A DNA stretch of 59,200 bases from a virus. The stretch lies in IMG/VR virus record IMGVR_UViG_3300025018_002313; one strand, written 5' to 3'. Below are positions 1 through 59,200 of this stretch, piece after piece. The notes beneath the pieces were generated by a model, which saw nothing but the letters and a program-made list of their open reading frames with translations, did not search any database and was not told the origin of the DNA. The position numbers were made by a program, and so were the translations under genes. Positions within the stretch are counted from its first letter, which is position 1. The number at the start of each line of letters is the position of its first letter.

Positions 1-720
1 CTGATTGCTACCTGCACTACCATCCCAATATGTTGCCCCAACTGCAAGAACGCTACCATCGAAGGATAGGGAACAAGAACCACCGAACCGGTCACCTGCA
101 CCTGCATCGGAGGGCTTTAGTGCCGTGGTACGCTCTATCCATGAACTGCCAGACCAATCATAGATATAGACTACACCTTGAGCACTACCTACTGACCCAT
201 CCCAAAATGGTGCCCCTACAGCCAGTGCGCTACCATCGGATGATAGCGAGCAGGAATAACCGAAGTTGTCAAACGAACTTGCATCGGATGCTTTAAGTGT
301 GGTTGTACGTTCTGTCCATGAAATCCCGTCCCAGTCAAAGACATAAACTGTACCCTGATTGCTACCTGCTGGCCCGTCCCAAAGTGGTGCCCCTACTGCG
401 AGAACGCTTCCGTCTGATGATAGCGAGCAGGAAGTGCCGAACCGGTCACCTGCACCTGCGTCGGATGGTGTAAGTGCCGTTGTTCGCTCTGCCCATGAAC
501 TACCATTCCAGTCAAAGATGTAAACCGCTCCTTGATCGTTACCTGCACTACCATCCCAATATGGTGCCCCGACTGCCAGTACACTGCCGTCCGATGACAG
601 GGAGCAGGATCGTCCGAACTCATCATTTGCGCCTGCGTCGGATGATGTTAATGCCCCCGCTATTTCATCCGGCGTCATTAGCAGGAGTCTGTCACCTAGA
701 GTAAGGTTGGTTTTGATTGT
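1..720 (-). repeat. Four tandem coding repeats of about 180 bp (about 60 codons each) with high nucleotide identity, inside the FG-GAP repeat gene
   Basis: Near-identical blocks begin near 1, 175, 357 and 535 (ctgattgctacctgc...ccatcccaa..tggtgcccc...gatagcgagcagga). The reverse-complement frame encodes repeated SCSLSSDGSVLAVGAPYWDGSAGNxQGxVYIFDW units. Confidence 0.8.
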
Positions 721-1158
721 CGCGCTGTCTTCAACGTCCAAGCTCCCAGCGCTCACGGCTCCGCTGATGGATACGTTGCCTTGGTGGTTAGTCTCAACAT
801 AATCTGCTGACTCTTGATATGCCATGGTTCCTAAGTTATCAATTTCACCTGAAAGATATACAACATCGCTAGTTGAATCCCAGACTGTTGAACTGTTTAA
901 TTGGACTGTAGTATATACGGATTCCCAGTCAGCGCTATTGGAGTTAACTGTTGTATATGCAGAATTCCATGCTGCAGATAGCATATTAACAATATTACTT
1001 GGGGTACTAGCTGCAGTTACTGTAGCTCGAAGACTTACCCCATTTAGTAAGATATCTCTATCTCCACCAGAATATCCAACTGATATTGTTTGATCAAATT
1101 GTACTGGTGATATGAAGCGCCATAAATCACATAAGCTTATTGTAGTTGTATATTTCAT
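1..1158 (-). CDS. FG-GAP / integrin-alpha-like beta-propeller repeat protein, N-terminal part; the ORF runs off the left edge of the window. Probable virion surface or decoration protein.
   Basis: Minus-strand ATG at 1158..1156 overlaps the portal stop codon (ATGA). Manual translation gives MKYTTTISLCDLW...SCSLSSDGSVLAVGAPYWDG...GAVYIFDWNGSSW repeated at least four times with no stop before position 1. The six-frame track shows only short spurious plus-strand ORFs here. Confidence 0.6.
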   Translation of the reverse strand, partial: MKYTTTISLCDLWRFISPVQFDQTISVGYSGGDRDILLNGVSLRATVTAASTPSNIVNMLSAAWNSAYTTVNSNSADWESVYTTVQLNSSTVWDSTSDVVYLSGEIDNLGTMAYQESADYVETNHQGNVSISGAVSAGSLDVEDSATIKTNLTLGDRLLLMTPDEIAGALTSSDAGANDEFGRSCSLSSDGSVLAVGAPYWDGSAGNDQGAVYIFDWNGSSWAERTTALTPSDAGAGDRFGTSCSLSSDGSVLAVGAPLWDGPAGSNQGTVYVFDWDGISWTERTTTLKASDASSFDNFGYSCSLSSDGSALAVGAPFWDGSVGSAQGVVYIYDWSGSSWIERTTALKPSDAGAGDRFGGSCSLSFDGSVLAVGATYWDGSAGSNQ

Positions 1159-2984
1159 TGTGCCATTTCAGCGCCTGCAGCCGGTGGTGCACCAGCCTCC
1201 GCTGCGCCTGCGGTTGCGGCTTCTGGAGATGTTGGTCCAGGACCGAAGTCAGGTGGGACATCAGGTGTAAACGCGCCACCAGCAGGTAGTTCTGTACCTC
1301 CACCTAAGCCACCCGCTGCCATATCACCAGCTATATTTTCCATTTCTGCTTCAGCAGCTAGTTTCTTTCTAAAATCAGGGCCAGTAGAAACGATTTGCTG
1401 TACTTCCCATGACAAAGCTGCATCTTTTCTAAGCCATTCTCTGTTCTCTGCCATTTGAACATCCGATAGACCAAGATAATATTTCTGGCAATAGCTCTGT
1501 GACATAAGTTCCGTTGCAACTAATCCAGTAAAGTTATTTTTCTTAAGATCGAATATTTGTTGCTCACGCATCACTGCAAAGCTAGTCGGCATATTAAATT
1601 CTATATTTAATTGATGCTCTCTTAGATTATATTTCTCCCAGAGACTCTCCGATTCATTATCGTTAGGATCTTTCTCGCGTAATTTCATATGTGTAACAAA
1701 CGAGTTTCTGAGTCCTACTGCAAACTGCTGCTGTATGCGAATAATGAAACGAGCAAATCGTAATTCTTCTCGTGTAATTTGTTCACCATCTTGAAACGCA
1801 TCTTGTGGATCCAGCCGCTGTTGTGGTACTTTTAATGATCGATATAATTTCTTGATAAAATACATCAAATCATCTAGCTGTCCTAGATTTGCACCCCCTT
1901 GCAATTGCTCTACTGTTGTACCTTCACTTTGACCTCTTTTTGTAAACCAAAACGCGTCAAGCATGGACTGTGGATCATACACATTTGTTACACGCCCCTG
2001 TGAGTTATCGAAGTTTTTACGTGACCAGTATTGCTGCATGAGCTTTCTTACATATTCTTCAGCCTTTGGTACTGGCATATTGCCTACATCAACTTTAAAT
2101 ACAAGACGCTCTGGCGCACGAACTAATCGATAGATAATAATACTGTCTTCAACCAAAGTAAGCTGCTTGTATGCTCGACGTGCATTCTCGATATACGGCA
2201 ACCGCATCGTATGATCTTCGTTCCACATACCTGAATGTAAATAAGTAACCTGATTTTGATCAAGAACTATTAGTTCCTCTTGGCTTTGATTGACCATTGA
2301 TTTCTTAGGATTAACGATCGGCTTTCTTAAAAGGAACCCTTGGATTATCTGGTTTTGAACATTGTCGTAAATCGGGTTAACTAGCTCTGTAGGAATTCCT
2401 ACAATACCTATAATACCATAGTCCGGTCTATTTTCTGATATTACATTTTCAAAAAATAGTTCTCCTTCAGTTAGAAATTGTCTGACTAATTCCCATCCTC
2501 TGGTCTCCAAATCAAAAATAGTTATAAACTTATCCCATTCTTTTTTAATAGCATCAATTATAAATTTATCATGATCACCAGAAACCGTACATTTTACTAT
2601 AGTACCGTCACCATCTTTAACAATTGCTTCATCTGCGATTTCATCTATACATTCCGCTAATTCTGCATACGCGGCCATTCTACGATATTCTTGTACACGA
2701 CGGACCTTATCGGAATCCACATCAGCATACATGATTTCATGATAGCGCTTGTCTATCATTATCTGACCGGCACCAGCATCTGGTTGAGCCTGGAATACAG
2801 ACTGCTGTGCAACACGTTGATCTGGTCGTGTAACTAAGTTACTAAAGACATCGTACTTTGGATTTTGTTCTAATGCGTTTTGAAGTACCTTATAGGTGTA
2901 CGGCATCCTCGCTATTAAAGTACTGATAAAATTCGGTCCGGCAGAAATTGTTCCTGCACTACCCATTCCCATTGCATTGGCCAT
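1155..2984 (-). CDS. gp20: Portal protein, T4 gp20 family
   Basis: 609 aa. [40 protein letters not shown] matches the T4 gp20 segment [59 protein letters not shown] matches [21 protein letters not shown]. Gly/Ala/Pro-rich C-terminal tail. Confidence 0.85.
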   Translation of the reverse strand: [609 protein letters not shown]

Positions 2985-3005
2985 AAAATCTCCTCTTTAT
3001 ATATG

Positions 3006-3013
3006 TATTTATA
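3006..3013 (-). promoter_or_regulatory. T4-late-promoter-like TATAAATA, about 21 nt upstream of the portal ATG
   Basis: The plus strand reads tatttata, which is TATAAATA on the minus strand, in an AT-rich intergenic region. The window encodes a gp55-like late sigma factor. Confidence 0.35.
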
Positions 3014-3135
3014 TTTTTTGAACTCCTAAACGTTTTCATAAATACTGCATTTTAAATATTTACGAACACAATAATAGATTACAACGAAAAGATGGTATAT
3101 TCCTTGTATTAATTAATGTATATTAATAGTATCGA

Positions 3136-4335
3136 TTATGAAAAACTTTTTACCTTTACTCCACTAACACAAGGATATTGGAACTCAATGTAATTATTGT
3201 ACTCGGTAGAATTTACAGGATATGGATTTGTTGTCGGTCGGCCGCAATCTTTAGTTAAGAACCCATATCCAGCATTATTAACCGCAATAATGTCAAAGTA
3301 GCCGCTGTTTAACATTGTTAGAGACAAGCTAAAAGCGTTCTTTGATATATAATTTATCGCACTATCTTCTACTCGTATACCAGAAAAGCCTGAGTATATT
3401 GTAGATTTTGTTGTTAGATCCTGAACGTATGTAATTCCAGCACTTAATGGAGACGTAGGTGATGTGTCGAATATGCTCCAATCATAACTACTCAGATAAA
3501 CAGTATCGACGTAATCTAGCATTCTACCGTATAAGGTAATTTCACTAGGATTATCTTTTCCTACAAAAAACGGATCTACATTTACGAATTGAGGTCTTGC
3601 TGAAATAACAGTATAATCAGTATAATGATCTGTATTAAACTCATCTTCCCGAGCTTTCATTGCTTCATATTCTTCGATGGCTGATACGGATGCAAAATTT
3701 GTATCAATAACGTAAATCGGTTTTCCTGGGGGTGGGCTGTTTTTAAACATCCATGATTCGATTGTAAACGATGTATCTGCAACAACTCGATATGGCTGAG
3801 AGGCATTAATATCGAACGGATAACTAATAGTTACATTTTCGTTCCATTTAATATGACTACGGATTTCGAAATCAGACCATGGAATAATATCCGGCCATTT
3901 CCAGCTTACAACAATATACGGATCACAATATGGTATGAAATTTGTTAAAATTTGATCTATATCAGTTTGAAATCTACCGATTATAGACATGTTAACAGTT
4001 AAATCAATCGGAACTGGTTGCAGCAAATGAACCCAAGCAGATGTTGTTGGTGATTTTGTATCAGTCCAATAGGATCCTTCAATTTTACTGAAAACTCTTT
4101 CTGGTGCACGTCTAAATCCACCGTTCCAGACGCTAACTACCGGCATTTTAAAGTGTTGATTCTTTTGAACTATTTCATGTAATGTACGTGTTTTTGGAGC
4201 ATACATAAAATTTACATGAATTTGGTCCTCCGGCTCTTTATCAATATTATGTCGCTTAATAACAATATCGTTAAAAGCATTTGAAAACTGTGCTATTATG
4301 TCTCGGATTTCCCAATGAAAAGTGTATGAACGCAT
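3136..4335 (-). CDS. Putative tail completion / sheath stabilizer protein, distant T4 gp15-like
   Basis: 399 aa. The N-terminal pattern FSNAFNDIVIKRH...IHVNFMYAPK resembles T4 gp15 LFSNIQIKRQ...IRVPITYASK. Lies directly upstream of the portal in the same operon. The similarity is weak and based on recall. Confidence 0.35.
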   Translation of the reverse strand: MRSYTFHWEIRDIIAQFSNAFNDIVIKRHNIDKEPEDQIHVNFMYAPKTRTLHEIVQKNQHFKMPVVSVWNGGFRRAPERVFSKIEGSYWTDTKSPTTSAWVHLLQPVPIDLTVNMSIIGRFQTDIDQILTNFIPYCDPYIVVSWKWPDIIPWSDFEIRSHIKWNENVTISYPFDINASQPYRVVADTSFTIESWMFKNSPPPGKPIYVIDTNFASVSAIEEYEAMKAREDEFNTDHYTDYTVISARPQFVNVDPFFVGKDNPSEITLYGRMLDYVDTVYLSSYDWSIFDTSPTSPLSAGITYVQDLTTKSTIYSGFSGIRVEDSAINYISKNAFSLSLTMLNSGYFDIIAVNNAGYGFLTKDCGRPTTNPYPVNSTEYNNYIEFQYPCVSGVKVKSFS

Positions 4336-4443
4336 TAATTTGTCTCCTTTAAATATTTAACAGAAGAAGTCAAATTTAAAGGAGAAAATAAAAAATCGGA
4401 ATAATGCATTAGCACTACCCCGATTTCGTTAAAAATTTAGATC

Positions 4444-5121
4444 TTAGAATACGTCGACATCTCTAACTTGAGCTGTTTTTAATACTTCTTGTTTTAATGG
4501 ATCGAGATCTTCAATAGCATACTCTTTACCACCGATGGTTATTCCGGCTATATTACTAACTAATACTCGGCGATATATTACTGGTTTATTAACGCCTTGC
4601 GATGTAGCAGTGTCTTCTGGTTTTTGAGTATATACAAACGGACTCCATTCATCAGGTGTGAGTACTTTGAAGTTTCCACCTTGTGTTCCTACATAAATAG
4701 GTGTTCTCTTTTTACTTGTTCCAGACCGTTGAGTAGGTTGTATTGCTATTGATAGCCCATTTTTACCTCTTACGAGCGACGGCGTCTCATGCTCACCCCA
4801 TCCAGTTCCTCGTTTGAATCCTCCCTCTTGACCTTCCCGCTCTCGCTGGCGATTCACAGATCTTTCGTAGTCTGCATTAATCATTCCGTTAATTTGTGAT
4901 ACTTTATAGATCGGTAAAAAGATATTACCGCCCTTTTTCTGTTGAGGTATTGTTACAGCAGTAATACTAATCGGTGTTGCACCTGTTTTGTCTGCCTCTC
5001 TTATTTTTTCAACAAGCTGTTCTTGTGTTATTGAATCAGCGAAGGTATCCATGCCAAAAGCCATTTCCATGACTCGCTGCTCATAGATAAGCTCCAAATC
5101 CGCCGTTGCTTTGTCCTTCAT
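4444..5121 (-). CDS. Hypothetical protein, possibly a neck or tail structural protein
   Basis: 225 aa ORF in the structural operon with a Gly-rich central segment. No motif recognised. Confidence 0.3.
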   Translation of the reverse strand: MKDKATADLELIYEQRVMEMAFGMDTFADSITQEQLVEKIREADKTGATPISITAVTIPQQKKGGNIFLPIYKVSQINGMINADYERSVNRQREREGQEGGFKRGTGWGEHETPSLVRGKNGLSIAIQPTQRSGTSKKRTPIYVGTQGGNFKVLTPDEWSPFVYTQKPEDTATSQGVNKPVIYRRVLVSNIAGITIGGKEYAIEDLDPLKQEVLKTAQVRDVDVF

Positions 5122-5467
5122 TATATATCTCCTTTATATTATTTATAGCTAGTTCTCCGAAATGTTTACTTATTCCCTCTTCAAGTACATTGTAAGTAAA
5201 CACCTTTTCTTTCATTAATTCCGGAGTTACAATAATAGTCCGATTAACTGAAAGGTCAACTTTTCTCTTTATAATTGACACACCAATTTCAATTTGAGCG
5301 TTATCTTCTATGAATTTTACATTCAACATTTCACCGTAGATAAAAATACCCCCTGTACCTGGTTTTTTGTACTCTACATATATAAATTTACCTTCTGTCA
5401 AAGGTTTGTATATCAACTGTAATTCTGGATCTAGTTCATTATATTGTAACGTTTTTAAAATATTCAT
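5081..5467 (-). CDS. Hypothetical protein; start trimmed to the internal Met (MNILKTLQYNELD...)
   Basis: The six-frame ORF 5081..5518 overlaps the upstream endonuclease gene. The third Met of the ORF, giving MNILKTL..., would reduce the overlap to about 29 nt. Confidence 0.3.
   Translation of the reverse strand: MNILKTLQYNELDPELQLIYKPLTEGKFIYVEYKKPGTGGIFIYGEMLNVKFIEDNAQIEIGVSIIKRKVDLSVNRTIIVTPELMKEKVFTYNVLEEGISKHFGELAINNIKEIYNEGQSNGGFGAYL
5140..5147 (-). promoter_or_regulatory. T4-late-promoter-like TATAAATA, about 18 nt upstream of the ATG of the 4444..5121 gene
   Basis: tatttata on the plus strand, lying inside the 3' end of the upstream ORF. Confidence 0.3.
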
Positions 5468-6434
5468 AATTTTTATCCAATATACAAATAAAATCATAGC
5501 CTTGCTCAATACAAGCATTCTTTTTAAGCTCCAAATTTATTTCTGTTTGTATTTTCATAATATAAGATGATTTTATTTCAACAATAAGGTTTAATTTTGG
5601 TATATAAAAATCAGGGTAATATCTTTTCTTTTTTCCTTTTTCAAAATAATAAATTGTCGGTGGACGGTAAACTATTTCATTTTCAGTTAAAATATTATTA
5701 TTTATTACAAAATCTAAGAAACCATCTTCATACCCTTGAACATAAATTTCTTGTCCAGACGGTAAAATATATTGTTTTGATTTAAATGTGTGTATTATTT
5801 GATTTCTAGTTCTATGTTTTCTTAATCTAATACCGCACTCTTTTAATATTCGATACAACACTGGCCTTGAAATTGAATGTATTCGACATATATCTTTTGT
5901 TAATATCTCTTTTTCATAATCATTACAAATTTGTTTAATATTATATCGTCTGTTTATACGATATTTTTGACTTTCTGCAGGTGTACGTATTTTTATTTTC
6001 CACTCTTTCAATAAACTGTTAACTAGAGTAGTAGAAGCGTTAAAAATATTTCCGATTTCTTTTGTTGTTCTTCCTAAATTATATAGCTTTATTATCTCTT
6101 CTATTTTATTTCTTATATCAGTTTTGAAAACAGGTGAAGGATAATCATGTGCTTTTCGTTTTTTAATATTTGCTTGTTGTAATTTTTTATTCACTGATGT
6201 TTCAGTAATACTAAACATTTCTGCAATATGTTTTAATGTTTTACCTTCTTTATATAATTTACATGCTTTTCTAATAGTTAAAGCTGAGCGTGGTCGTACT
6301 GTGATATTATTTTCTTTTAATATTCTACCTATAGTAGGATTGGTAACATTATATTTTTTTGCAAGTTCAACTGTATTTTGTCCTTGTTGATATAATATTA
6401 CTATCTCTTGTCTCTGTTTTTTTGATAACTTCAT
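5439..6434 (-). CDS. Multi-HTH DNA-binding protein with a C-terminal PD-(D/E)XK nuclease motif; putative free-standing homing endonuclease
   Basis: 331 aa with four tandem HTH-like units (ELAKKYNVTNPTIGRIL; LKHIAEMFSITETSVNKKL; TKEIGNIFNASTTLVNSL; RIHSISRPVLYRIL). C-terminal YPDFYIPKLNLIVEIK follows the D-x(n)-E-x-K pattern. Inserted between structural genes and the helicase. Confidence 0.45.
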   Translation of the reverse strand: MKLSKKQRQEIVILYQQGQNTVELAKKYNVTNPTIGRILKENNITVRPRSALTIRKACKLYKEGKTLKHIAEMFSITETSVNKKLQQANIKKRKAHDYPSPVFKTDIRNKIEEIIKLYNLGRTTKEIGNIFNASTTLVNSLLKEWKIKIRTPAESQKYRINRRYNIKQICNDYEKEILTKDICRIHSISRPVLYRILKECGIRLRKHRTRNQIIHTFKSKQYILPSGQEIYVQGYEDGFLDFVINNNILTENEIVYRPPTIYYFEKGKKKRYYPDFYIPKLNLIVEIKSSYIMKIQTEINLELKKNACIEQGYDFICILDKNYEYFKNVTI

Positions 6435-6439
6435 ATAAA

Positions 6440-6447
6440 TATTTATA
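6440..6447 (-). promoter_or_regulatory. TATAAATA late-promoter-like motif 5 nt upstream of the endonuclease ATG
   Basis: tatttata on the plus strand at 6440..6447; the gene's ATG is at 6434. Confidence 0.25.
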
Positions 6448-6463
6448 TGATTTATAAATATTT

Positions 6464-8095
6464 TTACTGGAGCCGATCTCTAAAAAATCTTGGTAGTTTA
6501 TCTATATTTCTTTTAATTAGATCAACCGCAGTACCGTCAAGAATATATGTATCTGAGAAATCGGTAACGCTTCGGGTTGTTCTTCCACACATCTGTACTA
6601 ATGTTATTAGAGCCTTCATTTGATACCATCGAGGATTTCGATCTGCAATAGTCTTTATCCTCTTATCTCCTAAAGGTAAATACGGTGTTTTCATAATTAC
6701 AGAAAATCTACCGAACTCATCTGATAAATCAGTACCAAAACCTAAACTCGGTGATATTATCACAGTCCCTTTAGTGCTCAATCTATGAGTATGCAATAGA
6801 TATTCATTTGTTATTCCAGGCTCTCTTAATAAAAATCGTTTATCGTTTTTTATATGGTCTTGTAGAGCTTTAGTTATCTTAAATGTATGAGTATGAATAA
6901 TGCCTTTATCATCTGGATATTTATCACATACTCTTTTAGCTATTTCAACTAATTTCGGTAATATCTTATCGAGATTTTTGTAGTTGAGTTTGAATTTATC
7001 GAGACAATATATGGGTGACTGTGACGGAGTAAATTCAGAATCAACTTCTATATACTCATACTCTGTAATACCTAGAGATTTTGCAAACATTGCATGATCA
7101 ATGATAGTTGCCGACATCAATATGACATGATCGGCGTGCTTAAAAAAGTTTTGTGCCAGAATATTAACAAAGAGAGGAGTAAACTTTACTTTGTCGGCTT
7201 CTGGCTCAATAATAAACTCTGTAGAATACCAATTCTGTAAGATAAGAACTAGTTTCTCATACATGTTTCTGTATAGTCTTAGCGCCGTAATTGCACTTAT
7301 TAGTTGTCGTTTATTCTTCTTGTTTTTTGCGAACACCTCTTGTAATGATTCCTGCTTTGCTTTTACTGCATCGACTAAATCACTTAACCATCTATAAGCT
7401 ACTCCAGAATCATTTGTTAGTAGTTTTTTAATTCCCAGCTCACTAAGTTTAATCCGTTTATAATCAATAGTGCAAGAGTAGTGTTTTACTAATTCATCTT
7501 CTAACTCCGATGCTTCATCACAGACTATATATTCTCTTCGCTGCAATGTCTGTGGGAGTGTTAGAAATGAACTATAATTAAATACAGCAAAACGAGATTT
7601 CAGTGCATCACGACGAGCATTTAGAAACGGGCAGCGTTCTAATTGTTTGCATTTTTCCAATAAGGATGGTGTAATCATGCAAGGAGCAAGATCACACTCG
7701 AAGTCCTCATCGACGGCGCATATATAGTTCTGTTTACCCTTGAGAATGTTTGACCCAGGAAACATGTGATCGTATTGATTTTGTAGAGTCTTGCTTACTG
7801 TAAGTACCGCACATCCGAACTTTGGTAAATTTTGTAGGACATCTTCATTCTCGTAACCGTTACCAAATTTCTTTGAATACAATCGATGGCTATCTGCTAG
7901 TTGCACAAAAACCGGGTCAGGATAACGACTGCTATTTGCAATCGTTGCTGATATATGGCCTTTCCCAGCACCGGTAGGTGCTTGAACAATTATAAACTTC
8001 TTCTTTGGTAACGCTTTCTCAATATGAAGTATTATGTCCTCTTGAGATTTTCTTGGTATGAACCCATCTGGAAAGTTTGCTAATAATTTTGACAT
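6464..8095 (-). CDS. SF2 DNA helicase of the DinG/XPD (Rad3) family with an Fe-S cluster domain
   Basis: 543 aa. Walker A VQAPTGAGKG, a DEAS box (VCDEASELED), and a four-Cys cluster (CAVDEDFECDLAPC...EKC...ERCPF) typical of XPD/DinG Fe-S domains. Confidence 0.7.
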   Translation of the reverse strand: MSKLLANFPDGFIPRKSQEDIILHIEKALPKKKFIIVQAPTGAGKGHISATIANSSRYPDPVFVQLADSHRLYSKKFGNGYENEDVLQNLPKFGCAVLTVSKTLQNQYDHMFPGSNILKGKQNYICAVDEDFECDLAPCMITPSLLEKCKQLERCPFLNARRDALKSRFAVFNYSSFLTLPQTLQRREYIVCDEASELEDELVKHYSCTIDYKRIKLSELGIKKLLTNDSGVAYRWLSDLVDAVKAKQESLQEVFAKNKKNKRQLISAITALRLYRNMYEKLVLILQNWYSTEFIIEPEADKVKFTPLFVNILAQNFFKHADHVILMSATIIDHAMFAKSLGITEYEYIEVDSEFTPSQSPIYCLDKFKLNYKNLDKILPKLVEIAKRVCDKYPDDKGIIHTHTFKITKALQDHIKNDKRFLLREPGITNEYLLHTHRLSTKGTVIISPSLGFGTDLSDEFGRFSVIMKTPYLPLGDKRIKTIADRNPRWYQMKALITLVQMCGRTTRSVTDFSDTYILDGTAVDLIKRNIDKLPRFFRDRLQ

Positions 8096-8418
8096 TATCC
8101 CTTTGCTTTATCAATACATTTACGTAAGCATTTCGTACAGAAAGAAAGATGATCAGTCGGCTTCGTTCCCTCTGATGTAATGACACATCGACGACCTATA
8201 TAACCTCGACCGAAGCACGCCTTGCAGTATTTAGGAAAGGGCTTTTTTAGAGGTACTTGATATTCATCTAAGTTTTTTACTTCGTCTTCTTCGACGGTGT
8301 ATGTTTGACCTGTCACCAATGAGAATATTAGCTTGAGGTTTTTGATAGTGCATGGTTGATCGTTCGTTGATACTTCTTCATTAATGTTTTTCATAATATC
8401 AATATTATAATATATCAT
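8095..8418 (-). CDS. Small Cys-rich protein, putative zinc finger
   Basis: 107 aa with KYCKACFGRGYIGRRC...SFCTKCLRKC, i.e. paired CxxC motifs. Start overlaps the stop of the next gene. Confidence 0.3.
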   Translation of the reverse strand: MIYYNIDIMKNINEEVSTNDQPCTIKNLKLIFSLVTGQTYTVEEDEVKNLDEYQVPLKKPFPKYCKACFGRGYIGRRCVITSEGTKPTDHLSFCTKCLRKCIDKAKG

Positions 8419-8765
8419 TAAGATTTATCAAGATAAATTAAGAGTGGATCTTTAGGGTTAAAAGTAAATGTCGAACTATCGATACTTTGATTTCCGCCAT
8501 TTGTTACTGTATCTAGTCGAGACATTAATTCAAATTCTTTAGTTCCTACTTGCTGAGAATTGATAGCAGCAATTATTTGTATTGCCCCTTCTTTTGAGAT
8601 ACTTTGATCGTCTTTGATAAAGTTAGTGACAACAGGTTCAATAGCTTCTTCTAGCTCTCTTATTAGTTTGTGATATTTTTCAAGTAGTTTCTTTCCGTCC
8701 GCATTAATACTATATGTTACTTCTTCACTTATAACTTTATTTGCTAGCCGTTCAAATAGGTTCAT
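8418..8765 (-). CDS. Hypothetical protein
   Basis: 115 aa ORF abutting its neighbours with start/stop overlap. Confidence 0.3.
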   Translation of the reverse strand: MNLFERLANKVISEEVTYSINADGKKLLEKYHKLIRELEEAIEPVVTNFIKDDQSISKEGAIQIIAAINSQQVGTKEFELMSRLDTVTNGGNQSIDSSTFTFNPKDPLLIYLDKS

Positions 8766-9172
8766 TATTTCTCCGTTACGATATCAATTTCCATTATAGT
8801 ATCATGAAACCGACTTTTCTTATCTTTTACTAATTTCGAAATTAGCTGCAATGATTCTTTATCTCCGTGAACTAGTGTCGAGAAGCGGTAATCAAAAATA
8901 ACTTTAGATTTCTTCTTATCCACAATAATATCAAATGGGATCGGTATCTCAAATCGTTCCCTCTTAGTTGATTTGATAATAAACTCTAAATAAAACCCAC
9001 TTTGTTTAAATAGAAGGAACCGACCGGATCTCCATACTTTATTGTTAAAATGTATTTTAACTTTTTGCTGGAGCAATATTTTTAGTGGGGCCTCAATTGC
9101 TGTTTCAGGTAAAAAAATCATAATAGTATTTAGTGTATTATAAAATACATCCACCACATAAAAAAACAACAA
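8765..9172 (-). CDS. Hypothetical protein
   Basis: 135 aa ORF tightly packed in a leftward operon. Confidence 0.3.
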   Translation of the reverse strand: MLFFYVVDVFYNTLNTIMIFLPETAIEAPLKILLQQKVKIHFNNKVWRSGRFLLFKQSGFYLEFIIKSTKRERFEIPIPFDIIVDKKKSKVIFDYRFSTLVHGDKESLQLISKLVKDKKSRFHDTIMEIDIVTEK

Positions 9173-9184
9173 AGGAACATCAGA

Positions 9185-9568
9185 TTACCGATTCATAAAT
9201 ACTATCTTATCCTGCGGTGACATGTTCTCCAGAAATAAATTGAAATAAGCCCAGAATTCATCCGGGGGTCTTGTCGGCATTATGGTTATAACATCAACAC
9301 TTTCACAAGGAATCATACGCCAGTCTTGCCAGAATATATCCCATGCGCAAACCAGATTCTTTTGAATCCATGGATATGGTGGCGGCATTACTGGCGGCTT
9401 GAAGTGAAGTGCTATTTGACCAGGAGCACTATTAAGCATAGTAAAATCATTCGAACAAAACATTCTTCTAGTAGGGCTCCATCCAAATTTTGTGCGCCTT
9501 CGAACGAATTTTAGTTCAACTACGCTTTGACGTAAAGCCTCTAATAGACTGCCTTGAGACATTCTCAT
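9185..9568 (-). CDS. Hypothetical protein
   Basis: 127 aa ORF, Trp/Pro-rich. Confidence 0.3.
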   Translation of the reverse strand: MRMSQGSLLEALRQSVVELKFVRRRTKFGWSPTRRMFCSNDFTMLNSAPGQIALHFKPPVMPPPYPWIQKNLVCAWDIFWQDWRMIPCESVDVITIMPTRPPDEFWAYFNLFLENMSPQDKIVFMNR

Positions 9569-10116
9569 TAGAACACCTCACTACCTACTTCAAATTCCTT
9601 ATTCATATCCCCACGGTCCTTAGCTACCTTCATTCGGAGCTCCCATGGTGCTTCCAGTCGATTAGCTTGTATTGCTTTCTTGCCAGATTTATAGAATAGT
9701 TTTGTCTGCCCGGCACTCTTGTTAAGAGTCTCTATTCGCGCATACATTATATCCTCCCCTTCATAGTTCTTTCCAGGGATATAGAAACTGTACCCAATGT
9801 CCGGTATATTAAGTTTTACATATTTCCGCCTTGCTTCGCTCCATTTTGTCTTTGATCCTCTATCAACAGTTGCAACATACATAATACCATCAAAAGTGAA
9901 CCCATGGTCCTCTTGTAGTTTTTTAATATTTTTTGCTGTTATAGGTGATAGTTTTGATATATCAAATGGAACTTTATAGAGTTTAAATTTATCTGGTTCA
10001 AACATAGTACCTTGTGGTATCGTATGATTTCCAAACTTAAAGGGTGGTATCCGTTCCGCATCGGATAGATCTAATGATACCGCTTCATATATAAATTGTT
10101 CGAATGTACGTTTCAT
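9568..10116 (-). CDS. Hypothetical protein
   Basis: 182 aa ORF. A TATAAATA-like motif (tatttata on the plus strand at 10122..10129) lies 5 nt upstream of its ATG. Confidence 0.35.
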   Translation of the reverse strand: MKRTFEQFIYEAVSLDLSDAERIPPFKFGNHTIPQGTMFEPDKFKLYKVPFDISKLSPITAKNIKKLQEDHGFTFDGIMYVATVDRGSKTKWSEARRKYVKLNIPDIGYSFYIPGKNYEGEDIMYARIETLNKSAGQTKLFYKSGKKAIQANRLEAPWELRMKVAKDRGDMNKEFEVGSEVF

Positions 10117-10121
10117 ATAGA

Positions 10122-10129
10122 TATTTATA
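10122..10129 (-). promoter_or_regulatory. TATAAATA late-promoter-like motif immediately downstream of a terminator, 5 nt from the ATG at 10116
   Basis: tatttata on the plus strand. The 5-nt spacing matches that seen at the endonuclease gene and suggests leaderless late mRNAs. Confidence 0.3.
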
Positions 10130-10130
10130 C

Positions 10131-10160
10131 AAAAAAAGGCGCCATTTAGGCGCCTTTTTG
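10131..10160 (-). terminator. Rho-independent terminator, bidirectional (A-tract, GC stem, T-tract)
   Basis: aaaaaaaGGCGCCatttaGGCGCCttttt: a perfect 6-bp GC stem and 5-nt loop, flanked by an A-run and a T-run. Lies between the stop of the 10208..10480 gene and the next promoter. Confidence 0.6.
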
Positions 10161-10207
10161 AATAATTGAGTTTAAAGCTCTATTCGATCCAGCAAACTAG
10201 ATAACTG

Positions 10208-10480
10208 CTATTTAACCATATGTAGTCTGTTCGTATTATTTCGTATTTCAGAGGCAAGAGGAACGATTTCATCCTCTATTTGTCCTTCCAATCCGCAGGC
10301 CTTCTCAGGGCACATTCGCACTATCGGTTGTAGTTTATCATGGGCTATCTCCATGAGTGACTCAAACTCTCTTACAATCTCGTTCAGATATATTAGCTGC
10401 TTCATTGTTTGGCCTTGACCTAGGTCTGCTCGTGCATCAACGCAATTTGCATCCTTGTTAATATTATTTTCCCTGTACAT
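10208..10480 (-). CDS. Hypothetical protein
   Basis: 90 aa ORF. Confidence 0.3.
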   Translation of the reverse strand: MYRENNINKDANCVDARADLGQGQTMKQLIYLNEIVREFESLMEIAHDKLQPIVRMCPEKACGLEGQIEDEIVPLASEIRNNTNRLHMVK

Positions 10481-10481
10481 A

Positions 10482-10883
10482 TTACTCCTTTGGTTCTACT
10501 ACTGCAAATACTCTCGGTTCATTGAGAAATATTATCTTTTTGTTATCTTTAGTTACACCGGGTATTCCTTTATCACTAGGAATCATAATGCAATCTCCAA
10601 CTTTAATATTCCCAGATACCCCCGGACCTGCTTTTATTACCTTTGCGACACGCCATAGATACTGTACCATATTCTTTTGTATCCATACTCCTCCACGCAG
10701 GACCTCCCCTTGATCGCTTTCATCTACGTATTCACACATCAGAATATCCCCTAACACGGAAACAATGTTCCAATCAGAAGGAATAGTATCTCTATTGCAT
10801 GTCTCCAGATCCAATGGTGCTATACCATGAACCTCTTCCGGTAAATGTGCTTGCGCGGCTCTCGTTAAATTTTCAGTTTTCAT
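10482..10883 (-). CDS. Possible GroES / T4 gp31-like co-chaperonin (Cpn10 fold)
   Basis: 133 aa. The C-terminal half, GEVLRGG...KVGDCIMIPSDKG...KKIIFLNEPRVFAVVE, follows the GroES pattern (KVGD.V.F......E.....E.DILA.VE). The match is weak. Confidence 0.3.
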   Translation of the reverse strand: MKTENLTRAAQAHLPEEVHGIAPLDLETCNRDTIPSDWNIVSVLGDILMCEYVDESDQGEVLRGGVWIQKNMVQYLWRVAKVIKAGPGVSGNIKVGDCIMIPSDKGIPGVTKDNKKIIFLNEPRVFAVVEPKE

Positions 10884-11057
10884 CAGTGTTTATTTCTCTT
10901 TCAATTATATCAAGCAGTTTAGTTCCAACTTCTATCTTTTCCTCATCCGTTAACTTATTAAACCATTCAACTGGATGCTCATATCAGCCTAATTTTTCCA
11001 GGCTATGAAGAAAGACAATTATCGTTGCGTTAACTATTTCATCAAGAGTAGTAGTCT

Positions 11058-11465
11058 TCACGATATATTCAACCTCTTCTTCACATCTTTTAAATTAATG
11101 CCACCCCGTTCAATATATAATTTAATCTCTCTCCTCGAAAGCTCAAGGCTATCAGCAAGATGTGCAACTAAATCAGCATCTGGTGGCTTAGATCCACTTT
11201 TCTTGGTTTTTTTAAAATACCTAATTCTTTTATTGTTATCTCTAGGTATAACCGCAGTGAACAACTTATACCACATTTGTTTATCATCCATCGCGCGCCA
11301 AAGTATATTGCTCGATGCATTTAAAATCTTCGCGAACTGCGGTGAATACATTGATAGCCATCTCTGAGTCATGTAAGGAACGAACTCGCTCTCATCCTCA
11401 ACATTACTTGAGAGCTTATTCTGTTTCTTTGAAATGATATCCGCAAGTTGTTCGAATATGTTCAT
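11058..11465 (-). CDS. Hypothetical protein
   Basis: 135 aa ORF with a basic C-terminal half. Confidence 0.35.
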   Translation of the reverse strand: MNIFEQLADIISKKQNKLSSNVEDESEFVPYMTQRWLSMYSPQFAKILNASSNILWRAMDDKQMWYKLFTAVIPRDNNKRIRYFKKTKKSGSKPPDADLVAHLADSLELSRREIKLYIERGGINLKDVKKRLNIS

Positions 11466-11468
11466 ATA

Positions 11469-11651
11469 TTACATCGTCTTGCTGGCCATCCAATTACGAA
11501 TCATATTATCATCGAATGTAGCCGGAAATGCACAATACTTGTGTGTATTAGCAGGCATTTTTTTGATGTTAACTTTATCTGTATCATTCAAAATAATCAT
11601 AATCGGCTGTGATTCGCTTGAATATATCGTGTTCCCTATTTTTACTCTCAT
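11469..11651 (-). CDS. Hypothetical small protein
   Basis: 60 aa ORF. Confidence 0.25.
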   Translation of the reverse strand: MRVKIGNTIYSSESQPIMIILNDTDKVNIKKMPANTHKYCAFPATFDDNMIRNWMASKTM

Positions 11652-11792
11652 TGTTTTCCTTTTTTTCTTTTAGGTATATTTTCTTGTGGCTCTAGAATAA
11701 TTACCTTCTTTAACTGTTCTCTACTCATCGACGGAGCATTTAAAACTGCTTCCCGTTTCTTTAAAATATCTAGTTTATCCTGACTGGCCATA

Positions 11793-12401
11793 TTAGATTA
11801 CTACCTTGCTTGTCGCAACAAACACATCTTGTGATGTTGCATAAAACGCTTGACATACCTTCTCCATAAATGCAGTACACGCCTGATCTTCCATATTCGT
11901 TGAATATGCAAATGCAGGTGCTTTCTTACCGGCAACGACATTAATACCGGTATGTCCAAGTATTGATCCGTTTTTCTCACCTACAATGCTTACACTAGCT
12001 TTACCTCGCTGCTGTATAACTCCACCTTGCTGAAATTCCTTGTTTACAAAGATATCATCACCTTCTATGTCTATTGGTGCTTGTATAAGGCTTCCTAATA
12101 AATCACCCATTATTGAGCATAGTAGTCTCTGAAAACATACACCGCCGTATAGATTTGTGAGAGGTAATTCGTAGCAGAAATTAATCATATCATCCGAATA
12201 GATATAATCCTTACTAATTAGATCTTCCAGATCAATCATAAATTCGGTTTCTACTATTGTAGGAGAGCGGAATGCGATAATGTTGCCAATCGGTAATACT
12301 TTATCTCTAAACACTTTATACGCAAACCGATTATGAATCATTGAACCGTCATAGTAATCAACACCAAATACTTCTTTTAACTTCTCTCTTGTTAATATCA
12401 T
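11793..12401 (-). CDS. Hypothetical protein
   Basis: 202 aa. Checked for FolE and QueD motifs; none found. Confidence 0.35.
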   Translation of the reverse strand: MILTREKLKEVFGVDYYDGSMIHNRFAYKVFRDKVLPIGNIIAFRSPTIVETEFMIDLEDLISKDYIYSDDMINFCYELPLTNLYGGVCFQRLLCSIMGDLLGSLIQAPIDIEGDDIFVNKEFQQGGVIQQRGKASVSIVGEKNGSILGHTGINVVAGKKAPAFAYSTNMEDQACTAFMEKVCQAFYATSQDVFVATSKVVI

Positions 12402-12411
12402 TTGTTTCCTT

Positions 12412-12939
12412 TTATAATTTGTTTATAATGTCTGATCGTGCTTGTGAAATGGCTTTACCTAGAAGGTTTCGACCCCATCTATCTCTCTCGAGAATATTGG
12501 GATTATACTCACTCATTCCAATCCCCCAAATATTATCAGTTGGGGACGCTTCGACAAGCTCATATGGATCTGTCATTAGTAATAGTTCTCCCCATGTCGA
12601 GTTTTGAGAAAACTTATCAAAATTAATCTTAGTTACTGCGCCTAAAGCAACAGCTTCCCATTGTTGTACATCGAAGTTTTTAATCATTCTTCCTATAGCC
12701 TTTTGATTCCGTGGATGGTCTGTGTTCTTGATATGCTCGTAAGCTTCGTGATCATTGAATACTTTTGCTTTAAAGAGCATCATTGCTTGTTCGGCACAAT
12801 TAACATCTTCGCCTACTAGATGAGAATGAAATCTACAATCTGCCCACTGTGAAAATATACCACCGTAGAAAAAGATAATCTTTTTATTAGGATATACTGT
12901 TGCACCTAATAGCTCACTATAATACTCCTTATCATCCAT
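12412..12939 (-). CDS. NADAR / YbiA-like (DUF1768) N-glycosidase family protein
   Basis: 175 aa. FFYGGIFSQWA...CAEQAMMLFKAKVF...NIWGIGM parallels E. coli YbiA FYS..FSNFA...SEHYFQAQKF...WGDG. Confidence 0.6.
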   Translation of the reverse strand: MDDKEYYSELLGATVYPNKKIIFFYGGIFSQWADCRFHSHLVGEDVNCAEQAMMLFKAKVFNDHEAYEHIKNTDHPRNQKAIGRMIKNFDVQQWEAVALGAVTKINFDKFSQNSTWGELLLMTDPYELVEASPTDNIWGIGMSEYNPNILERDRWGRNLLGKAISQARSDIINKL

Positions 12940-13132
12940 TATTCTCTTCCTCTCTCAATGCAACAATTTTCTCTTTTAGTTTCTGATTCTTCTTGATCAT
13001 AATTAGCGAAGATGTAACCAGATTCGAACCTGATGCCTTTCCATTCTCATAGACTATTCTGCCACTAAAATATACATCTTCTCGGAACCAACTTCACCTA
13101 GGATTCATCAGCTCCTTCTTCTAATACCTTAC

Positions 13133-13873
13133 TTACTTGTTCTCATATGCAAGAGGATCCACCGCACCATTTACCTTAAATGCAGTCAAACGCTCCATAC
13201 ACGCCGGGCATTTGCCGCAACTCGGCTCCACACCGTTGTAGCAAGTATATGAATCTTCGTAAACACTTATATCATGCTTTTCAAGAATACGCTTTACAGT
13301 TTCTTCTTTCTTTTCATTGATAAGAGGAGTTTCGATTCGAAGATCAACCTCACCCAAACAAACTAAAAACGCGTCATTTTCTGTTTTTGAAACGTTTGGC
13401 ATATATTCACTGCCTTTTACTGGATTAGTACGACCGGCTTGAATAGCTGCTTCTAATAGTTTGAAGAAAGGTGCTCTACAATCACGATATGCTTCAAAGT
13501 CTTCCTTACACGCGCCATGTACAATTACATCACAATCATTCTCTTGTGCAAATGCTGCTGCAAACAAACAGAAAATAGCATTACGCTGCGGCACAACTGT
13601 ACTTCTCTGATCTGCCATATCAGTAGTCACATCAATATTTGTATCAATAAGACTACAACCGCCAATCTGACTAATAGGTACATCAAGAACTACTCTCTTA
13701 ATTCCTCTCTTATCACAAAACTTAAAAGCTGCGGCGTTTTCTTTATCAAAATGGCGTTGACCATAATGAAACCCAATACTTATAATATTTTCTGGTCCAT
13801 ACTTTTCTATATAATCCAACATAATTGCTGTTGAATCCATACCACCGCTATGCATTATTAGTTTCTTACTCAT
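13133..13873 (-). CDS. queC: 7-cyano-7-deazaguanine (preQ0) synthase QueC
   Basis: 246 aa. PP-loop MHSGGMDST at the N terminus and C-terminal zinc-site cysteines (CYNG...CGKCPAC). Length and layout are typical of QueC. Confidence 0.85.
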   Translation of the reverse strand: MSKKLIMHSGGMDSTAIMLDYIEKYGPENIISIGFHYGQRHFDKENAAAFKFCDKRGIKRVVLDVPISQIGGCSLIDTNIDVTTDMADQRSTVVPQRNAIFCLFAAAFAQENDCDVIVHGACKEDFEAYRDCRAPFFKLLEAAIQAGRTNPVKGSEYMPNVSKTENDAFLVCLGEVDLRIETPLINEKKEETVKRILEKHDISVYEDSYTCYNGVEPSCGKCPACMERLTAFKVNGAVDPLAYENK

Positions 13874-13946
13874 TTTATCTCCTTTTTATGTGATAGAAGT
13901 ATATCGGAGAACTCGTTTTTGAGTATATCGGTTGACTTCTTGTTCA

Positions 13947-14183
13947 TTAACATTGTAAACAATATCCTGCTTCTTCTAGTGGTTTACGATGATATCGAAT
14001 AATATATTCGACTATAGATAGATTCATTCTTCCTTTAGTCTTTTTCATTACTTCGCCTGTTATGATACGAATGCATTCTGTTTCTATTCGAACAACGGGA
14101 TTATTTTTAATGTACTCTTTCATTTTATTATCTATAAAATGTGAAAGAGCTATTAAATCACCATCTATATTCTCTTCATTCAT
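13947..14183 (-). CDS. Hypothetical protein
   Basis: 78 aa ORF. Confidence 0.25.
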   Translation of the reverse strand: MNEENIDGDLIALSHFIDNKMKEYIKNNPVVRIETECIRIITGEVMKKTKGRMNLSIVEYIIRYHRKPLEEAGYCLQC

Positions 14184-14225
14184 GTCAATATATTAATATA
14201 GATCTCTTCAATTTCAAATATTTAT

Positions 14226-14522
14226 CTACTTAAAAAGCGTATACGTACTTCCATTGACTGTCTTGAATCTTATTTTCTCAACATCTTCAGATACAATCTC
14301 TGTTATCTCTGTTGTACACCACCAATCCCTGGATGAAAACATCCCACCTGTAACTGTACCAATATATAATCCGTATCCTAGAAGTGATTCAGACTTTCCA
14401 TCCCAACTATGCATTTTTTCATCAAGATGCGATGGTACTAAATTTAAGACAGATCCGTAATGTCCTTCACCATCTCTATCTCTAGCTAATCGTGCCATTG
14501 TTATCCTTGGTATACATTGCAT
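14226..14522 (-). CDS. Hypothetical protein
   Basis: 98 aa ORF. Confidence 0.25.
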   Translation of the reverse strand: MQCIPRITMARLARDRDGEGHYGSVLNLVPSHLDEKMHSWDGKSESLLGYGLYIGTVTGGMFSSRDWWCTTEITEIVSEDVEKIRFKTVNGSTYTLFK

Positions 14523-14763
14523 CTACATCGGATACAAACTCCAGCATATATTGCCTTAATTCTTCTGTATCCCCTTCTTTGTCTATCTTAGATACCTCCT
14601 GCAGGCACTTATCTATATCATCTCGAATTTCTTTAGCTGTAAATGTTTTTACAGCGCATATACAGAATTTAGCAGTGTCGATATTTTCTGTATCCTCGTC
14701 TTGGGCTTCCCAGAAGGTATACCAATTTCCACTACCTCTACTACCCCATCTGCTATAACTCAT
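14482..14763 (-). CDS. Hypothetical protein
   Basis: 93 aa ORF. Confidence 0.25.
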   Translation of the reverse strand: MSYSRWGSRGSGNWYTFWEAQDEDTENIDTAKFCICAVKTFTAKEIRDDIDKCLQEVSKIDKEGDTEELRQYMLEFVSDVDAMYTKDNNGTIS

Positions 14764-14918
14764 TTATCTCCATTCAATTTTAACATATCCAACACCTTTT
14801 AATTTTAACTTAATGGCTGATATTATAGCCTTCCAGGCAGATTCACCTGCATATATTTGTCTATAACCAAAATCAATATCACTTGTATAGTACCACTCTA
14901 AAACTTCCCATGTATTAC

Positions 14919-15266
14919 TCATTTACTCTCTACCAATTTATTTCGATACTTTATTTGCCCGCTTCTATCAATTCTCTTTTCGAGCTCATCTGTTAGTGCA
15001 CCCATATTAAACACAGCGTCTCTCGACAATGTAATTGCATGAAGCCATACTTCTTTACCTGACGGACTTAACCGCTTAAAAATGTATACGTAGGTGTCTC
15101 CGCGTTTAGCACAAAATATTCGTACATTAGGACCTTTACATGCTATTCGCTCCGATCTAGTTGTACAATCCAATACATAATCAACCATTTGCTTTACACC
15201 TTCTGCAGATACCCCGGGATGTACTTTTATTCTTTTATTCATAATCTTCTCCTCATGCTTCATCAT
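14919..15266 (-). CDS. Hypothetical protein
   Basis: 115 aa ORF. Confidence 0.3.
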   Translation of the reverse strand: MMKHEEKIMNKRIKVHPGVSAEGVKQMVDYVLDCTTRSERIACKGPNVRIFCAKRGDTYVYIFKRLSPSGKEVWLHAITLSRDAVFNMGALTDELEKRIDRSGQIKYRNKLVESK

Positions 15267-15323
15267 TTACGTAATAATATAATACATCACACGTATACGC
15301 AAGAGTAATATAAGATAAGCTAA

Positions 15324-15593
15324 TTATATTAGTTTAGTTTGATATTTATAGTATAACTTTTGAATAATTATGATCACATATTCTATAATACCTACACCGA
15401 TAATCACTACGGAGAACCAAAACTTAGCTAATATAAATGCAATAAAATATAAAACCAATCCAATAACATAAATACTTAAAAATGCCCATGAAATTTGATC
15501 GGCAGACTGTTGTCTGTATATTTTTAGTATTTGTATAAATACGGCTCCATTAAGAAGGCACGATGAGAGTGTAATTAGGAGATCAGATTCCAT
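15324..15593 (-). CDS. Small integral membrane protein with about three TM helices
   Basis: 89 aa, strongly hydrophobic (VIGLVLYFIAFILAKFWFSVVIIGVGIIEYVIIII). Confidence 0.4.
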   Translation of the reverse strand: MESDLLITLSSCLLNGAVFIQILKIYRQQSADQISWAFLSIYVIGLVLYFIAFILAKFWFSVVIIGVGIIEYVIIIIQKLYYKYQTKLI

Positions 15594-15671
15594 AACATTA
15601 TGATAATATAAGCGATAAATAAATCAAATTTTACGTGAAGTATAATAAATATTTGTACATAGGAGAATACC

Positions 15672-16124
15672 ATGGATTATAAAAGAGTTTTTACACGTAT
15701 ACTAACAGAGTCTCCGTACCCGGTCTCAACGATGGATCAAGGTATGGGAGATGGTCAACCACCAATGCCGAGCGACGAAGAGGCTTGGAATCAAAACAAC
15801 AAGAATATTGTTGATAACGAAGAATTGAGCAATCAGTTTAGTGTCGAGGGTCTTCCTGTAAATGTTACCGAAAAGTATGTTTCCAAAATTGCTGATTGGC
15901 GTCAGAATATAGAGCAAGTAGCAGATAAGATGGAAGAGATCTATACCTTTGCAACTGAAAGCGCAGATAAACCTGGCGCGGGTGAGATTTTTTCGTCTAT
16001 CGGAGGGTTGGTAGAAGGTATTATGACAGATTTTGGTACATTGAATGGTCAGCTAAGATCTCTCGGTAATAAGATTAAAGTTTCGATGAAGCGCGCTCAG
16101 GAGAAAGAGCAAGGAAGAAGATAA
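15672..16124 (+). CDS. Hypothetical protein
   Basis: 150 aa ORF. First gene of a short rightward unit upstream of the primase. Confidence 0.35.
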   Translation: MDYKRVFTRILTESPYPVSTMDQGMGDGQPPMPSDEEAWNQNNKNIVDNEELSNQFSVEGLPVNVTEKYVSKIADWRQNIEQVADKMEEIYTFATESADKPGAGEIFSSIGGLVEGIMTDFGTLNGQLRSLGNKIKVSMKRAQEKEQGRR

Positions 16125-16181
16125 CGATTCAATTTCTATATATAATTTGATTTCCTAGAGAGGCTTCATATAATATAATAT

Positions 16182-17186
16182 ATGGAGCTTCCTCTTAATT
16201 ATATAATTGAAAAGATTTATACACACGGTGTCGGTCCTAAGTATAAAAAATACAGCAACACCTACAACTTCGGTTGTCCTATATGCAGAGAAGGTAATTC
16301 CCTACACCGAAAGCGTAGGGGGTTCTTTCTTGTAAACGATGGATACATTTGCTGTCATAACTGTCAGCGTACGTGGTCACCAGCTGAGTGGATCAAAGAA
16401 GCGGCCGGATTAACGTACAGCGAAATTCTACATGAAGCTGAAGAATACGACGACTGTATAGACGAAGTTATTCAGAGACACGGATGGAAAGAAGAGAAGC
16501 GAAGCAATCCTTATACTCTACCATATGATTGTATAAACTTAACAGATTCGATACAAGTTGAGTATTATAAAGACAATCCATATGTGGTATCTGCTTTGAA
16601 CTATATACACCAACGAAGACTGGATGTTGCAATAAATAGACCGAAAGCTTATTACGTCAGCTTGAACGACAAGCTACACCGCAATCGACTAGTTATTCCT
16701 TTCTATGATGAGAAAGGTCAAATCGTTTTCTATCAGTCAAGAGCACTGAGTAGTCAAGATGAAAAGTTTGCTAGATATCTATCTAAAGTAGATGCACCTT
16801 TTTCGGTATTTGGTATTGAACGAATAAGAGTTAATTATGACTACATATTCTTGTTCGAAGGTCCTATCGATTCAATGTTTGTTATTAATGGTATAGGAAT
16901 GGGTGGTCTATCATTGAATGATACACAAGAAAAGCAACTCGAAAAGTACCACTTCCATAAGAAGATATGGGTATTAGATAATCAGTTAGATAATGCAGAT
17001 GTTGCAAAGAAGTATAGACAGCTTATTGAACATGGAGAATCAGTATTTGTATATCCTGAAAAGTTCAAAGAATTTAAGGATATAAATGATATTTGTACGG
17101 CATATAGACTAGATCAAATCTCACCGAAATTCTTTATTGATAACTCATTTACTGGTATGCAAGCACTCCTGCAGCTCGGTATATAA
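16182..17186 (+). CDS. gp61: DNA primase (zinc-ribbon plus TOPRIM), T4 gp61 / DnaG-like
   Basis: 334 aa. N-terminal CPICREG...CCHNC zinc ribbon. A TOPRIM-like acidic motif cluster (FLFEGPIDSMF, VLDNQLDNAD). Confidence 0.7.
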   Translation: MELPLNYIIEKIYTHGVGPKYKKYSNTYNFGCPICREGNSLHRKRRGFFLVNDGYICCHNCQRTWSPAEWIKEAAGLTYSEILHEAEEYDDCIDEVIQRHGWKEEKRSNPYTLPYDCINLTDSIQVEYYKDNPYVVSALNYIHQRRLDVAINRPKAYYVSLNDKLHRNRLVIPFYDEKGQIVFYQSRALSSQDEKFARYLSKVDAPFSVFGIERIRVNYDYIFLFEGPIDSMFVINGIGMGGLSLNDTQEKQLEKYHFHKKIWVLDNQLDNADVAKKYRQLIEHGESVFVYPEKFKEFKDINDICTAYRLDQISPKFFIDNSFTGMQALLQLGI

Positions 17187-17189
17187 AAA

Positions 17190-17522
17190 TTACTTCTTTT
17201 TTGGTGGCTGACGCTCGGTATTTTTATTACCTTTACCTTTGCCGGATCCGTCTAGTTTTCTCTTACCGCCACAAGATCCTCGTCTTTCATGTAATATACT
17301 CTTCTCTATTTCAGTACTTACTGCTTCGAGTAAGGTATCAAACATAACTAACGAAACCGATTCATTTTTAGTTTTTTTGTCTTTGGTAGACTTACTTTTT
17401 GTCCAGCCGCCACCTTTTTTGCGCTTTATACCTGTTGAGTCAGAACAAATAGCGTAGGCTGCGGATTCATCCTTGCCTTGTTTTTTCACTTTCTTTACAC
17501 AACTGTCTAGTTTTTTCGGCAT
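17190..17522 (-). CDS. Lys-rich, highly basic small protein (possible DNA-binding or internal protein)
   Basis: 110 aa with runs of K and G at both termini. Confidence 0.35.
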   Translation of the reverse strand: MPKKLDSCVKKVKKQGKDESAAYAICSDSTGIKRKKGGGWTKSKSTKDKKTKNESVSLVMFDTLLEAVSTEIEKSILHERRGSCGGKRKLDGSGKGKGNKNTERQPPKKK

Positions 17523-17525
17523 ATA

Positions 17526-17819
17526 TTACCTCTCTTTACTTGCATCTTTAGATCTTTTCGGCATTTGTGTTGCTTGTTTATTCTTTTTATGAGGTCTACC
17601 ACACTTCTCGGTGATTTCAAATTTAAGCGCTTTCAGAAACTTCTCCTCGAAATTACGAATAGGTTCTTGCTTATCTTCGTCAATAACCATAAATCTATCA
17701 ATTTCGTTTTGTAGTGCTTGTTGAAATTCTTCACTAAGCTGAATTTGCTTAGGGTATCGAGACACGTATGTTGTCTTCATTGTAAGTATAGTTTCACATA
17801 ATTTTTCATAGTTTGCCAT
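17526..17819 (-). CDS. Hypothetical protein with a basic C terminus
   Basis: 97 aa ORF. Confidence 0.3.
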   Translation of the reverse strand: MANYEKLCETILTMKTTYVSRYPKQIQLSEEFQQALQNEIDRFMVIDEDKQEPIRNFEEKFLKALKFEITEKCGRPHKKNKQATQMPKRSKDASKER

Positions 17820-17827
17820 AAAATCTC

Positions 17828-19312
17828 CTAGAGTTGTACTTTTGCGTTTTGATTACCTAAATTAGCTAGACCGCCAACTAGCTTTTTAAAGTAATGAGGT
17901 ATTGCTCCACCTCGTTGAACCATATTCTCGTAATCCTGTGGTAGTAGGTATACTAATAGTCCAGGCTTTAAAAAGTATTCAATCATAATGTTATGAAAAG
18001 ATTTTGCCTGCTCCGGTGATACACGTAGCAGCGTCTCTCCTTCACCTTTAAAGCGAACCCCTATTCTTTGTGGTGCAGAATAAATTTCACCTCCTCTTTG
18101 TGTTCTCATAGCTTGTCTATAAGAAGCGCTACCTTTTGGAGTTGTACCTTCTGCTTCATGGATTACGCTCTCGTTGTATTCCATTTCTTGGTCGTAATTA
18201 AATCCGTGGGTTTTGTATACAGGTTCATCTGGCTCATTTTTAATTTCACTGGATGTTACATATTTTTCAAGTATCTGATACGGGGAAACACCCGCATTAT
18301 CACGAGCAGCAACTGTAATTCTATTTTCGATTACATTTACAAAGCACGGGAAGTCGTTAATCTCCACAGTATCCCTATTATTAGTTAACGTAAATGGCTG
18401 ACAGTTTAATGTTTTTCGTACATTAATGTCATCAAATATGCCCATTCCTGTTTCCGGGTCATAGTATATATCCTTTATATCATTTACAAAATTCGGAATA
18501 TTCTGATAAAATTTATTGGCTGCGGCTTTTTGATCAGGCCCTACATATCCAGCATCTAAAATAGCACTTTGTGATTTTAAAAATTTATTGACTCTCGACC
18601 AAACGTTATTAGGATTTGTATCTTTCTGAGTTCTACCAGGAGTGAACCATTCTTCAAACTCCGCTTGTATAGCTTCGAGGAACTGTCTCATAGAATCTTT
18701 TCGAAGTTTTACAGCCTGCTCTTCTGATATTTTTAACCCATTTCTACGAAATATTTCAGCTATTTCTTTTGCACGGGCAATACGATTTTGTGAATTGAGT
18801 TGAGGAGCAAGTTCAGTTTTTTGCTCTTTTATTATATCTTTAACAATATCATTGAAAACGGATTCCGGTACATCCATCATACCTGCTGGTCTATTAGATT
18901 GAGGTATATCTGGCGCGTATCTAATTCTTTTTTCACCTTCTTTTGGAGGTGTTGATACATCCATTTGCGGTATATTTTGAGCCGGTTGAAGTGCTTCTCC
19001 AGACCTACGCATTTGATCACATGCTTCATGGAATTTATCCAATGCTTCTTCATCATCCAGATTTCTCCAAGCGCCGAAACGATTTAAATAGTAGTATTTT
19101 CTATTCTGAAAGTCCCAACTACTTAGATTAAATGGAGTACGCGGTAGATTAATCTGCCGATTCCAGTATTTTACTTTATCACCAAATGTACTAACTTGCT
19201 GAGGTGTGGGTGGCATTTCAGTGGAAGCCGGCACACCTCCAGTAGGAATCGAAGGCGGTGCTGCTTCTTTTAGCTGTTGAGCTTTTTCACCGAATGTCTT
19301 TATTTCCACCAT
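17828..19312 (-). CDS. Hypothetical protein (494 aa)
   Basis: Long ORF with no recognised motif and a Pro-rich N terminus. Confidence 0.4.
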   Translation of the reverse strand: MVEIKTFGEKAQQLKEAAPPSIPTGGVPASTEMPPTPQQVSTFGDKVKYWNRQINLPRTPFNLSSWDFQNRKYYYLNRFGAWRNLDDEEALDKFHEACDQMRRSGEALQPAQNIPQMDVSTPPKEGEKRIRYAPDIPQSNRPAGMMDVPESVFNDIVKDIIKEQKTELAPQLNSQNRIARAKEIAEIFRRNGLKISEEQAVKLRKDSMRQFLEAIQAEFEEWFTPGRTQKDTNPNNVWSRVNKFLKSQSAILDAGYVGPDQKAAANKFYQNIPNFVNDIKDIYYDPETGMGIFDDINVRKTLNCQPFTLTNNRDTVEINDFPCFVNVIENRITVAARDNAGVSPYQILEKYVTSSEIKNEPDEPVYKTHGFNYDQEMEYNESVIHEAEGTTPKGSASYRQAMRTQRGGEIYSAPQRIGVRFKGEGETLLRVSPEQAKSFHNIMIEYFLKPGLLVYLLPQDYENMVQRGGAIPHYFKKLVGGLANLGNQNAKVQL

Positions 19313-20505
19313 TGTCTTTCTTCATCCTCGTCGTCCTCATCTCTGCGCTTACGAGGCCTACCATCTTCATCTTCATCTTCTTCATCACCAGGTAGTATAT
19401 CTTCATCTTCGCTTTTCCATGAGAGCGGCCTATCTGGGATGTCAAATTCCTCATCTTCTGCGTCAATATCCGTTGGATTAATAGATCCTTCTTCTTCGTC
19501 TGGTATAATATCGTCCTCTTCGTCGTCCATGTCAGAGCTTGGTTCAGGTATAATAGGCTCATCCAGGTCTATCTCTCCTTCGTCACCTATATCCGGATCA
19601 ATTTCTTCTCCAGATTCAACTGCCGAAGCCAGTGCATCTTTTCTTGCGCGTGCCGCGTATATTTGTTCTGCATCAGAATCACGCTGCTCGGCATATTCAG
19701 GGGCCGTTTTTAATGCTCCGGTTTCTGGATCTCTCTCGATTTGACCTGTTTTGATCTTATTCTTAATCAATTCACGTACAGAGTTCTGGTCATATGAATC
19801 TTTGACTGCAGGATCTCTTAAAATATCTCGAACAGTTGACCCGTTATCTGCGTGTTTCATTATTATGTGTTGCAGATCTTCATCAAGCATTGCATCTAAA
19901 TGTTGAACCATTTGTTCAAATCGCTTTTGTAGCTCATTTGCGGATATTGGTTCAGGTATAGTACCCATTTTATTTACTACGCCTCGTGGCGGCTTGATAG
20001 GTTTCGTGGCATTTGCAGGAGTTCCATTAGCTGGCATGCCTGGGGATACAAAAACGCTCTTGGCGTTCGGTGTTCTACCAGTCGGTGGTAACAGAAGATT
20101 TCCGATAACACGGACAGTATAGCCTGTGTTCGCTTTGTCTGGTTTTCCCCAGTCCAATACTTTTGTCTGGTAGTCTTCTACCATTTTCTGTATATCTTTA
20201 GTTAACTTTTCTAGTGAAACTGGCTTATTTTTATATCTACGAATAAGTTGATTAGCAATCCAGTTTAAAGCACGAATCTGACGACGAATACTTTGTGGAT
20301 CCCCGGGTGATAAGCCTAGCTTTTCTTCAGCTTTTTGTGCGATGTATAATTTAGTTCCTTTTGATGGGTCACTTGGATCACGTAAGACGTCATCAGGTGT
20401 AAAGACTGGAGAGGCGTTGCCGAGTATTAGATCAGCGAATTTCGTTCCCTTTGCAGTACCTTCATTCAGAACAATCTTACACATTTTATTAAACGTCATT
20501 GACAT
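19300..20505 (-). CDS. Hypothetical protein with an extremely acidic D/E-rich C-terminal tail
   Basis: 401 aa. The last 90 or so residues are dominated by D/E (EEIDPDIGDEGEIDLDEPIIPEPSSDMDDEEDD...). Confidence 0.45.
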   Translation of the reverse strand: MSMTFNKMCKIVLNEGTAKGTKFADLILGNASPVFTPDDVLRDPSDPSKGTKLYIAQKAEEKLGLSPGDPQSIRRQIRALNWIANQLIRRYKNKPVSLEKLTKDIQKMVEDYQTKVLDWGKPDKANTGYTVRVIGNLLLPPTGRTPNAKSVFVSPGMPANGTPANATKPIKPPRGVVNKMGTIPEPISANELQKRFEQMVQHLDAMLDEDLQHIIMKHADNGSTVRDILRDPAVKDSYDQNSVRELIKNKIKTGQIERDPETGALKTAPEYAEQRDSDAEQIYAARARKDALASAVESGEEIDPDIGDEGEIDLDEPIIPEPSSDMDDEEDDIIPDEEEGSINPTDIDAEDEEFDIPDRPLSWKSEDEDILPGDEEDEDEDGRPRKRRDEDDEDEERQWWK

Positions 20506-20586
20506 ATTAGTTCTCCTTTAGTAGTTATTACTTATTTCTTTAAATATTTATGATTACCCATCTTCAAAACCGCTTAACAACCGATA

Positions 20587-21273
20587 TTATCTTATACCGA
20601 ACACTTCACGAGCAAGAGCTTTTCCAGTTTCATCAAGTTTATTTGGATCGAGAAGAGTGTCCTCCTCGCCGTATATGTTCCCTTTGTCGTTAATATAGAA
20701 CTGCGCAAGCTTTATTCGCTCCTCCGGAGAGCCGAAAATTTCAATTATAGCCGGGCAACCTAAGTCGTTGTCAAACGGAAAATACACTTTTGAGTGTTTA
20801 TTATATGCATCCATTAACGATTTAAACAATATGTCTACTTCATTACGAAAGACAGGATCAATACTTCGTTGAGGTGCTTCTTCGATATTAACTGGTGAGT
20901 GTTTAGTGATAGGGCAAAATAGGATAATATCAAAAAAGACTAATGTCTCTCTTGCGATATTAATTGACTCTTTTACGAATGAATCAGATACTTTACCTTT
21001 TGCATTGAGCCACATACTATAGACGATGTTGTCTAATACACATCGATTAAAAATTATATGATCTCCTTTTGCAGTTGTTACTTCATCTACTAACGCATCT
21101 AGAATCGCCCGCTGAGATGCTTCGGTACCGCTTTCGTTGATCGATAAATTTTCTTCATTAATGGTATCTCTGTATGTCCTGATAGGGGATTTATACATCG
21201 GCCACTGTTTTTTAAAATCTTCTATAAACGTTGTTTTTCCTATACATTGTGTTCCAATTACTGCTATTTTCAT
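20587..21273 (-). CDS. P-loop NTPase / small-molecule kinase-like protein (NadR-kinase / AAA_28-like), paralog A
   Basis: 228 aa. Walker A GTQCIGKTT. Shares motifs with the 55270..55920 paralog (NRCVLDNIVYS versus DRCALDGLVYT; SIDPVFRN versus SVSPSFRN). Confidence 0.5.
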   Translation of the reverse strand: MKIAVIGTQCIGKTTFIEDFKKQWPMYKSPIRTYRDTINEENLSINESGTEASQRAILDALVDEVTTAKGDHIIFNRCVLDNIVYSMWLNAKGKVSDSFVKESINIARETLVFFDIILFCPITKHSPVNIEEAPQRSIDPVFRNEVDILFKSLMDAYNKHSKVYFPFDNDLGCPAIIEIFGSPEERIKLAQFYINDKGNIYGEEDTLLDPNKLDETGKALAREVFGIR

Positions 21274-21327
21274 ATTACTCCTTAAATTGTTTTTCTAAAT
21301 AATTACTTATATTGAATCCTAGCTTTT

Positions 21328-21657
21328 CTACGGTGTTCCGAACATAATCAACCGATCCTCATAGTAATCTTTAAAAGTTTCTATTGCATGTTTGTTACAT
21401 AAATCATACTCATCAACTAATATATGTTTTGGAATATGAAGCGGTGCGAAATCTTCAAATAATACACCGAACTTTATAATATTTGTATTATTTGTTGGTA
21501 TATTTATCCGGTGTATTCTGTATTTTATGTGATCTATCATACCTAAATTGCAACCTAATATCCATATCGGAGTATCACCGAACATAGTATACATATCAAC
21601 TAAGCTAACTAATTGATATGTTTTACCAGCTCTTCTAGGTAAATTATAAATCTTCAT
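21328..21657 (-). CDS. Hypothetical protein
   Basis: 109 aa ORF. Confidence 0.3.
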   Translation of the reverse strand: MKIYNLPRRAGKTYQLVSLVDMYTMFGDTPIWILGCNLGMIDHIKYRIHRINIPTNNTNIIKFGVLFEDFAPLHIPKHILVDEYDLCNKHAIETFKDYYEDRLIMFGTP

Positions 21658-22883
21658 TTACAAAATTTGTTCTTCAACTCTTCATACCGCTTATACCCGA
21701 GGGTGTACTCTAAAAGAGTAAGCCTAATAGTTCCAACATATCCCGAATCAAGCGTTACTAATATATTACATACATTCTTAACTTCGTTTTTTACCGCATT
21801 TATTGATAGTCCTGTCGGATTGATAGTCAAAAGCTGCTCTAGATAAAATTCGAATGCTTCTTTTGACTTTTTGATTATATTTTCAATAGTATAGCCACTT
21901 TCTTTCATAGCATCTTGACTTATTATATCTAGTATAGAAGCTTCAGATACCGAATCCAGACCTTCAGCTACCTCTAAAACCTTCTGTTCCTGTTTATCGG
22001 TATTGATTAATATATCAGCTCCATTAAAAACTTGCTCCACAAGAGTCTTAAATAGTTGTTTACGTTGGTTCTTCATAGCATCAGAGCCTGCCCATTCTTC
22101 AGCACGCACAGCACCAAAGCCATCCATATCTACTACTTTAATTTTTATACCGTTTAATCGATTCTCCAATATTATACCTTCTATTTGTTCTGCTCCTAAA
22201 TGAGATGGAATCTTATAAAAGCTATCGATAAATCTCTTCTTCCATTGTTGCAACATATCTTTATAATGTTCTACAGCTTTAGCTTTGCACTCTAAGGAAG
22301 CAGCGTCTCGCTTACGAGATAGTAGGCTCTCCTCTCTATCTACCATAAATTCATATAGAGCTTTTACAAACTCCTTGACCTCTAAATACTGTGCGTTATT
22401 TTGCTTACTAAAAACTCTCCAATCATCACAGAAGGCTTTTGAAATCTCATAATGAATTTGTTCATCAGTATCATCAAAAATAAACAATGCACCCGGACCA
22501 ATCACCACTGGATTGTATCTTATAATATTCGGTTTCGGAATAGGTACAAGCTCTCCGAATAATTGTTCAATCCCATATTTATTAAAAATTGAAACTAATT
22601 TTACTTCATGTTTAATAACAACATCAAGAAATCTTGCAAACTCGTTCATCAATGAAGTTTCAAATTTCTCTGCTAAGTTACGAAATATCTTTGGATCTCT
22701 AGTCGGCTCTGCTTTCTTTGTTTTTATATATATTTGGCCATTAATGAGACAAATAGACACATTTGCACCATCAATCTTCTCAGAAGCAGAGTAATGAGTA
22801 CTACCCAGATTACTACAAAATTTCATTGCAACGGAATAAGGTAACTGATCAATGTGATAAATACTAGTCATTCGTTCTATCAT
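21654..22883 (-). CDS. RNA ligase, Rnl2-like nucleotidyltransferase
   Basis: 409 aa. Motif I SEKIDGANVSI matches T4 Rnl2 EKIHGTNFSL (KxDG lysine-adenylate motif). Confidence 0.5.
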   Translation of the reverse strand: MIERMTSIYHIDQLPYSVAMKFCSNLGSTHYSASEKIDGANVSICLINGQIYIKTKKAEPTRDPKIFRNLAEKFETSLMNEFARFLDVVIKHEVKLVSIFNKYGIEQLFGELVPIPKPNIIRYNPVVIGPGALFIFDDTDEQIHYEISKAFCDDWRVFSKQNNAQYLEVKEFVKALYEFMVDREESLLSRKRDAASLECKAKAVEHYKDMLQQWKKRFIDSFYKIPSHLGAEQIEGIILENRLNGIKIKVVDMDGFGAVRAEEWAGSDAMKNQRKQLFKTLVEQVFNGADILINTDKQEQKVLEVAEGLDSVSEASILDIISQDAMKESGYTIENIIKKSKEAFEFYLEQLLTINPTGLSINAVKNEVKNVCNILVTLDSGYVGTIRLTLLEYTLGYKRYEELKNKFCK

Positions 22884-24021
22884 ATTCTACTCCTTCAAAA
22901 TACGGTTTCATAAACTCAACAGTGAGATCCGCTTCTTCATTTGATAATTGACCACCAGCAGTTGCGGTCGGTCTTTTTCGATTAAGAGTCTTGATTACTT
23001 GATCCCAAATAGCTTGTCGGCGTGGTTGATCAAAATTCTTGATATATTCGAGCATATGACACGAATGATACATTCGCCACCCTTCATCTACTCCGATTAT
23101 TCTTGCTATTTTACTTAGAGGTTCTGACTCTAGGTAACCATCGTTAAAATTAGACTGATACATCACAGCGTAATATGACTGATCAATATGATCATCATCC
23201 GGAAATATATCTGCACCTTCCACATTGAAAGCAGTTTTTAGCTCTTTACCGTTCTTATCTATTTTACGATAGACTGCAATTAATTTCAGATATTCATGAC
23301 CTAGTGACCATCTAATATCTTCTAGCAATAACACTTCACCTTCTTTTGCTTTACATACCTTATAGACGAGACCTTTGTTTTCTTTTAGATCTTGTTGAAA
23401 TCTCGTCTTTGTATCAATATCTACAGGCTGGGTCTTTGTGATGGATGTAGATAATATATCCCTGAGTAGTCCTTTGATTCCCATTGATAGATCTATCCAA
23501 CTACTAAATTGATTGTATTCTTTCTGTATTCTATCATGCTTTACATCGACAAAGTCAATTTGAATAACTCGGCTTGGATACCAATAATTACTAATACATG
23601 CAACATTCACTTCATATGATCCGCATAATTTATATGCTATTTCTTTAGGATAATAGTTCTTTAAACACTCACCTACCTCTTTCGGTGTACCTATCATCTC
23701 TACGTCAACATCGACATCACCAAACGACTGTTTTTTTGCCAGAGCTTTTTCATATATAGCCCGTGTTTCTAGCTGTGTCGGCTGATCAAATCCACCTAAT
23801 TCATGTGCAATCAGTCTTGTGGATCCGAGAGTAAATTTCGGATCTCTACCAGTAATCAGCCCCTCTTTCCTTAGTATTGATATAAACATATCAATTGTAC
23901 CTTTAATATGTTCTAGAGTGTCTGGATCTCTATCAATGCGACCAACTTCAATACATTCATCGGTTAGTGTTTCTAATTCTGACAACATACTTGATGCTGC
24001 TGCTTTAACATGAACTGTCAT
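22864..24021 (-). CDS. Hypothetical protein adjacent to the RNA ligase (possible RNA-repair partner)
   Basis: 385 aa with no P-loop and no KxDG. Overlaps the RNA ligase gene by 20 nt, which suggests co-expression. Confidence 0.35.
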   Translation of the reverse strand: MTVHVKAAASSMLSELETLTDECIEVGRIDRDPDTLEHIKGTIDMFISILRKEGLITGRDPKFTLGSTRLIAHELGGFDQPTQLETRAIYEKALAKKQSFGDVDVDVEMIGTPKEVGECLKNYYPKEIAYKLCGSYEVNVACISNYWYPSRVIQIDFVDVKHDRIQKEYNQFSSWIDLSMGIKGLLRDILSTSITKTQPVDIDTKTRFQQDLKENKGLVYKVCKAKEGEVLLLEDIRWSLGHEYLKLIAVYRKIDKNGKELKTAFNVEGADIFPDDDHIDQSYYAVMYQSNFNDGYLESEPLSKIARIIGVDEGWRMYHSCHMLEYIKNFDQPRRQAIWDQVIKTLNRKRPTATAGGQLSNEEADLTVEFMKPYFEGVEYDRTND

Positions 24022-25518
24022 TTAATACTCCAAATATATTTCTACTCCAACAGGACTCTGGCCACCAAGGCTCAAATTCGTTCTTAATTCGAAAGATACT
24101 TGAGTGTATATGATCTCAAAAGCATTTGCAATAGAAATATTATTATCCGGTAAATGAATAATCAGTGATGATTTAGTTTTGTCATTTATAAAGTGAATAT
24201 CAGTAAATTTATTATCTAACCAATAGCATAGCGTATGTATCGTTATCATCAATCGTTCCAGTGTATCTCTGTGACGCAACTCATCCACTGTATGATAGAA
24301 GAAGAATTGATATATACCGTCTAGTAGTTGCTCTTGCTGGTGAGCAGATAGTTTGTGATTTCTACACTCAAAGAATCCATCTAATAATTGCTTTGTTGTT
24401 AGTTTTATACAATCTGATAAAAAGAATCCTTTTACTGCTTGCGGAAAGGTAAACCTCTTATCTTTAGATACTTTATATGTTTGAAAGTTCGTTTGTTTAA
24501 GTTGTTGCGTTTTTTCATATAACCTCTTCAGCATTTTTAATTCACTTATATTAATCCCTGTACCAGTACCTGTTATCGGTACTTCGTTACCTCCTATATT
24601 CCAGACGAATCGTTTAATAATGCGTAAGTTGTCTAGTGCTCTCTGTGTTGCAATCTTGATAGGTTTACCGTTTGTCTCTCTCTGGTATATTTCATTTGTA
24701 ATTCTATATGCTACTAACTTAATTCGATCTCTTATATTACTTCTCTTCTGTCTATACATCGCCCATACTTTGTCTTTTTCATCAGATTCCGTCTTCTTGT
24801 CGATGTCATACATTATAATGCGCTGAAATTCTCCGCAATCCATATCAAGTATACTTGATAATCTCTTAGGAGCATGCTCTGCAAAATATTGCGATCCAAC
24901 TTTCCCGTTACATCCCTTTATTTCAATCTCACGAGAGTTATCAGGTAATTTTAGATCACCTACATTTGCCTTCATTGCTCCTGTTAGTAACGTCAGACAA
25001 ACTTCCCCGCTTCCTATATTATTTCCACCTAATGAAAATTTAATATTCCATGTAGCATCAATAAAGAGATTAATATCTTTAGTTAAATCTTCATAGAAAT
25101 ATAATGTTATTTGTTTACACAAAAACTCTCTTAGATCAAAAATACCATTCTTATTAATTAACCTTTTATACACAGTGGTAAAGTATTGAGGATCCTTCAA
25201 CTGTGCTCTTATAATTTTATCCAGGATAAGTACAGGAATTCTAGAATTTACTAATTTGTTATACACAATTCCTATCGGACCAGTATCTGTATGCACAGAA
25301 ATTGTATTCAGATATTCTTTTATATCTTTAACAGCACTTGGTACAATGATCCAGCCGCTGTTATATAGTAAGTGCTTAAGATTAGTATCGAGGTCGTGTG
25401 CTTGCTTTAAGCGAATATGCCGCTTCAGGAGACCATAGTAGTCTTCATCTACTTTACCAATGAATTCTTGGTCTTCTTGAAGTCTTTTGCCGTAAATAGA
25501 AATAGGGAAATCTTGCAT
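24022..25518 (-). CDS. Hypothetical protein (498 aa)
   Basis: Long ORF with no recognised motif. Confidence 0.4.
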   Translation of the reverse strand: MQDFPISIYGKRLQEDQEFIGKVDEDYYGLLKRHIRLKQAHDLDTNLKHLLYNSGWIIVPSAVKDIKEYLNTISVHTDTGPIGIVYNKLVNSRIPVLILDKIIRAQLKDPQYFTTVYKRLINKNGIFDLREFLCKQITLYFYEDLTKDINLFIDATWNIKFSLGGNNIGSGEVCLTLLTGAMKANVGDLKLPDNSREIEIKGCNGKVGSQYFAEHAPKRLSSILDMDCGEFQRIIMYDIDKKTESDEKDKVWAMYRQKRSNIRDRIKLVAYRITNEIYQRETNGKPIKIATQRALDNLRIIKRFVWNIGGNEVPITGTGTGINISELKMLKRLYEKTQQLKQTNFQTYKVSKDKRFTFPQAVKGFFLSDCIKLTTKQLLDGFFECRNHKLSAHQQEQLLDGIYQFFFYHTVDELRHRDTLERLMITIHTLCYWLDNKFTDIHFINDKTKSSLIIHLPDNNISIANAFEIIYTQVSFELRTNLSLGGQSPVGVEIYLEY

Positions 25519-25569
25519 CTCATTAAGATATGCAAGATTTCTGGGAATTCAAGTGTATATTTTTGAATA

Positions 25570-26091
25570 TTAGTCGACGCCAGGTCCAGCCGGACCTGCC
25601 ATTCCGGTGCCACCTCCAGCGGTATTAGGCTCTTGTCTTTGTGTACTAATAACATCTTTAAGTGTTCCGTGTAATTGCTGGAAAGTCTGCTTTAATTCGT
25701 CTTTAACATCCAATACTAATTGTAACCGTTCATATAGATTCGAATAAAAGCGCTTGAATCCTTCTTTATCTTTAATTTTTACAGCCCCAACACCGAACGT
25801 ATCAATCCAATCAGAAAACATCTCAGGGGAAACACCTTCTTCTGGATCAACCAACATACCTAGAGTCTCCTCTGTATATGCAATCGGATCGGCTTCCTTC
25901 TTTACTTCATTTCCCATATCCTCTTCCGGTGGTGCACCACCTTCGCCTCCCATTCCAGGCAATGCACTACCTTCACCGCCACCCATATCCATTGGAGGTT
26001 CTCCGCCTCCCATATCCATCGGTGGAGTGTTTGGATCCTGTTCTAATAGAATCTCAGCGGCTTCTTTTATTAGCTGTTCAAAATTACTCAT
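25570..26091 (-). CDS. Low-complexity repeat protein (PPMDMGGGE repeats), paralog of the next gene
   Basis: 173 aa. The N terminus MSNFEQLIKEAAEILLEQ parallels MSKFEELLRQKSIEILGE of the 26091..26588 gene. Internal PPMDMGGGE duplication. Confidence 0.45.
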   Translation of the reverse strand: MSNFEQLIKEAAEILLEQDPNTPPMDMGGGEPPMDMGGGEGSALPGMGGEGGAPPEEDMGNEVKKEADPIAYTEETLGMLVDPEEGVSPEMFSDWIDTFGVGAVKIKDKEGFKRFYSNLYERLQLVLDVKDELKQTFQQLHGTLKDVISTQRQEPNTAGGGTGMAGPAGPGVD

Positions 26092-26588
26092 TATCTGCTC
26101 CTATTCGCTGCAGCTGTTGTTGCTTGTGCTGGCTGTGTGTTGGTTGCAGTAGCACCTGGAGTTGCTTGACCTTGTGGTGTACTTGTCGTAGTACTTTGAG
26201 CTTGCTGCTGACCTTGCTGTTGTGCTTGTGGATTATAAACGAACCCTTGTTGTGGATCGTATCCGAGATTTGTAAAAAACTCATTCATACCCGGGACATT
26301 ACCTGCATTTTTAATAGCTGTGTTCAGTACTTGAGCTGCTTGTTGGCCATTCTTCATTGGCATTTGTTGTAATGCCTTTGTCAGAAAAGATTCAGGTCCT
26401 TGTTGTTCTGTCGACTGAGCTTGCTGTTGACCAGGTTGTGGTTGTTGTTGCTGACCTGGTTGTACCTGCTGTTGACCAGGCTGTCCTGGTTGCTGTCCTG
26501 GTTGCTGTCCTGGTTGCACCTGTTGCACAGGTGCTTCTCCTAAAATCTCTATAGACTTCTGTCTTAATAGTTCTTCGAATTTACTCAT
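26091..26588 (-). CDS. Low-complexity repeat protein (PGQQ repeats)
   Basis: 165 aa with a (PGQQ)n tract and a Q/T/A-rich tail. Its start/stop abuts the paralog. Confidence 0.45.
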   Translation of the reverse strand: MSKFEELLRQKSIEILGEAPVQQVQPGQQPGQQPGQPGQQQVQPGQQQQPQPGQQQAQSTEQQGPESFLTKALQQMPMKNGQQAAQVLNTAIKNAGNVPGMNEFFTNLGYDPQQGFVYNPQAQQQGQQQAQSTTTSTPQGQATPGATATNTQPAQATTAAANRSR

Positions 26589-26608
26589 TATTTGCTCCTT
26601 TGAAATAT

Positions 26609-27166
26609 TTATTGTGATCCGTATAAAAGTTTTCTAAACTCAGATGATATATAGTATGTATTTGTTAGATATGTCAATCCATTCTTCTTTGAAAATTGTT
26701 TTAGCTTCTTTGTTGTTATCGGTTTAATCGAGTGTGTACTTACTAACATTGACATAATATTTAAAGTATCAATAGTCTCGCCTATAAGTTCATCTAAGTT
26801 AACGACATCGTCACTACAAAAAATTGGAAATGGTAAATGTTCTTTTAAGTTCTTGAAAGATGTATATACAAACTGTGTTATATCTTTACGATCAATAAAA
26901 TTCCATATTTCATAGTTATTTAAACTAAATGTAGGATCAACCAATAATATCTTATTCTTATTTAAAATAGTCCGCATATAATCACAAGTCTCTTTAATTA
27001 AATAATGCAAAAAATATCGCTTGCAATCCGGATTAAATGATATATAATTATTATTAGTAGTAGTAAGGCGAGTACTGTTTAGTGTTAATAGCTGGACTGA
27101 TTCAAATATCTTATCAAATTTTACTACAGTTATATCAAATTCATTGAATCTACGAAAGTTGTTCAT
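26609..27166 (-). CDS. Hypothetical protein
   Basis: 185 aa ORF. Confidence 0.3.
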   Translation of the reverse strand: MNNFRRFNEFDITVVKFDKIFESVQLLTLNSTRLTTTNNNYISFNPDCKRYFLHYLIKETCDYMRTILNKNKILLVDPTFSLNNYEIWNFIDRKDITQFVYTSFKNLKEHLPFPIFCSDDVVNLDELIGETIDTLNIMSMLVSTHSIKPITTKKLKQFSKKNGLTYLTNTYYISSEFRKLLYGSQ

Positions 27167-27803
27167 TAATTATACATTCAGTAAACATCTGCTCAACATC
27201 TATTACATTAAATCCGAGACTTATCGCCTCTGACATAATATATTTATAATCATTTACAAGATTTGCAATCTTGCTTTTAATCATAACTTCTTTCTCATAC
27301 TCTTCGGATACAAATTCCTTATCATACGAGAGATTAGCCATCATCTCCACGACTATACTTGCGTTAAGCATCTCTAGCTTACCTTCAGATAAAAATCTCC
27401 GAAGCTTAAAAACATATACATCAAGAGGAGTTAGAGCCGTTTTTTCATCCAATGTCTCTGGTATTTTCACTCTTCTACCTGTTTCATCAACTAAACCTAA
27501 TTTAAAAGCCGGTGTTTCTATAATCGGTTCATTCAACCTAGTTATAAACAAAGCCGTTGAAAAATTACGATGAATATTCTCCTTAGTTAACATATTAAAC
27601 TCTACACCATGAACGTGCGTTTTTCCGAATGGATTATATAAACAACCAGGACCAAACGTAGATATTCCGCAATAAATACACCGTTTTGGATCATCCACGT
27701 GAACATGAACCCTATGAGGTGAATATGGGCATCCTTTGCCGTATGTACCTGTATTACAATACATACACTTACTCTGCTTATCTGTACCTAAAACTAATGA
27801 CAT
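27150..27803 (-). CDS. Hypothetical protein with a duplicated Cys/His zinc-ribbon-like motif
   Basis: 217 aa. CMYCNTGTYGKGCPYSPHRVHVHV followed by CIYCGISTFGPGCLYNPFGKTHVHGV. Confidence 0.35.
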   Translation of the reverse strand: MSLVLGTDKQSKCMYCNTGTYGKGCPYSPHRVHVHVDDPKRCIYCGISTFGPGCLYNPFGKTHVHGVEFNMLTKENIHRNFSTALFITRLNEPIIETPAFKLGLVDETGRRVKIPETLDEKTALTPLDVYVFKLRRFLSEGKLEMLNASIVVEMMANLSYDKEFVSEEYEKEVMIKSKIANLVNDYKYIMSEAISLGFNVIDVEQMFTECIINEQLS

Positions 27804-27811
27804 TATTTCTC

Positions 27812-28198
27812 CTAAAAAATATCCAATCTAAAACTAAAAATATCTACTATCGCCGTCGATATAACATCTGGTATCTGTTTATATTTAACAGGGTCCGGAA
27901 TACCACATTCTATAAGTATCTTACTGTTATGTCTATCCAACGACTGACCTATAAATTCATCATATACTTCCACACGCTCTATAAGTGCTCGTAATTGCCT
28001 TAATGTTGCAGCTGGAATCTCAAACATAATAGTATTACTATCCAGAGCGAAATGTGATATAAAAGAACTAATAGAAACTACCATATCAGAATAAGGAATA
28101 TCTACTCCAGCTGTGTACTTTTCGCCGCGCTCCATGTAGTCATACGCGTTCTTAAAAGCATCATAGAATTGTTCTTTGAATATCCCAAATTCATCCAT
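27812..28198 (-). CDS. Hypothetical protein
   Basis: 128 aa ORF. Confidence 0.3.
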   Translation of the reverse strand: MDEFGIFKEQFYDAFKNAYDYMERGEKYTAGVDIPYSDMVVSISSFISHFALDSNTIMFEIPAATLRQLRALIERVEVYDEFIGQSLDRHNSKILIECGIPDPVKYKQIPDVISTAIVDIFSFRLDIF

Positions 28199-28619
28199 TT
28201 ATTCTAAACTCCTTAGGGGCCTTTCCAACTCGTAAATTTATAATACCGTTGTAGTATTTATCTGATAATAGTACATCTCTCTCAAACTGCAACTTAGCCT
28301 CGAAATAAGATAACTCCCACTTACAACTACATAACCTCAGTATAGTAAAAACGAAATTATGCTTACCATCTTGCTCTATCTCTTCATTTAATATATTGCA
28401 ACTACCGGTGTACGACTTCCAATCAGTTTCAACTATCTTATGTCTTTTATTCTTTCTGCCCTTTAGAGGAGCCATCTTACGAATCGTAGACATTTGCTTC
28501 TTACCGATATATTTTTGCCCGGTTCGGAGACTCTCTATCTCATAGATAAATCCGTAAGTACCAACTGGTACATCTATATCACACAACCAGTGACCGCAAT
28601 CTGTTACTTTTTCTTCCAT
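28191..28619 (-). CDS. GIY-YIG family endonuclease (homing-endonuclease-like)
   Basis: 142 aa. N-terminal YGFIYEIESLRTGQKYIGKK matches the GIY-(x10)-YIG spacing. Confidence 0.5.
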   Translation of the reverse strand: MEEKVTDCGHWLCDIDVPVGTYGFIYEIESLRTGQKYIGKKQMSTIRKMAPLKGRKNKRHKIVETDWKSYTGSCNILNEEIEQDGKHNFVFTILRLCSCKWELSYFEAKLQFERDVLLSDKYYNGIINLRVGKAPKEFRING

Positions 28620-28921
28620 TTTTTCTTTAATCGCTCTTCCATTTCTTCGAGAGCTGTATAATAATCAGGAAATTCGAAAAGATGGTCATGCGCTATCTCC
28701 ATTGCAATATCCTTATCGTTTGTGTGTTCCATTTCGACTTTTACACCCATCTCCATCTGCTTATCTATTTCTTCTTTTGAGACTCCGTGTCTATCGGCTA
28801 TATCTTGATGAGACGTTCCATCTCCAAGACCTCCCTTTACTTTGTCTTTATGAGGCATTTTACTTCCGTCACCCTCTTTCTTCTTCATATATCGTTCAAA
28901 TATTACTTCATTCTCATTCAT
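28604..28921 (-). CDS. Hypothetical small protein
   Basis: 105 aa with a conserved-looking GDGTSHQDIADRHGVS...VEMEHT...AHDHL segment. Confidence 0.3.
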   Translation of the reverse strand: MNENEVIFERYMKKKEGDGSKMPHKDKVKGGLGDGTSHQDIADRHGVSKEEIDKQMEMGVKVEMEHTNDKDIAMEIAHDHLFEFPDYYTALEEMEERLKKKWKKK

Positions 28922-28929
28922 TTCTTCTC

Positions 28930-29217
28930 CTAAACCGCCGTCATGCTACCTGTACGATTCATCTGCTGACCTTGTCGCATAACTGGCCCTTGAACTTCAG
29001 GTGCATCCTCGTATTCATCGTAATAGTATTCGTCTTCATCGAGATGCTGCATAGCTATCTTTCTCGCGAGATCCGGACTTGGTGTAGTTTGCAACTCAAT
29101 CTTAGTACCTTTAAGAAGAGCTGATTGATTGTAATCTTCTGGTCTCTTCTTAGGGGTCTTAATGATTGATAAATAATTACCGGATAATATATTTTCTACT
29201 ATTCTGTCGTATTTCAT
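28930..29217 (-). CDS. Hypothetical protein
   Basis: 95 aa ORF. Confidence 0.25.
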   Translation of the reverse strand: MKYDRIVENILSGNYLSIIKTPKKRPEDYNQSALLKGTKIELQTTPSPDLARKIAMQHLDEDEYYYDEYEDAPEVQGPVMRQGQQMNRTGSMTAV

Positions 29218-30158
29218 TAAAAAACTCCTACTCCCATTTTTATCAATTGCAGTGTCTCAGCTATTTCATCGAACTCTGACGCTTGAGTCGATTGCACCAA
29301 TATACAATCAGTAATACTTACTCCATGCTTTTTTAACCAATGCTCGTAATCGTAGTATACCGGTACAACACCTTCATCTCTCTTAATTGGAGCCCATGCT
29401 CCCATGTCTCTTAGTCGGTCTATATACTCCTCATTAGCGTCTCTATTCGGAACTTCAATCACTATCCATCGAGAGGCTGGACGATACTCATACTCTCGCT
29501 CAAGACAGGCGAACATCCTAAACTTAGACACAGTTTCAAAAGGTCTCGAATCAACGCCAACTGACTTTCCATAAAATAATCTACCGTGGCCCTCCAAAAA
29601 CATCTGTCGGGTAACTTCTATTCCCTTCTCAATATCAGAAAGTATGACGTCCGCATCTACTATGTCGAAATCGCTCATCTCCCCTAACAGACAAAAAACA
29701 TTTTCTTTAAAGCATGCATCAGTCATTACAGAAGAAAGCTCGGAGATAACATCCTGCAGCTCTTCATCGTATCCTCTAGTTTCGAACATACAATCAACCT
29801 GATTGAACGGCATTTCCGCTCTACTTAATACCCGTGACACAAGATCTTGATATTCTTCATTGACGAATATTACACAATCTAAAACTATTTCAGGTTCAGT
29901 ATCTACATCCTCTGCAAACGCTCTACGGTATAGTGCGAATTTCTTTCTCTTCTTTTTGGTTTTTGATTTTGATTTAGCTCTCTTCCGAGGATTAGCTTCT
30001 AATCCATATACATTCCGTGCATCCCCTGGCGCAAACCAATCTCCAGCTTGAAATGCTCCGCCATGTGTACCTATAGGGGTATTTGAGCCTCCCCATATTC
30101 CTCCATACGACGTTGTGGTTTCTTGTAAAACTTTCTTTAAGCCTTGTATATAATTCAT
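29217..30158 (-). CDS. Hypothetical protein; first gene of the leftward block
   Basis: 313 aa ORF that starts immediately left of the divergent intergenic region. Confidence 0.4.
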   Translation of the reverse strand: MNYIQGLKKVLQETTTSYGGIWGGSNTPIGTHGGAFQAGDWFAPGDARNVYGLEANPRKRAKSKSKTKKKRKKFALYRRAFAEDVDTEPEIVLDCVIFVNEEYQDLVSRVLSRAEMPFNQVDCMFETRGYDEELQDVISELSSVMTDACFKENVFCLLGEMSDFDIVDADVILSDIEKGIEVTRQMFLEGHGRLFYGKSVGVDSRPFETVSKFRMFACLEREYEYRPASRWIVIEVPNRDANEEYIDRLRDMGAWAPIKRDEGVVPVYYDYEHWLKKHGVSITDCILVQSTQASEFDEIAETLQLIKMGVGVF

Positions 30159-30241
30159 AGTCTGCCCTTTTTAATATATTTCTTACTATACCGAGTGGAT
30201 TTATATCAATAAGTATTTATCCTATTTATTGAGGTATAAAC

Positions 30242-30646
30242 ATGGAAGAAGTATCTTTATTTGAGAAATATCACGCGGAACTTACAGAAGATCTTGAGCT
30301 AGACGACTTTACATTAAAAGACAAGCAGATGAAACTCCCGACCATTAAGCATAAATGGGTTGGGCGGCTCATACAGCAGCGCTATGAGAAGGATCGACTA
30401 GAACAAGCAAGAAAAAGAGCCATCAGTAAATTGATAGGTAAATTTCGCTCGGAGTCCGTTGTAGCAGTATCTGACAGAACATTAGCGCTGCAAGCAGAGG
30501 AACATGAGCTAGTTCAAACAATTGACGAGCGAATTAGAAATTGTGCGAATATCATACTATATCTTGAGAAATGTGAAAAAGTATTATCACAAACAGGGTT
30601 TGATATTAAGAATATCATCGACATCCGAAAACTTGAGTTAACTTAA
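30242..30646 (+). CDS. Hypothetical protein; first gene of the rightward block
   Basis: 134 aa. Its stop overlaps the next start (ATGA-type overlap). Confidence 0.35.
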   Translation: MEEVSLFEKYHAELTEDLELDDFTLKDKQMKLPTIKHKWVGRLIQQRYEKDRLEQARKRAISKLIGKFRSESVVAVSDRTLALQAEEHELVQTIDERIRNCANIILYLEKCEKVLSQTGFDIKNIIDIRKLELT

Positions 30647-32259
30647 TGCCACGAGTAATATTAGATTGGGATAAAAGCTACAAACGGGGTATTATAATCT
30701 CAGACTTTCTAGATGATATACGCAGCGCTTTCTCAATACCTAATAAAGCTAAAGCTATTCTAACTCGGAAATACGGTGAGTCTAGATTCATTCCTCATCG
30801 TAATCACGTTATATCAACTACCGGTAGATTTGATCGAGGACTCTTTTTTGATATACTAAGATACTTAAAAACATCGCCACTAGAATATGAAATAACTATT
30901 ACAGATAAACTAAAAGAGCATGTATTATGCGGAGTCGATGCGACCGACTTCGACCTGCCTAAACTTAATATCGAGAAGGTTCGTAACTTCCAGGTGTCTG
31001 GTGTATATAACGGATTGAAGTATGGACATGGTATTTTTCTAATCGGTACAGGTGGAGGAAAAACTCTGTTGATGGCTCTATTAGATAGATCGTTTCGTAC
31101 AATTAAAGAAAATAAAGGTGTAACGTTTATTGCTTTACCTGCGCAACTTATCGAGCAAACTTACAAAGACTTTATAGAATACGGTATTCCTGTGGAAGAT
31201 ATTAGTCAATGGGGTAATAAACATCAATTCGACAAAAAACCTATCATCATTGCATCATACAAAACTCTACATGCAAAATTCGGATCTATAAAACATACAC
31301 GACCGAAGAAAAGCAATCAATTCGAAACAACTGACGAATACTCGCAATACCTGAAGGACTTTAAAGAAACAGGAAAAGCACGAGAGAAAGTCTGGAATGC
31401 TGAAAAAAAGAGACTTCTAAAAGAACTCGAGAGCGTTGATCTACTATTATTTGATGAAGTGCATTTCCTGCGAGATAAAAACAAACTCAATAAAATTATA
31501 GGATTGTTTGATATAAAACATAAATTTGGCTTTACTGGTACTCTTCCAGAAGATCAAGTAGATAAATGGAATGTAATAGGCAAAATAGGTCCGATTATCG
31601 AAAATGTTACTTCATATGATCTCCGTCAAATGAAGCATCTAACTAATGTAAAAGCACAAATATTAAAACTTACATATAAAGATCCACCGAATTTTAAAGA
31701 TGAAGTTGAAGAGATGAAGTTGATGGGTATAACTGTTCAACCCGGAGAAGCATATCTAAGAGAGCGTGACTGGATATATAAACACTCATTTAGAAACAAA
31801 GTTATAACTCATCTATGTAATAGATTTAAGAATAATTCATTAATAATGGTTAATAAGCTTGATCACGGCGAACTACTTTACAATACACTAAGTAAGGCTC
31901 TACCAGATAAGACAGTATATTGGGTACGAGGAGAGGTTCAAATGAGTGACCGCGAAAAAATACGTGAATTAATGGAGAAAGATAATAATATAATATGTGT
32001 TGTGATGTCTAAGGTATTTTCCACTGGCATTAATATAAAGAACATACATTATATTGTATTCGTGCAAGATGGTAAAGCAAAAGTCACGCTAGTACAAAGT
32101 ATTGGTCGTGGGTTACGGTTGAATGATAATAAAGAATTGCTTGTTATTATTGATATTGCTGACGATTTACCGTACGGCAACGATCACCTCAGTAAGAGGT
32201 TAAAGAGATATGAATCAGAAAGAATTGAATATGAAGTCAGAAGTATTAACGAATCATAA
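30646..32259 (+). CDS. SF2 DEVH-box helicase, UvsW-like
   Basis: 537 aa. Walker A GTGGGKT; DEVH box (LLFDEVHFL). The N-terminal segment (...TTGRFDRGLFFDIL...) resembles the UvsW N-domain pattern (...WDGRIRLL...). Confidence 0.5.
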   Translation: MPRVILDWDKSYKRGIIISDFLDDIRSAFSIPNKAKAILTRKYGESRFIPHRNHVISTTGRFDRGLFFDILRYLKTSPLEYEITITDKLKEHVLCGVDATDFDLPKLNIEKVRNFQVSGVYNGLKYGHGIFLIGTGGGKTLLMALLDRSFRTIKENKGVTFIALPAQLIEQTYKDFIEYGIPVEDISQWGNKHQFDKKPIIIASYKTLHAKFGSIKHTRPKKSNQFETTDEYSQYLKDFKETGKAREKVWNAEKKRLLKELESVDLLLFDEVHFLRDKNKLNKIIGLFDIKHKFGFTGTLPEDQVDKWNVIGKIGPIIENVTSYDLRQMKHLTNVKAQILKLTYKDPPNFKDEVEEMKLMGITVQPGEAYLRERDWIYKHSFRNKVITHLCNRFKNNSLIMVNKLDHGELLYNTLSKALPDKTVYWVRGEVQMSDREKIRELMEKDNNIICVVMSKVFSTGINIKNIHYIVFVQDGKAKVTLVQSIGRGLRLNDNKELLVIIDIADDLPYGNDHLSKRLKRYESERIEYEVRSINES

Positions 32260-32983
32260 TTTACTAATAAAAGGGAGACCAGTAGATGATTTTAAATGGC
32301 ATAACATAGTAGAAGAATTATTTATTCCTGCGAAACTAGCGTTTAGAGTAACTACTACGGATAGTATAACGGCAAAGAAAATGATATGGTCGTTCGGCGA
32401 TGGAACAAAAGACCAGGCTATAACCAACAGGAAGGGTGAGCCTATAGAACAAGAAGTTACGCACTATTTTCGTACACAGAACATCGAAAACAACGAAACA
32501 TTAACAGTCGTTGCATCAGTCTTCACAGATGATAAAATCTATGTAACACCATTTTACATTATCAAAGACGTCCAACACAGAACAACAACAAACTATGTAG
32601 AACCTGAAGTATTAAAAGAACAAATATCTGTTTTTTATAAGACAGGTTACATGACAGATGAACTCGCATTATCAGTAAACGAAATTGCAAAGCGGTTGTC
32701 TTACGCGCCTAACTTTATTAACTATACATATCGTGAGGAGATGGTAGGAGATGCCCTGATAAAAATGATCAAAGCTCTTAGAGAGCACAAATTCGATCCT
32801 GAGAAGGGTAACCCATTTTCATATTTTACAAAAATAGCATTCCATGCATTCTGCAAACGAATAAAAGGGGAGAAGAAACATAGACAAACGATTTTGGATT
32901 ATCAAAACGAAGTGTATGAGACCTTAATCGGAGAGGGTATTATATCCGATAGTGATTCAACGGAAAATAATAGTGAAATTTAA
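32210..32983 (+). CDS. gp55: Late-transcription sigma factor, T4 gp55 family
   Basis: NPFSYFTKIAFHAFCKRIKGEKKH matches T4 gp55 [24 protein letters not shown]. The true start is probably a downstream Met (MKSEVL...). Confidence 0.75.
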   Translation: MNQKELNMKSEVLTNHNLLIKGRPVDDFKWHNIVEELFIPAKLAFRVTTTDSITAKKMIWSFGDGTKDQAITNRKGEPIEQEVTHYFRTQNIENNETLTVVASVFTDDKIYVTPFYIIKDVQHRTTTNYVEPEVLKEQISVFYKTGYMTDELALSVNEIAKRLSYAPNFINYTYREEMVGDALIKMIKALREHKFDPEKGNPFSYFTKIAFHAFCKRIKGEKKHRQTILDYQNEVYETLIGEGIISDSDSTENNSEI

Positions 32984-34028
32984 CAAAGAACAAATCGCCT
33001 GCTTTAGTGATATTCATATTGGTGTGCATCAAGCAAGCTCAATGTGGCATACTATATCACTTAATTACGCCAGATGGTTACGCGATGTACTAAAAGAGAG
33101 AGGCATAAAAGATATAGTTATACCTGGCGATGTACTTGATGATCGTAATGAAATAGCAGTAACAACTCTACATTATTTACCGCAATTCTTCAGAATATTT
33201 GAAGAGTTTAATATTATCATTGTTGTTGGTAATCACGATTGTTACTACAGTAAAAGATCCGATGTACATTCACTAGAAACTCTTGATGAATGGCCGAATA
33301 TTACCGTAATCGACTCCTTGACAACAGTTACACTCCACGAGAAGGTAATTTCGTTCTGTCCATGGCATACCCCTATAGAAGATATACCCCAGAGTGACAT
33401 CATCTTTGGTCATTTCGACATTCAGTCATTCAAAATGGCAGGGTATAAAGTAAACGAGCACGGTGTTCGATCTGCTGATCTATTGAATAAAGCTAGTTTA
33501 ATAGTAACTGGACATTACCACCTAACACAAGATCGCGTGTATAAGAACGGTAAAATTTTGTATCTTGGATCTCCTTATCAGCTAAACTGGGGCGAAGCAG
33601 AAACACCAAAAGGAGTCTATATCATTGATATAGATACAAACGACACATCATTCATAACAAATGATGTTTCACCTAAGCATAAGAAGATATTACTATCTGA
33701 ACTATTAGCAATCGGCAAACTTACCAAAGAAATACAAGATGAGTTTAATGGTAATATTATTAAGTTTGTTGTTGATGTTGATGCAAGCCAGCGTACAATT
33801 GATGAGTTAGTAAAGAAGTTTTATCTTCTCAAGCCGTTGGAACTAAAAATAGAGTATGAGTATACTCAACGATTTGATTTAGAAGACCACGAAATGGAGT
33901 TTCAAGGTGTTGATGTTAGAAGCGATATGACCGAGTTCGTAAAAACACTTGAAGGTATTGAAATTAAGGAGGAAGTGATTAATTACTTAATAGATATCTA
34001 TGAGAGAGCAGAGGTATTAGTAACATGA
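32952..34028 (+). CDS. gp47: Mre11/SbcD-like recombination nuclease, T4 gp47 family
   Basis: 358 aa with calcineurin-like phosphoesterase motifs (DIHIG, GDVLDD, VVGNHD, GHFD/GHYH). Confidence 0.7.
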   Translation: MIQRKIIVKFNKEQIACFSDIHIGVHQASSMWHTISLNYARWLRDVLKERGIKDIVIPGDVLDDRNEIAVTTLHYLPQFFRIFEEFNIIIVVGNHDCYYSKRSDVHSLETLDEWPNITVIDSLTTVTLHEKVISFCPWHTPIEDIPQSDIIFGHFDIQSFKMAGYKVNEHGVRSADLLNKASLIVTGHYHLTQDRVYKNGKILYLGSPYQLNWGEAETPKGVYIIDIDTNDTSFITNDVSPKHKKILLSELLAIGKLTKEIQDEFNGNIIKFVVDVDASQRTIDELVKKFYLLKPLELKIEYEYTQRFDLEDHEMEFQGVDVRSDMTEFVKTLEGIEIKEEVINYLIDIYERAEVLVT

Positions 34029-34076
34029 GTATTAAGGTACTGAAAGGTTTAATCACCCGAAAGAGGGAGTAGTAGC

Positions 34077-34334
34077 ATGAATTGGAATGAATATTTTGAA
34101 GACGTAGATATAGATTTTACATACCAATATAAAACTGGGCTAGTTACATTAATAGTTGATCCTGTCACATTTGACATGACAGCAGCGGAAGCGCGAGTAA
34201 CTGTTTTCGACAGTCTATCAGGAGTAGAAGATTTCGTCAAGCAACACGAACATTATCTATATTATAACTGTACGCATAATAAGAAATATAATACCTACGG
34301 GTACGGTACTTCTACGAGAATAACACCCCAGTAG
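34077..34334 (+). CDS. Hypothetical small protein
   Basis: 85 aa ORF between gp47 and the glycan island. Confidence 0.25.
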   Translation: MNWNEYFEDVDIDFTYQYKTGLVTLIVDPVTFDMTAAEARVTVFDSLSGVEDFVKQHEHYLYYNCTHNKKYNTYGYGTSTRITPQ

Positions 34335-34385
34335 TATTTACAAAAGAACAATATGACTTCTGTCAGAAAGCAGTGTGGAAAATAA

Positions 34386-35231
34386 ATGAAAAATAAAATA
34401 GGACTAGGAATAGTTACATATAATAAAGAAGATAGACTAAAACAAAGTGGCGCAACAGTACCAGTCGATGCAGTAGATTCGTTCGTTGTTGTTAATGACG
34501 GCACACCGTACTCTGAATACCCGGCAGATGCTGAAGTGATAATTCATCCACGTAACATGTGCGTCGGTGTCGCGAAGAATACCGCTATGCGTCACCTATT
34601 ACAAGCAGGATGTGATCATATTTTCTTAATGGAAGACGATATGCTTATTAAACGTCCAGATGTATTCGAAGCATATATTCACGCTGCCGAGAATAGCGGA
34701 ATATGGCATATGAACTATGCCCTACAAGGACCAGCAAACAGAAAGCAAGTAAATAATGGTCCAATGTATATTGATAAGAGACAAGAACTCGATCAGACAT
34801 CTGAACCAAATCCAAGAGCAACTATTGATTATGATGGTATAGATGTATCGTTCTATCCTAACTCAGTCGGATCGTTTTCTTACTACTTAAAAGGAGTTAT
34901 TAAAACAGTTGGATATCATGATGAACAATTTAAGAATGCCTGGGAGCATGTAGAACATACATATAGAGTTATTAAGGCAGGGTTACATCCTCCTTTCTGG
35001 TGGTTTGCAGATATTGCCAATAGTTACGAATATCTTACAGACATCCCTAACTGTATAGAGGAAAGTACGATCGCGCATACCCCTGAATGGATACAAAATT
35101 TTCAAAAAGGCATGGCTTGGTTTAAGAGTAAGCATGGATATGTACCACAACAAATACCAGATACAGATGCAAACCAAGTAATACAAACACTTGATCAAAT
35201 AAAGAGCAGTTATGCACGTAAAGTTCTGTAA
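34386..35231 (+). CDS. Glycosyltransferase-like protein (GT-A / GT2-like)
   Basis: 281 aa. N-terminal IGLGIVTYNKEDRL and an acidic DxD-type motif (LMEDDML), typical of GT2 enzymes. Confidence 0.4.
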   Translation: MKNKIGLGIVTYNKEDRLKQSGATVPVDAVDSFVVVNDGTPYSEYPADAEVIIHPRNMCVGVAKNTAMRHLLQAGCDHIFLMEDDMLIKRPDVFEAYIHAAENSGIWHMNYALQGPANRKQVNNGPMYIDKRQELDQTSEPNPRATIDYDGIDVSFYPNSVGSFSYYLKGVIKTVGYHDEQFKNAWEHVEHTYRVIKAGLHPPFWWFADIANSYEYLTDIPNCIEESTIAHTPEWIQNFQKGMAWFKSKHGYVPQQIPDTDANQVIQTLDQIKSSYARKVL

Positions 35232-35605
35232 CGGGTCCGTTATGAATATCAATGTAGCTAATACTAGAATTAATACTGAACCAAAAAAACTGATGAACGG
35301 CTGGTCCATTAAGGTAGATATAGAAACTTATGATTCTTGTACTCCTAGTTTGATAACGATGCCCGACAAAAAAATAAAGCGCGTATTTCGTCTATGCAAA
35401 GGATTAATATGAAAAATCAAAAAACAGAATTTGATGGTGGATTACCGAAGATATGTATTCCTATGATGCGTCGCACATTCCCAGAATTAATAACTAATGA
35501 GATCGTTGGTGTACAACCAATGAGCGGCTTTAATTCTAAGATAAAATCTCAGAGGAGTATCAGAGAGAAAATAAAGAGAATTATTAACAATTTGAGAGGA
35601 TTAAT

Positions 35606-36136
35606 ATGACAACTTTAGTTAAGACATTTGATGAGATGAAAGAGATGTTCAACCAGCAGATTGAAGATAATAAAGTCAGATACTACGAAAAGACAGGACT
35701 AGCATGTATACGTGAAGCGATATCTGGAGAGGTAGAGACTACAAACGTTGCAAAGGAAGGTGATTATGTTATTAGGTCCGTTGGAATAAACAGAGAACAA
35801 TATATTGTATCAAAAAAGAAAATCGAAAATAGATACGAATTATTAAGTGATGATATAGATGAAGACGGATTTAAAACATATAAAGCTACAGGGCGTATAT
35901 TCGGATTTCAATATACTGGTATAGTTACATTCAGATTTAAAGCATCCTGGGGAGAACTTATGCTTGTAAACGATGGTGATTATATTTGTACGCCAGATAC
36001 AAACACCTACGATGATCGTCTACCAAAAGTACTTATTCCGATGGTTCATCATAAGATACGCGAGTTAATCACAAACGGAACTGATATATATCGAATAGAA
36101 CAAAACGAATTTAAGCGTAGCTATAAGGAGATATAA
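35606..36136 (+). CDS. Hypothetical protein
   Basis: 176 aa. Preceded by two small overlapping ORFs (35212..35412 and 35394..35609) that may be real small genes. Confidence 0.3.
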   Translation: MTTLVKTFDEMKEMFNQQIEDNKVRYYEKTGLACIREAISGEVETTNVAKEGDYVIRSVGINREQYIVSKKKIENRYELLSDDIDEDGFKTYKATGRIFGFQYTGIVTFRFKASWGELMLVNDGDYICTPDTNTYDDRLPKVLIPMVHHKIRELITNGTDIYRIEQNEFKRSYKEI

Positions 36137-36915
36137 TGCGTATCGGACTTTTAATGCCTGCTAGAGAGAGACTAAATTTAAACCTAACGTTTATCTCCTC
36201 TATTATCACAACAGTTGAGAATATCGAAAACGTTACTCTATACATGGGGATTGACGATGATGATCCAACTCGTGATATTCAGATGAAAATTGCTAATGCA
36301 ATTCCATTTGTTAAGTTCGTACCTATTCATAATGAAGGTAAATTTATTGGCTTAGGTAAAATGTGGAATATTCTTGCTGCAGAGTGTAAAGAAGAGATCT
36401 TTGGATATGTTGGTAACGACATGATCTTTCGAACACCTAATTGGGATAGAAAGATTATAGACAAGTTCGAAAAGGAATGTCCAAAGGATAACATAATGCT
36501 GTATCATTGCAATGACGGGCATAGAGGGCCTGAATTATGTGTTAATGCTTTTGTACACAGAAAATATATGGAGATAGTAGGATATTTCATTCGTGATGAA
36601 TTTCTAATCAATTGGTCTGATCAATGGATGCACCAGATTTTCGATTCTTTCGGTCGGTTAGAATATATACCAGATATACTAATTGAACATAATCATTGGA
36701 TATTCGGCGGCCGTGAGCGAGATACAACCGCCAACAGAATGCTCAGTGATAACCATGATAGAGTTAGCGATAATATGTGGACTAAGTTAGGACCAGAGAG
36801 AGACGCTGAAGCTAAACAACTTAGTAGATATCTAAAAATATCCCCAGATTGGAGTAAAATTGAAAACAAATCTAGAGACATTGGCGAGAGAAACTTTAAT
36901 ACATACACCTGGTAA
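36136..36915 (+). CDS. Hypothetical protein, possibly a nucleotide-sugar transferase
   Basis: 259 aa with an acidic MGIDDDDPT motif. Confidence 0.25.
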   Translation: MRIGLLMPARERLNLNLTFISSIITTVENIENVTLYMGIDDDDPTRDIQMKIANAIPFVKFVPIHNEGKFIGLGKMWNILAAECKEEIFGYVGNDMIFRTPNWDRKIIDKFEKECPKDNIMLYHCNDGHRGPELCVNAFVHRKYMEIVGYFIRDEFLINWSDQWMHQIFDSFGRLEYIPDILIEHNHWIFGGRERDTTANRMLSDNHDRVSDNMWTKLGPERDAEAKQLSRYLKISPDWSKIENKSRDIGERNFNTYTW

Positions 36916-37116
36916 TATAGTAGAGATCGGAGGAGGGTAGGTAATGCTACTGTTGGATTTTTACGTGTTGCTAGAGAGTTAGATAGGACGGTTATTGTTA
37001 TTGATCCTTTTGAAGAAGCGTTAGACAAAACACCGCCATCGTACATTAAACCTTATACAAAAACTCAATTTCTTAAAAATACCGACAACTATAAAGAGCA
37101 TCTTCATTTATGTCAA

Positions 37117-37401
37117 ATGTTTTCTGCTGACCCAAAAGTGTATGATGAACTATTAAATTATACGCCAATCTCATTTGCGTTTGTAGATGGGCTACAGTTT
37201 AAAGATAGTGTGTTATCCGATTTAGCTTTAATGACTAGACTAAACGTGCCAGTTATTTGTGTTGATGATTTTACGAGAAATACAGATATAAGTCAAGTAC
37301 CTGAAGCAACAATTGAGTTTTTGAAGCAAGGTAAGTATACAGTGCAGGAGACGTTTGATAGAGGAGCAGGGCGTGTAGTAGGAGTGTTTAAAATAAAATG
37401 A
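37117..37401 (+). CDS. Hypothetical protein
   Basis: 94 aa ORF. Confidence 0.25.
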   Translation: MFSADPKVYDELLNYTPISFAFVDGLQFKDSVLSDLALMTRLNVPVICVDDFTRNTDISQVPEATIEFLKQGKYTVQETFDRGAGRVVGVFKIK

Positions 37402-38705
37402 AATTATCAATTCTAATTTGTAGTTTGGAGGATCGTCTGGTACAGTTGCAACAACTGAGAACTAAGTTAATAGACCAGAGCGATATGGATGTAGTAGAGA
37501 TATTGACCGAGACAGATGCCGGTGAAATGCACACAGGAGCAAAGAGAAATAAACTACTACTACAGGCAAAAGGAGATTACATCGCATTTGTTGATGATGA
37601 TGATATGGTATCGGATGATTATGTCTCAAAAATACTTAAAGCAATTGAAACAAATCCTGATTGTTGTGGACTAGAAGGTATTATAACAACAGATGGAAAC
37701 AACCCACACTTATTCATACACTCGCTAACTTGCGGTAGCTGGTACGAGAAGGACGGAATATACTATCGTACACCTAATCATCTAAACACAGTAAAGCGGG
37801 AAATTGCACTAAAAGTTATGTTTAATGATGATATGTCGAATTGTGAAGATAGAGACTATTCTCTACGGATACAACCTTACCTAAAAACTGAAGAATATAT
37901 AAAAGGTCCTATATACTTTTATAAATGTACTTCTGCACCAAAACAGTACAATAAACAACGAGTAAACAAATCAAAAGTAATACTTGTTAACTATGCGGAT
38001 AAACATTTTTATCACTCACAGAAGCATAATACAGAAACAGGAAAACAATTTGGTTTTAACGGTGCAGCTGAATGTAATTTGAACTCTCTTGATATAAATT
38101 TTCGAAATAAATTCGCACATATCCTCAATCAATCCAGAGGTGCAGGGTATTGGCTATGGAAACCGTATATAATATGCAAAGTACTTGAACAAGTCAACTA
38201 CGGTGATATCGTTTTTTATTGCGATTCAGGTGCTATATTTGAGAAAGATATAACACCATTAATTGATATATGTAGAGAAGATGATATAGTTCTTTTTCAT
38301 ATAGCACCGCACGGGGTGACTGAGCCACATACAAATGCAAAATGGACAAAAAGAGATGCATTTGTATTAATGGGGTGTGACGAAGAAAAGTATTACAATG
38401 CTAATCAATATCTAGGCGGCTTTCAAATATACAAAAAGACAGATAGAACAATGGTCTTTGTGAAGGAGATGCTCAAATACTCACAAGATGAAAGAATAAT
38501 TACTGATCTCCCAAATACTTGTAATTTACCAAATCTACCACAGTTTAGAGAACATAGACATGATACATCAGTTTTGAGCCTGATGGCTACAAAATACGGT
38601 ATAAAAGGACATAGGGATCCGTCCCAATTTGGTGATGATTTTCATCATATGTATCCGGATGACAAATATGATAGAATAATACTATCAACGAGAGACAGGC
38701 GATGA
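37398..38705 (+). CDS. Family-2-like glycosyltransferase
   Basis: 435 aa. N-terminal LSILICSLEDR...GAKRNKLLLQAKGDYIAFVDDDDMV, the GT2 signature with a DxD motif. Confidence 0.5.
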   Translation: MKLSILICSLEDRLVQLQQLRTKLIDQSDMDVVEILTETDAGEMHTGAKRNKLLLQAKGDYIAFVDDDDMVSDDYVSKILKAIETNPDCCGLEGIITTDGNNPHLFIHSLTCGSWYEKDGIYYRTPNHLNTVKREIALKVMFNDDMSNCEDRDYSLRIQPYLKTEEYIKGPIYFYKCTSAPKQYNKQRVNKSKVILVNYADKHFYHSQKHNTETGKQFGFNGAAECNLNSLDINFRNKFAHILNQSRGAGYWLWKPYIICKVLEQVNYGDIVFYCDSGAIFEKDITPLIDICREDDIVLFHIAPHGVTEPHTNAKWTKRDAFVLMGCDEEKYYNANQYLGGFQIYKKTDRTMVFVKEMLKYSQDERIITDLPNTCNLPNLPQFREHRHDTSVLSLMATKYGIKGHRDPSQFGDDFHHMYPDDKYDRIILSTRDRR

Positions 38706-39337
38706 GTGTTGTAAATACAGAATTAAAATATATATTCATTCATAATCCAAAGGTCGCCGGTACATCCATGGAGCAGATTGTCGGTGGATCTTCACACCAA
38801 ACGATACACGGATATTATACCCAAGGTATAAATTTGGAGGATTTTTATAAATGGATGTTTGTTAGAAACCCATATACAAGATTAATATCTGCATACAACC
38901 AGGCGAAAGCCGGCCCAACAATTTTTATAAATCGACATACCCAGAATAAAATGTCACTGGATGAGTTTAAAAATATAACTATAAACTTCACAACATTCGT
39001 CGCGAATATACACAAACTGTTTGACTTCAATTTGCAAAACTATAATGAGGAAATGTTCCATAAAAACCAACATATCATCATGGATCATATTGCACCTCAG
39101 TCTTACTTTTGTAATATTGACGGAAAAAATGTACTGGATTTTATAGGTAGGCTTGAATCTATCGATTGCGATTGGTTTTCACTTTGTCGTAAAATCGGAA
39201 TCATACAGACACTACCACAAATGAATATCGGTATATCCAGTAGTGTCACAAACTATTATCAATCACAAAGTACTATTGATATTGTAAACGAACTATACAA
39301 TACTGATTTTGAGCTTTTTGGATACAATAAATTATGA
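38702..39337 (+). CDS. Carbohydrate sulfotransferase-like protein (Sulfotransfer_2-type)
   Basis: 211 aa. 5'-PSB-like IFIHNPKVAGTS and 3'-PB-like FVRNPYTRLISAY (RDPxxRxxSxY pattern). Confidence 0.5.
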   Translation: MSVVNTELKYIFIHNPKVAGTSMEQIVGGSSHQTIHGYYTQGINLEDFYKWMFVRNPYTRLISAYNQAKAGPTIFINRHTQNKMSLDEFKNITINFTTFVANIHKLFDFNLQNYNEEMFHKNQHIIMDHIAPQSYFCNIDGKNVLDFIGRLESIDCDWFSLCRKIGIIQTLPQMNIGISSSVTNYYQSQSTIDIVNELYNTDFELFGYNKL

Positions 39338-40149
39338 AACTTAACTTAGATAAAATTATTATAAGCACAAACGATGATCCAGATTTTTACAATTTCTGGG
39401 AACTAGCATACCGAGGATGGAAAGCATTCTTTCCGGAAATTGAAATGATACTCACGTTTATTACAAATCGATCGGAAGATGATACGATAGTAACCCATCT
39501 GCGTAGGTGGGGCACTGTTAAGCTATATAAAGAAATTCCTGGTATACCTACACCAAATCTCGCAAAAGTGTCTCGAATGATCGAAGCAACGAAGCACGGA
39601 GATGCTATTTGTATGGTGAATGACATAGATCTAGTACCACTTCAAAGAGAGTATGTAGTTGAACGGTTATCACATTTTGATCCTGATAAGCTATTAGGTA
39701 TCGGTACTCTGAATCATATCGGATTAAAAGATAAATTTCCGATGGGATATACAACAGCAGTAAGTAGCGTGTGGAATCGAATAGTTAATCCAAATAATCT
39801 CGGATATGAAGATCTTGTCAATAGTTGGCGGAATATTCAGCATTTTGATTTACAGGAAGCAGTAAATAATTTACCAGCGGACGGAGTCAATCCTAGAGGC
39901 TTCTCTGACGAGTCATTGTTGAGATATTTACGCTCTAGAGAGCCGTCTATCCTTAATCAGATAGAGCGTGGATTTGTGCCCCTACAAGATGGAGTGGATA
40001 GAGCAGCCTGGAGTAATCTAGATATAGATAGACTTAATAGAGGTGGTTACGTTGAAGCACATTTACTACGACCACTTACGAAATATATAAAAGAAATAAA
40101 TGTAATCGCAGATTACATAAAAAAGGTAGAGCGTGAAAAAAGTATTTAG
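39334..40149 (+). CDS. Hypothetical protein, possibly GT-A-like
   Basis: 271 aa with acidic STNDDPDF and MVNDIDLVPL motifs. Confidence 0.25.
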   Translation: MKLNLDKIIISTNDDPDFYNFWELAYRGWKAFFPEIEMILTFITNRSEDDTIVTHLRRWGTVKLYKEIPGIPTPNLAKVSRMIEATKHGDAICMVNDIDLVPLQREYVVERLSHFDPDKLLGIGTLNHIGLKDKFPMGYTTAVSSVWNRIVNPNNLGYEDLVNSWRNIQHFDLQEAVNNLPADGVNPRGFSDESLLRYLRSREPSILNQIERGFVPLQDGVDRAAWSNLDIDRLNRGGYVEAHLLRPLTKYIKEINVIADYIKKVEREKSI

Positions 40150-40696
40150 ATTTGATGATATTTGTATTAATAGTAAAATGACTGATGCGATATTGATGGC
40201 AGAAGAAATAAAAAAGCAAGTACAGAATGCAGAAGTTTGGTTCTGTGTTTCGCCGATGGTTCATACCATAGACGACCCTGATCCTGTGTCACAGCAGAGA
40301 ATATTTCCAAAGATATTTAACGCTCACAGTGATTATAGGATATTTTACACCATCAATAAATGCGGAGTGCCTGATTTTCCTGCATGGATAACCCGTGCAG
40401 GTCATGGACTCATTCACGTGGATCATCGATTACTTGAACACGCGGCTCAAGAATTAAGTATTTTAACAAGCTGCAATCTGGTTAACGCCGATATATTTGT
40501 ACCACCGTTTAACAAGTGGAACAAAATCACCGAGCGGATTTGTCAGGAGAATGACATACATTTAGTGAAATTTGAGGACGGCTGGTTAAGTGCAGAACAT
40601 AACGAATATAACATGAAACACGATAAATGGTATTTACATCATAGAGCGTTTACAGTAGCAGAATTTAAAGAATGGTTGGAGGTAAAACATGGATAA
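40133..40696 (+). CDS. Possible polysaccharide deacetylase-like (NodB / CE4-like) protein
   Basis: 187 aa. FRFDDIC resembles NodB motif TFDDG; HGLIHVDH resembles the H-x-x-x-H metal motif. Weak. Confidence 0.25.
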   Translation: MKKVFRFDDICINSKMTDAILMAEEIKKQVQNAEVWFCVSPMVHTIDDPDPVSQQRIFPKIFNAHSDYRIFYTINKCGVPDFPAWITRAGHGLIHVDHRLLEHAAQELSILTSCNLVNADIFVPPFNKWNKITERICQENDIHLVKFEDGWLSAEHNEYNMKHDKWYLHHRAFTVAEFKEWLEVKHG

Positions 40697-41168
40697 ACAA
40701 TTTGGTGGAAGCGGTATTACAAAAGAAGTATTTGACTGGATTACTGATAACATTTCAGTTGGAAAAGTAATAGTCGAACTAGGTGCAGGAGACGTTAGTA
40801 CAAAATATCTATCTGAACGATATGAATTATACTCTGTTGAAGATGTACCGAAATTTTGCGGTAAATGGGCAAGTACATACATTCACGCGCCATTGGTTGA
40901 TGGGTGGTATGATATAAACATACTAAAGGAAGGTCTACCAGAAAGATTCAGCCTGTTGCTTATTGACGGTCCGGTCAAATTTTCAGACTTCCGTCCTGGT
41001 GTAGGAGATAGATTAAAAATTCTTGATCACCTGGATTTATTTGACAAAGACGCTATCATCATTGTTGATGATACAAATAGACCGGCGGAGAGAAATCTAC
41101 TAGATGCACTAGCACAAAAAACCGGTAAAAAGAAAACAGTATTCTCGTCCTTTGGAGTGCTACAGTGA
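40689..41168 (+). CDS. Possible class I SAM-dependent methyltransferase
   Basis: 159 aa with a VIVELGAGDVSTKYL Gly-rich motif-I-like segment. Confidence 0.3.
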   Translation: MDKQFGGSGITKEVFDWITDNISVGKVIVELGAGDVSTKYLSERYELYSVEDVPKFCGKWASTYIHAPLVDGWYDINILKEGLPERFSLLLIDGPVKFSDFRPGVGDRLKILDHLDLFDKDAIIIVDDTNRPAERNLLDALAQKTGKKKTVFSSFGVLQ

Positions 41169-41713
41169 TAGTCGCAATACATCAACCTAATTTCTTTCCT
41201 TGGTATCCATTCTTTAAAAAGATGGATCAGGCAGATGTGTTTGTTATTCTTACGCATTGTCAATTCGAAAAAAATAATTACCAAAATAGATTTCATTATA
41301 ATGATAAATGGTATACGTTGAGTGTAAATAAAGGACTTGAACCTATCCATCAAAAAGTATATGTTCGACCAAATGATGATTGGGTTAAGATTAAAAGTAA
41401 TCTTAAACAGTTTCCACTTGATCAATTTGATGATGATATTGACGCATCATTATGGGCAACTAATGAAAAAATTATTTCTCGAATAAAAAGTATCCTCGAT
41501 ATTAAAACTACTATTAAACTCGACTATCCAACTGAATTAAATAAATCAGAGCGCTTAGTTGATATATGCAAGCAACACAATGCAACACAATACCTTGCTG
41601 GTAGAGGTGCAAAGAACTATATGGATATAGAACCATTTGAAAGAGCCGGTATTGAAGTAATCTATCAAGAAGTTGACGAAAAAGATATGGTACCTATTAT
41701 AACGAAATTATGA
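41165..41713 (+). CDS. WbqC-like family protein (O-antigen / glycan biosynthesis associated)
   Basis: 182 aa. MIVAIHQPNFFPWYPFFKKMDQADVFVILTHCQFEKNNYQNR matches the WbqC-family N-terminal signature HQP.y.Pw...f.K...D.fv.LD.vqf.k...nRn. Confidence 0.5.
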   Translation: MIVAIHQPNFFPWYPFFKKMDQADVFVILTHCQFEKNNYQNRFHYNDKWYTLSVNKGLEPIHQKVYVRPNDDWVKIKSNLKQFPLDQFDDDIDASLWATNEKIISRIKSILDIKTTIKLDYPTELNKSERLVDICKQHNATQYLAGRGAKNYMDIEPFERAGIEVIYQEVDEKDMVPIITKL

Positions 41714-42450
41714 ATAACAAACTATTACACAACAAGCAATTTTTAAACTTTATCGGATCAGATTGGGGCGGACTCTATGTTGATTTGAAGTTGATTGAAC
41801 AAGATAGTACAGTAATATCAGCAGGTCTTGGTAGTGATGTATCGTTTGATTTAGCTTTGATGGAACTTAAGAACTGTACTGTTATTGGCATCGATCCAAC
41901 ACAAACTGCTAGAGATACAGTATTCGAGACAGCAGATGGGAATCCATTATTTGCAAAGAACTTTCGGTATGTGCAGAGAGCGCTGCTCGATGTGTCTGAC
42001 AGAGAAATTACTCTAGGTGGACCAGCCGTAACATTTATATCTCCTCACGGGGAACACGCAAGGACAGTATGTCTGAACGATGTATATGATAAGATCGACA
42101 GAGAAAAAGTATCTTTCCTAAAACTCGATATTGAAGCGGCAGAATATCCCGTTATTCAGAGTTTTACTCCGTTACCATCGATGGCACAAATAGGTATAAG
42201 CTTCCACCACTGGCTAAACGGACCTACGGATCAGTATCCAAATCCCGGAGCCACCTGCCCCTACACCCTAGATGATACAGTTGCATGTATTGAAAAGATA
42301 AAGAGCTTTGGATATAAATTGGTGCATATAGATAATGCAGACCCACTACGATATTTTCAAGAGGTTTTATTCATACGCTCTGACCTTGCAGAGAAATACA
42401 AAGACTTAACGTTTGAATATGAAGGTAATAATATAAAGAAGAACAAATGA
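41710..42450 (+). CDS. FkbM-family-like methyltransferase
   Basis: 246 aa with VISAGLGSDVSFDLAL...VIGIDP, the pattern seen in FkbM-domain methyltransferases. Confidence 0.35.
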   Translation: MNNKLLHNKQFLNFIGSDWGGLYVDLKLIEQDSTVISAGLGSDVSFDLALMELKNCTVIGIDPTQTARDTVFETADGNPLFAKNFRYVQRALLDVSDREITLGGPAVTFISPHGEHARTVCLNDVYDKIDREKVSFLKLDIEAAEYPVIQSFTPLPSMAQIGISFHHWLNGPTDQYPNPGATCPYTLDDTVACIEKIKSFGYKLVHIDNADPLRYFQEVLFIRSDLAEKYKDLTFEYEGNNIKKNK

Positions 42451-42611
42451 CGGATGAAAGATATAGCAAACTACTAAATTTGCATGAGAGACTAAAAGAA
42501 GTAAAGAGTATGAAGAAATCTGCAGCTAAAGACTATAGAGATCAAATTAAAGAAATTGAAGAAGAAATTGAAGGATTGGTCGAAGACATAAGAGAACAAC
42601 CAGAAAAGTAA
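42447..42611 (+). CDS. Small coiled-coil protein (54 aa)
   Basis: Manual translation MTDERYSKLLNLHERLKEVKSMKKSAAKDYRDQIKEIEEEIEGLVEDIREQPEK. Its ATG overlaps the upstream stop (ATGA). Below the length cutoff of the ORF track. Confidence 0.3.
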   Translation: MTDERYSKLLNLHERLKEVKSMKKSAAKDYRDQIKEIEEEIEGLVEDIREQPEK

Positions 42612-42620
42612 TTAGGTATG

Positions 42621-42648
42621 TTGCAAAATATGGTATCGATCGTATAAT
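42621..42648 (+). promoter_or_regulatory. Sigma70-like promoter (TTGCAA, 16-nt spacer, TATAAT) directly upstream of the guaC-like gene
   Basis: ttgcaa at 42621..42626 and tataat at 42643..42648. The ATG at 42655 is only 6 nt downstream, which implies a leaderless or very short-leader mRNA. Confidence 0.3.
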
Positions 42649-42654
42649 TTAATT

Positions 42655-43671
42655 ATGAAAGCAAGAACATTCTCAGACGTAACGATTATACCGAAATTTA
42701 CATGTGTCGGTCGCAATGGTAGTTTAGCTACAAGACTCTGCAACGGGGAAGATTCACTTGAACTCCCTATTATCTCCGCCAATATGCCTGCGATTGCAAA
42801 TGCAGAAGTATGCGATGCAATGAGGTATGGCGGAGGTATGGGTATTCTGCATCGTTTTAATGAAGTGAATGAAGCAGTGGAAGAATATAACCATGCATCA
42901 TTTGGTGGAAAGTCTATTGTAGGTGTGTCGTTAGGTGTAAAAAATGATGATACCTACAATAGATTCGAGAAACTATATGAAGCAGGCGCGAGAGTGTTTT
43001 GTATTGATGTAGCTCACGGACATCAAGATAAAGTTCACTCACTACTAAAATGGATCAATAATCAAATATTCCAATGGGCTAGAAGTGAAAGAAATAAGGT
43101 GACTCTTATTGCCGGTAATGTTGCTACTGCTGATGCTGTAATAGCATTAGGTGAATGGGGAGCAGATATTGTTAAAGTTGGAATTGGTCCCGGTAGTGCT
43201 TGCACTACAAGACTTGATACCGGAGTAGGTGTCCCACAATTGTATGCTCTCGAGCAGGCACACAATGCAGTAATGCAGCAGAAAGTACCAGTTAAAATCA
43301 TCTCCGATGGTGGATGTAAATGTACAGGTGATATTGCAAAAGCCTTAAAATATGCGGATGCTGTTATGGTAGGCTTTATGCTAGCAGGTACAACTGAAAC
43401 TCCCGGTGAGTATATTAACGTTGGCGGTAAGCAGATGAAAGTATATTTTGGCTCAGCAAGTTTTAAGAATAAAGGTGAAAAGAAGCATATAGAAGGTAGA
43501 GATTTTCTAGTTGAAAAGAAGGGATCCATTAGTGATGTTCTTGATAAGATTAGAGACGGGCTACATTCATCACTGGGATATGTTGGAGCAAGTAATTTAC
43601 AACAATTTAAAAACAATTGTGAGTTCTTAGATATAACTGCTGGAGGTAAAGCAGAAAGCAAATATGAGTAA
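42655..43671 (+). CDS. guaC: GMP reductase (IMPDH/GMPR family, GuaC type without CBS domains)
   Basis: 338 aa. CIDVAHG, GADIVKVGIGPGSACTTR, SDGGCKCTGDIAKA and YVGAS match E. coli GuaC CIDVANG, GADIVKVGIGPGSVCTTR, SDGGCTTPGDVAKA and YVGAS. The catalytic Cys is present. Confidence 0.8.
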   Translation: MKARTFSDVTIIPKFTCVGRNGSLATRLCNGEDSLELPIISANMPAIANAEVCDAMRYGGGMGILHRFNEVNEAVEEYNHASFGGKSIVGVSLGVKNDDTYNRFEKLYEAGARVFCIDVAHGHQDKVHSLLKWINNQIFQWARSERNKVTLIAGNVATADAVIALGEWGADIVKVGIGPGSACTTRLDTGVGVPQLYALEQAHNAVMQQKVPVKIISDGGCKCTGDIAKALKYADAVMVGFMLAGTTETPGEYINVGGKQMKVYFGSASFKNKGEKKHIEGRDFLVEKKGSISDVLDKIRDGLHSSLGYVGASNLQQFKNNCEFLDITAGGKAESKYE

Positions 43672-44617
43672 AATTTTAGTTACAGGTGGTTGCGGGTTTA
43701 TCGGTAGTAACTACGTCGATTATAAGTTACTAACAGATTCAAGCATAGAAATTATTTGTGTCGATACATTGGATATTGGTGGATCAGAGGATAATGTTTC
43801 TGAGTGGTCTAGAAATAGTGGACGATACAAAATGTATAATACTGATATTTGTGATGCAGATGAAATGAGTAAAATTTTTGCATATGAAATGCCAGATATT
43901 GTTGTAAATTTCGCAGCACAAACTCATGTTGATCGAAGTCTCATCGACAGAACATATTTCGCAACAACAAATGTAGTCGGTACGCAAGTAATATTGGATC
44001 AAATAATTAAGTATAAAACAAAGCGCTTTGTGCAAGTATCTACAGACGAAGTGTATGGCAGTATCGATAGCGGTCTATTCGAAGAGACATTTATGCTTCA
44101 TCCAAATAATCCATACTCTGCTACTAAAGCTGGCGCTGAGATGCTTGTACAGGCCGCAGTTCATTCATTTGGAGTTAATGCTTCTATTACAAGAAGTTGC
44201 AACAATTACGGTCCGAGACAATACCATGAAAAACTAATACCAATGGTTATTCATAATGCTCTTAAAGGTCTTCCTGTTAAAGTCTTTAATGATGGGCTAT
44301 CAATAAGAGAATGGATATATGTTCTCGACAATGTAATCGGAATTGACACAGTGGTCGAAAAAGGCAGGAGAGGTGAGGTATATAATATCGGTTCAGGTAT
44401 CGAACTTCAGAATATTGATGTAGTTACCACTGTATTAGATATTCTAGGTAAACCTCATAGTCTAATCGAATATACAAATGATCGTGCAAATGATGATCGT
44501 AGATACGCACTTAACTGTTCGAAGATATTTACTCACCTAGAATGGCGATCAAAAGTAAATTGGAAAGAAGGCATCAACCAAACGGTTGAATGGTATCTGG
44601 CAAACAAATATGAATAA
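43664..44617 (+). CDS. rmlB: dTDP-glucose 4,6-dehydratase (RmlB / RfbB, SDR family)
   Basis: 317 aa. ILVTGGCGFIGSNYV Rossmann motif, YSATK catalytic motif, and the characteristic RfbB length. Confidence 0.7.
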   Translation: MSKILVTGGCGFIGSNYVDYKLLTDSSIEIICVDTLDIGGSEDNVSEWSRNSGRYKMYNTDICDADEMSKIFAYEMPDIVVNFAAQTHVDRSLIDRTYFATTNVVGTQVILDQIIKYKTKRFVQVSTDEVYGSIDSGLFEETFMLHPNNPYSATKAGAEMLVQAAVHSFGVNASITRSCNNYGPRQYHEKLIPMVIHNALKGLPVKVFNDGLSIREWIYVLDNVIGIDTVVEKGRRGEVYNIGSGIELQNIDVVTTVLDILGKPHSLIEYTNDRANDDRRYALNCSKIFTHLEWRSKVNWKEGINQTVEWYLANKYE

Positions 44618-45416
44618 GAAAATTATAGTATTAGGTAACGGGCTACTCGGAGATGAATTCAAAAGACATGGATATACTGTCTGGGGATCAGGAGATCCGT
44701 TTTGTTACAAACACGGTGACGGTACGTACACTTATTGCTGGGAATCACTGGATCAATTTGATGTTATAATCAACTGTCTTGGTAAGACTGTAACTCGTTG
44801 GTGTGAATCTCCTTGCAATTATTCAGCTGCATTGTATGCGAATGGAACACTACCCGGACTTCTAAGCATTGGATGCAAAGAACACAATCAAAAATTCGTA
44901 CATATATCAACAGGCTGTCTATACGATATCTCAGATACACCACAAACTGAGGAAGATCATATTGTAGCACATTGCAACTATACAGTGACAAAATGGATGG
45001 GAGAACAAATATGTGCTCCATCCAGAGATCTTATTATTCGTCCAAGATTACTATATAATGATCAACCAACAGCGAAGAATTTACTAGGAAGACTTCCTAC
45101 GTTTTCCAAATTAGTCGGAAAATTAGATTCTATGACAAGTACGAACACTATAGTTGAAGCAGTTGAAGCTCTATTAAGCAACAACCAGGCTGGTATTTTT
45201 AATGTTGCAAATCGTGGCTATGTTTCTATGTATGAGGTCGGACAGATCATCGGATGTAGAGCTGAAAAAACAACGATAGAAGAAGTTCGAAAGGAAAGCC
45301 ATATTCATCTCGTTAATACTACAATGGACGTTTCAAAATTATTACAGTTTTATGATCCCGGTGATGTCCGTAGTGAAATTACAAGGTGTTGGAAAGCGAT
45401 GAATGAAGGAAGTTAA
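44586..45416 (+). CDS. dTDP-4-dehydrorhamnose reductase-like (RmlD-like) SDR
   Basis: 276 aa. IIVLGNGLLGDE, DVIINCLG, HISTGCLYD, YTVTKWMGE and IIRPRLLY parallel the RfbD motifs. Confidence 0.5.
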   Translation: MNGIWQTNMNKKIIVLGNGLLGDEFKRHGYTVWGSGDPFCYKHGDGTYTYCWESLDQFDVIINCLGKTVTRWCESPCNYSAALYANGTLPGLLSIGCKEHNQKFVHISTGCLYDISDTPQTEEDHIVAHCNYTVTKWMGEQICAPSRDLIIRPRLLYNDQPTAKNLLGRLPTFSKLVGKLDSMTSTNTIVEAVEALLSNNQAGIFNVANRGYVSMYEVGQIIGCRAEKTTIEEVRKESHIHLVNTTMDVSKLLQFYDPGDVRSEITRCWKAMNEGS

Positions 45417-47211
45417 GTTCCATAAACTCACAATTAAGAATTTCTTATCTATAGGTGACGAGCCAGTTATAATTGACTTCAAACAAGGTCTCAATATTAT
45501 AACAGGTGTTAATAAAGATAAAGAAGATAGTAAAAATGGTGTAGGTAAATCTACAATTGTAGATAGTATATCATTTGCTATTTTCGGCTCTACTATAAGA
45601 GATATTCGAATTGAAAATATTCCTAATTGGAAGACAAATAAAACCTGCGAAGTCTCAATAGAATTTACTGTCATTGATGACTATATAGAAAACAAGTATC
45701 GTATTAACCGTTCACTGGATCCATCTCGCGTTCAATTATATGAAAACGGAGATAACATCTCACGTACAGCGGCAAAGACAAATAGTAAACTCAAAAAAAT
45801 ACTAGGAACAACACCAGAGTTATTTGAGCAAAGTACTACAATGAGCATCAATCAGACAGAGCCGTTCTTAAAAAAGCGACCAGGGGTTAAGAGAAAGTTC
45901 ATTGAAGGGATCTTTAAGCTAACAGTCTTTAGTGAGATGCTAGGAATTATTCGACATGATCTAAGCGAGACAAAACGAAAATTTCATCTTGAAAAAACTA
46001 AGCTTGAGGAGATTCAAAAGTCATTAATATTGTATAAAAAGCAACAAACCGAGCACGCCAACCGCCGCAGAGACAGAATTCAAGAGCTTGAACAACGCCG
46101 GTTAGATAGTGCAAAAGAAATTAAAGAACTAAAGAATCAATTATTAGAGAGTAATGAGCCGAAAAAATTACAACTAGAGAAGAAGATTGAAACTCTCCAT
46201 AAAAAAGAGCAAGAATATGAAGCACAGATCCGTGAATCATTACAGGTAAATACAGCTGCACAGACGAGTATTTTAACGCTTCGTGAGAAAATACAAGAAA
46301 TAAATGATGTTGGTGATACTATTTGTATTACATGCAAGCGCCCATTCGAACAGAGTGATAAAGACCGATTCTTAAAACAAAAACAAGAGTATGTCGGTAG
46401 CATACAAGATCTAAACGAACAAATAGATACAATAACAAAAGAGCAAAAACAGATCGAAAATTTAAGAGCATTATGTAAAAGTGAGAGTCAAAGTATCATC
46501 CACCAAATCCATCAACTGGATATTCTTGAAACAGAAGCTGAAAATATAAAACAGCGAATTCTTCAGCGAGGTCAATGGATTAAGCAAATCGAAGTTGATA
46601 TAAATAGTCTACAAACAGAAAAAGACACTTATATAGACATTATCCAAGACACAACAAAGAGAATCAATGCGCTAACTTCTAAACAAGGAGAATTCGAACA
46701 ACTATTGGAAGTTCTAGATATATCAAAATTTGTTGTATCTGAAGAAGGTGTCAGAAGCTTTATTGTTAAAAAGATGCTAAAAATGCTCAATACGAGACTA
46801 AATTATTATTTGAAAAAGTTAGACGCTAATTGTATTTGTACGTTTGATGAGTATTTTGAAGAATCCATTTTTAACCAAAAAGGAAGACTCTGTTCGTATG
46901 CAAACTTCTCAGACGGAGAACGAAAAAGAATCGATCTAGCTATGCTATTTACGTTTCTTGATATTAGAAGACTACAATCTAATATATCAGTTAACTTCTC
47001 TTTTTATGATGAACTACTCGATTCATCACTGGATTCAAAAGGAATTGAATGTGTGCTTGAAATTCTCAAAGACCGCATAAATCAATATGGTGAAGCTGTT
47101 TATATTATAAGCCATAAAAACGAGGCTATTAAACACGCAACCGGTGAAATAATTTACCTGGAAAAACAAAACGAGGTAACAAGGAGATTAGAATATGGGA
47201 CTACAGTTTAA
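45403..47211 (+). CDS. gp46: Rad50/SbcC-like recombination ATPase, T4 gp46 family
   Basis: 602 aa. N-terminal Walker A (GVNKDKEDSKNGVGKST), a long central coiled-coil and a C-terminal signature/Walker B region (FSDGERKRIDLA...FYDE). Confidence 0.7.
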   Translation: MKEVKFHKLTIKNFLSIGDEPVIIDFKQGLNIITGVNKDKEDSKNGVGKSTIVDSISFAIFGSTIRDIRIENIPNWKTNKTCEVSIEFTVIDDYIENKYRINRSLDPSRVQLYENGDNISRTAAKTNSKLKKILGTTPELFEQSTTMSINQTEPFLKKRPGVKRKFIEGIFKLTVFSEMLGIIRHDLSETKRKFHLEKTKLEEIQKSLILYKKQQTEHANRRRDRIQELEQRRLDSAKEIKELKNQLLESNEPKKLQLEKKIETLHKKEQEYEAQIRESLQVNTAAQTSILTLREKIQEINDVGDTICITCKRPFEQSDKDRFLKQKQEYVGSIQDLNEQIDTITKEQKQIENLRALCKSESQSIIHQIHQLDILETEAENIKQRILQRGQWIKQIEVDINSLQTEKDTYIDIIQDTTKRINALTSKQGEFEQLLEVLDISKFVVSEEGVRSFIVKKMLKMLNTRLNYYLKKLDANCICTFDEYFEESIFNQKGRLCSYANFSDGERKRIDLAMLFTFLDIRRLQSNISVNFSFYDELLDSSLDSKGIECVLEILKDRINQYGEAVYIISHKNEAIKHATGEIIYLEKQNEVTRRLEYGTTV

Positions 47212-48535
47212 AGATTTAAATATACCACAAATGGGTAATGCCCAACCTGCGCCTGCGCAGCAATACACACCAACTGCACAGACCATTAATAATATCGGGA
47301 TGCCGGCCGGTATGCCACTCGGGATGCCTAATGCCGCTGTAGCAACTCAGCCAATAATAACCCAACAGAAATTACCACCACCTCAGATGCCAGGGGAAGG
47401 GTTAAAGCGTGCAGTTAACTATTATGCAGACTATGCTGGATGTGGTTGGTGGAGAATGATTCAACCTGAAACTCTACTCAATATGGAACAGAAAGCAATT
47501 ATTAATGGGTTAACTACTATGGTAGTTGATCCAAGATTCTATTTCGGAATTGAAGCAGTTAGACTACAACGTCAGGCAACTCCGGTTCAACTAGAATTTG
47601 TAAAATTCTTGAAAGCAGGATCTGCTGAACACGGGTTTAAAGTCATCTACGAGATAGATGATATCATATTTAAGGACGACATTCCTGATTTTAATCGCTG
47701 TAAGACTGCATTCGAAGATGATAGTATTCTCGCAAGCTCCATCGAGATGATGAGATTATGCGATGAAATTAGTGTTACCTGTCAATTTATGAAGGAATAT
47801 TATATCGACAAAACCGGTAATAAAAATATAACCGTTCTACCTAATTATCCATCGAGAATGTGGATGGACGGTCATTATGATCCAGTACGTTTGATGGAAA
47901 ATTATACGAAATATAAAAATAGACCTCGCGTTGCATATATCGGTTCAGGTACTCATATTGATGTAGGAAATAGAACCAATCAAAAAGATGACTTTGAACA
48001 TATTGTACAACACATTATCAAAACTCGTGATATATTCAAATGGGTATTTGTTGGTTGCTTCCCATTACCGTGCAAGCCATTTATCGACAGAGGTGAAATG
48101 GAATTTATCAGTTGGTTCCCGCTGAAGAATCTTGCAAAAGCATATACATCTATAAACTGTCAAGCAGTATATGCTCCCCTACAGGATTGTTCTTTTAATC
48201 GCGCTAAGAGTAATATTAAATATCTCGAATCTGCGTGCTGTGGTATCCCGGGTGTTTTCCAGAATATGATAACATATAAAGATGCACCTTTACGATTCGG
48301 GACAGGTGCGGAATTTATTGATCAAATAAAGGCTCTGCTTAAGGACGAGCAGACATACGAAAAATATAGCATAGCTGCCAGAGCATATGCTGATACGATG
48401 TGGCTAGATGATCATCTTGATGAGTTTGCAGAATTATACTTTACACGCATCGGAACACCTAATCGCAAAGCTCTTCTAAGATTGAATCCAGACCAAGCGA
48501 CAGCTGTAACATACGAGAATAACTTACTAAAATGA
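47195..48535 (+). CDS. GT-B-fold glycosyltransferase-like protein with a P/Q/M-rich disordered N terminus
   Basis: 446 aa. The C-terminal KYLESACCGIPGV resembles the GT4/GT-B donor-binding E-x7-E region. The first 80 aa are low complexity (MPAGMPLGMPNAA...). Confidence 0.35.
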   Translation: MGLQFKDLNIPQMGNAQPAPAQQYTPTAQTINNIGMPAGMPLGMPNAAVATQPIITQQKLPPPQMPGEGLKRAVNYYADYAGCGWWRMIQPETLLNMEQKAIINGLTTMVVDPRFYFGIEAVRLQRQATPVQLEFVKFLKAGSAEHGFKVIYEIDDIIFKDDIPDFNRCKTAFEDDSILASSIEMMRLCDEISVTCQFMKEYYIDKTGNKNITVLPNYPSRMWMDGHYDPVRLMENYTKYKNRPRVAYIGSGTHIDVGNRTNQKDDFEHIVQHIIKTRDIFKWVFVGCFPLPCKPFIDRGEMEFISWFPLKNLAKAYTSINCQAVYAPLQDCSFNRAKSNIKYLESACCGIPGVFQNMITYKDAPLRFGTGAEFIDQIKALLKDEQTYEKYSIAARAYADTMWLDDHLDEFAELYFTRIGTPNRKALLRLNPDQATAVTYENNLLK

Positions 48536-49419
48536 TAACACACATACAATTTAAGCATGGATATGCTCTAAAACTCCCATGCGTACAAGATAGAGTTTTT
48601 AAATTTACACCAGGAATTAATATCCTATTTGGACCAAATGGTTGTGGTAAATCAACTATTATAAAAACACTAAAGGCATATTGCGGTATTCAAAAGGGTG
48701 GATGGACGCAAATAAACGATCCAACTGCTATAGGAACAACTTCAACCTCTCTTGGATTTCCAATGGCGTATGCAAAATTTGCACCAGGGGAATGTTATGC
48801 AAGTGTCGGGTGGACAGGTAATCCGACATTTTTTAACGACGGAGATATAAAAGTTAGTGAGACATTCTTCTTTCAAAATGTCGGTCAATCAGAAGACGGA
48901 ATAACAACAGAGAGAGAACAAATGGAAGCATTGATGAAAAAGCCTTCATCTGGTCAATATCGAATTGATAGACTTAATAAAGTTCTTAATCTTATAACTA
49001 CACCACCTGTAGTAGAAAATATACCTGATAGAATATCACGAGCAGGTAATCAATCATTCGCTGAAAGAGAGAAACAGTATTGGCATTCTCTAGGGCAAAC
49101 TGGACCGCTAACTATTCTACTGGATGAGCCTGAGCGTTCGTTAAGTCTACCGAAACAGAAGCAGCTACTTTGTGAAGCTATCCCAAAACAAATGGGTAAC
49201 TTACAAGTTATAATTGCAACTCATAGTGTTTTTGCTTTAGAGATACCAGGAGTAAATATTATTGATATGGAACCTGGATATGTAAATGTATGCAAAGAAA
49301 TATTAAACTTTTCTAATACAGGGCAGAGTCAGTTGGAGATGCCATTAAATACTCCTTGTAGCGCGTGTGAAGAGTATAAAAGAAAACTGGAAAGAATTAC
49401 TGGTATTGTTCAATCATAA
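48532..49419 (+). CDS. ABC-type ATPase (AAA_15/AAA_21-like) with no fused effector domain
   Basis: 295 aa. Walker A GPNGCGKST and a late Walker B LLDEPERSLS, with an ABC-like long spacer between them. Confidence 0.45.
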   Translation: MITHIQFKHGYALKLPCVQDRVFKFTPGINILFGPNGCGKSTIIKTLKAYCGIQKGGWTQINDPTAIGTTSTSLGFPMAYAKFAPGECYASVGWTGNPTFFNDGDIKVSETFFFQNVGQSEDGITTEREQMEALMKKPSSGQYRIDRLNKVLNLITTPPVVENIPDRISRAGNQSFAEREKQYWHSLGQTGPLTILLDEPERSLSLPKQKQLLCEAIPKQMGNLQVIIATHSVFALEIPGVNIIDMEPGYVNVCKEILNFSNTGQSQLEMPLNTPCSACEEYKRKLERITGIVQS

Positions 49420-49477
49420 TACTGATATAATTAGTTCCTACCCTTGATTTATCTCAAAAATCCTATAATATTGATAT

Positions 49478-52060
49478 ATGTATAGAAATATTTACTATGA
49501 TTCTCGTAAGGGAACGATGAGATTATGGACCTGGAATGATTCTGGGGACAGAACAGAGATATGCGAGCCTTTTGAGCCATACATCTATGTTGAGAGTAAT
49601 CAATTTAATGATGGACTTTCTCTATTCAACACTCCACTACGTAAGCTAACATTTAAGAATGATTGGGATCGTAGACAATACGTAAAAGAGAGCGGCATTA
49701 GACGAATCTTTTACAATCTTCGTCCAGAACAGCAATTCTTAATTGATCGTTTTGGAGGACTTCAAAACGAACCAGAATTTACTCAATACCCCCTTAGAGT
49801 ATTCTTTCTTGATATTGAAACGTACTCCCCTTACTCCTTTCCCGTACCAACCCAAGCGCAGCATCCAATCAATCTAATAACAATATTCGACACACTTGAA
49901 AAGAAATATCACACGTTTGGACTAAAGAAAGACTTTACTCCTACTGCACCAAACCACACATACTACAAATGCAACTCTGAGTCAGAAATGCTAGAGAAAT
50001 TCTTACGATATTGGGAAAACAATTACCCAGATATCGTATCCGGGTGGAATAGTGAAGGTTTCGATATTCCTTATATTGTAAATCGAGTTACAAATGTGTT
50101 AGGTGAAAATGAAACTAAGAGATTATCACCTGTAGGTAGTTTATATTACAGAGAAGATGTTAGGCGTGCGTTCGGTAAAGATCTTGGGCGGTGGCATATT
50201 CGTGGTATTTCATGTGTTGACTACATGGAAGCATATAAGACATTCTCTAGAGGCGAACAAGAATCATATAGTTTAAATTATATTGCTCATGTTGAATTAA
50301 AAGAAGGTAAAGTTGCATATAACGCTACTAATCTGGCACAACTGTCTGAGCAGGATTGGAATAAATTTGTTGTTTATAACATTCAAGATGTAGATCTACT
50401 TATTAAACTTGAGGACAAACTTAGATTTCTTCAAATTTTAAGAATGATTGCATATAAAGGATTTACAACACTTGAATCGTCGATGGGAAAGATATCTGTA
50501 GTAACAGGTGCAATTGCTCAACAAGCTCTTGAAAATGGAAAAATATTCCCGACGTTCGTTAAAGATCAAATGAGTAAGTATGGTGGAGGGTTTGTAAAAG
50601 AAATTGATCCAGGATTGCATGAAAATATTATAACATTTGATGCAAATAGTTTGTATCCTAATACATTAATAAGCTTAAATCTATCACTAGAAACAAAACT
50701 AGGAAAGATAATTAATGTCGATAAGGAAAAAAATGAAGTTGAGCTGAGATTAGAAAATGGTAAAACACATCTATTGACTCCTCAACAATTTCAACAATTT
50801 ACAGAAAAGCATAAAATAGCAATTTCTAGAGCAAGAGTATTATATTCACAAAAAGAAAAGGGAGTGATACCACAGTATGTAGATAACCTATATGCTGACC
50901 GTGTCAAAGTAAAAAAGCAACTCTCAGAGCTAGAACAAAAGAATCTTAAGCTTCATAAAAATTCAAAAGAGCATAAAGCAAATTTACGACAAATTGAACA
51001 GCACGATATTATGCAGTATACTATTAAGATTTTGCTTAACTCTATTTATGGTGTGTTTGGAAATATGCATTCACCCTTCTATGATATTGATCATGCGGCA
51101 TCAATTACAAATACAGGTCAGTCTGTAATTAAAGCTGCAAATAAAATAGCAAACGAATATGTTGCTAAACAATACGGATGTACAGAAGATATAGCTGTAT
51201 ATAACGATACAGACTCAACTCACATTTCACTTAAACCATTACTGGATAAATTTGGAAAATCCTTTCTGGATGATAACGGAAACGTATCACCTTTTGCATA
51301 TGAAAAAGCCAACGAACTACAGGATGTAATTAATAAAGGAATTGAAGCTTGGGCTCATTCGTCTTTGAATTCAATAGACCCTAGATTTTACTTCAAACGT
51401 GAAGCTATTTGTGCAGTAGGAGTATATCAATCAAAGAAGCATTATATCCTTCATGTTCGTGATAAAGGTGAGTCTGATCCTATACCTTGTGATTATATCA
51501 AATACGTAGGTGTAGAGGTTGTAAGAAGTACTATGTCCGAACAGGTTAAGCGACTCATCAAAAATGTAGTCGAGTCTATAATCTATACTAAAGAGCGAGC
51601 TGCAACACTCGATGTATACAGACAAACGTATGAAGAATTTAAAAAACTTCCAGTTGAAGATATAGCATTTAGATCAAAAATCAATAACTATGAGAAGTCT
51701 GCAAAGAAAGCTAATAATTTTGTAATAGGAAAAGGCACACCGATCCATGCTAAAGCATCTATTTATTACAACTTATTATTGAAGCATTTAAAAATAGAAA
51801 CTATATATGATCCTGTTGAATCTGGGCAGAAGATAAAATGGTTTTATACAGCACCTAACAATAAATTTAATATTAAGTGTATCGCTTTTACGAACAAATA
51901 TCCAACCGAATTCGCCGATATAATAAAACCTGATTATGAATTGATGTTTGAAAAACTTATCGAACCAGCCATTAAGCGTTTCTTTGAATGTGTAAAATGG
52001 AGAATGGTTAGTATGCGAAATGAATATACATGTGACCTACTTGACTTACTTGGAATCTAG
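49478..52060 (+). CDS. gp43: Family B DNA polymerase with a 3'-5' exonuclease domain
   Basis: 860 aa. Exo I FLDIETYS, the KYGGGFV (K-x3-NSxYG region) and YNDTDSTH (DTDS) polymerase motifs. An AT-rich promoter-like region with cctataat lies upstream. Confidence 0.85.
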   Translation: MYRNIYYDSRKGTMRLWTWNDSGDRTEICEPFEPYIYVESNQFNDGLSLFNTPLRKLTFKNDWDRRQYVKESGIRRIFYNLRPEQQFLIDRFGGLQNEPEFTQYPLRVFFLDIETYSPYSFPVPTQAQHPINLITIFDTLEKKYHTFGLKKDFTPTAPNHTYYKCNSESEMLEKFLRYWENNYPDIVSGWNSEGFDIPYIVNRVTNVLGENETKRLSPVGSLYYREDVRRAFGKDLGRWHIRGISCVDYMEAYKTFSRGEQESYSLNYIAHVELKEGKVAYNATNLAQLSEQDWNKFVVYNIQDVDLLIKLEDKLRFLQILRMIAYKGFTTLESSMGKISVVTGAIAQQALENGKIFPTFVKDQMSKYGGGFVKEIDPGLHENIITFDANSLYPNTLISLNLSLETKLGKIINVDKEKNEVELRLENGKTHLLTPQQFQQFTEKHKIAISRARVLYSQKEKGVIPQYVDNLYADRVKVKKQLSELEQKNLKLHKNSKEHKANLRQIEQHDIMQYTIKILLNSIYGVFGNMHSPFYDIDHAASITNTGQSVIKAANKIANEYVAKQYGCTEDIAVYNDTDSTHISLKPLLDKFGKSFLDDNGNVSPFAYEKANELQDVINKGIEAWAHSSLNSIDPRFYFKREAICAVGVYQSKKHYILHVRDKGESDPIPCDYIKYVGVEVVRSTMSEQVKRLIKNVVESIIYTKERAATLDVYRQTYEEFKKLPVEDIAFRSKINNYEKSAKKANNFVIGKGTPIHAKASIYYNLLLKHLKIETIYDPVESGQKIKWFYTAPNNKFNIKCIAFTNKYPTEFADIIKPDYELMFEKLIEPAIKRFFECVKWRMVSMRNEYTCDLLDLLGI

Positions 52061-52087
52061 TATATTATATGATTAAGGAGAAAATAA

Positions 52088-52495
52088 ATGAGTGAACAGA
52101 AGAACATAGTAACATTTCTAGATGGTATGGAGCGTACCATTATTGGAGAACAAGTTAGCGAAGACGCTAATACAGTAGATATTCAAAATCCAGTCGTGGT
52201 AAATATCGTACCACAGGCGGATCCAAATACTGGGAGACCGACAGGCCAGATGGCATTGCAGCTGCTTCCAGTCTTTTTCAGAGAGTTCCTCGGAGATAAG
52301 GAACAACCGGTAGTATATTCTTACAGCAAGGCCAGAATTACACCTGTCACCTTCAATGGTGGTTTTGATTTTAGATTGTATGCACAGTATGATCATATCT
52401 TCAACCCAGCGAATATGCCACCAACTGAAGCACCTGTAGGGGCACCACCGAATGCAGCAGGAAATGGTCCTGTGATCAATTTGTTTAACGACTAG
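52088..52495 (+). CDS. Hypothetical protein upstream of uvsX (candidate recombination mediator or ssDNA-binding accessory)
   Basis: 135 aa preceded by a strong RBS (aaggag). Confidence 0.3.
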   Translation: MSEQKNIVTFLDGMERTIIGEQVSEDANTVDIQNPVVVNIVPQADPNTGRPTGQMALQLLPVFFREFLGDKEQPVVYSYSKARITPVTFNGGFDFRLYAQYDHIFNPANMPPTEAPVGAPPNAAGNGPVINLFND

Positions 52496-52503
52496 GAGTA
52501 ACT

Positions 52504-53610
52504 GTGGCAAAAACAGGTTTAGATGATGTACTCAGTGCAGTAGATAAAATCAATCCTGATGCGCAGGTTCTTTCCAAGAGTCCACTATCACTTGTGGACT
52601 CTTGGATCGATACCGGTAATTATGCATTGAATGCAATAATATCAGGATCATGTTATGGTGGAATTCCGGAAGGTCGTATTACAGGATTGACCGGACCGTC
52701 AGGTTGCGGTAAAACACTATTCATTAATAAGATAATAGGTAACTTTCAACGGCCTGATAAATCAAAATGGGCACTAGCGTTTGACTCTGAATTAGCAGAA
52801 GACCCACAATCTGCAGCCAGCGTGGGTGCAATTCCGGATAGAATTAAACATATACCGGTTAATACAGTCAATGAGTGTCGTAATCAATTACTTGCTTTTC
52901 TTGATAAAATTATCGAGAACAATCTACAAGGCAGCTTTATGGCCTCGATTGATTCGCTTGGTAATTTGGCAGGTACGAAAGAAATTGCAGACGCTGAAGC
53001 TGGTAAAGATGCAACTGATATGGGAACACGTGCAAAGAACATCAAATCAATGCTACGAACAATTACATATCGAGCAGCGAGATCCAAGACAACTGTATTG
53101 TTTTCTAATCATACATATAGTGATCCAACAGCTATGTACCCTTCATTAATTCAGAATCAGTCTGGAGGAGAAGGTCCGATCTATATGGCATCAGTCCTAT
53201 TACAGCTCAGTTTTAAGCGTGAAAAGAATGAGAAGGATTTCGAAATGGAAGAGATTCTATCGTCTGCAAAAAAAGTAGGTGGAATCACCATTCATGTACT
53301 TACAGCAAAAAATCGATTCATTCCTCCTATGCTTAGTACTGATGTCTATCTAAATTTCAAAACAGGGCTTGATAGGTATTCAGGTCTTTTTGAGTTAGCA
53401 AAAGGATTAAACGTGATACAGGGTGATAAGACATACACAATGATAGATCAGCATGGAGCTGAAATTAAACTAGGATATAGGAAAAATTTCGAGCGAGATC
53501 CTGATATGTGGGAAAATACTATACTACCTGTACTAGAACCAATAATTCAGCGAGAGTTTAGATTTAGCAGCGAGGTAGAACAAATTGACCGGGAAATTGA
53601 GGATCTATAA
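52504..53610 (+). CDS. uvsX: RecA-family recombinase, T4 UvsX-like
   Basis: 368 aa. Walker A GLTGPSGCGKT positioned as in UvsX/RecA; typical length. Confidence 0.7.
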   Translation: MAKTGLDDVLSAVDKINPDAQVLSKSPLSLVDSWIDTGNYALNAIISGSCYGGIPEGRITGLTGPSGCGKTLFINKIIGNFQRPDKSKWALAFDSELAEDPQSAASVGAIPDRIKHIPVNTVNECRNQLLAFLDKIIENNLQGSFMASIDSLGNLAGTKEIADAEAGKDATDMGTRAKNIKSMLRTITYRAARSKTTVLFSNHTYSDPTAMYPSLIQNQSGGEGPIYMASVLLQLSFKREKNEKDFEMEEILSSAKKVGGITIHVLTAKNRFIPPMLSTDVYLNFKTGLDRYSGLFELAKGLNVIQGDKTYTMIDQHGAEIKLGYRKNFERDPDMWENTILPVLEPIIQREFRFSSEVEQIDREIEDL

Positions 53611-53912
53611 TGACAAAATACGTAATTGGTATTGTTCATCCGAAGCGGGGTAATATATACTTACGGACTATACATAAAACTGAAGCACATGTAACAAGTA
53701 ATCGTGAGTTTATTCGACCAAGTGCTACATTTTATACACCCGACAAGGCATATCAAGCTATTGAGCAGATCAATGAACTATGGGGGAATGACAAATGGTT
53801 TTCGACACGTAGTAGTGATCTATATAAAGCAGAAAAAGTTATACTAAAATGGCATGTACCGTGTCACGGCATACAAGAAGATTTATTGATAAAAGATATA
53901 GGAGAATTCTAA
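53610..53912 (+). CDS. Hypothetical protein
   Basis: 100 aa ORF. Start overlaps the uvsX stop; its own stop overlaps the next start. Confidence 0.3.
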   Translation: MTKYVIGIVHPKRGNIYLRTIHKTEAHVTSNREFIRPSATFYTPDKAYQAIEQINELWGNDKWFSTRSSDLYKAEKVILKWHVPCHGIQEDLLIKDIGEF

Positions 53913-54718
53913 TGGTAAAAATATCCCATGAATGTCCATTTTCATTAATGGAGAAGGCACGAACTGACTTTAATGATTATGATTATTGTCTTGTTCACTT
54001 ACTTGAGAAGGATGAAAGATATCTAAATTTCTTCGTTGAATCGAAGAAAATGGGTCGCCATATTTTACTCGATAATTCAATTTTTGAGCTAGGTACAGCA
54101 TTTAATCCAGTACAGTTCGCAAAGTGGGTTGATTGGCTTAAGCCCCAGGAGTATATTATTCCCGATGTTCTTGAAGATTGTAAAGGAACTATACAAAATG
54201 CAAAAGATTGGCTTGCAACATATAGTGACTTACCAGGAATAAAGATTGGTGTTGTACAAGGAAAAACATATTCAGAGTTAGTAGAGTGCTATGAATTTAT
54301 GTCGAAAAATGTAGATAAAATTGCAATCAGTTTTGATTACAGCTATTATGAATTAACTGGGCTTGGCCATAATAAATGGCAGAAGTTTGCGAATGGTCGA
54401 CAGAATTTTATATTCCGTATGTTAGCCGAAAAGAAATGGAACTTCTGGAAACCACATCACTTGTTAGGTGCTGCAGTGCCCCAAGAGTTTAAATTTTATG
54501 CGGATTTATGGGATAACGCAAACATCCAATCTCTTGATACATCTAATCCAATTCAGCAAGCACTACTCGGACATGAATATACTATACACGGTCTTATTGA
54601 TAAAGATACAACAAAAGTAGCAGATTCATTTAATGCAGATTATAATGAAACGGACCTATCCATGTTAAGTGATAACGTCTGTATGTTCAGAAAATTTTGC
54701 AGTGGAGCAGTAAAATGA
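53912..54718 (+). CDS. tRNA-guanine-transglycosylase-fold protein, DpdA-like 7-deazaguanine DNA transglycosylase candidate
   Basis: Start moved to the ATG at 53912 (RBS ggag 7 nt upstream, TAATG overlap). HHLLGAAVPQEFKFYADLWDNANIQSLDTSNP parallels TGT HLLGVGKPDDIV...GIDMFDCVLPTRSG. ILLDNSIFELG parallels the TGT DSGGFQ region. Confidence 0.55.
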   Translation: MVKISHECPFSLMEKARTDFNDYDYCLVHLLEKDERYLNFFVESKKMGRHILLDNSIFELGTAFNPVQFAKWVDWLKPQEYIIPDVLEDCKGTIQNAKDWLATYSDLPGIKIGVVQGKTYSELVECYEFMSKNVDKIAISFDYSYYELTGLGHNKWQKFANGRQNFIFRMLAEKKWNFWKPHHLLGAAVPQEFKFYADLWDNANIQSLDTSNPIQQALLGHEYTIHGLIDKDTTKVADSFNADYNETDLSMLSDNVCMFRKFCSGAVK

Positions 54719-55257
54719 GATGGTGTGCATATTTTAGTCAAACTGGTAGCGAGATACTAGAAGTATCGAAAGCTATTAATAGGTTTCCAGATGTTGTATT
54801 TTATAATACAAACTTTGGTACTAAGCCACCTATAAATATTGAACTGATTACAGAACTGAATACACGTAAAATACCACTCCATATTCTACCGAATAAGCCG
54901 AGAGTACAAGACTATAAAACGTTCTTACTAGAAGGCGACTTATTAACTTTACACGGATGGCTAAGAATTATTCCACCAGAAATATGTGATGAGTTTGAAA
55001 TATATAACGGTCACCCTGGACTTATAACAGAGCATCCAGAACTTAAAGGACAGGATCCTCAAAAGAAAGCATATGAATTAGGGTTACCATACAGTGGGTG
55101 CGTAATTCATAAGGTAACTGCTGAAGTAGACGCGGGTGAGATAGTTCTCGCAGAAGAAATAAAAATTGAAAAATTGGAGCTTGATGTTATAATTAATGTT
55201 TTACATGATACATCAATCAAATTATGGGTAGAGTTTTTAGAGAGTAAATTGCAATAA
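54715..55257 (+). CDS. PurN-like formyltransferase (formyl_trans_N domain)
   Basis: Start at MRWCAYFSQTGSEIL, with the ATG overlapping the upstream stop. NGHPGLITEHPELKG and GCVIHKVTAEVDAGEIV match PurN/FMT N-HP-SLLP and G-TVH...D-G.I catalytic motifs. Confidence 0.6.
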   Translation: MRWCAYFSQTGSEILEVSKAINRFPDVVFYNTNFGTKPPINIELITELNTRKIPLHILPNKPRVQDYKTFLLEGDLLTLHGWLRIIPPEICDEFEIYNGHPGLITEHPELKGQDPQKKAYELGLPYSGCVIHKVTAEVDAGEIVLAEEIKIEKLELDVIINVLHDTSIKLWVEFLESKLQ

Positions 55258-55269
55258 TTAAGGAGAATA

Positions 55270-55920
55270 ATGAGAATATCTATTAGCGGATCGCAATGTG
55301 TTGGAAAGACAACACTAATTAATGATTTGTTCAGTAAGATTGAAATCAATCAACGATTCAGTCTAAGAAATGAAACTACACGAAATGTATTAAGAGACAA
55401 TCTCGGATTTGGTACTCTACCAATTAACGAGGAGGGTGGAGATCTGACACAACGATTGATCTGTTCACAGCATTTAATCAATCACGCAGCTGGGGAAACT
55501 GGAGATGTTATCTACGATCGTTGCGCATTAGATGGGTTGGTTTATACTTCATATTTATATGATGTTAATCGTGTAAGTAGAGAGACGCTTCGCATTGCGG
55601 AAGCAATTTTTGAAAATACTAAGTATGACATTATGTTCTACATTCCTCCAGAGGTTCCGTTGGAGGAAGATGGGGAAAGAAGTGTAAGCCCGTCATTTCG
55701 TAATTCAATCTGTAATTTATTCGAGGAGTATATTACCAGTTATAATCTTCAAGTCGGATACCTAAAAGGTACACGCGAAGAGAGAGTTCAGAGAATCTTA
55801 GAAACAATTAAAGCATATGATGATTATCAAAATAAACAAACAAAAATGTTTAATACACTTGATAAGAATCTGCAGAACGCAATCCAGACTATTAAAACTG
55901 ATTTACATATAAAGGAGTAA
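55270..55920 (+). CDS. P-loop NTPase / kinase-like protein, paralog B of the 20587..21273 gene
   Basis: 216 aa. Walker A GSQCVGKTT and shared downstream motifs with paralog A. Sits between the formyltransferase and queF. Confidence 0.5.
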   Translation: MRISISGSQCVGKTTLINDLFSKIEINQRFSLRNETTRNVLRDNLGFGTLPINEEGGDLTQRLICSQHLINHAAGETGDVIYDRCALDGLVYTSYLYDVNRVSRETLRIAEAIFENTKYDIMFYIPPEVPLEEDGERSVSPSFRNSICNLFEEYITSYNLQVGYLKGTREERVQRILETIKAYDDYQNKQTKMFNTLDKNLQNAIQTIKTDLHIKE

Positions 55921-55921
55921 C

Positions 55922-57037
55922 ATGCCTAATACAAGTAGTAGTGTCTTCGGGCACGGTAGACCACCACAAGGACCTGATCCAACATCTCATGCAACATTAT
56001 CCCGTCTTAATAGACCAGTTGAAGCAACTCATCTTGGACAGACTGTTGAGTATAAAACAGAATACGATCCCTCTTTACTAGTTGCAGTACCTAGACAAGA
56101 GAATCGAACAGGACTAGGAATTACTCTCGATAGTCTTCCATTTGTCGGGTACGATGTATGGAACGCATATGAAGTAAGTTGTTTGACGTTATATGGTGTC
56201 CCTTGTGTATTCATCGTTAAGATTATGTATCCCGCAGATAGTCCATCTATTGTGGAAAGTAAATCACTAAAACTATATCTTAACTCATTTAATATGTCAA
56301 AGGTTGGAATAAATCTTGAGGAAACTATAATGTTTCTACGTGCAAAGATTCGAGATGATCTTTCAAATCTGCTCGAAACGAAAGTACATGTACAATTATT
56401 TGATCCACTATTTAATGCCTCATCTCTTACTCCTCCTGGTAACTGCTTAAATAATCTACTATACAGCGACGAGTCAGAAGATTTGCAAGAAATTGTTTAT
56501 ACTGAAAATCCAAATCTTATTAAAACAGTTGAATATACTGATTTTGAGAAATACGAGTTCGAAGATAAATCTGATCCAACGCTTATTCCACAGGCTATTG
56601 AATTAATGGAAAACTGGGATACCGACAAAGAAATTCCTGAGCCACAAAAAGGGTTGGTTATGTCTCAAAAACTGTATGAAGTAGAATACACAGACCTACT
56701 TCGCAGTAACTGTAAAGTCACTCATCAACCAGACTGGGGAACAATTGTAATAGCCTATAAAGGTAAAAAGAAACTCAATCGTAAGTCACTATTGAAGTAT
56801 ATAATTTCGTTTAGAAACGAAAATCATTTTCATGAAGAGATATGTGAAGCCGTATTTACGACCCTAAAAAATAATACAGAGCTGGAAGCAGAAGAACTTC
56901 TTGTTGCATGTTTCTACACAAGACGGGGCGGTATTGATATTAATCCTATTCGTGCAACGAGCAGCAAAATGATTAATATCTTCTTTAAGGACTATATAAA
57001 CATTAACAAGCTAAGCCCGAAAGCCACAAGACAGTAA
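55922..57037 (+). CDS. queF: NADPH-dependent 7-cyano-7-deazaguanine reductase QueF (type II, YqcD-like), with an N-terminal extension and an internal insertion
   Basis: 371 aa. SLLVAVPR, ESKSLKLYLNSFN, HQPDWGT and RRGGIDINP match E. coli QueF SLLQGVPR, ESKSFKLYLNSFN, HQPDWGS and RRGGLDINP. The catalytic Cys lies in PGNCLNN. Confidence 0.85.
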   Translation: MPNTSSSVFGHGRPPQGPDPTSHATLSRLNRPVEATHLGQTVEYKTEYDPSLLVAVPRQENRTGLGITLDSLPFVGYDVWNAYEVSCLTLYGVPCVFIVKIMYPADSPSIVESKSLKLYLNSFNMSKVGINLEETIMFLRAKIRDDLSNLLETKVHVQLFDPLFNASSLTPPGNCLNNLLYSDESEDLQEIVYTENPNLIKTVEYTDFEKYEFEDKSDPTLIPQAIELMENWDTDKEIPEPQKGLVMSQKLYEVEYTDLLRSNCKVTHQPDWGTIVIAYKGKKKLNRKSLLKYIISFRNENHFHEEICEAVFTTLKNNTELEAEELLVACFYTRRGGIDINPIRATSSKMINIFFKDYININKLSPKATRQ

Positions 57038-58392
57038 TGAGCAATGAAACTGATCGAGATTTAGATTGGTCATTCTTCGAATATGTTATTGCTTATAATT
57101 GTACATTTGAAGAGACTTTTACCGCGTCAATTTATGGAGCACTAAAATTAAAATATATTTCAAATACTAATATTCGGCAGTATCTAGGTATTATTTTTGA
57201 CTTCTATAAACAACACAGTGCTCTACCAAATGCTACAGAAATAAAAACATATCTAAAGGATGACGACCTTAAAAGTGCATACAAAGATGTTGTAATGCAA
57301 TTTAAGACTCTTGATTCTTCTTACAATCAAGAAGAACTACTGAAGAACACAGAACGGTTTCTAAAAGAAAGAGCAGTATACTATGCAGTAAAGGATACTG
57401 TAGATGAGGTGTCCTCGAAATCAGATATTGATACTTCACTTATTTATAATCGATTTGAACAAGCTTGTGGTTTAACATTAATTGATGATTTAGGGTTCGA
57501 TTATTTTAACGAAATAGACCGACATATAATAGATCTTCAAACAATTGACCGTCATATATCAACTGGATTTACATGGCTCGATCAAAATCTTGGTGGTGGG
57601 TTACTTGAAGGTGGTAGAGCATTATATGCATTTAGTGGTGCTACAAATTCAGGTAAATCAATTGTCCTTGGTAACGTTACAGGTAATATAGTTTCACAGA
57701 ATCGTACTGTGGTTGTAATCACATTAGAAATGCCTGAAATGATTTATGCAAAACGAATCAGCAGTAAATTTACTAATATTCCACTAGGACAACTTAAACA
57801 AGAAGCCGATCAACTCAAAAATTATGTTATTAACTTTTCAAAGAAAAATTCAGGTGCAAGACTTATATTAAAAGAGTTCCCACCGAATAGTGTAAACGCA
57901 AATAATATTAAAGCTTATCTAACGAAACTTGTACAAAAATACGGTATAAGAATTGATGCGGTCGTTGTTGATTACTTAACACTCCTACAATCAATTATAG
58001 TAACCGGTAGTTTATATGCAGACGGTAAAGCAGTTGCAGAGCAGATTAGAGCTTTAAGTTATCCATTACATTTTGGTTGTCCGTTTGTTACTGCATTGCA
58101 AGCCAATCGTAACGCGTACGATGAAGCAAACCCGAGTATTGATACAACCGGTGAAAGTATTGGTATTCCTCAGACAGTAGATTTTCAAGCTTCTATTTGG
58201 TCCTCTGAAGCAGAAAAAGAGCTCGGAGTCATTAATATGGGACTTCAAAAAAGTAGATTTGGTCCGTGCCACGGTAAACGTGCATTTAGAATTGATTACG
58301 ACACATTAGTTATTACAGAGATGGAAGATGCATTTGGAAACACTGACGAACTACGTAGTATTGACACTGCATTAGACCAGTTAAGAAGTTGA
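57037..58392 (+). CDS. gp41: DnaB-family replicative helicase, T4 gp41-like
   Basis: 451 aa. Walker A GATNSGKS, Walker B VVVDYLTLLQ, and an arginine-finger region QANRNAYDE. Its ATG overlaps the queF stop. Confidence 0.7.
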   Translation: MSNETDRDLDWSFFEYVIAYNCTFEETFTASIYGALKLKYISNTNIRQYLGIIFDFYKQHSALPNATEIKTYLKDDDLKSAYKDVVMQFKTLDSSYNQEELLKNTERFLKERAVYYAVKDTVDEVSSKSDIDTSLIYNRFEQACGLTLIDDLGFDYFNEIDRHIIDLQTIDRHISTGFTWLDQNLGGGLLEGGRALYAFSGATNSGKSIVLGNVTGNIVSQNRTVVVITLEMPEMIYAKRISSKFTNIPLGQLKQEADQLKNYVINFSKKNSGARLILKEFPPNSVNANNIKAYLTKLVQKYGIRIDAVVVDYLTLLQSIIVTGSLYADGKAVAEQIRALSYPLHFGCPFVTALQANRNAYDEANPSIDTTGESIGIPQTVDFQASIWSSEAEKELGVINMGLQKSRFGPCHGKRAFRIDYDTLVITEMEDAFGNTDELRSIDTALDQLRS

Positions 58393-58420
58393 TTATTTTA
58401 GAGAGCTAATAAATATTATT

Positions 58421-59200
58421 ATGAAAAATATATTCGTATGGACACATCATGACTTGGATGGACTTGCAAGCTGTCTAGCAATCAAGTGGTTTCATCCTGG
58501 GTGTAAATTTGATTATATACCAACTACAGGATATACTTTCCGCAGAGATTTTACGCAGTGGTTGTTAAAGAATCGCATTAGTGATTTTGATACAGTTTAT
58601 ATTGTCGACCTAGATATAAGCGAGAATCAGGATCTAGTAGATGAAGAGAATGTAGTCATTATTGATCACCATTCAACTCATGTTAATAATGCTTCCTATG
58701 AATTTGCAACAAATACGGTAATTGAGTATTCATCTGCGGCAAAACTGATTTATAAGCTTTATAAAACAAAAACAAACATTGAACTAACAACACCACAAAA
58801 AACACTAATCGCACTCGCAGATGATTATGATTCATATAACCACGAGGTTGAAGATTCAATAATTCTCAACTCGGTTTTCTTTGCAACAACAAATAACTTC
58901 AAAACATTTATGTCGTTGTATGAGAAAGGGGTTACAGGGTTTACTCAACAGCAATTAAATATATATAACATTTATCAGAGAGATCTAAAGCAGACTATTA
59001 ATGATCTCAAATATTTTGAAAATAAAAAGTTAAAAATAGGTAAAAATTCATATCATATAATAGCAACATCTGCAACGGGATTCATAAATAATATTGCGGA
59101 TCATATTTTAGATAATTATAGCCCTGATATAGCTATCGTTGTTAATCCGAAAACAAAACATGTTAGCTTTCGCCGTAACACAAAAGTCGATTTGGATCTT
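58421..59200 (+). CDS. DHH-family phosphoesterase (RecJ/NrnA-like), partial; the ORF runs off the right edge of the window
   Basis: Manual translation MKNIFVWTHHDLDGLASCLAI...VVIIDHHSTH with DHH motifs I (HHDLDG) and III (DHH). No stop codon before position 59200. Confidence 0.5.
   Translation, partial: MKNIFVWTHHDLDGLASCLAIKWFHPGCKFDYIPTTGYTFRRDFTQWLLKNRISDFDTVYIVDLDISENQDLVDEENVVIIDHHSTHVNNASYEFATNTVIEYSSAAKLIYKLYKTKTNIELTTPQKTLIALADDYDSYNHEVEDSIILNSVFFATTNNFKTFMSLYEKGVTGFTQQQLNIYNIYQRDLKQTINDLKYFENKKLKIGKNSYHIIATSATGFINNIADHILDNYSPDIAIVVNPKTKHVSFRRNTKVDLDL

Follow-up and report, generated by a model that had tools for sequence, protein, structure and literature searches.

An orphan NADAR-domain gene in an uncultured T4-like phage is a candidate ADP-ribosyl glycohydrolase of the AdfN type

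An uncultured T4-like phage carries an intact NADAR-domain gene whose product we take, with moderate confidence, to be an orphan AdfN-like ADP-ribosyl-base glycohydrolase that would act on phage DNA modified by host toxins, freeing guanine, and perhaps cytosine, of ADP-ribose. This reading draws on sequence comparison, a predicted structure and analogy with characterised phage enzymes: from the family, fold, conserved active site and phage context of the protein, together with the ADP-ribose and NAD+ genes that neighbour its relatives, we infer its substrate and a role in counter-defence, and we consider that role plausible.

The gene lies in a 59,200-nucleotide stretch of viral DNA (IMG/VR virus record IMGVR_UViG_3300025018_002313), referred to here as the window. 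The window belongs to a myovirus of the T4 superfamily and encodes the portal gp20, gp15, UvsY, a UvsX/RecA-like protein, a family-B DNA polymerase, and gp46/47-like and DnaB-like proteins. Its portal is about 30% identical to those of cyanophages, and no cultured phage is closely related to it; a DNA-level search of the NADAR region against 50,697 phage records returned no match. The longest contigs that carry this NADAR or the portal protein of the window measure 171.7 kb and 236.4 kb.

Two further regions of the window are worth recording. A sugar/glycan island on the plus strand (34386-45416) encodes two GT2-type glycosyltransferases, a sulfotransferase, a WbqC-like protein, an FkbM-type methyltransferase, a GDP-mannose-4,6-dehydratase-like protein and an RmlD-like reductase, and includes a GMP-reductase/IMPDH-family protein at 42655-43671. 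On the minus strand, between helicase and structural genes, a 331-aa protein (5439-6434) has an N-terminal HTH, a DUF7487 domain and a weak match to TnsA-like endonucleases, and may be a homing endonuclease; another, related gene with DUF7487 is found near the NADAR of a metagenomic context, P0035, discussed below with two others.

The NADAR gene and the elements that surround it are as follows:

11793-12401, minus strand: DUF366 gene (PF04017, E 8e-25; PDB 2DDZ, E 1.7e-8), starting 10 bp downstream of the stop codon of NADAR
12412-12939, minus strand: NADAR-domain gene, a candidate orphan ADP-ribosyl glycohydrolase; an ATG-to-stop ORF of 175 aa
12946-12953, minus strand: Shine-Dalgarno-like AGAGGAAG, 6-13 nt 5' of the NADAR ATG, read from the sequence
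13009-13079, minus strand: tRNA-like element between queC and NADAR (Rfam RF00005, 28.8 bits against a gathering score of 29)
13133-13873, minus strand: queC, 7-cyano-7-deazaguanine synthase (PF06508, E 1.8e-48), 193 bp upstream of NADAR

The ORF is a genuine, intact member of the NADAR family, and this assignment is solid. It matches the Pfam NADAR profile PF08719 (DUF1768) at E 2.6e-40, reaching 138.8 bits where the cut-off is 35.1, over profile positions 11-162 of 163, and also matches phrog_1017. An earlier, sequence-only reading had proposed a YbiA/NADAR protein for this interval; its coordinates were exact, and profile match, fold and catalytic residues all bear the family out. The motifs on which it had relied are roughly right, though not letter for letter: WGxG is present, as I137-W138-G139-I-G141 (IWGIG), whereas the FSNF it had named is in fact FSQW (within F24-YGGI-F29-S30-Q31-W32) and its EHYFQ-like string is EQAMMLFK (within A49-E50-Q51-AMMLF-K57-A58), an EQxMMxxK motif that follows the pattern of stand-alone NADARs as opposed to the EHYFQ of Escherichia coli YbiA.

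The identical protein occurs on nine metagenomic contigs from at least five samples, and the base composition of the gene is that of its neighbours, giving no sign of recent transfer; together with the good ribosome-binding site, this indicates that the NADAR is a maintained gene. Scans for promoters, terminators and repeats around it did not exceed shuffled expectation, and no bordering repeats of the kind that would mark a mobile cassette were detected.

We modelled the protein with AlphaFold2 from an alignment of 41 sequences and obtained a very confident model (pLDDT 97.8, pTM 0.92) with the alpha-helical core fold of YbiA, preceded by N-terminal strands. In a Foldseek search of the PDB, the best match was 8BAU (TM 0.80/0.74) and the second 2B3W (TM 0.71/0.74), with nothing else significant and no DarG1 structure at E<=10; a PDB search by sequence matched only the same two entries, the Phytophthora NADAR with ADP-ribose (8BAU) and E. 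coli YbiA (2B3W).

To assign roles to individual residues, we took those described by Schuller et al. 2023 (PMC11543638) and mapped them through a sequence alignment with PDB 8BAU, the Phytophthora nicotianae enzyme PnNADAR. In NADARs, the catalytic pair is E43/K50 in PnNADAR and E88/K95 in E. coli C7, with a second acidic residue at E125 and D171, respectively; the position of PnNADAR E125 is occupied by Asp in DarG1 and by His in T4-type phage NADARs (PMC11543638). PnNADAR E43, K50, R79, W89, E125, D130 and W133 correspond in the window protein to these residues:

E50, K57, R84, W94, E130, D135 and W138: predicted active site of the window NADAR, based on the 8BAU alignment and the roles in PMC11543638

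Seven of the eight PnNADAR residues that contact ADP-ribose or act in catalysis are thereby kept, the sole loss being the phosphate-binding Arg93, replaced by Ala98. Among 41 homologues, E50, K57, E130 and D135 never vary, and conservation is at least 90% for R84, W94 and W138. By residue comparison, Glu130 puts the window protein among the 'NADAR' and 'YbiA' families.

On this mapping, Glu50 and Glu130 would position the distal ribose and Lys57, Arg84, Trp94, Asp135 and Trp138 would hold the diphosphate, with hydrolysis predicted at the N-glycosidic bond between C1'' of ADP-ribose and the exocyclic amine of the nucleobase. The likely substrate would be N2-ADP-ribosyl-guanine in single-stranded phage DNA, possibly also ADP-ribosyl-cytosine as for other Glu-type NADARs. 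Base modification by a DarT1-type ADP-ribosyltransferase of the host would then be undone during infection, allowing replication to proceed, a role that experiments have demonstrated for AdfN proteins.

An anti-DarT role of phage NADARs is not a new hypothesis, since it has been published by Johannesman et al. 2025 (PMC11825919). These authors found that T4 gp30.3 (AdfN-T4) and two unrelated NADARs from phages, AdfN-Bas32 and AdfN-Bas60, strip ADP-ribose from DNA and defeat DarTG1; AdfN-Bas60 counteracts DarT1, and three phages are rescued by it on hosts with DarTG1 (PMC11825919). ADP-ribosyl-guanine is hydrolysed in vitro by every NADAR type tested so far (PMC11125620; PMC12945103); antitoxin activity in vivo differs among the types, and E. 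coli YbiA and T4 gp30.3 did not rescue cells from DarT1 (PMC11125620).

We compared the window protein with two of these three validated enzymes, AdfN-Bas60 and AdfN-T4. AdfN-Bas60 (Escherichia phage PaulScherrer bas60_0111) was found by tblastn at E 6e-12 and aligned by BLASTP with 68 bits. Like the window protein, it is an orphan phage NADAR of about 180 aa with the EQxMMxxK motif, the glutamate of a VEAS string and an insertion after WGxG; it differs in belonging to a Stephanstirmvirinae coliphage, in having no queC or NAD+ genes nearby, in being about 30% identical, and in that its anti-DarT1 activity has been demonstrated (PMC11825919). The window protein and AdfN-Bas60 are both much closer to a shared set of phage sequences (PaMx28, cyanophage B23, Staphylococcus phage K-like and Vibrio phages) than to YbiA. 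In a rough neighbour-joining tree, built without the over-divergent T4 gp30.3, the split that sets YbiA and PnNADAR apart from all phage and metagenome NADARs, the window protein and AdfN-Bas60 among them, appeared in 180 of 200 bootstraps; YbiA and PnNADAR were the only two non-phage sequences in the tree. Within the phage clade, the subclade of the window protein appeared in 114 of the 200 replicates, so the tree does not settle the deep branching there.

AdfN-T4, of the 'phage NADAR' family, resembles the window protein in being an orphan gene of the NADAR superfamily in a T4-like phage, but has His at the Glu130 position and consists of the core domain alone, where the window protein has N-terminal strands as well. 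BLASTP gave no alignment of the two at E<=100, they have no NCBIfam match in common, and the window protein does not belong to the T4-type gp30.3-like family. Its lack of detectable similarity to gp30.3, with Glu130 in place of His, indicates an acquisition independent of AdfN-T4. Like the AdfNs, a functional class that is polyphyletic, it is phage-encoded with no adjacent DarT toxin.

Of the NADARs outside phages, PnNADAR ('NADAR family' of Schuller et al. 2023) is the best structural match and shares the catalytic Glu; it differs in being a eukaryotic, stand-alone protein of 25-31% identity, with Arg93 where the window protein has Ala98. The DarG1 NADARs of E. coli C7 and Trichlorobacter lovleyi share the superfamily and the proposed chemistry, removal of ADP-ribose from guanine N2, but are about 230 aa long, with a basic DNA-binding extension (beta1-beta2-alpha1) at the N-terminus, Asp at the key position and darT1 adjacent (PMC11543638). 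With Glu130, a length of 175 aa and queC and DUF366 as neighbours, the window protein is not of the DarG1/BC4488 type; nor does it belong to the DS-32 anti-phage NADARs, scoring 29.6 bits with their model NF053876 against a cut-off of 240. Identity of only about 30% to AdfN-Bas60, no alignment to AdfN-T4, which is the sole AdfN of T4 type, and the replacement of Arg93 by Ala98 all count, at the sequence level, against assigning an AdfN function.

The neighbourhoods of relatives point to the kind of chemistry involved. Scanning IMG/VR, we collected 23 loci with NADAR relatives, clustered their ORFs and annotated the cluster representatives. In 12-13 of the 23 (L033, L034, L036-L043, L045, L048 and L052), the genes follow the same order on the same strand: a Prs-like gene, a 240-aa protein, the NADAR, an NAMPT-like gene and a nucleoside-deoxyribosyltransferase (NDT)-like gene. 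The 240-aa protein has no Pfam match and instead matches macrodomain structures (BT1257, E 7e-8; SCO6735, 6e-5; TARG1 more weakly), and in nine of these 12-13 loci this TARG1/SCO6735-like macrodomain directly adjoins the NADAR. In Synechococcus phage B23, the NADAR is located between NMNAT and NAMPT. These arrangements recall the NAD+-rebuilding pathways NARP1, comprising Adps and Namat (Prs-like and NAMPT-like in appearance), and NARP2, comprising NMNAT and NAMPT (PMC13464706); the Prs-like/NAMPT-like pairs are putative counterparts of Adps and Namat. The recurrence of ADP-ribose and NAD+ neighbours argues that the substrates of this NADAR clade are ADP-ribose linkages and not intermediates of riboflavin or queuosine synthesis. 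As far as gene content goes, these contexts fit a counter-defence island that would combine ADP-ribose erasers with NAD+ rebuilding, and they support ADP-ribose/NAD+ chemistry in general, not DarT1 specifically.

The same neighbourhoods give rise to the main rival explanation, in which the NADAR serves an NAD+/ADP-ribose economy: it would hydrolyse conjugates in which ADP-ribose is N-linked to nucleic acids, to proteins or to small molecules (immune signals possibly among them), mainly so as to free ADP-ribose for NAD+ rebuilding of the NARP1 type, and would thus counter NAD+-consuming defences generally and not DarT1 in particular. Besides the relatives placed between Prs-like and NAMPT-like genes and the NMNAT/NAMPT pair of phage B23, it has a precedent in RyDEP, where a glycosidase located inside a NARP1 operon supplies NARP1 with ADP-ribose (bioRxiv 10.64898/2026.05.28.727677). 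The NARP1 and RyDEP preprints mention neither NADAR nor an island of ADP-ribose erasers and NAD+-rebuilding genes. Against it, the 59-kb window contains no Prs-like, NAMPT-like, macrodomain or NDT-like gene, in a genome of about 172-236 kb. We regard this explanation as unlikely for the window protein but worth keeping in view; it overlaps with the AdfN function and does not exclude it.

A housekeeping role as a YbiA-type N-glycosidase, destroying reactive riboflavin intermediates or damaged ribosylamino-pyrimidine nucleotides, had been offered as the alternative by the sequence-only reading and appears improbable. With TIGR02464 ('riboflavin biosynthesis intermediates N-glycosidase'), whose cut-off is 73.7 bits, the window protein reaches 123 bits, and it has the Glu of the YbiA/NADAR type at the position of PnNADAR E125. 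The anti-DarT enzyme AdfN-Bas60 also passes TIGR02464, however, with 109 bits, and the model therefore cannot choose between riboflavin and anti-DarT functions. E. coli YbiA (2B3W) does share the core fold and the Glu-type active site, and itself passes TIGR02464, but its identity is 26-33% over a partial alignment, and in a comparison of Glu-type NADARs that took in YbiA, PnNADAR and the phage clade the K-12 protein was the weakest match, with 44.7 bits over 86 aa. It reads EHYFQAQK where the window protein has EQAMMLFK, lacks both the N-terminal strands and the insertion of about 11 residues after WGxG that the window protein has, and is encoded in a chromosomal LexA-regulated operon. No riboflavin gene (RibA/RibD) and no dinG/rhlE/ybiB context occurs in the window or in the neighbourhoods of relatives. 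In phage records, NADAR homologues are often annotated as 'GTP cyclohydrolase (II)' or 'N-glycosidase YbiA'; the 'GTP cyclohydrolase II' label looks like a fusion-protein name that has been transferred.

We wondered whether the place of the gene between queC and DUF366 carries functional information. The sequence-only reading had rightly noted the neighbouring queC, which lies on the same strand, and had built on it an argument for guanine protection or anti-defence; in a wider comparison that argument fails. As in the window, a clamp-loader-like gene, p135, follows DUF366 in all 25 IMG/VR loci with DUF366 relatives, and queC lies upstream of DUF366 only in the four closest relatives of the window (L005-L008), whose QueC and DUF366 are 58-73% and 62-77% identical to those of the window and which keep the order queC, DUF366, p135. 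None of these four has a NADAR between queC and DUF366. The space is instead filled by two small ORFs and a tRNA-Asn in L005, by a 102-aa ORF, a tRNA-like element and a 120-aa ORF in L007, and in the other two by a 247-aa protein with an N-terminus that by eye is GIY-YIG-like and by a single 81-aa ORF. Conversely, QueC, QueF, DpdA3, DpdN, FolE and DUF366 were absent within 8 kb of the NADAR at all 23 viral loci, and in three metagenomic contexts of NADARs 54-65% identical to ours the neighbours are dUTPase, ThyX, helicase or NrdD; taken together, these NADARs have no queC or DUF366 within 6-8 kb. We therefore rejected the idea that conservation ties NADAR to queC or DUF366. The absence of NADAR from the slot in relatives, and of que genes at NADAR loci, indicates that the NADAR is lineage-specific cargo in a hyperplastic slot; judged by these gene orders, it is accessory cargo in a variable slot, lying after queC and the tRNA-like element and before DUF366. 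That it neighbours queC looks accidental and gives no information on function.

DUF366 is itself an archaeal-type family that hardly occurs in cultured phages, with a single match among the 50,697 phage records, in Microcystis phage MaAM05; a literature search for it returned only papers on DUF3669.

The tRNA-like element of the slot merits a separate description. A local search with RF00005 matched it over the full-length model at E 2e-4, and ARAGORN detects it at relaxed settings only, with a 6-nt anticodon loop; the acceptor stem and T arm are perfect and the anticodon arm is shortened. A homologous element with the same defect is present in the same slot of L007 (1010-1078; RF00005, 31.8 bits), and two compensatory changes in the acceptor stem, identified by eye, distinguish it from the element of the window, which suggests a conserved structured RNA and not a dead tRNA. 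At the same place, L005 has a tRNA-Asn(GTT) (970-1052), with a queuosine-family anticodon.

That the phage rewrites its guanine chemistry, as had been claimed, is well founded. In addition to QueC, a module for 7-deazaguanine DNA modification towards the end of the window, which with the nearby FolE looks complete, comprises the following genes:

53912-54718, plus strand: DpdA3 (Pfam), 48% identical to that of immuto_2-6A and 45% to that of Campylobacter phage CP220
54715-55257, plus strand: DpdN-like formyltransferase, 50% identical to immuto DpdN
55270-55920, plus strand: AAA_28 kinase-like gene (Pfam)
55922-57037, plus strand: two-domain QueF (Pfam)

FolE follows about 3 kb past the end of the window (L064:14251-14910). 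The order DpdA3, DpdN-like, AAA_28, QueF is that of Flavobacterium phage immuto_2-6A, in which this gene set leads to complete replacement of dG by 7-(formylamino)methyl-7-deazaguanine (fdPreQ1) (PMC10516641); by analogy, formyl-dPreQ1 is probably present in the DNA of the window phage. The available sequence yielded no QueD or QueE, and the three unannotated ORFs after FolE (206, 245 and 137 aa) gave no match to either by phmmer against the PDB; the two genes may be located in another part of the genome. A 174-aa 'hydrolase' beside immuto DpdA3 was considered as a possible NADAR and rejected, being unrelated.

Could the NADAR nevertheless belong to this chemistry? One scheme is that the phage, which probably replaces all its guanines through DpdA3, may specifically need the NADAR to clear N2-ADP-ribose from guanine, or from the 7-deazaguanine derivative itself, ahead of base exchange and replication; we hold this to be a long shot. 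If it were true, DNA hypermodification and de-ADP-ribosylation would form two cooperating layers of guanine protection. Still more doubtful is that the NADAR is a working part of the 7-deazaguanine system, whether in protecting or proof-reading modified G, in clearing N2-ADP-ribose for DpdA3 or in processing preQ nucleotides: its position between queC and DUF366 in a phage with DpdA3, DpdN, QueF and FolE speaks for this, but the NADAR is missing from all four of the closest queC-DUF366 slots, queC, queF, dpdA3, dpdN and folE are missing from the 23 viral NADAR loci and three metagenomic contexts, the immuto cluster has no NADAR, no NADAR or YbiA is named in a survey from 2023 of such clusters in phages (PMC10516641), and DpdA uses the free base, so that the pathway needs no glycosidase.

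For the annotation of phage genomes, the failure of TIGR02464 to discriminate makes the labels 'riboflavin N-glycosidase' and 'GTP cyclohydrolase II' uninformative on phage NADARs, and the queC case illustrates that, in a hyperplastic slot, a striking neighbour may be there by chance. If the window NADAR is active, large T4-like phages of an uncultured lineage would join those with AdfN counter-defence, and the gene would represent a third independent acquisition of a NADAR within the T4 superfamily. Its relatives provide the more interesting lead: their repeated order of Prs-like, macrodomain, NADAR and NAMPT-like genes suggests that ADP-ribose erasers and NAD+-rebuilding enzymes act as one island.

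Follow-up and report, generated by a model that had tools for sequence, protein, structure and literature searches.

We showed that the recombination genes gp47 and gp46 of an uncultured, T4-like phage of 236 kb are separated by 11,374 bp (~11.4 kb) of tightly packed, same-strand genes, and that this gap is a hot spot for hypervariable glycan genes among the relatives of the phage. Tentatively, we read the gap as a site of recurrent insertion, occupied by an accessory glycan-synthesis cassette that is exchanged horizontally; the cassette would act on an acceptor made by the phage, most likely a virion protein. "LPS/glycan" islands of T4-like phages are of an already known kind and the present one is a variant; what is new is a fast-changing glycan island with a sulfotransferase rare in phages, at the gp47-gp46 site.

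The window analysed here is a stretch of 59,200 nucleotides from this phage, which belongs to an uncultured clade of aquatic T4-like phages of roughly 200-240 kb. A sequence-only reading of the window had proposed that about 11 kb of glycan genes split the gp47/gp46 pair, and the coordinates agree with it (Table 1); the start of its interval, 34386, is that of the first glycosyltransferase, not of gp47. As a whole, the island holds four soluble GT-A glycosyltransferases, a Sulfotransfer_2 protein, a WbqC protein, an FkbM-like protein, a methyltransferase remnant, RmlB and an RmlD-like SDR, and is located in an early/middle-type 55-47-46-43 block. The gp47 protein is 95% identical to that of the close relative L010 and 30-54% identical to those of L011, L003 and L014, and gp46 is 27% identical to cyanophage gp46. 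The phage also carries a separate deazaguanine gene set, consisting of QueC, QueF, GTP cyclohydrolase I and a formyltransferase.

Table 1. Features of the gp47-gp46 gap and its flanks.
Feature	Position	Strand	Evidence	Identity or status in L010
gp47, Mre11/SbcD-like nuclease subunit, left flank	32952..34028	+	Metallophos 2.8e-9	95%
85-aa ORF, no function assigned	34077..34334	+	no family match	missing
GT#1, soluble GT-A glycosyltransferase	34386..35231	+	phrog_2456 2e-29, phrog_1579 7e-19	
66-aa ORF, no function assigned	35212..35412	+	no family match	45%
71-aa ORF, resembles N-terminal segment of T4-type major capsid protein gp23	35394..35609	+	Pfam Gp23 2.9e-8	45%
176-aa ORF, no function assigned	35606..36136	+	weak ADP-ribosyltransferase PHROG match 0.0033 only	no counterpart
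GT#2, glycosyltransferase	36136..36915	+	phrog_14945 1.9e-29	87%
Methyltransf_24-like remnant, frameshifted	36848..37401	+	annotated 94-aa ORF 37117-37401 is its C-terminal part	missing
Two-domain enzyme, GT2 (aa 1-190) and 240-aa C-terminal domain	37398..38705	+	PF00535 3.9e-9, phrog_14775 6.8e-32	
PAPS-dependent carbohydrate sulfotransferase (predicted)	38702..39337	+	Sulfotransfer_2 1.7e-19, phrog_3347 1e-19	44%
GT-A glycosyltransferase, GT8 (glycogenin/LgtC)-like fold	39334..40149	+	AF2 pLDDT 95.7	two copies, 56-58%
187-aa protein, unannotated family	40133..40696	+	607 homologs, none with Pfam domains	
Putative class I SAM methyltransferase	40689..41168	+	motifs VELGAGDVS, IIVDD, by eye only	two copies, 67% and 43%
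WbqC-family protein	41165..41713	+	PF08889 4.6e-28	
FkbM-like methyltransferase, borderline	41710..42450	+	PF05050 1e-4, 22.9 vs 22.7 bits	87%
IMPDH/GMP-reductase-family enzyme, nucleotide metabolism	42655..43671	+	PF00478 1.3e-78	
RmlB, dTDP-glucose 4,6-dehydratase	43664..44617	+	TIGR01181 371.1 vs cutoff 365.1 bits (equivalog)	
RmlD-like SDR, candidate sugar 4-ketoreductase	44586..45416	+	RmlD_sub_bind 6.4e-11; GxGxxG, YxxxK motifs	
gp46, Rad50/SbcC-like, right flank	45403..47211	+	SMC_N, AAA_23	
Core GT-B (GT4-like) glycosyltransferase, 446 aa	47195..48535	+	phrog_7162 2e-18; AF2 pLDDT 87	

The gap was compared in 80 metagenomic relatives, as the sequence-only reading had suggested. The two genes are adjacent in 58 relatives and separated by one gene in 7 (a GT#1-like GT-A was detected in 5 of these), while 8 carry multi-kb insertions with differing glycosyltransferase sets, so the gap is a variable hot spot. 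In all 8 large insertions, gp47 is followed immediately by a GT#1 homolog, and GT#1 is the probable founder gene of the island. The cargo of these insertions comprises GT2 (x8), GT25 (x6), GT10 (x5), Methyltransf_24 (x4) and RXYLT1_C (x4), along with GT47, GT61, NTP_transferase and UDP-GlcNAc 2-epimerase, and reaches about ten glycosyltransferases, including fucosyltransferases. Class II RNR, a non-glycan enzyme, is found in the same gap in relatives. Divergence from L010 is mosaic, with four segments gained or lost; the flanks are 85-95% identical at the amino acid level, the sulfotransferase only 44%, and the GT8-like protein is diverged and duplicated. Part of the cassette is common to an unrelated PolA phage (WbqC 52%, the 40133..40696 family 39%, GT8-like 35%).

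Three of the island glycosyltransferases were confirmed by profile (GT#1, GT#2 and the GT2 domain of the two-domain enzyme), although for GT#2 the Pfam and NCBIfam profiles gave no match. Beyond those previously proposed, the predicted structure of the GT8-like protein revealed a fourth GT-A, with Foldseek matches to 3tzt, glycogenin and LgtC (E 1e-7 to 1e-5) and a D97xD99 motif invariant across its family of 26 clusters. The C-terminal domain of the two-domain enzyme belongs to an unannotated family of 4,935 cluster representatives (E<=1e-3), which had no Pfam or PDB-sequence match except one weak GT34 match in 1 of 32 members. In the 71-aa ORF, the Gp23 match covers residues 19-52 and is accompanied by a phrog_138 match (1.7e-7).

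Among the tailoring genes, the sulfotransferase has both of the predicted PAPS motifs (5'-PSB PKVAGTS and 3'-PB RNPYTRLIS), and its only homolog among 50,697 phage records is in Ralstonia phage phiRSL1. The WbqC-like assignment also held; the WbqC family is typical of O-antigen clusters, and the protein is 52% identical to WbqC of the unrelated phage contig L017. Of the two methyltransferase-like proteins claimed earlier, the FkbM-like one is borderline in Pfam and under the cutoff of TIGR01444, while the protein at 40689..41168 had no HMM or PDB match and is recognized from its motifs. A Methyltransf_24-like remnant had been overlooked: its first frame (+1) ends in GNIVEIGGG*, and a -1 shift restores VGNATVGF...FAFVDG...VICVDD, with the same GGG run seen in two independent assemblies. 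The label "NodB-like" for the 187-aa protein was not upheld, with no Pfam, PHROG or PDB-sequence match; in L017 and L100, members of its family occur together with WbqC and genes for sugar modification.

The RmlB and RmlD-like proteins were both found as proposed, the former above its equivalog cutoff, the latter under that for rmlD (47 vs 224 bits), and no RmlA or RmlC domain was present among the scanned window ORFs. The RmlB gene directly adjoins gp46 in L001 and L002, and the RmlD-like gene is precisely missing in L001. The gene content supports the predicted 6-deoxyhexose-containing glycan decorated with sulfate and methyl groups. Between the FkbM-like and RmlB genes lies an IMPDH/GMP-reductase-like gene that had also been missed (GMP reductase PRK05458 226 bits, under the cutoff of 344; 87% identity in L001), preceded by a promoter-like TTGCAA-16-TATAAT at 42621-42648; by its family it is a non-glycan gene inside the gap.

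From these genes we infer a sugar, an acceptor and a sequence of steps as follows. The host would provide dTDP-glucose and PAPS, phage RmlB would form dTDP-4-keto-6-deoxyglucose and the RmlD-like SDR would reduce it, giving a sugar of the D-quinovose or D-fucose type without RmlC, or L-rhamnose with a host RmlC. On a pre-existing acceptor in the cytoplasm, four or five soluble GT-A enzymes could then assemble a short heteroglycan, with tailoring by the methyltransferases, the sulfotransferase and the WbqC and 40133..40696 proteins. The ORFs from uvsY to uvsX have no predicted transmembrane segment, save one marginal window in an AAA ATPase outside the island, and profile searches of the window ORFs gave no domain of an initiating phosphoglycosyltransferase, a flippase, a polymerase or a ligase, which argues for cytoplasmic assembly on an acceptor already existing.

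A virion protein as this acceptor would parallel the systems of chloroviruses, Megavirinae and mycobacteriophages. The mycobacteriophage, chlorovirus PBCV-1 A064R and Megavirinae fibril systems resemble the island, described here from its genes, in their soluble cytoplasmic glycosyltransferases, methyltransferases and 6-deoxyhexose synthesis, and their gene sets are likewise clade-specific. The GT2 fusion enzyme at 37398..38705 presumably recalls A064R, although neither a sequence nor a structural match between the two was obtained. To our knowledge, the sulfotransferase has no counterpart in virion glycosylation systems. Earlier examples of viruses that encode cytoplasmic glycosylation of their virions are cited by PMC12619734 and PMC12801897 (Freeman et al. 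2023). The exact late-promoter motif TATAAATA is absent from the island; five copies occur in the structural-side region, which includes the portal and gp15 genes, each a short distance upstream of the start of a minus-strand ORF. Since the island lacks this motif and is located in an early/middle-type block, a DNA- or host-directed function fits at least as well.

A host-directed function is possible, if somewhat less likely than a virion acceptor; the soluble glycosyltransferases would work at the cytoplasmic face, extending or decorating Und-PP-linked intermediates or the LOS/LPS core of the host, with export via the host MsbA/Lpt or Wzx machinery, and the changed receptor would block superinfection or stop progeny from adsorbing to debris. 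The GT8/LgtC-like, GT25, GT10, GT2, WbqC, FkbM, Sulfotransfer_2 and RmlB families are those of LOS/O-antigen loci, and GT25, GT8, GT10, WbqC and FkbM, being typical of LOS and O-antigen synthesis, also count against a virion acceptor. LOS-type extension would be possible without phage membrane proteins, and the T4 superinfection gene imm is in the same early/middle-type block, in which the island is without late promoters. However, no membrane-anchoring segment is predicted in any of the enzymes, and surface turnover by a virulent T4-like phage must fit one latent period. An envelope role was proposed for P-SSM2-type clusters (PMC7824862, PMC12801897); it is the usual explanation offered for "LPS" clusters of cyanophages, and still a hypothesis for the clusters of all T4-like phages. 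The LPS/cell-wall clusters of the cyanomyoviruses P-SSM2, S-SCSM1 and S-SCSM2R are alike in belonging to large T4-like aquatic phages, in combining several glycosyltransferase families with NDP-sugar dehydratases/epimerases and in being polymorphic between relatives (PMC7824862, PMC12801897). The island differs in lineage (gp46 about 27% identical), in its gp47-gp46 junction site, in having Sulfotransfer_2 and WbqC, homologs of which were found by tblastn in no cyanophage record, and in lacking its own nucleotidyltransferase.

The GT-B glycosyltransferase after gp46 was placed correctly by the sequence-only reading, and its fold and low-confidence, disordered N-terminal ~65 residues, with conserved short motifs, agree with that description; its inclusion in the island does not. 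It is directly 3' of gp46 in 43/43 loci of relatives and is found also in relatives without an island, and so belongs to the core genes of the clade. Among its 1,177 homologs, the best 120 are 53-100% identical, a conservation on par with DNA polymerase, which together with its presence in island-free relatives implies a conserved acceptor. If GT-B is linked to the island, its high conservation across marine and freshwater lineages favours a phage-side acceptor over host-specific glycans. The conserved GT-B could be an invariant initiating enzyme and the island a swappable extension module, the two being linked by position.

The island, perhaps with GT-B as first transferase, might instead glycosylate a hydroxylated base of phage DNA against restriction, which we consider improbable. 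As in T4, whose a-gt and b-gt genes lie inside the collinear replication/recombination block, glycosyltransferases are found within this block; the T4 analogy stands as such, but a-gt sits between genes 55 and 47, not 47 and 46. Rapid diversification is compatible with an arms race against type IV restriction, and GT#1 has weak phrog_842 and TAGT matches, the latter under the cutoff (0.0027, 18 vs 27.5 bits). The Foldseek matches of GT-B are BshA, HepE, MshA and PimB' (E about 1e-9), and the top entries, 3mbo BshA and 3c4q MshA, are also reported for the DNA arabinosyltransferases of RB69/DLP3 (arabinosyl-5hoC), which share the GT4-like GT-B fold (PMC13326640, Table 1). However, T4 glucosyltransferase structures are absent among the 50 PDB matches listed for GT-B, and in the viral library the match to an annotated DNA alpha-glucosyltransferase has rank 38. 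DNA hypermodification, the target favoured earlier, is opposed by the surroundings: no ThyA-family, TET/JBP, C5-methyltransferase, dCTPase or TGT domain, and no base-hydroxylating enzyme as in DNA glycosylation pathways, was detected in the 59-kb window and 10 kb on either side (~80 kb), and in related loci totalling 1.2 Mb tblastn found no homolog of T4 gp42, gp56, a-gt or b-gt. The genes of known hypermodification pathways usually form a cluster with an enzyme of this kind (10.1101/2023.12.21.572611). Four or five glycosyltransferases with methyl and sulfo tailoring also exceed known phage DNA glycans, including TET-associated ones, and a separate deazaguanine gene set is already present. 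In the jumbo myovirus phiRSL1 (ORF231-238), the only cultured-phage sulfotransferase homolog (25% identity, E 2e-12 or 1e-17 by search) is flanked by several glycosyltransferases (three), as in the island, and lies with these, an APS kinase and two genes for sugar nucleotidyltransferases next to a ThyA (thymidylate synthase)-family gene, which would fit DNA modification; the two loci have no other island protein in common.

It is similarly unlikely that the genes make soluble small-molecule glycosides, or are a decaying, selectively neutral remnant of horizontal transfer without a coherent pathway. GT-B is similar to BshA and MshA, enzymes that glycosylate small molecules, one methyltransferase is frameshifted, close relatives differ by gain or loss of the rmlD-like gene and of several ORFs, and the gap holds the non-glycan genes described above. 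Against this, most island ORFs are intact, tightly packed and 44-94% identical at the amino acid level in a relative, 16 contigs drawn from several samples carry an identical sulfotransferase protein, and diverged lineages have glycan cargo at this same site independently of one another.

Between 30.2 and 58.4 kb, the plus strand of the window has a T4-type block of replication and recombination genes, with the core genes uvsY, uvsW, 55, 47, 46, 43, uvsX and 41, and the gene order 55-47-46-43-uvsX-41 is collinear with T4 (see the table). Within this block gp47 and gp46 are separated by 11,374 bp, in agreement with the split of about 11 kb noticed in the sequence-only reading, and about 18 same-strand ORFs, mostly overlapping or abutting, occupy the gap. 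The same genome was assembled from several samples as contigs of 171.7 kb and 236.4 kb. The phage is only distantly T4-like, with about 27% identity between its gp46 and that of cyanophages; since megablast of a 15.7-kb region against 50,697 phage records gave zero matches, it has no close cultured relative. The 'moraphage' jumbo lineage (PMC12619734) was ruled out as the source clade because moraphages are not T4-like.

Features of the gp47-gp46 gap, its surroundings and the deazaguanine set
Feature	Coordinates	Strand	Context or evidence
QueC	13133-13873	-	deazaguanine set
uvsY	30242-30646	+	replication/recombination block
uvsW	30646-32259	+	replication/recombination block
gp55-like sigma factor	32210-32983	+	replication/recombination block
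gp47	32952-34028	+	left flank of gap
GT#1 glycosyltransferase	34386-35231	+	PHROG 2e-29
gp23-like mini-ORF, 71 aa	35394-35609	+	Pfam Gp23 2.9e-8; phrog_138
GT#2 glycosyltransferase	36136-36915	+	PHROG 1.9e-29
Methyltransf_24-like gene	36848-37401	+	one-base frameshift
GT2 domain plus 240-aa domain	37398-38705	+	Pfam 3.9e-9; PHROG 6.8e-32
Sulfotransfer_2	38702-39337	+	1.7e-19; motifs PKVAGTS and RNPYTRLIS
GT8-like gene	39334-40149		predicted fold
ORF of unannotated family	40133-40696		607 homologs
Putative methyltransferase	40689-41168		motifs only
WbqC	41165-41713	+	4.6e-28
FkbM-like methyltransferase	41710-42450	+	Pfam match borderline
IMPDH/GMP-reductase-family enzyme	42655-43671	+	1.3e-78
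RmlB	43664-44617	+	slightly over NCBIfam equivalog cutoff
RmlD-like SDR	44586-45416	+	Pfam domain passed; far under rmlD equivalog score
gp46	45403-47211	+	right flank of gap
GT-B glycosyltransferase, 446 aa	47195-48535	+	GT4-like
AAA_21/AAA_23 ATPase (AbiEii-like P-loop)	48532-49419	+	between GT-B and DNA polymerase
Family B DNA polymerase	49478-52060	+	replication/recombination block
uvsX	52504-53610	+	replication/recombination block
289-aa ORF	53849-54718		weak DUF6610 match only
Formyl_trans_N protein (formyltransferase)	54697-55257	+	deazaguanine set
AAA_28	55270-55920	+	deazaguanine set
QueF, two-domain	55922-57037	+	deazaguanine set
gp41	57037-58392	+	replication/recombination block
GTP cyclohydrolase I	L102 14251-14910		deazaguanine set; just beyond window

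Profile searches upheld most gene calls of the sequence-only reading, including the WbqC-like gene, for which a literature search on biochemistry yielded nothing usable. The Sulfotransfer_2 profile scored 71.4 bits against a gathering score of 22, and with the 5'-PSB and 3'-PB PAPS-binding motifs, both already recognized in that reading, the product is predicted to be a carbohydrate sulfotransferase. The next ORF, without sequence-level annotation, is predicted to fold as a GT-A (pLDDT 95.7) whose structural neighbours are GT8 enzymes (glycogenin/LgtC) and whose DxD is invariant, therefore the island holds at least four GT-A enzymes. The 240-aa domain belongs to a family of 4,935 cluster representatives without Pfam or PDB-sequence match, and a Pfam scan of 32 members gave a single weak GT34 match. 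Profile-based PDB searches with this domain and with the GT8-like family were both without result, and single-sequence PDB searches returned nothing useful for GT-B, GT#1, GT#2, the ORFs at 39334, 40133, 35606 and 40689 or the 435-aa fusion. The ORF at 40133, formerly called NodB-like, lost that name: it lacks the match to the Polysacc_deac_1 profile or to a CE4 structure expected of a NodB/CE4 polysaccharide deacetylase, its Pfam, PHROG and PDB-sequence searches were empty, and none of its homologs has a Pfam domain. Of the two methyltransferases proposed, the FkbM-like one was retained at borderline level and the other by its motifs.

The Methyltransf_24-like gene is interrupted by a one-base frameshift at a GGAGGAGGG run (VEIGGG, stop, then VGNATVGF...). 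Two independent assemblies (L004 and L005) carry exactly this frameshift, and the closest relative, L010, lacks the entire segment; programmed frameshifting is unlikely, given this missing segment and the absence of a slippery heptamer. In the gp23-like mini-ORF, residues 19-52 resemble the N-terminal part of T4-type major capsid protein, and the ORF is retained in L010 at 45% identity. It was not a copy of a capsid gene of the window, where no match was found, the real gp23 lying outside. The IMPDH/GMP-reductase-family enzyme, which sits upstream of rmlB, is conserved in the relative L001 and falls below every equivalog cutoff, is not a glycan gene; it may have a promoter of its own and may help supply guanine nucleotides to the deazaguanine pathway. 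Scanning the island for sigma-70 promoters and terminators gave counts no higher than in shuffled sequence.

For the sugar pathway, the call of rmlB (dTDP-glucose 4,6-dehydratase) held, scoring 371.1 bits with TIGR01181 (cutoff 365.1). The rmlD-like call held as to the domain (Pfam RmlD_sub_bind, 42 vs 27 bits) and failed as to the equivalog (TIGR01214, 47 vs 224 bits), and the closest relative lacks the gene. The reported lack of rmlA and rmlC was confirmed, as no NTP_transferase match for a glucose-1-phosphate thymidylyltransferase was present in the scanned window ORFs and no dTDP_sugar_isom/cupin match for a 3,5-epimerase in the window. NDP-sugar synthesis genes, several glycosyltransferases and tailoring enzymes share one operon-like block, as in O-antigen or capsule loci. 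The initiating phosphoglycosyltransferase, flippase/polymerase, ABC exporter and membrane proteins of a Wzx/Wzy- or ABC-transporter-dependent locus were not found; no initiating transferase, flippase, polymerase or ligase domain was detected in the window, and no island ORF has a transmembrane segment. In the proposed pathway, dTDP-glucose and PAPS would be taken from the host and RmlB would make the 4-keto-6-deoxy intermediate. Its reduction by the SDR without RmlC would give D-quinovose or D-fucose, and L-rhamnose only if host RmlC acts. Working in the cytoplasm, the GT-A enzymes would then build up a short heteroglycan on a pre-existing acceptor, and methyl and sulfate groups would be added to the glycan.

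Metagenomes were scanned with a gp47 profile and 80 loci were mapped. The gp47-gp46 gap is a hot spot, a possibility raised in the sequence-only reading: the two genes were adjacent in 58 loci, separated by one gene (~0.8 kb) in 7 and by a multi-kb insertion in 8, the remaining 7 being uninformative. A distant GT#1 homolog was detected in five of the one-gene gaps, and a GT#1 homolog (34-47% identity) always came first in the multi-kb insertions. Pfam scanning of the 72 ORFs of these eight insertions found mostly glycan machinery, in a set differing per lineage: GT2 (8 ORFs), GT25 (6), GT10 fucosyltransferase (5), Methyltransf_24 (4) and RXYLT1_C (4), along with GT47, GT61, GT7C, sugar nucleotidyltransferases, UDP-GlcNAc 2-epimerase, FkbM and class II ribonucleotide reductase. 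In L011, an IMG/VR relative with 54% gp47 identity, the gap contains GT#1, two Methyltransf_24 genes, GT2, an SDR and a ribonucleotide reductase. The class II (B12-dependent) reductase was located in the gap of L011 (16865-19957), L019 and L020, and an intein-splicing Pfam match occurred in L011 and in 2 of the 72 relatives' ORFs scanned.

The closest comparison, a relative with 95% gp47 identity (L010 plus L001), showed 85-95% amino acid and 80-85% nucleotide identity to the window in the flanks, falling to 44-76% and to 68-72% or unalignable, respectively, in the island centre. It has a duplicated GT8-like gene and one extra methyltransferase, and lacks four window segments, the rmlD-like gene being cleanly absent among them. 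Part of the centre (WbqC, the GT8-like gene, the 40133 family and the 240-aa domain) was also found, as a cassette, on an unrelated contig of a large phage encoding DnaB and an intein-containing PolA (L017 6963-13700; logan SRR14194069_1244, 190.8 kb), in the order FkbM-?-[40133 family]-MT12-WbqC-[GT8-like]-MT24-Glyco_trans_1_2-[240-aa domain x2]. Because an unrelated phage carries it, the sequences indicate a module exchanged from phage to phage. A similar gene set lies beside RNR genes on contig WLWF01000027 (assembly GCA_012267705.1), and gp47 and gp46 are adjacent on WLWF01000043, apparently of the same assembly by accession prefix. The hot-spot pattern, the mosaic divergence and the cassette sharing with other contigs show the island to be accessory, mobile and fast-changing.

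Among known systems, the glycan or 'LPS' islands of T4-like cyanomyoviruses, likewise of unproven function, come closest; in common with them, the present island has a T4-like core context, clustered glycosyltransferases of several families and a presence or absence that varies between relatives. It differs in belonging to a new uncultured lineage, in its fixed insertion site with empty, one-gene and multi-gene states, in its sulfotransferase and WbqC, neither with cyanophage homologs, and in the core GT-B next door. The sulfotransferase is almost unheard of in phages, with one homolog (in Ralstonia phage phiRSL1) among 50,697 records. To our knowledge, large aquatic T4-like phages recurrently carry such costly glycan gene sets and the target has been shown for none. 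The island as such would not surprise a phage genomicist; the sulfotransferase, the hot-spot series and the GT-B conservation make the target of phage glycan islands a more tractable question, and the lineage offers a clean comparative system, with one fixed site in empty, one-gene and several multi-gene states beside a GT-B conserved at polymerase level.

This GT-B belongs to the core genes of the clade and differs in kind from the island. It directly follows gp46 in 43/43 related loci with enough sequence, including island-free ones (e.g. L003 and L014), and the best 120 of its 1,177 homologs are 53-100% identical, a conservation similar to that of DNA polymerase; no full-length homolog was found in any cultured phage. 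The predicted structure (pLDDT 87) is a GT4-type GT-B, with two Rossmann folds and the C-terminal donor-binding K...E motif; K338 and E345 are invariant, and by our reading of the sequence the second Glu of the canonical EX7E motif is missing. Its best PDB neighbours in Foldseek were BshA, HepE, MshA and PimB', the first three at E ~1e-9 and TM 0.47-0.63. The disordered N terminus noted earlier was borne out by about 65 low-confidence residues, which contain the conserved short motifs MxLQFK, YQP, GxPxGxP and PPL. Since GT-B is conserved across marine and freshwater lineages, its acceptor is probably conserved too. The ATPase gene that follows is also an accessory insertion: L001 has it, L020 has part of it, and it is missing from L002, L003 and most relatives.

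With the enzyme families, their solubility, the operon-like packing and the hot-spot behaviour established, we tentatively favour a virion protein as the glycan acceptor. Soluble virus-encoded glycosyltransferases occur here together with sugar-nucleotide and tailoring enzymes, and such a self-contained soluble pathway has precedents in chloroviruses, Megavirinae and mycobacteriophages; the adjoining GT-B could be the initiator. However, no exact TATAAATA late motif occurs in the island, which counts against a virion acceptor. Five exact copies were found on the minus strand of window 1-30158, 6-77 bp upstream of the ORF starts 3006, 5140, 6440, 10122 and 15343, consistent with T4-type late promoters; these ORFs, the portal gene among them, lie in the structural-side region that holds the portal and gp15 genes. 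The same minus-strand region also encodes a SegE-like GIY-YIG homing endonuclease, an RNA ligase, NADAR, DUF366 and a PQ-loop protein. Were the glycan to sit on the virion or on DNA, it would be the first sulfated example of its type and would point to a "serotype" layer on which diversifying selection acts in phages.

Remodelling of host LOS/LPS by the island, as hypothesized for cyanophage glycan clusters (PMC7824862, PMC12801897), is somewhat unlikely in our assessment, although LOS and O-antigen loci use the same glycosyltransferase families and a LOS-type extension would be possible without phage membrane proteins. It would make this phage a testable case for that long-standing hypothesis.

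DNA hypermodification, preferred in the sequence-only reading, was judged improbable. The island position parallels that of T4 a-gt and b-gt, and the RB69 and DLP3 DNA arabinosyltransferases have the same best PDB neighbours as GT-B, neighbours that are generic GT4 (PMC13326640). However, searches of the window and +/-10 kb detected no base-hydroxylating enzyme (ThyA-family hydroxymethylase/hydroxylase, TET/5mYOX), and ThyA-family, TET, C5-methyltransferase, dCTPase and TGT signals were absent from the window, 10 kb beyond each end and 1.2 Mb of related loci. Such pathways are normally clustered (10.1101/2023.12.21.572611). Among DNA-glycosyltransferase families, GT#1 matched TAGT below threshold (18.1 vs 27.5 bits) and phrog_842 weakly (0.002); tblastn with T4 a-gt and b-gt gave zero matches. 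The glycosyltransferase count is also far above any known DNA glycan, and the phage holds a separate deazaguanine set. In a more specific version, GT-B would be a DNA glycosyltransferase acting at or near the replisome via its N-terminal motifs, in the service of an uncultured clade of T4-like phages that is widespread in aquatic habitats, and the swappable island would elongate the first sugar to a methylated, sulfated DNA glycan specific to each lineage. We regard this as very improbable; if true, no sulfated DNA hypermodification would precede it, and the phiRSL1 cluster with its sulfotransferase, APS kinase and ThyA-family gene would be a second example.

The phiRSL1 comparison also speaks for DNA. 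Its sulfotransferase homolog, the sole one in cultured phages, lies in ORF230-238 (NC_010811) with an APS kinase, three glycosyltransferases and two sugar nucleotidyltransferases, adjoining a 414-aa thymidylate-synthase-family gene that matches T4 gp42 at E 3.6e-5; tblastn with T4 gp42 found phiRSL1 ORF230 only. This cluster looks like a candidate for sulfated-glycan DNA hypermodification. A literature search found no statement on DNA modification in phiRSL1, and in a wider homology check the sulfotransferase alone was common to the cluster and the island.

No TGT/DpdA domain was detected alongside the deazaguanine set. The scattered 7-deazaguanine genes suggest a preQ1-type, possibly formylated, DNA modification.

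What the first reader, a model, noticed from the sequence alone, without database searches (positions are those of the whole stretch)
42655..43671. Phage-encoded GMP reductase (guaC) embedded in the modification/glycan island, with its own sigma70-like promoter
The catalytic motifs are nearly identical to bacterial GuaC, so the assignment is strong. GuaC irreversibly converts GMP to IMP, which is an odd auxiliary gene for a phage. It may matter that this phage replaces guanine in its DNA with 7-deazaguanine derivatives. Draining the guanine nucleotide pool could favour 7-deazapurine flux, either by feeding GTP-derived preQ0 synthesis differently or by lowering competition. It could also rebalance purines toward dATP for an AT-rich genome. 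The upstream TTGCAA-N16-TATAAT promoter sits 6 nt from the ATG and suggests early, host-sigma70 expression as a leaderless transcript.
Basis: partly seen in the sequence, partly recalled or inferred. Interest (0 to 1): 0.6.

Follow-up and report, generated by a model that had tools for sequence, protein, structure and literature searches.

The report
Phage GMP-reductase-like gene with leaderless promoter
A large T4-like phage carries an intact enzyme gene of the IMP dehydrogenase/GMP reductase family, most likely a GMP reductase that shifts guanine nucleotides toward adenine; such genes are already annotated in many phages, and here it shows no link to the phage's 7-deazaguanine DNA modification genes.

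Summary
The ORF at 42655-43671 (+, 338 aa) is real. It is a full-length IMPDH/GMPR barrel with no CBS pair. Cys183, Thr185 and Glu280 are conserved, and the IMPDH Arg-Tyr flap segment is deleted. That favours GMP reductase chemistry. The "strong" GuaC call is overstated, though. The protein misses every curated GMPR and IMPDH cutoff (226 bits against 344). It sits in its own phage-dominated, uncharacterised clade outside type-1 and type-2 GuaC.

The promoter geometry is as described: TTGCAA-N16-TATAAT, then 6 nt, then ATG. A plain scan finds such sites no more often than chance. However, the same geometry is kept in relatives with 87% and 60% protein identity and a different upstream gene. An early promoter with a leaderless or near-leaderless start is therefore plausible.

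The phage does carry a DpdA3/DpdN/kinase/QueF module collinear with Flavobacterium phage immuto_2-6A. Across lineage relatives the GuaC-like gene and this module occur independently (3 both, 3 GuaC-like only, 2-3 module only, 2 neither). GenBank DpdA3 phages have no GuaC-like gene. GMPR-like genes are already annotated in many cultured phages.

Verdict: ordinary auxiliary nucleotide gene, new member of a known kind, modest interest.

The parts
42621..42626 (+). -35-like hexamer TTGCAA
   Evidence: Read directly and listed by the scan. Conserved as TTGCAA in L001 and TTGAAA in L100 at the same spacing.
42643..42648 (+). -10 hexamer TATAAT, 16 nt after the -35 and 6 nt before the ATG. This puts the predicted transcription start at or next to the A of the ATG.
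   Evidence: L001 has TATCAT and L100 has TATAAT at the identical distance. In L100 the stop codon of a different upstream gene lies inside the hexamer.
42655..43671 (+). CDS, 338 aa: CBS-less IMPDH/GMPR-fold enzyme, predicted GMP reductase of an uncharacterised phage-dominated clade
   Evidence: ORF. PF00478 at 1.3e-78 over the full length. Below all NCBIfam cutoffs. PHROG 9582. AF2 model pLDDT 81.5, TM 0.87 to IMPDH catalytic domains. Own clade with 96% bootstrap.
43201..43203 (+). Codon of catalytic Cys183 in the loop GIGPGSACTTR. Thr185 lies two residues later.
   Evidence: Invariant in alignment A1 with E. coli GuaC and GuaB and S. aureus GuaC.
43444..43503 (+). Short flap YFGSASFKNKGEKKHIEGRD, including Glu280. 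The IMPDH segment that carries the Arg-Tyr water-activating dyad is absent.
   Evidence: The alignment to IMPDH 5upy shows a 9-residue gap where DRYFQ lies. Alignments A1 and one search show the same flap length as type-2 GuaC (YFGSASEFQKGEHKNVEGK).
42447..42611 (+). Upstream 54-aa charged ORF. Its stop is followed by the 43-nt spacer that holds the promoter-like element.
   Evidence: The gene is called in L002-L006.
43664..44617 (+). dTDP-glucose 4,6-dehydratase (RmlB). Its ATG overlaps the end of the GuaC-like gene by 8 nt, so the two are probably co-transcribed and translationally coupled.
   Evidence: TIGR01181 scores 371.1 bits against a cutoff of 365.1. The overlap is visible. The same pair is present in L100.
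34386..45416 (+). Glycan island inserted between gp47 (32952-34028) and gp46 (45403-47211). Only its first gene (a 281-aa glycosyltransferase) and the GuaC-like gene are conserved among relatives.
   Evidence: Synteny is seen in seven contigs. Relatives without the island have gp47 adjacent to gp46.
53849..57037 (+). Context only: DpdA3-like transglycosylase, DpdN-like formyltransferase, thymidylate-kinase-like protein and QueF. This 7-deazaguanine module is distributed independently of the GuaC-like gene.
   Evidence: [quoted passage not shown] QueF Pfam and NCBIfam hits. Distribution in relatives.

Best explanation
The gene encodes an active, CBS-less enzyme of the IMPDH/GMPR superfamily that most likely works as an NADPH-dependent GMP reductase (GMP + NADPH -> IMP + NH3 + NADP+, through a Cys183 thioimidate). 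It belongs to a distinct clade found mainly in phages, for which no characterised member turned up in my searches. Its likely role is general purine economy: moving guanine ribonucleotides salvaged from the host into IMP and on to adenylates for a large phage genome of 36% GC. It has no specific role in 7-deazaguanine modification. It is transcribed, together with the overlapping rmlB-like gene, from a sigma-70-type early promoter placed so that the transcript starts at or next to the ATG.

Shown here: the fold, the conserved catalytic residues, the missing IMPDH dyad and CBS pair, the clade placement, the conservation of promoter geometry, and the lack of co-occurrence with the Dpd module.

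Inferred: substrate and cofactor, direction of flux, physiological role, and the actual transcription start.
For: - Fold and domain structure: full-length PF00478 with no CBS.
- Catalytic residues: Cys183, Thr185, Glu280, Asp118 and Asp218 are invariant against E. coli GuaC and GuaB and S. aureus GuaC.
- Missing IMPDH dyad: the flap segment with the Arg-Tyr dyad is deleted in the query and in all family members. Flap length and sequence match type-2 GuaC.
- Family scores and tree: the best NCBIfam model is GMP reductase PRK05458. In the NJ tree the family groups with the type-1 and type-2 GMPR side at 69% bootstrap.
- Established knowledge (my recollection of Hedstrom's reviews of IMPDH/GMPR; not re-read here): members lacking the dyad that have been characterised are GMP reductases.
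- Genomic context elsewhere: in unrelated phage contigs the homologue sits with nucleotide-salvage genes. These are nucleoside 2-deoxyribosyltransferase and a phosphoribosyltransferase in L010/L011, nucleoside 2-deoxyribosyltransferase in L183, and class II RNR in L102.
- Base composition: all sampled phages with such genes are AT-rich. Measured GC is 33% for TMA, 38% for Cr30, 50% for XacN1, 35% for Mel-JY01, 30% for L007 and 36% for the window. The first three are far below their hosts, whose GC I take from memory.
- Promoter: the geometry is conserved in L001 and L100. Three of 23 plus-strand sites with at least 10/12 matches lie 6-9 nt before a start codon. The 5' region is less folded than shuffles.
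Against: - The protein is below every curated GMPR cutoff (226 against 344 bits). A true Streptococcus GuaC scores 612.
- By raw similarity it is slightly closer to IMPDH catalytic domains (190 bits) than to the B. anthracis GMPR 1ypf (169 bits).
- Its Cys loop and C-terminal GGxxESK tail look like IMPDH or type-1 GMPR rather than type-2 GuaC.
- The clade is separate from both characterised GuaC clades, and the node joining it to them has only 69% support.
- I found no characterised member of the clade.
- In this lineage the gene always sits at the end of a glycosyltransferase island. Purine rebalancing does not explain that position.
- The GC argument is anecdotal, because phages in general are more AT-rich than their hosts.
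Confidence: 0.6

Rival explanations
1. First reader's idea, sharpened. The enzyme serves the 7-deazaguanine pathway. One version: it acts as a sink that removes the guanine released by DpdA3 base exchange (guanine -> GMP -> IMP). Another version: it tunes GTP flux into preQ0 synthesis.
For: The window carries a DpdA3/DpdN/kinase/QueF module 10 kb downstream. DpdA3 phages replace all guanines, so stoichiometric free guanine must be released (PMC10516641). Three lineage members carry both features: the window, the P0009 contig and L102.
Against: The two features are distributed independently among relatives. GuaC-like without the module: L007, L194 and L196. Module without GuaC-like: L188 and L187, plus L238 in another lineage. 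Neither: L120 and L186. None of the 31 GenBank phage records with this DpdA3 (immuto, the CP220 group, phiST and others) is among the 67 records with a GuaC-like hit. Those phages reach full replacement without the enzyme. The loci reach only about 10 kb either side of polB, so copies elsewhere in those genomes cannot be excluded.
Confidence: 0.1
2. It is a deregulated, CBS-less IMP dehydrogenase (IMP -> XMP) that boosts guanine nucleotide supply. That would suit a phage needing GTP for preQ0 as well as dGTP.
For: The best solved-structure matches by sequence and by fold are IMPDH catalytic domains. The Cys loop and C-terminal tail resemble IMPDH. More distant family members (P0076, the Bdellovibrio protein) score best on the IMPDH model. 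From my recollection of Hedstrom-lab work, not re-read here: a Thr-Glu pathway can activate water slowly in IMPDH lacking the Arg.
Against: The Arg-Tyr dyad and its flap segment are missing in every family member. All IMPDH cutoffs are missed by a wide margin (213 against 481.5 bits).
Confidence: 0.1
3. The enzyme is a working part of the glycan island. It might remove or recycle a guanine nucleotide by-product of sugar-nucleotide use. Or it might carry out different chemistry at purine C2, with the thioimidate captured by a nucleophile other than water or ammonia.
For: In seven contigs of this lineage the gene is the conserved last gene of an otherwise hypervariable glycosyltransferase island. 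Eight relatives with gp47 next to gp46 lack both the island and the gene. The unrelated Microcystis phage Mel-JY01 also has its GuaB/GMPR-like gene next to a glycosyltransferase cluster.
Against: The polB tree lets one or two joint deletions explain the correlation. L186 has the conserved island glycosyltransferase but no GuaC-like gene. In other phages the homologue sits with nucleotide-salvage genes and no glycosyltransferases. The only sugar-nucleotide enzymes identified here are dTDP-type, not GDP-type. The Mel-JY01 glycosyltransferases are not detectably homologous to those of the window.
Confidence: 0.08
4. It is an inactive IMPDH-fold paralogue kept for a structural or regulatory role.
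For: None specific. The protein is divergent (35-40% identity to any characterised enzyme), and one phosphate-site Ser is Phe in the window protein (GF instead of GS).
Against: All catalytic and ribose- or cofactor-binding residues examined are invariant across a family spanning 46-87% identity. The model is confident outside the two normally mobile loops.
Confidence: 0.03

Closest known systems
Type-2 GMP reductase (GuaC of Bacillus, Staphylococcus and Streptococcus; NCBIfam NF003966 / TIGR01306; PDB 1ypf)
   Same: No CBS pair and about the same length. Flap of identical length and similar sequence (YFGSAS..KGE.K..EGK). Catalytic Cys, Thr and Glu present. This is the best-scoring curated model.
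   Different: Only 35-39% identity. It scores 226 bits against a cutoff of 344, while true members score about 600. The Cys loop is GSACTTR..GVP-QL rather than GKVCITK..GTGGWQL. It has a longer C-terminal GGKAESKYE tail. It lies outside the type-2 clade, which has 100% bootstrap.
Type-1 GMP reductase (E. coli GuaC, human GMPR1/2; also the 'GMP reductase' genes of phages XacN1 and Cr30)
   Same: Same fold. Cys loop identical at 10 of 11 positions. No Arg-Tyr dyad and no CBS.
   Different: 32% identity. The type-1 flap is longer ([20 protein letters not shown]). It is a separate clade with 100% bootstrap, and that clade contains the XacN1 and Cr30 genes.
IMP dehydrogenase catalytic domain (GuaB; PDB 5upy, 4my1, 4q33)
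   Same: Highest raw sequence and fold similarity (190 bits, TM 0.87). Same Cys loop and a similar C-terminal tail.
   Different: It lacks the CBS/Bateman pair and the flap segment with the catalytic Arg-Tyr dyad.
Phage 'dehydrogenase' family PHROG 9582 and annotated phage IMPDH/GMPR genes (Mel-JY01, Bacillus phage G, Thermus phages TMA/phiYS40, crAss-like cr108_1)
   Same: The window protein matches the PHROG at 6e-89 over its full length. These are phage-borne and CBS-less, and they usually lie among replication or nucleotide-metabolism genes.
   Different: At most 35% identity to any cultured-phage copy. The closest relatives (46-87%) are known only from metagenomes.

Membership tests
GMP reductase (EC 1.7.1.7) | IMPDH/GMPR (beta/alpha)8 barrel covering the whole protein | tested here: met
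   PF00478 at 1.3e-78, residues 4-336. AF2 model with TM 0.87 to solved barrels.
GMP reductase (EC 1.7.1.7) | Catalytic Cys in the GIGPGSxCTTR loop, plus the Thr and Glu that protonate the leaving ammonia | tested here: met
   Cys183, Thr185 and Glu280 are invariant in alignment A1. IMPDH shares these residues, so they do not discriminate between the two.
GMP reductase (EC 1.7.1.7) | Short flap without the IMPDH Arg-Tyr dyad, and no CBS pair (true of types 1 and 2) | tested here: met
GMP reductase (EC 1.7.1.7) | Score at or above a curated equivalog cutoff (NF003966, TIGR01306, NF003470, TIGR01305, NF052358) | tested here: not met
   Scores against cutoffs: 225.9/344, 194.5/465.65, 177.4/397, 156.5/492.15, 167.7/675. 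Relatives P0009 and P0076 also fail.
GMP reductase (EC 1.7.1.7) | Phylogenetic placement inside a clade that contains a characterised GMPR | tested here: not met
   The family is its own clade at 96% bootstrap. The type-1 and type-2 clades (100% each) exclude it. The node joining all three has 69% support.
GMP reductase (EC 1.7.1.7) | NADPH-dependent conversion of GMP to IMP and ammonia | not testable with these tools
   Needs an enzyme assay or genetic complementation.
IMP dehydrogenase (EC 1.1.1.205) | Arg-Tyr dyad on the mobile flap for hydrolysis of E-XMP* | tested here: not met
   The segment is deleted.
IMP dehydrogenase (EC 1.1.1.205) | CBS/Bateman pair inserted in the barrel, and a curated HMM cutoff reached | tested here: not met
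   No CBS. TIGR01302 scores 213 against a cutoff of 481.5.
Sigma-70 promoter driving a leaderless mRNA | -35 and -10 hexamers with a 16-18 nt spacer, the -10 ending 5-8 nt before the ATG, and no Shine-Dalgarno sequence | tested here: met
   TTGCAA-N16-TATAAT, 6 nt, ATG. Many other genes in the window do have GGAG-type Shine-Dalgarno sequences.
Sigma-70 promoter driving a leaderless mRNA | More than chance, and conserved in relatives | tested here: inconclusive
   Site density is not above shuffles. The geometry is kept in L001 and L100 and loosely in L101 and L102, but is absent in L007. Three of 23 sites lie 6-9 nt before starts, against about 0.05 expected by my own rough estimate.
Sigma-70 promoter driving a leaderless mRNA | Mapped 5' end at the A of the ATG | not testable with these tools
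   Needs 5'-RACE, dRNA-seq or Cappable-seq.
Phage 7-deazaguanine (Dpd/Que) modification system | Gene co-occurs with DpdA and preQ genes across genomes | tested here: not met
   Lineage table: 3 both, 3 GuaC-like only, 2-3 module only, 2 neither. There is no overlap between GenBank phages with this DpdA3 and those with a GuaC-like hit.

The most novel reading that the evidence does not exclude
The enzyme is not a housekeeping-type GMP reductase but the conserved partner of the hypervariable glycosyltransferase island. Alternatively it works with DpdA3 as a guanine sink. In either case this dyad-less, CBS-less clade would either capture the Cys-C2 purine intermediate with a nucleophile other than water or ammonia, or be needed to drive a phage-specific modification to completion.
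Probability: 0.1. Interest if true: 0.65.

Novelty: new member of a known kind. Interest (0 to 1): 0.3.

Why it matters
If the prediction holds, this is one more case of large AT-rich phages carrying their own route from guanine to adenine nucleotides. That is useful for annotating a large metagenomic clade of about 340-aa CBS-less IMPDH-fold proteins, which curated models currently leave unnamed.

The negative result also matters. The tempting link between a GMP reductase and 7-deazaguanine DNA is not borne out by gene distribution, so it should not be carried into annotation.

The conserved promoter abutting the start codon, with a second case before the primase-like gene, suggests that leaderless early transcripts may be a feature of this T4-like lineage. 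That can be tested cheaply by 5' end mapping once a cultured member exists.

Tried and rejected
- Megablast of the region against GenBank phages gave no match, so there was no annotated close relative to lean on.
- Literature searches for GMP reductase with 7-deazaguanine, jumbo phages or auxiliary metabolic genes found nothing relevant. The one exception was a one-line mention in a pelagimyophage paper.
- Structure prediction and Foldseek confirmed the fold but cannot separate GMPR from IMPDH.
- I considered a GDP-sugar link through the downstream dehydratase and rejected it. That enzyme passes the dTDP-glucose 4,6-dehydratase cutoff, and the GDP-mannose dehydratase model scores far below its cutoff.
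- I considered the perfect island/GuaC-like correlation as evidence of functional coupling and downgraded it. The polB tree allows one or two joint deletions, and L186 has the island glycosyltransferase without the gene.
- I considered a Bacteroidota host, in which a sigma-70 consensus would be meaningless. This is unlikely because many genes have GGAG-type ribosome-binding sites.
- There is no riboswitch or other Rfam family and no tRNA in the window.
- PDB sequence searches for the DpdA-like protein and the 281-aa glycosyltransferase found nothing useful.
- The antisense ORF 43062-43661 lies wholly inside the gene. I treated it as spurious and did not test it further.
Full report
**The object**

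The ORF at 42655-43671 on the plus strand exists exactly as described. It starts with ATG, encodes 338 aa, and uses the first start after an in-frame stop. Pfam's IMPDH/GMP reductase domain covers residues 4-336 at 1.3e-78, so the start codon is correct and the protein is a bare catalytic barrel with no CBS/Bateman pair.

The window is part of a distant T4-like phage. It encodes a T4-type portal, a tail sheath stabiliser, UvsY, a UvsW-like helicase, a gp55-like sigma factor, gp47, gp46, a family B polymerase, UvsX and a gp41-like helicase. The identical protein occurs on metagenomic contigs of up to 236 kb. GC content of the window is 36%.

**What the protein is**

It is reasonable but not strong.

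Evidence for GMP reductase chemistry:
- Cys183, Thr185, Glu280, Asp118 and Asp218 are invariant in an alignment with E. coli GuaC, E. coli GuaB and S. aureus GuaC.
- The IMPDH flap segment carrying the Arg-Tyr dyad (SSDRYFQ in E. coli GuaB) is deleted. This is visible as a 9-residue gap against IMPDH 5upy and in all family members.
- The remaining flap, YFGSASFKNKGEKKHIEGR, has the same length as that of type-2 GuaC (YFGSASEFQKGEHKNVEGK) and resembles it.
- To my knowledge, dyad-less members of this superfamily that have been characterised are GMP reductases.

Evidence against a firm call:
- The protein misses every curated equivalog cutoff. The best is GMPR PRK05458 at 226 bits against 344. 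IMPDH TIGR01302 scores 213 against 481.5. A genuine Streptococcus GuaC scores 612.
- Against solved structures it scores 190 bits with IMPDH catalytic domains and 169 with the B. anthracis GMPR.
- Its Cys loop (GIGPGSACTTR) and its C-terminal GGKAESKYE tail resemble IMPDH and type-1 GuaC, not type-2.
- In a neighbour-joining tree the protein and its metagenomic relatives form their own clade (96% bootstrap). That clade lies outside the type-1 and type-2 GuaC clades (100% each). The node uniting all three against the more IMPDH-like sequences has 69% support.
- The AlphaFold model (pLDDT 81.5) matches IMPDH barrels at TM 0.87, which confirms the fold but does not discriminate.

My conclusion is a predicted GMP reductase from an uncharacterised third clade. 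I put the probability of GMPR activity at about 0.6-0.7.

**How unusual it is**

It is not very unusual. A tblastn search finds IMPDH/GMPR-like genes in 67 GenBank phage records. Several are annotated as GMP reductase: XacN1, Xoo-sp13, Cr30 and RAS14. Others are annotated as IMPDH/GMPR: TMA, phiYS40 and Mel-JY01. The window protein matches PHROG 9582 ("dehydrogenase") at 6e-89. A pelagimyophage survey mentions a GMP reductase as a gene unique to one ecotype (PMC7029224). No cultured-phage copy exceeds 35% identity, and the closest relatives (46-87%) are all metagenomic. The nearest cellular relatives in a one-genome-per-species collection are at most 45% identical. Below them come Bdellovibrionota proteins and ordinary type-2 GuaC of Burkholderiales, Streptococcus and bacilli at 34-41%.

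**The promoter**

TTGCAA is at 42621-42626, a 16-nt spacer follows, TATAAT is at 42643-42648, then 6 nt, then ATG. There is no Shine-Dalgarno sequence. This is the ideal geometry for a transcript beginning at the A of the start codon.

On its own the match means little. The scan finds 51 such sites in 14 kb against 59 +/- 6.6 in shuffles. Comparison changes the picture:
- L001 (87% protein identity) has TTGCAA-N16-TATCAT-6 nt-ATG.
- L100 (60% identity) has TTGAAA-N16-TATAAT-6 nt-ATG. There the upstream gene is a 341-aa epimerase whose stop codon lies inside the -10 hexamer.
- L102 and L101 have promoter-like elements 9 and 12 nt from the ATG. L007 has none.

Within the window, 3 of the 23 plus-strand sites with at least 10/12 matches end 6-9 nt before a start codon. 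The other two precede the primase-like ORF at 16182 and the methyltransferase at 41710. I estimate roughly 0.05 expected by chance. Many other genes have GGAG-type ribosome-binding sites, so the host very probably uses canonical signals. The 5' region is less structured than shuffles (z = +1.66).

The rmlB-like gene overlaps the end of the GuaC-like gene by 8 nt, here and in L100. The promoter therefore probably serves a longer transcription unit rather than this gene alone. I regard a functional early promoter with a leaderless or near-leaderless start as likely but unproven.

**The island**

In T4-type genomes gp47 and gp46 are neighbours. Here they are separated by about 11 kb (34386-45416). 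The insert encodes glycosyltransferases, a sulfotransferase, a WbqC-like protein, an FkbM-type methyltransferase, the GuaC-like gene, a dTDP-glucose 4,6-dehydratase that passes its curated cutoff, and an RmlD-like protein.

Seven contigs of the lineage share the plan gp47 - 281-aa glycosyltransferase - variable genes - GuaC-like - (optional genes) - gp46. Only the first glycosyltransferase and the GuaC-like gene are conserved. Eight relatives have gp47 directly next to gp46, with neither island nor GuaC-like gene in the fetched DNA. That looks like linkage. However, a polB tree places the island-less phages in nested clades, so one or two deletions suffice to explain it. L186 has the conserved glycosyltransferase but no GuaC-like gene.

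Elsewhere the homologue lies beside nucleotide-salvage genes:
- nucleoside 2-deoxyribosyltransferase in L010/L011 and L183;
- a phosphoribosyltransferase in L010/L011;
- a class II ribonucleotide reductase in L102.

I take the island position as unexplained but weak evidence.

**The 7-deazaguanine idea**

ORFs 53849-57037 encode four proteins: a DpdA-like protein, a PurN-like formyltransferase, a thymidylate-kinase-like protein and QueF. [quoted passage not shown] The paper on that phage reports complete replacement of guanine there and by the DpdA3 family generally, with fdPreQ1 among the new bases described (PMC10516641). FolE, QueD and QueE are not in the window.

The proposed coupling does not hold, for three reasons.
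1. DpdA inserts the base after replication, so lowering dGTP would not reduce competition.
2. Among lineage relatives informative on both sides, the two features vary independently:

| State | Loci |
|---|---|
| Both | window, P0009 contig, L102 |
| GuaC-like only | L007, L194, L196 |
| Module only | L188, L187 (and L238 in another lineage) |
| Neither | L120, L186 |

3. None of the 31 GenBank records with this DpdA3 overlaps the 67 records with a GuaC-like hit.

One caveat applies. Only about 10 kb either side of polB could be examined, so copies elsewhere in those genomes cannot be excluded.

**Most likely role**

GMP reductase is the only route from guanine to adenine nucleotides. Every phage I sampled that has such a gene is AT-rich. 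Measured GC is 33% for TMA, 38% for Cr30, 50% for XacN1, 35% for Mel-JY01 and 30% for L007. The first three are far below their hosts, whose GC I take from memory. It remains an inference, and phages in general run AT-rich.

**Verdict**

This is a real, intact gene, most probably a GMP reductase of an unnamed phage clade, with a plausibly functional leaderless-type promoter. It is embedded in a glycan island for reasons not yet clear, and it is not demonstrably connected to 7-deazaguanine modification. It is a new member of a known kind, of modest interest.

Noticed in passing
window 53849-57037: A four-gene module (DpdA3-like transglycosylase, DpdN-like formyltransferase, thymidylate-kinase-like protein, bimodular QueF with an N-terminal extension) is collinear with Flavobacterium phage immuto_2-6A. 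This predicts formyl-preQ1 DNA with possibly complete G replacement. FolE, QueD and QueE are not in the window. The role of the kinase-like gene is unexplained; the 2023 paper on these systems does not use the word kinase.
   Followed up: partly
window 32952-47211: gp47 and gp46, normally adjacent, are split by an 11-kb hypervariable glycosyltransferase island. Relatives either have a different island at the same place or have gp47 directly next to gp46.
   Followed up: partly
window 34386-35231: The conserved first island gene is a 281-aa glycosyltransferase. It is about 25% identical to cluster C mycobacteriophage glycosyltransferases and has a weak hit to the TET-associated glycosyltransferase family. 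The target of the island (virion protein, DNA or host surface) is unknown.
   Followed up: partly
window 35394-35609 and 35606-36136: Two small ORFs just after that glycosyltransferase carry a motif like the N-terminus of the T4 major capsid protein (..IPM..R.FPELITNEIVGVQPMSG). Pfam Gp23 hits are recorded for the equivalent genes in L002 and L102. They may be decoy or substrate peptides for glycosylation.
   Followed up: no
window 16147-16182 and 41673-41710: Two more sigma-70-like sites end 7 and 9 nt before start codons with no Shine-Dalgarno sequence. TTGATT-N16-TATAAT precedes the Toprim/primase-like ORF 16182-17186. TTGACG-N16-TATTAT precedes the methyltransferase gene at 41710. This suggests leaderless or very short-leader early transcripts recur in this phage.
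   Followed up: partly
window 38702-39337: A sulfotransferase (PF03567, 1.7e-19) lies inside the phage glycan island. This implies a sulfated glycan, which I believe is unusual for a phage.
   Followed up: no
window 47195-48535: A 446-aa protein between gp46 and the polymerase is conserved throughout the lineage (37-75% identity), including in relatives without the island. Its only hit is a weak glycosyltransferase PHROG match. Function unknown.
   Followed up: no
L010 7959-8411, L011 1356-1808, L183 9313-9882: In unrelated phage contigs the GuaC-like homologue lies within about 2 kb of a nucleoside 2-deoxyribosyltransferase-family gene, and in L010/L011 also near a phosphoribosyltransferase. 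This may be a recurring purine-salvage gene set.
   Followed up: no
L014 7974-15393 (Microcystis phage Mel-JY01): An annotated GuaB IMPDH/GMP reductase gene sits directly beside a cluster of glycosyltransferase and methyltransferase genes in a phage unrelated to the window. These glycosyltransferases are not detectably homologous to those of the window.
   Followed up: partly
window 55270-55920 (+) and 20587-21273 (-): There are two paralogous thymidylate-kinase-like / AAA_28 genes, one inside the 7-deazaguanine module and one in the minus-strand block.
   Followed up: no
window 1-30158 versus 30242-59200: There is a sharp strand switch near 30.2 kb with a matching reversal of GC and AT skew. 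Only one sigma-70-like site with at least 10/12 matches lies within 60 nt upstream of a start in the minus-strand block, which holds the portal and tail genes. That fits gp55-type late transcription there.
   Followed up: no

Follow-up and report, generated by a model that had tools for sequence, protein, structure and literature searches.

In the 59,200-nt stretch of viral DNA analyzed here (the window), four consecutive ORFs are located on the plus strand between two genes that a domain search identified as uvsX (RecA-like) and gp41 (DnaB_C). They encode a DpdA3-type TGT-fold transglycosylase without the Zn subdomain (53912..54718, 268 aa), a DpdN-type formyltransferase of the PurN superfamily (54715..55257, 180 aa), an AAA_28 (NadR-RNK-like) P-loop kinase (55270..55920, 216 aa), and a bimodular QueF, the putative preQ0 to preQ1 reductase (55922..57037, 371 aa). 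The tight coupling of these genes described in the initial annotation was confirmed, since all junctions overlap or are 1–12 nt long. The DpdA and formyltransferase genes share an ATGA overlap, the 12-nt gap between the formyltransferase and kinase genes contains an AAGGAG ribosome-binding site, the 1-nt gap between the kinase and QueF genes is also accompanied by AAGGAG, and QueF and gp41 are joined by a TAATG overlap. The previously assigned coordinates of the cassette ORFs were retained except for the start of the formyltransferase, which is the ATG at position 54715, not 54718, in agreement with the gene call on contig L018, which is 100% identical to positions 43912-59200 of the window and was used to extend the sequence past its end. 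A 100-aa ORF (53610..53912, plus strand), linked by TAATG overlaps to both uvsX and the DpdA gene, precedes the cassette. This lineage-specific ORF has no match in Pfam, NCBIfam or PHROG, was seen only in the closest relative (L002/L109), and is probably not part of the module.

The QueF protein scored above the cut-offs of both PF14819 and PF14489 (QueF_N, 1.4e-35; QueF, 2.7e-22). Its alignment with the QueF of Vibrio cholerae shows conservation of ESKSLKLYLNS (motif ESKSxKLYLNS), the catalytic Cys in SNCKVTHQPDWG, QPDWG, and the histidine of HFHE; the motifs cited in the initial annotation align as well. The general QueF motif, E(S/L)K(S/A)hK(L/Y)(Y/F/W), and the catalytic Cys, Asp and His are thus all present. 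The protein is extended by 33 aa at its N terminus, and about 52 aa are inserted between its two domains (residues 130-242 align with 115-175 in V. cholerae QueF); the insertion probably explains why the TIGR03138 score (265 bits) is just under the cut-off of 293.

The QueC gene (preQ0 synthase; 13133..13873), also recognized earlier, lies on the minus strand, opposite to the cassette and 40 kb from it. Its product matches PF06508 (1.8e-48), and its TIGR00364 score is 149.1 bits (cut-off, 150.3). As had been noted, a tblastn search of the window gave no match for FolE, QueD or QueE. However, a FolE gene is present in the same genome about 2.1 kb past the window end and 4.2 kb downstream of the cassette (61287-61946 in window-equivalent coordinates; L018:17376-18035), whereas QueD and QueE were detected neither in the window nor in the 5.5-kb extension. 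At least some of the precursor genes are carried by the phage itself. The initial annotation had left the choice between genes carried elsewhere and the host preQ0 pool; the former applies to FolE, and since QueD and QueE were not located, these steps of the pathway may be supplied by the host or by genes located far away.

The product of 53912..54718 has the TGT-type TIM-barrel fold with the catalytic aspartates, and its best structural match is the DNA enzyme DpdA, which bears out its earlier description as a TGT-fold DpdA-like protein. It shows 48% identity over 99% of its length with DpdA3 of the Flavobacterium phage immuto_2-6A, 45–46% over 88% with the proteins of the CP220 group, and 28% over 66% with CGPG_00065 of phage phiST. 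The DpdA3 and DpdN families were named in Hutinet 2023 (PMC10516641), where immuto and CP220 were placed in DpdA3. Genes of 7-deazaguanine synthesis accompany the protein, namely QueF in the cassette, QueC in the window, and the downstream FolE. Judged by these similarities, it belongs to the phage DpdA3 subfamily, and DNA insertion and full replacement of G are predicted for it.

Membership in the TGT/bacterial DpdA group in the strict sense, defined by a structural Zn site (CxCxxC...H) and a large nucleic-acid-binding Ins8 insertion, was rejected: the CxCxxC motif is absent, and approximately 35 residues separate strand beta8 from the terminal helix, compared with 128 in DpdA. In the 413-aa DpdA of Salmonella Montevideo (PMC10164549), the barrel has four insertions and there is a CxCx2Cx22H Zn site, which DpdA3 does not have; the sequence similarity between this enzyme and the window protein is not significant (E=1.3). 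In addition, the bacterial 7-deazaguanine DNA modification affects <0.1% of G. The comparison with Dpd systems made in the initial annotation is appropriate for a 7-deazaguanine DNA-modification module as such, but the nearest kin is the phage DpdA3 subfamily and not the bacterial systems. The CxCxxC motif is likewise missing from DpdA1 of phage CAjan, an enzyme whose DNA-modifying activity has been validated. This absence divides the phage subfamilies from bacterial DpdA and TGT and is no argument against a DNA substrate; neither the absent Zn site nor the acidic pI sets DpdA3 apart from CAjan DpdA1.

The formyltransferase is 50% identical to gp67 of immuto, the founding member of DpdN, and the HMM search proposed earlier matched it to PF00551 (Formyl_trans_N, E=4.6e-13). 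Together with this fold and similarity, its co-encoding with DpdA and the FolE-to-QueF pathway identifies it as DpdN. The PurN equivalog model TIGR00639 gave 49.4 bits, one third of the cut-off of 150.1, and aligned with residues 72-152 only. PurN (GAR transformylase) identity, which had been named, in combination with a missing TGT fold in the DpdA-like protein, as a case against the modification cassette, was rejected on this score. Residues N98, H100 and D139 align with the PurN catalytic triad, which is kept in 80 sequences. The FSQTGSE loop is invariant in DpdN; it presumably occupies the position of the GAR-phosphate loop of E. coli PurN, its N-terminal region being outside the PDB alignments. 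DpdN and QueF occur together in 86 loci, with DpdN located between DpdA3 and the kinase/QueF. Six loci contain DpdN alone, but all of them end within 57 nt after the kinase, leaving no testable DpdN locus without QueF; QueF without DpdN was found in 42 loci. This co-occurrence is consistent with formylation after QueF. A formylated aminomethyl-7-deazaguanine is thus the product expected from the gene content, as the initial annotation had suggested, although it is not new: fdPreQ1 and DpdN were published in 2023 from immuto_2-6A. Formyl transfer to the 7-aminomethyl group by DpdN is a prediction in the literature as well, immuto included (PMC10516641).

The genes identified at this locus, the folds and catalytic motifs of their products, the synteny and the co-occurrence are all observed, and they make it probable that DpdA3, DpdN, the AAA_28 kinase and QueF form a DpdA3-type 7-deazaguanine DNA hypermodification module of a T4-like phage; the product and its complete replacement of G would follow by homology. 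Such a cassette has already been described in immuto, the only match to it in a search of GenBank phage DNA. In immuto, the order is DpdA3, a small ORF, the formyltransferase, a "thymidylate kinase", and QueF, so that the four genes, the kinase included, are arranged as in the window, with protein identities of 48, 50, 36 and 41% for DpdA3, DpdN, the kinase and QueF, respectively. The DpdA3 subfamily and the predicted post-QueF formylation are common to both phages. However, immuto is a PolA phage, whereas the window has a T4-like backbone with PolB, UvsX and gp41. Moreover, QueD, QueE, FolE and a MazG-like gene are located directly upstream of the immuto cassette, unlike the distant QueC and downstream FolE here, and the 52-aa insertion distinguishes the QueF of the window. 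The immuto DNA contains 345,000 fdPreQ1 per 10^6 nt and no dG (Hutinet 2023, PMC10516641).

According to the proposed pathway, the phage FolE with QueD, QueE and QueC would convert GTP to preQ0, and QueF would reduce preQ0 to preQ1. DpdA3 would then create the N-glycosidic bond by exchanging guanine for the 7-deazaguanine base, and DpdN would formylate the aminomethyl group using a formyl-folate donor. Most or all dG of the virion DNA is predicted to be replaced by 2'-deoxy-7-(formylamino)methyl-7-deazaguanosine, and this replacement would protect the DNA from restriction. Both the formyl group and the complete replacement are extrapolated from a relative with 36–50% protein identity. With this cassette, the phages predicted to swap guanine for formyl-dPreQ1 come to include a further lineage, a T4-like one.

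The position of the cassette was compared with the T4 genome. It had been supposed that T4 glucosyltransferase genes sit both in the uvsX-to-41 interval and near gene 47. The second part is correct, as alpha-gt adjoins 47, but the uvsX-to-41 interval of T4 contains only gene 40; gene 42 and beta-gt are located in the interval from gene 43 to uvsX. The idea of slot reuse survives in corrected form, since in several relatives the cassette is located between the polymerase gene and uvsX, i.e., in the gene 42/beta-gt slot. The differing replication-module slots among close relatives indicate that the module is a mobile unit.

As for the kinase, the initial annotation stated that it has no role in known pathways, and indeed the word "kinase" has zero occurrences in the paper defining DpdA3 and DpdN (PMC10516641). 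The protein scores above the Pfam AAA_28 cut-off (E=7.8e-19) and has an RNK-like fold with Walker A, Walker B and lid motifs, the last being that of NadR-RNK; this fold is shared by NadR ribosylnicotinamide kinase, thymidylate kinase and deoxynucleoside kinase. Two more specific identities found no support. The NadR equivalog score is only 20 bits against a cut-off of 341, and, unlike NadR/NARP3-type nicotinamide riboside kinases, the protein is a stand-alone domain with neither an NMNAT module nor a PnuC neighbor, its genomic partner being DpdA3. Thymidylate kinase, the name given to homologs in databases, was rejected because the curated TMK model gave no match.

The DpdA3-kinase pair was found in 62/62 testable metagenomic loci fetched via DpdA3 and in 59/59 fetched via the kinase, these loci representing 42 kinase clusters at 70% identity. 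It occurs with or without DpdN and QueF, in the architectures A-N-K-F, A-K-F and A-K alone. The two genes are also adjacent in phages CP220, CPt10, CP21, CJLB-12, IBB_35 and F379, and in Bacillus phage BSTP12 a kinase homolog is directly upstream of a DpdA3-like gene (hhalign 86.6%, E=4e-6); in phiST, the same position is held by a P-loop protein not homologous to the kinase. In the dADG system of the Campylobacter Firehammervirus phages CP220, CPt10 and CP21, for which complete G replacement is reported, DpdA3 (45–46% identity) is immediately followed by a homologous AAA_28 kinase (30–34%), and a gene encoding an HD and AAA_33 fusion is the neighbor. In contrast to the window, this group has no QueF and no DpdN, and its end product is a 7-amido derivative. 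The adjacency spans unrelated backbones (PolB T4-like phages, PolA immuto, Campylobacter myophages, Bacillus phages) with varying flanks. The kinase pairs obligatorily with DpdA3, and not with DpdN or QueF. Its conservation with DpdA3 suggests that full replacement of guanine involves an undescribed step at the level of nucleosides or nucleotides, and the pairing bears on whether 7-deazaguanine substitution becomes complete before or after replication.

Among the possible roles of the kinase, the top-ranked one, although it falls somewhat short of an even chance, is phosphorylation of a DpdA3 product, namely a 7-deazaguanine (deoxy)nucleoside or nucleotide, by which the modified base would enter DNA at least partly via the dNTP pool. 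A fuller version, put forward still more tentatively, is a two-step salvage-like route. On free deoxyguanosine or dGMP, DpdA3 would replace guanine by the 7-deazaguanine base, the kinase would (re)phosphorylate the product, DpdN would formylate the mononucleotide as PurN does GAR, and the phage polymerase would incorporate the modified dNTP. The phosphorylation role is favored by the complete replacement in all three chemically characterized DpdA3 phages, compared with <=30% for DpdA1, DpdA2 and DpdA4, and by the ADG nucleoside reported from the cytoplasm of CP220-infected cells. In addition, several clusters contain genes of dNTP-hydrolase type (MazG-like in immuto and phiST, DCD/dUTPase-like in freshwater clusters), and the invariant FSQTGSE loop of DpdN presumably matches the phosphate-binding position of PurN. 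An analogy, and no more than that, can be drawn with T4, where hydroxymethylcytosine is produced with gp56 dCTPase, gp42 dCMP hydroxymethylase and gp1 dNMP kinase. In both cases, a base-altering enzyme is accompanied by a dedicated small nucleotide kinase (and in some clusters by a dNTP hydrolase), the genes occupy variable replication-module slots, and replacement is complete. However, the two systems are not homologous, the action of DpdA3 on mononucleotides is hypothetical, and no canonical-dGTP hydrolase was found in the window. Further points against the phosphorylation role are that a polymer is the substrate of every characterized TGT/DpdA enzyme, that the nearest structural neighbor of the window DpdA3 acts on DNA, and that its Zn-site absence and acidic pI are shared with the DNA-modifying CAjan DpdA1. 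The CP220 HD-AAA_33 fusion may be a mere RNA-repair kinase/phosphatase.

The authors of the family proposed post-replicative insertion for all DpdA subfamilies. In such a model, which seems rather unlikely for this cassette, DpdA3 would swap G in finished DNA for preQ1, DpdN would formylate free preQ1 or dPreQ1 in DNA, and the kinase would only aid flux: a phosphoribosyltransferase would convert the released guanine to GMP, and the kinase would turn GMP into GDP, on the way back to the GTP that feeds FolE. Such recycling of guanine to the pathway precursor is the second-ranked role of the kinase, and a doubtful one. The DNA transglycosylase activity of DpdA homologs and the structural match with DpdA agree with the model, as does the TMK-like fold, which fits an NMP kinase. 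A small phosphoribosyltransferase gene is present in many clusters (P-D-G-A-N-K-F...) and in immuto, but it occurs in a minority of loci and is missing from the window. The kinase is found only in complete-replacement phage groups, where recycling would matter most; however, it invariably adjoins DpdA3, more tightly than FolE, QueC, QueD or QueE, and the hosts already have Gmk.

DpdA3, credited with 100% guanine replacement, was never reconstituted, and by itself it failed in E. coli. This failure, the strict DpdA3-kinase adjacency, and the frequent start/stop overlap, which suggests a complex, would fit a kinase acting as an ATP-hydrolyzing helper of DNA transglycosylation, analogous in function to DpdB, whose ATP hydrolysis is required for bacterial DpdA to insert preQ0. 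This explanation is improbable, and the corresponding role was ranked third with similarly low likelihood. DpdB is reported to be an ATPase enhanced by DNA; it is ParB-like, not kinase-fold, and unrelated in sequence to the cassette kinase, which is a single-domain protein (177–216 aa) with a nucleoside/nucleotide-kinase fold, a lid and no recognizable DNA-binding module.

The last-ranked role, to which the remaining likelihood falls, has no relation to the pathway. The reading of the formyltransferase and kinase as ordinary auxiliary metabolic genes (PurN; thymidylate/dNMP kinase, or nicotinamide riboside kinase as in NARP3) is very improbable, because the names that suggest it ("phosphoribosylglycinamide formyltransferase" and "thymidylate kinase" in immuto, "thymidylate kinase" for PHROG 2107, "nicotinamide riboside kinase" in JGI), the rebuilding of NAD+ by phage NadR-like enzymes, and the AAA_28 homologs in Streptomyces phages and cellular genomes stand against the low PurN score, the lack of DpdN without QueF where testable, the missing NMNAT domain and PnuC neighbor, and a DpdA3-kinase adjacency that persists on unrelated backbones.

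If the salvage-like route is true, guanine replacement in DpdA3 phages would be pre-replicative, like that of hmC in T4 or 2-aminoadenine in S-2L, and DpdA3 would be the first enzyme with the TGT fold to use a mononucleoside or mononucleotide as its substrate. A nucleotide-level route would also provide enzymes for 7-substituted 7-deaza-dGTPs and change the annotation of such phage genomes.

A second AAA_28 kinase paralog (228 aa; AAA_28 2.4e-09) is encoded at 20587..21273 on the minus strand and may or may not be part of the system. It shares 29% identity with the kinase of the cassette and represents a separate family, whose 105 members are encoded on large phage contigs and in some cases match the dNK model PF01712 too. 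The genomes of the CP220 group, CP220 itself included, likewise carry two kinase paralogs each.

The four genes between those of UvsX and the gp41 helicase, which the initial annotation described as a 7-deazaguanine DNA-modification cassette, were confirmed by ORF analysis and Pfam matches. They encode the DpdA-like protein (53912-54718, 268 aa), a formyltransferase (54715-55257, 180 aa; Formyl_trans_N), a P-loop kinase (55270-55920, 216 aa; AAA_28) and QueF (55922-57037, 371 aa; QueF_N and QueF), all on the plus strand. The cassette belongs to a single co-directional plus-strand gene run spanning 49.5-58.4 kb of the window, where it is preceded by the genes of a gp43-type DNA polymerase (49478-52060), a 135-aa ORF, UvsX (52504-53610) and a 100-aa ORF (53610-53912), and is followed by the gp41 helicase gene (57037-58392). 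The junctions of neighbouring genes are either overlaps of 1-4 nt or, where an AAGGAG ribosome-binding site is present, gaps of 1-12 nt. The formyltransferase start, previously placed at 54718, is to be moved one codon upstream, to the ATG at 54715, which shares an ATGA overlap with the stop codon of the gene before it and agrees with the gene call in the identical contig L018. With a GC content of 0.344-0.365, the cassette does not depart from the window mean (0.361) and thus gives no sign of recent acquisition. Scanning of the 49-59 kb region revealed 10 terminator-like sites versus 4.1 ± 2.3 in shuffled sequences, every one of them intragenic, and a number of promoter-like sites not above the shuffled expectation.

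The sole GenBank phage with DNA similarity is Flavobacterium phage immuto_2-6A. Its locus contains genes in the same order, namely, DpdA, a small ORF, "phosphoribosylglycinamide formyltransferase", "thymidylate kinase" and QueF, and the identities of the DpdA, formyltransferase, kinase and QueF proteins to those of the window are 48, 50, 36 and 41%, respectively. The DpdA-like protein showed no significant match in Pfam, NCBIfam or PDB sequences. Its assignment was borne out by the above 48% identity and by 45-46% identity to the protein of the Campylobacter CP220 group, both relatives being assigned to the DpdA3 subfamily (Hutinet et al. 2023, PMC10516641), as well as by local alignment of its HLLG and SLDTS motifs with HLLG...SIDS of DpdA. 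The residues invariant in the family include D54 (in LDNS), D85, HLLG 183-186 and D209 (in SLDTS). Unlike bacterial DpdA and TGTs, the DpdA3 of the window has neither the CxCxxC...H zinc site nor the large Ins8 insertion.

According to LC-MS/MS analysis, immuto DNA contains no dG and 345,000 residues of fdPreQ1 (2'-deoxy-7-(formylamino)methyl-7-deazaguanosine) per 10^6 nucleotides; the name DpdN was proposed for its formyltransferase as a prediction, not as a validated function (Hutinet et al. 2023, PMC10516641). The cassette belongs to this already known DpdA3/DpdN/QueF system. The earlier suggestion of a further N-formylated aminomethyl-7-deazaguanine therefore holds as chemistry, since fdPreQ1 occurs in immuto, but not as a novelty, having been published in 2023. 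The formyltransferase of the window scores 49 bits against the PurN equivalog (cut-off 150) and, judging by its sequence, is not PurN; it retains the Asn-His-Asp triad (N98, H100, D139) and the folate-site motifs. DpdN is located between DpdA3 and kinase/QueF in 86 related loci. It was never found without QueF (six apparent exceptions are contigs ending at most 57 nt past the kinase gene), whereas QueF without DpdN is present in 42 loci; occurrence only alongside QueF is expected for an enzyme acting on the QueF product. In QueF itself, the NADPH motif and the catalytic Cys, Asp and His are all present. Its N terminus is extended by 33 residues, among which Pro, Gly, Ser and Thr are abundant, and, compared with V. 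cholerae QueF, ~52 residues are inserted between the modules for NADPH binding and catalysis.

The kinase accompanies DpdA3 rather than DpdN. From IMG/VR, the DpdA3 profile yielded 80 loci and the kinase profile another 73. Wherever a DpdA3-retrieved locus extends at least 2.5 kb downstream (62 loci), the kinase is present, in three cases with an overlap of a few nt between the two genes; likewise, DpdA3 is present in all 59 kinase-retrieved loci having at least 2.5 kb upstream. The kinases of the retrieved loci form 42 clusters at 70% identity. The architectures found were DpdA3-DpdN-kinase-QueF (67 loci), DpdA3-kinase-QueF (39) and DpdA3-kinase without QueF (9), the last including T4-like relatives with DpdA3 and the kinase alone in the uvsX-to-gp41 slot. 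Homologs fetched with the kinase alone were AAA_28 proteins in all cases and lay between a Formyl_trans_N gene and QueF in every context examined. Among 50,697 GenBank phage records, kinase homologs were found only in immuto phages, Campylobacter Firehammervirus phages and a group of Streptomyces phages. In phages CP220, CPt10, CP21, CJLB-12, IBB_35 and F379 the kinase gene lies ~40-120 bp downstream of DpdA3, and in Bacillus phage BSTP12 a remote homolog is encoded directly upstream of a DpdA3-like gene (hhalign 86.6%, E=4e-6). Cellulophaga phage phiST differs in having a non-homologous AAA_18 P-loop protein in this position, and the cluster of phage CAjan, which has DpdA1 and partial replacement, contains no such kinase gene.

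Several candidates for hidden members of this pair were rejected. CAjan gp40 is not a cryptic kinase; for phiST gp041 and the P-loop domain of CP220 gp055 the P-loop alone aligns, making them at most analogous; and the Streptomyces phage "methyltransferase" beside the kinase homolog is a genuine FkbM methyltransferase that bears no resemblance to DpdA3. In the published analysis, the phiST neighbour genes were dismissed as not conserved, and the word "kinase" is absent from the main text of the article (Hutinet 2023, PMC10516641). The initial remark that the kinase has no role in known Dpd pathways and may mark an undescribed step is strengthened here: it is an uncharacterised partner conserved with DpdA3 across unrelated phage lineages. 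Through this partnership, the way in which guanine is fully replaced becomes accessible to direct tests.

The predicted model of the kinase (pLDDT 91) is closest to vaccinia thymidylate kinase (score 15.8), Drosophila deoxynucleoside kinase (15.5) and human deoxyguanosine kinase (15.3), versus ~8.9 for guanylate kinase and polynucleotide kinase. In the family profile, the Walker B region and the lid motif DDGxRS align with NadR. These nearest structures and motifs point to a nucleoside/nucleotide-kinase fold, and the protein is predicted to be an enzyme of this type, not a DNA-binding ATPase. It lacks an NMNAT module and is not adjacent to PnuC, and therefore is not a NadR of the NARP3 type (a phage NAD+ rebuilding system). 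Cellular AAA_28 homologs (22-34% identity) were rejected as a clue to the substrate, their neighbourhoods (a membrane protein, oxidoreductases, an integrase, a ThyA-like gene) being mutually unrelated; the closest "genome" matches proved to be mis-binned phage contigs. In a Cerasicoccus frondis contig (L202:4853-8443), an AAA_28 homolog is located between a phage-type integrase and a 456-aa thymidylate-synthase-family protein, possibly as part of an island for nucleotide modification within a prophage. In addition, the window encodes a second AAA_28 paralog (20587-21273, minus strand), 29% identical to the cassette kinase and adjoining an RNA-ligase-like gene (21654-22883); its family, separate from that of the cassette kinase, comprises 105 proteins from large phage contigs, some also matching a deoxynucleoside-kinase Pfam. 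CP220 likewise has two kinase paralogs, one adjoining a dUTPase.

For the cassette, the evidence directly establishes the gene identities and folds, the motifs, and the synteny and co-occurrence. By analogy with the homologous immuto system, GTP would be converted to preQ0 via FolE, QueD, QueE and QueC and then to preQ1 by QueF; DpdA3 would make the glycosidic bond, DpdN would add the formyl group, and fdPreQ1 would replace dG of the virion DNA. Tentatively, we favour the reading that DpdA3 and the kinase form a transglycosylase-plus-nucleoside-kinase salvage pair acting on free deoxyguanosine or dGMP, so that the modified base reaches DNA via the dNTP pool. The kinase fold fits such a pair. 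The FSQTGSE loop, also consistent with it, is invariant in DpdN and probably occupies the position where E. coli PurN holds the phosphate of its ribonucleotide substrate, so that DpdN, too, is predicted to use a phosphorylated substrate; PDB alignments of DpdN stop short of this N-terminal region. Genes of dNTP-hydrolase type also occur within several clusters (MazG-like in immuto and phiST, DCD/dUTPase-like in freshwater clusters). The same reading fits the failure of the published DpdA3 reconstitution in E. coli, whose authors considered that other enzymes were perhaps required. It likewise fits the replacement of 100% in three of three chemically characterised DpdA3 phages versus at most 30% in other subfamilies (Hutinet et al. 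2023, PMC10516641) and the ADG nucleoside which, as cited in that study, was reported in the cytoplasm of CP220-infected cells.

However, all characterised TGT or DpdA enzymes work on polymers, the best structural neighbour of DpdA3 is the DNA enzyme DpdA, and a dGTP-clearing enzyme was not found in the window. The missing zinc site does not discriminate, since CAjan DpdA1 also has no CxCxxC; the absence of this site and of Ins8 and the acidic pI were rejected as evidence for a small-molecule substrate, because this DNA-modifying enzyme is likewise without CxCxxC and has a pI of 6.3. An HD phosphohydrolase and an AAA_33 kinase domain are fused in CP220 gp055 (L103:4862-5893), encoded immediately upstream of DpdA3. 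Its role could lie in the modification pathway, as a nucleotide hydrolase/kinase, or in RNA repair, the latter counting against the salvage-pair reading. It is rather unlikely that the kinase instead recycles the released guanine to GTP, a role with which the phosphoribosyltransferase gene in a subset of clusters is consistent. A DpdB-like ATPase helper, suggested by the ATP requirement of bacterial DpdA/DpdB, is improbable for a protein with the predicted fold of a nucleoside/nucleotide kinase.

A GMP-reductase/IMPDH-family gene was also identified in the window (42655-43671, plus strand; PF00478, 1.3e-78), with its best NCBIfam matches, to GMP reductase, below the cut-off. It could act as a GMP drain in a phage predicted to eliminate dG; as a DpdA3-linked means of dGTP depletion it was rejected, its homologs being found in many jumbo phages but in neither immuto nor CP220.

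As for precursor synthesis, queC (13133-13873, minus strand) was confirmed. It is followed by genes of a NADAR-domain protein (12412-12939, minus strand; TIGR02464, 123 bits) and a DUF366 protein (11793-12401, minus strand) matching PDB 2ddz (function unknown), and this trio is absent from the related loci examined. Logan contig L018 is 100% identical to 43912-59200 of the window and adds 5.5 kb. The order past gp41 is a DHH/DHHA1 protein, two small ORFs, gp32 and then FolE (PF01227, 2e-48), located at window-equivalent coordinates 61287-61946, ~2.1 kb past the window end. No QueD or QueE was found in the window or in this extension; the two may be encoded elsewhere in the genome (172-236 kb) or come from the host. 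The 245-aa, 137-aa and 206-aa ORFs after FolE show no similarity to either, and the 245-aa protein may, judging by its sequence, be a sliding clamp. The DHH/DHHA1 phosphoesterase (305 aa; 58421-59200, plus strand, continuing in L018:14510-15427) has a weak match to archaeal RecJ, and its gene follows gp41 in all T4-like relatives with DpdA3-kinase in the uvsX-to-gp41 slot. Freshwater-type clusters have the order FolE-x-DpdA3-DpdN-kinase-QueF-x-QueC-x-DCD-x-QueD. Two genes lie between QueC and QueD there (L014:12419-13563, with equivalents in ~40 loci), encoding a 205-aa protein with weak class-II glutamine-amidotransferase matches and a dCTP-deaminase/dUTPase-fold protein. In loci L222/L223, a DCD-like gene directly follows DpdA3.

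The comparison with T4 glucosyltransferase sites made in the initial annotation stands for the gene-47 neighbourhood, where alpha-gt adjoins 47, but not for the uvsX-to-gene-41 interval, which contains no such gene in T4 (43 - imm - 42 - beta-gt - segA - uvsX - 40 - 41). Several relatives have the cassette between the polymerase and the 135-aa ORF/uvsX, corresponding to the T4 gene 42/beta-gt slot, and others have it after gp41; within the replication region, the module is mobile among variable slots. A sugar-modifying gene island (37398-45416, plus strand) immediately precedes the gp46-like gene and encodes a family-2 glycosyltransferase, a sulfotransferase, WbqC-like and FkbM-type methyltransferase-like proteins, an NDP-sugar epimerase/dehydratase and an RmlD-like reductase. 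In addition, two likely homing or mobile endonucleases are encoded on the minus strand: an HTH + DUF7487/TnsA-like protein (5439-6434), whose gene is flanked by the gp15-like gene and that of a helicase, and a SegE-type GIY-YIG protein (28191-28619).
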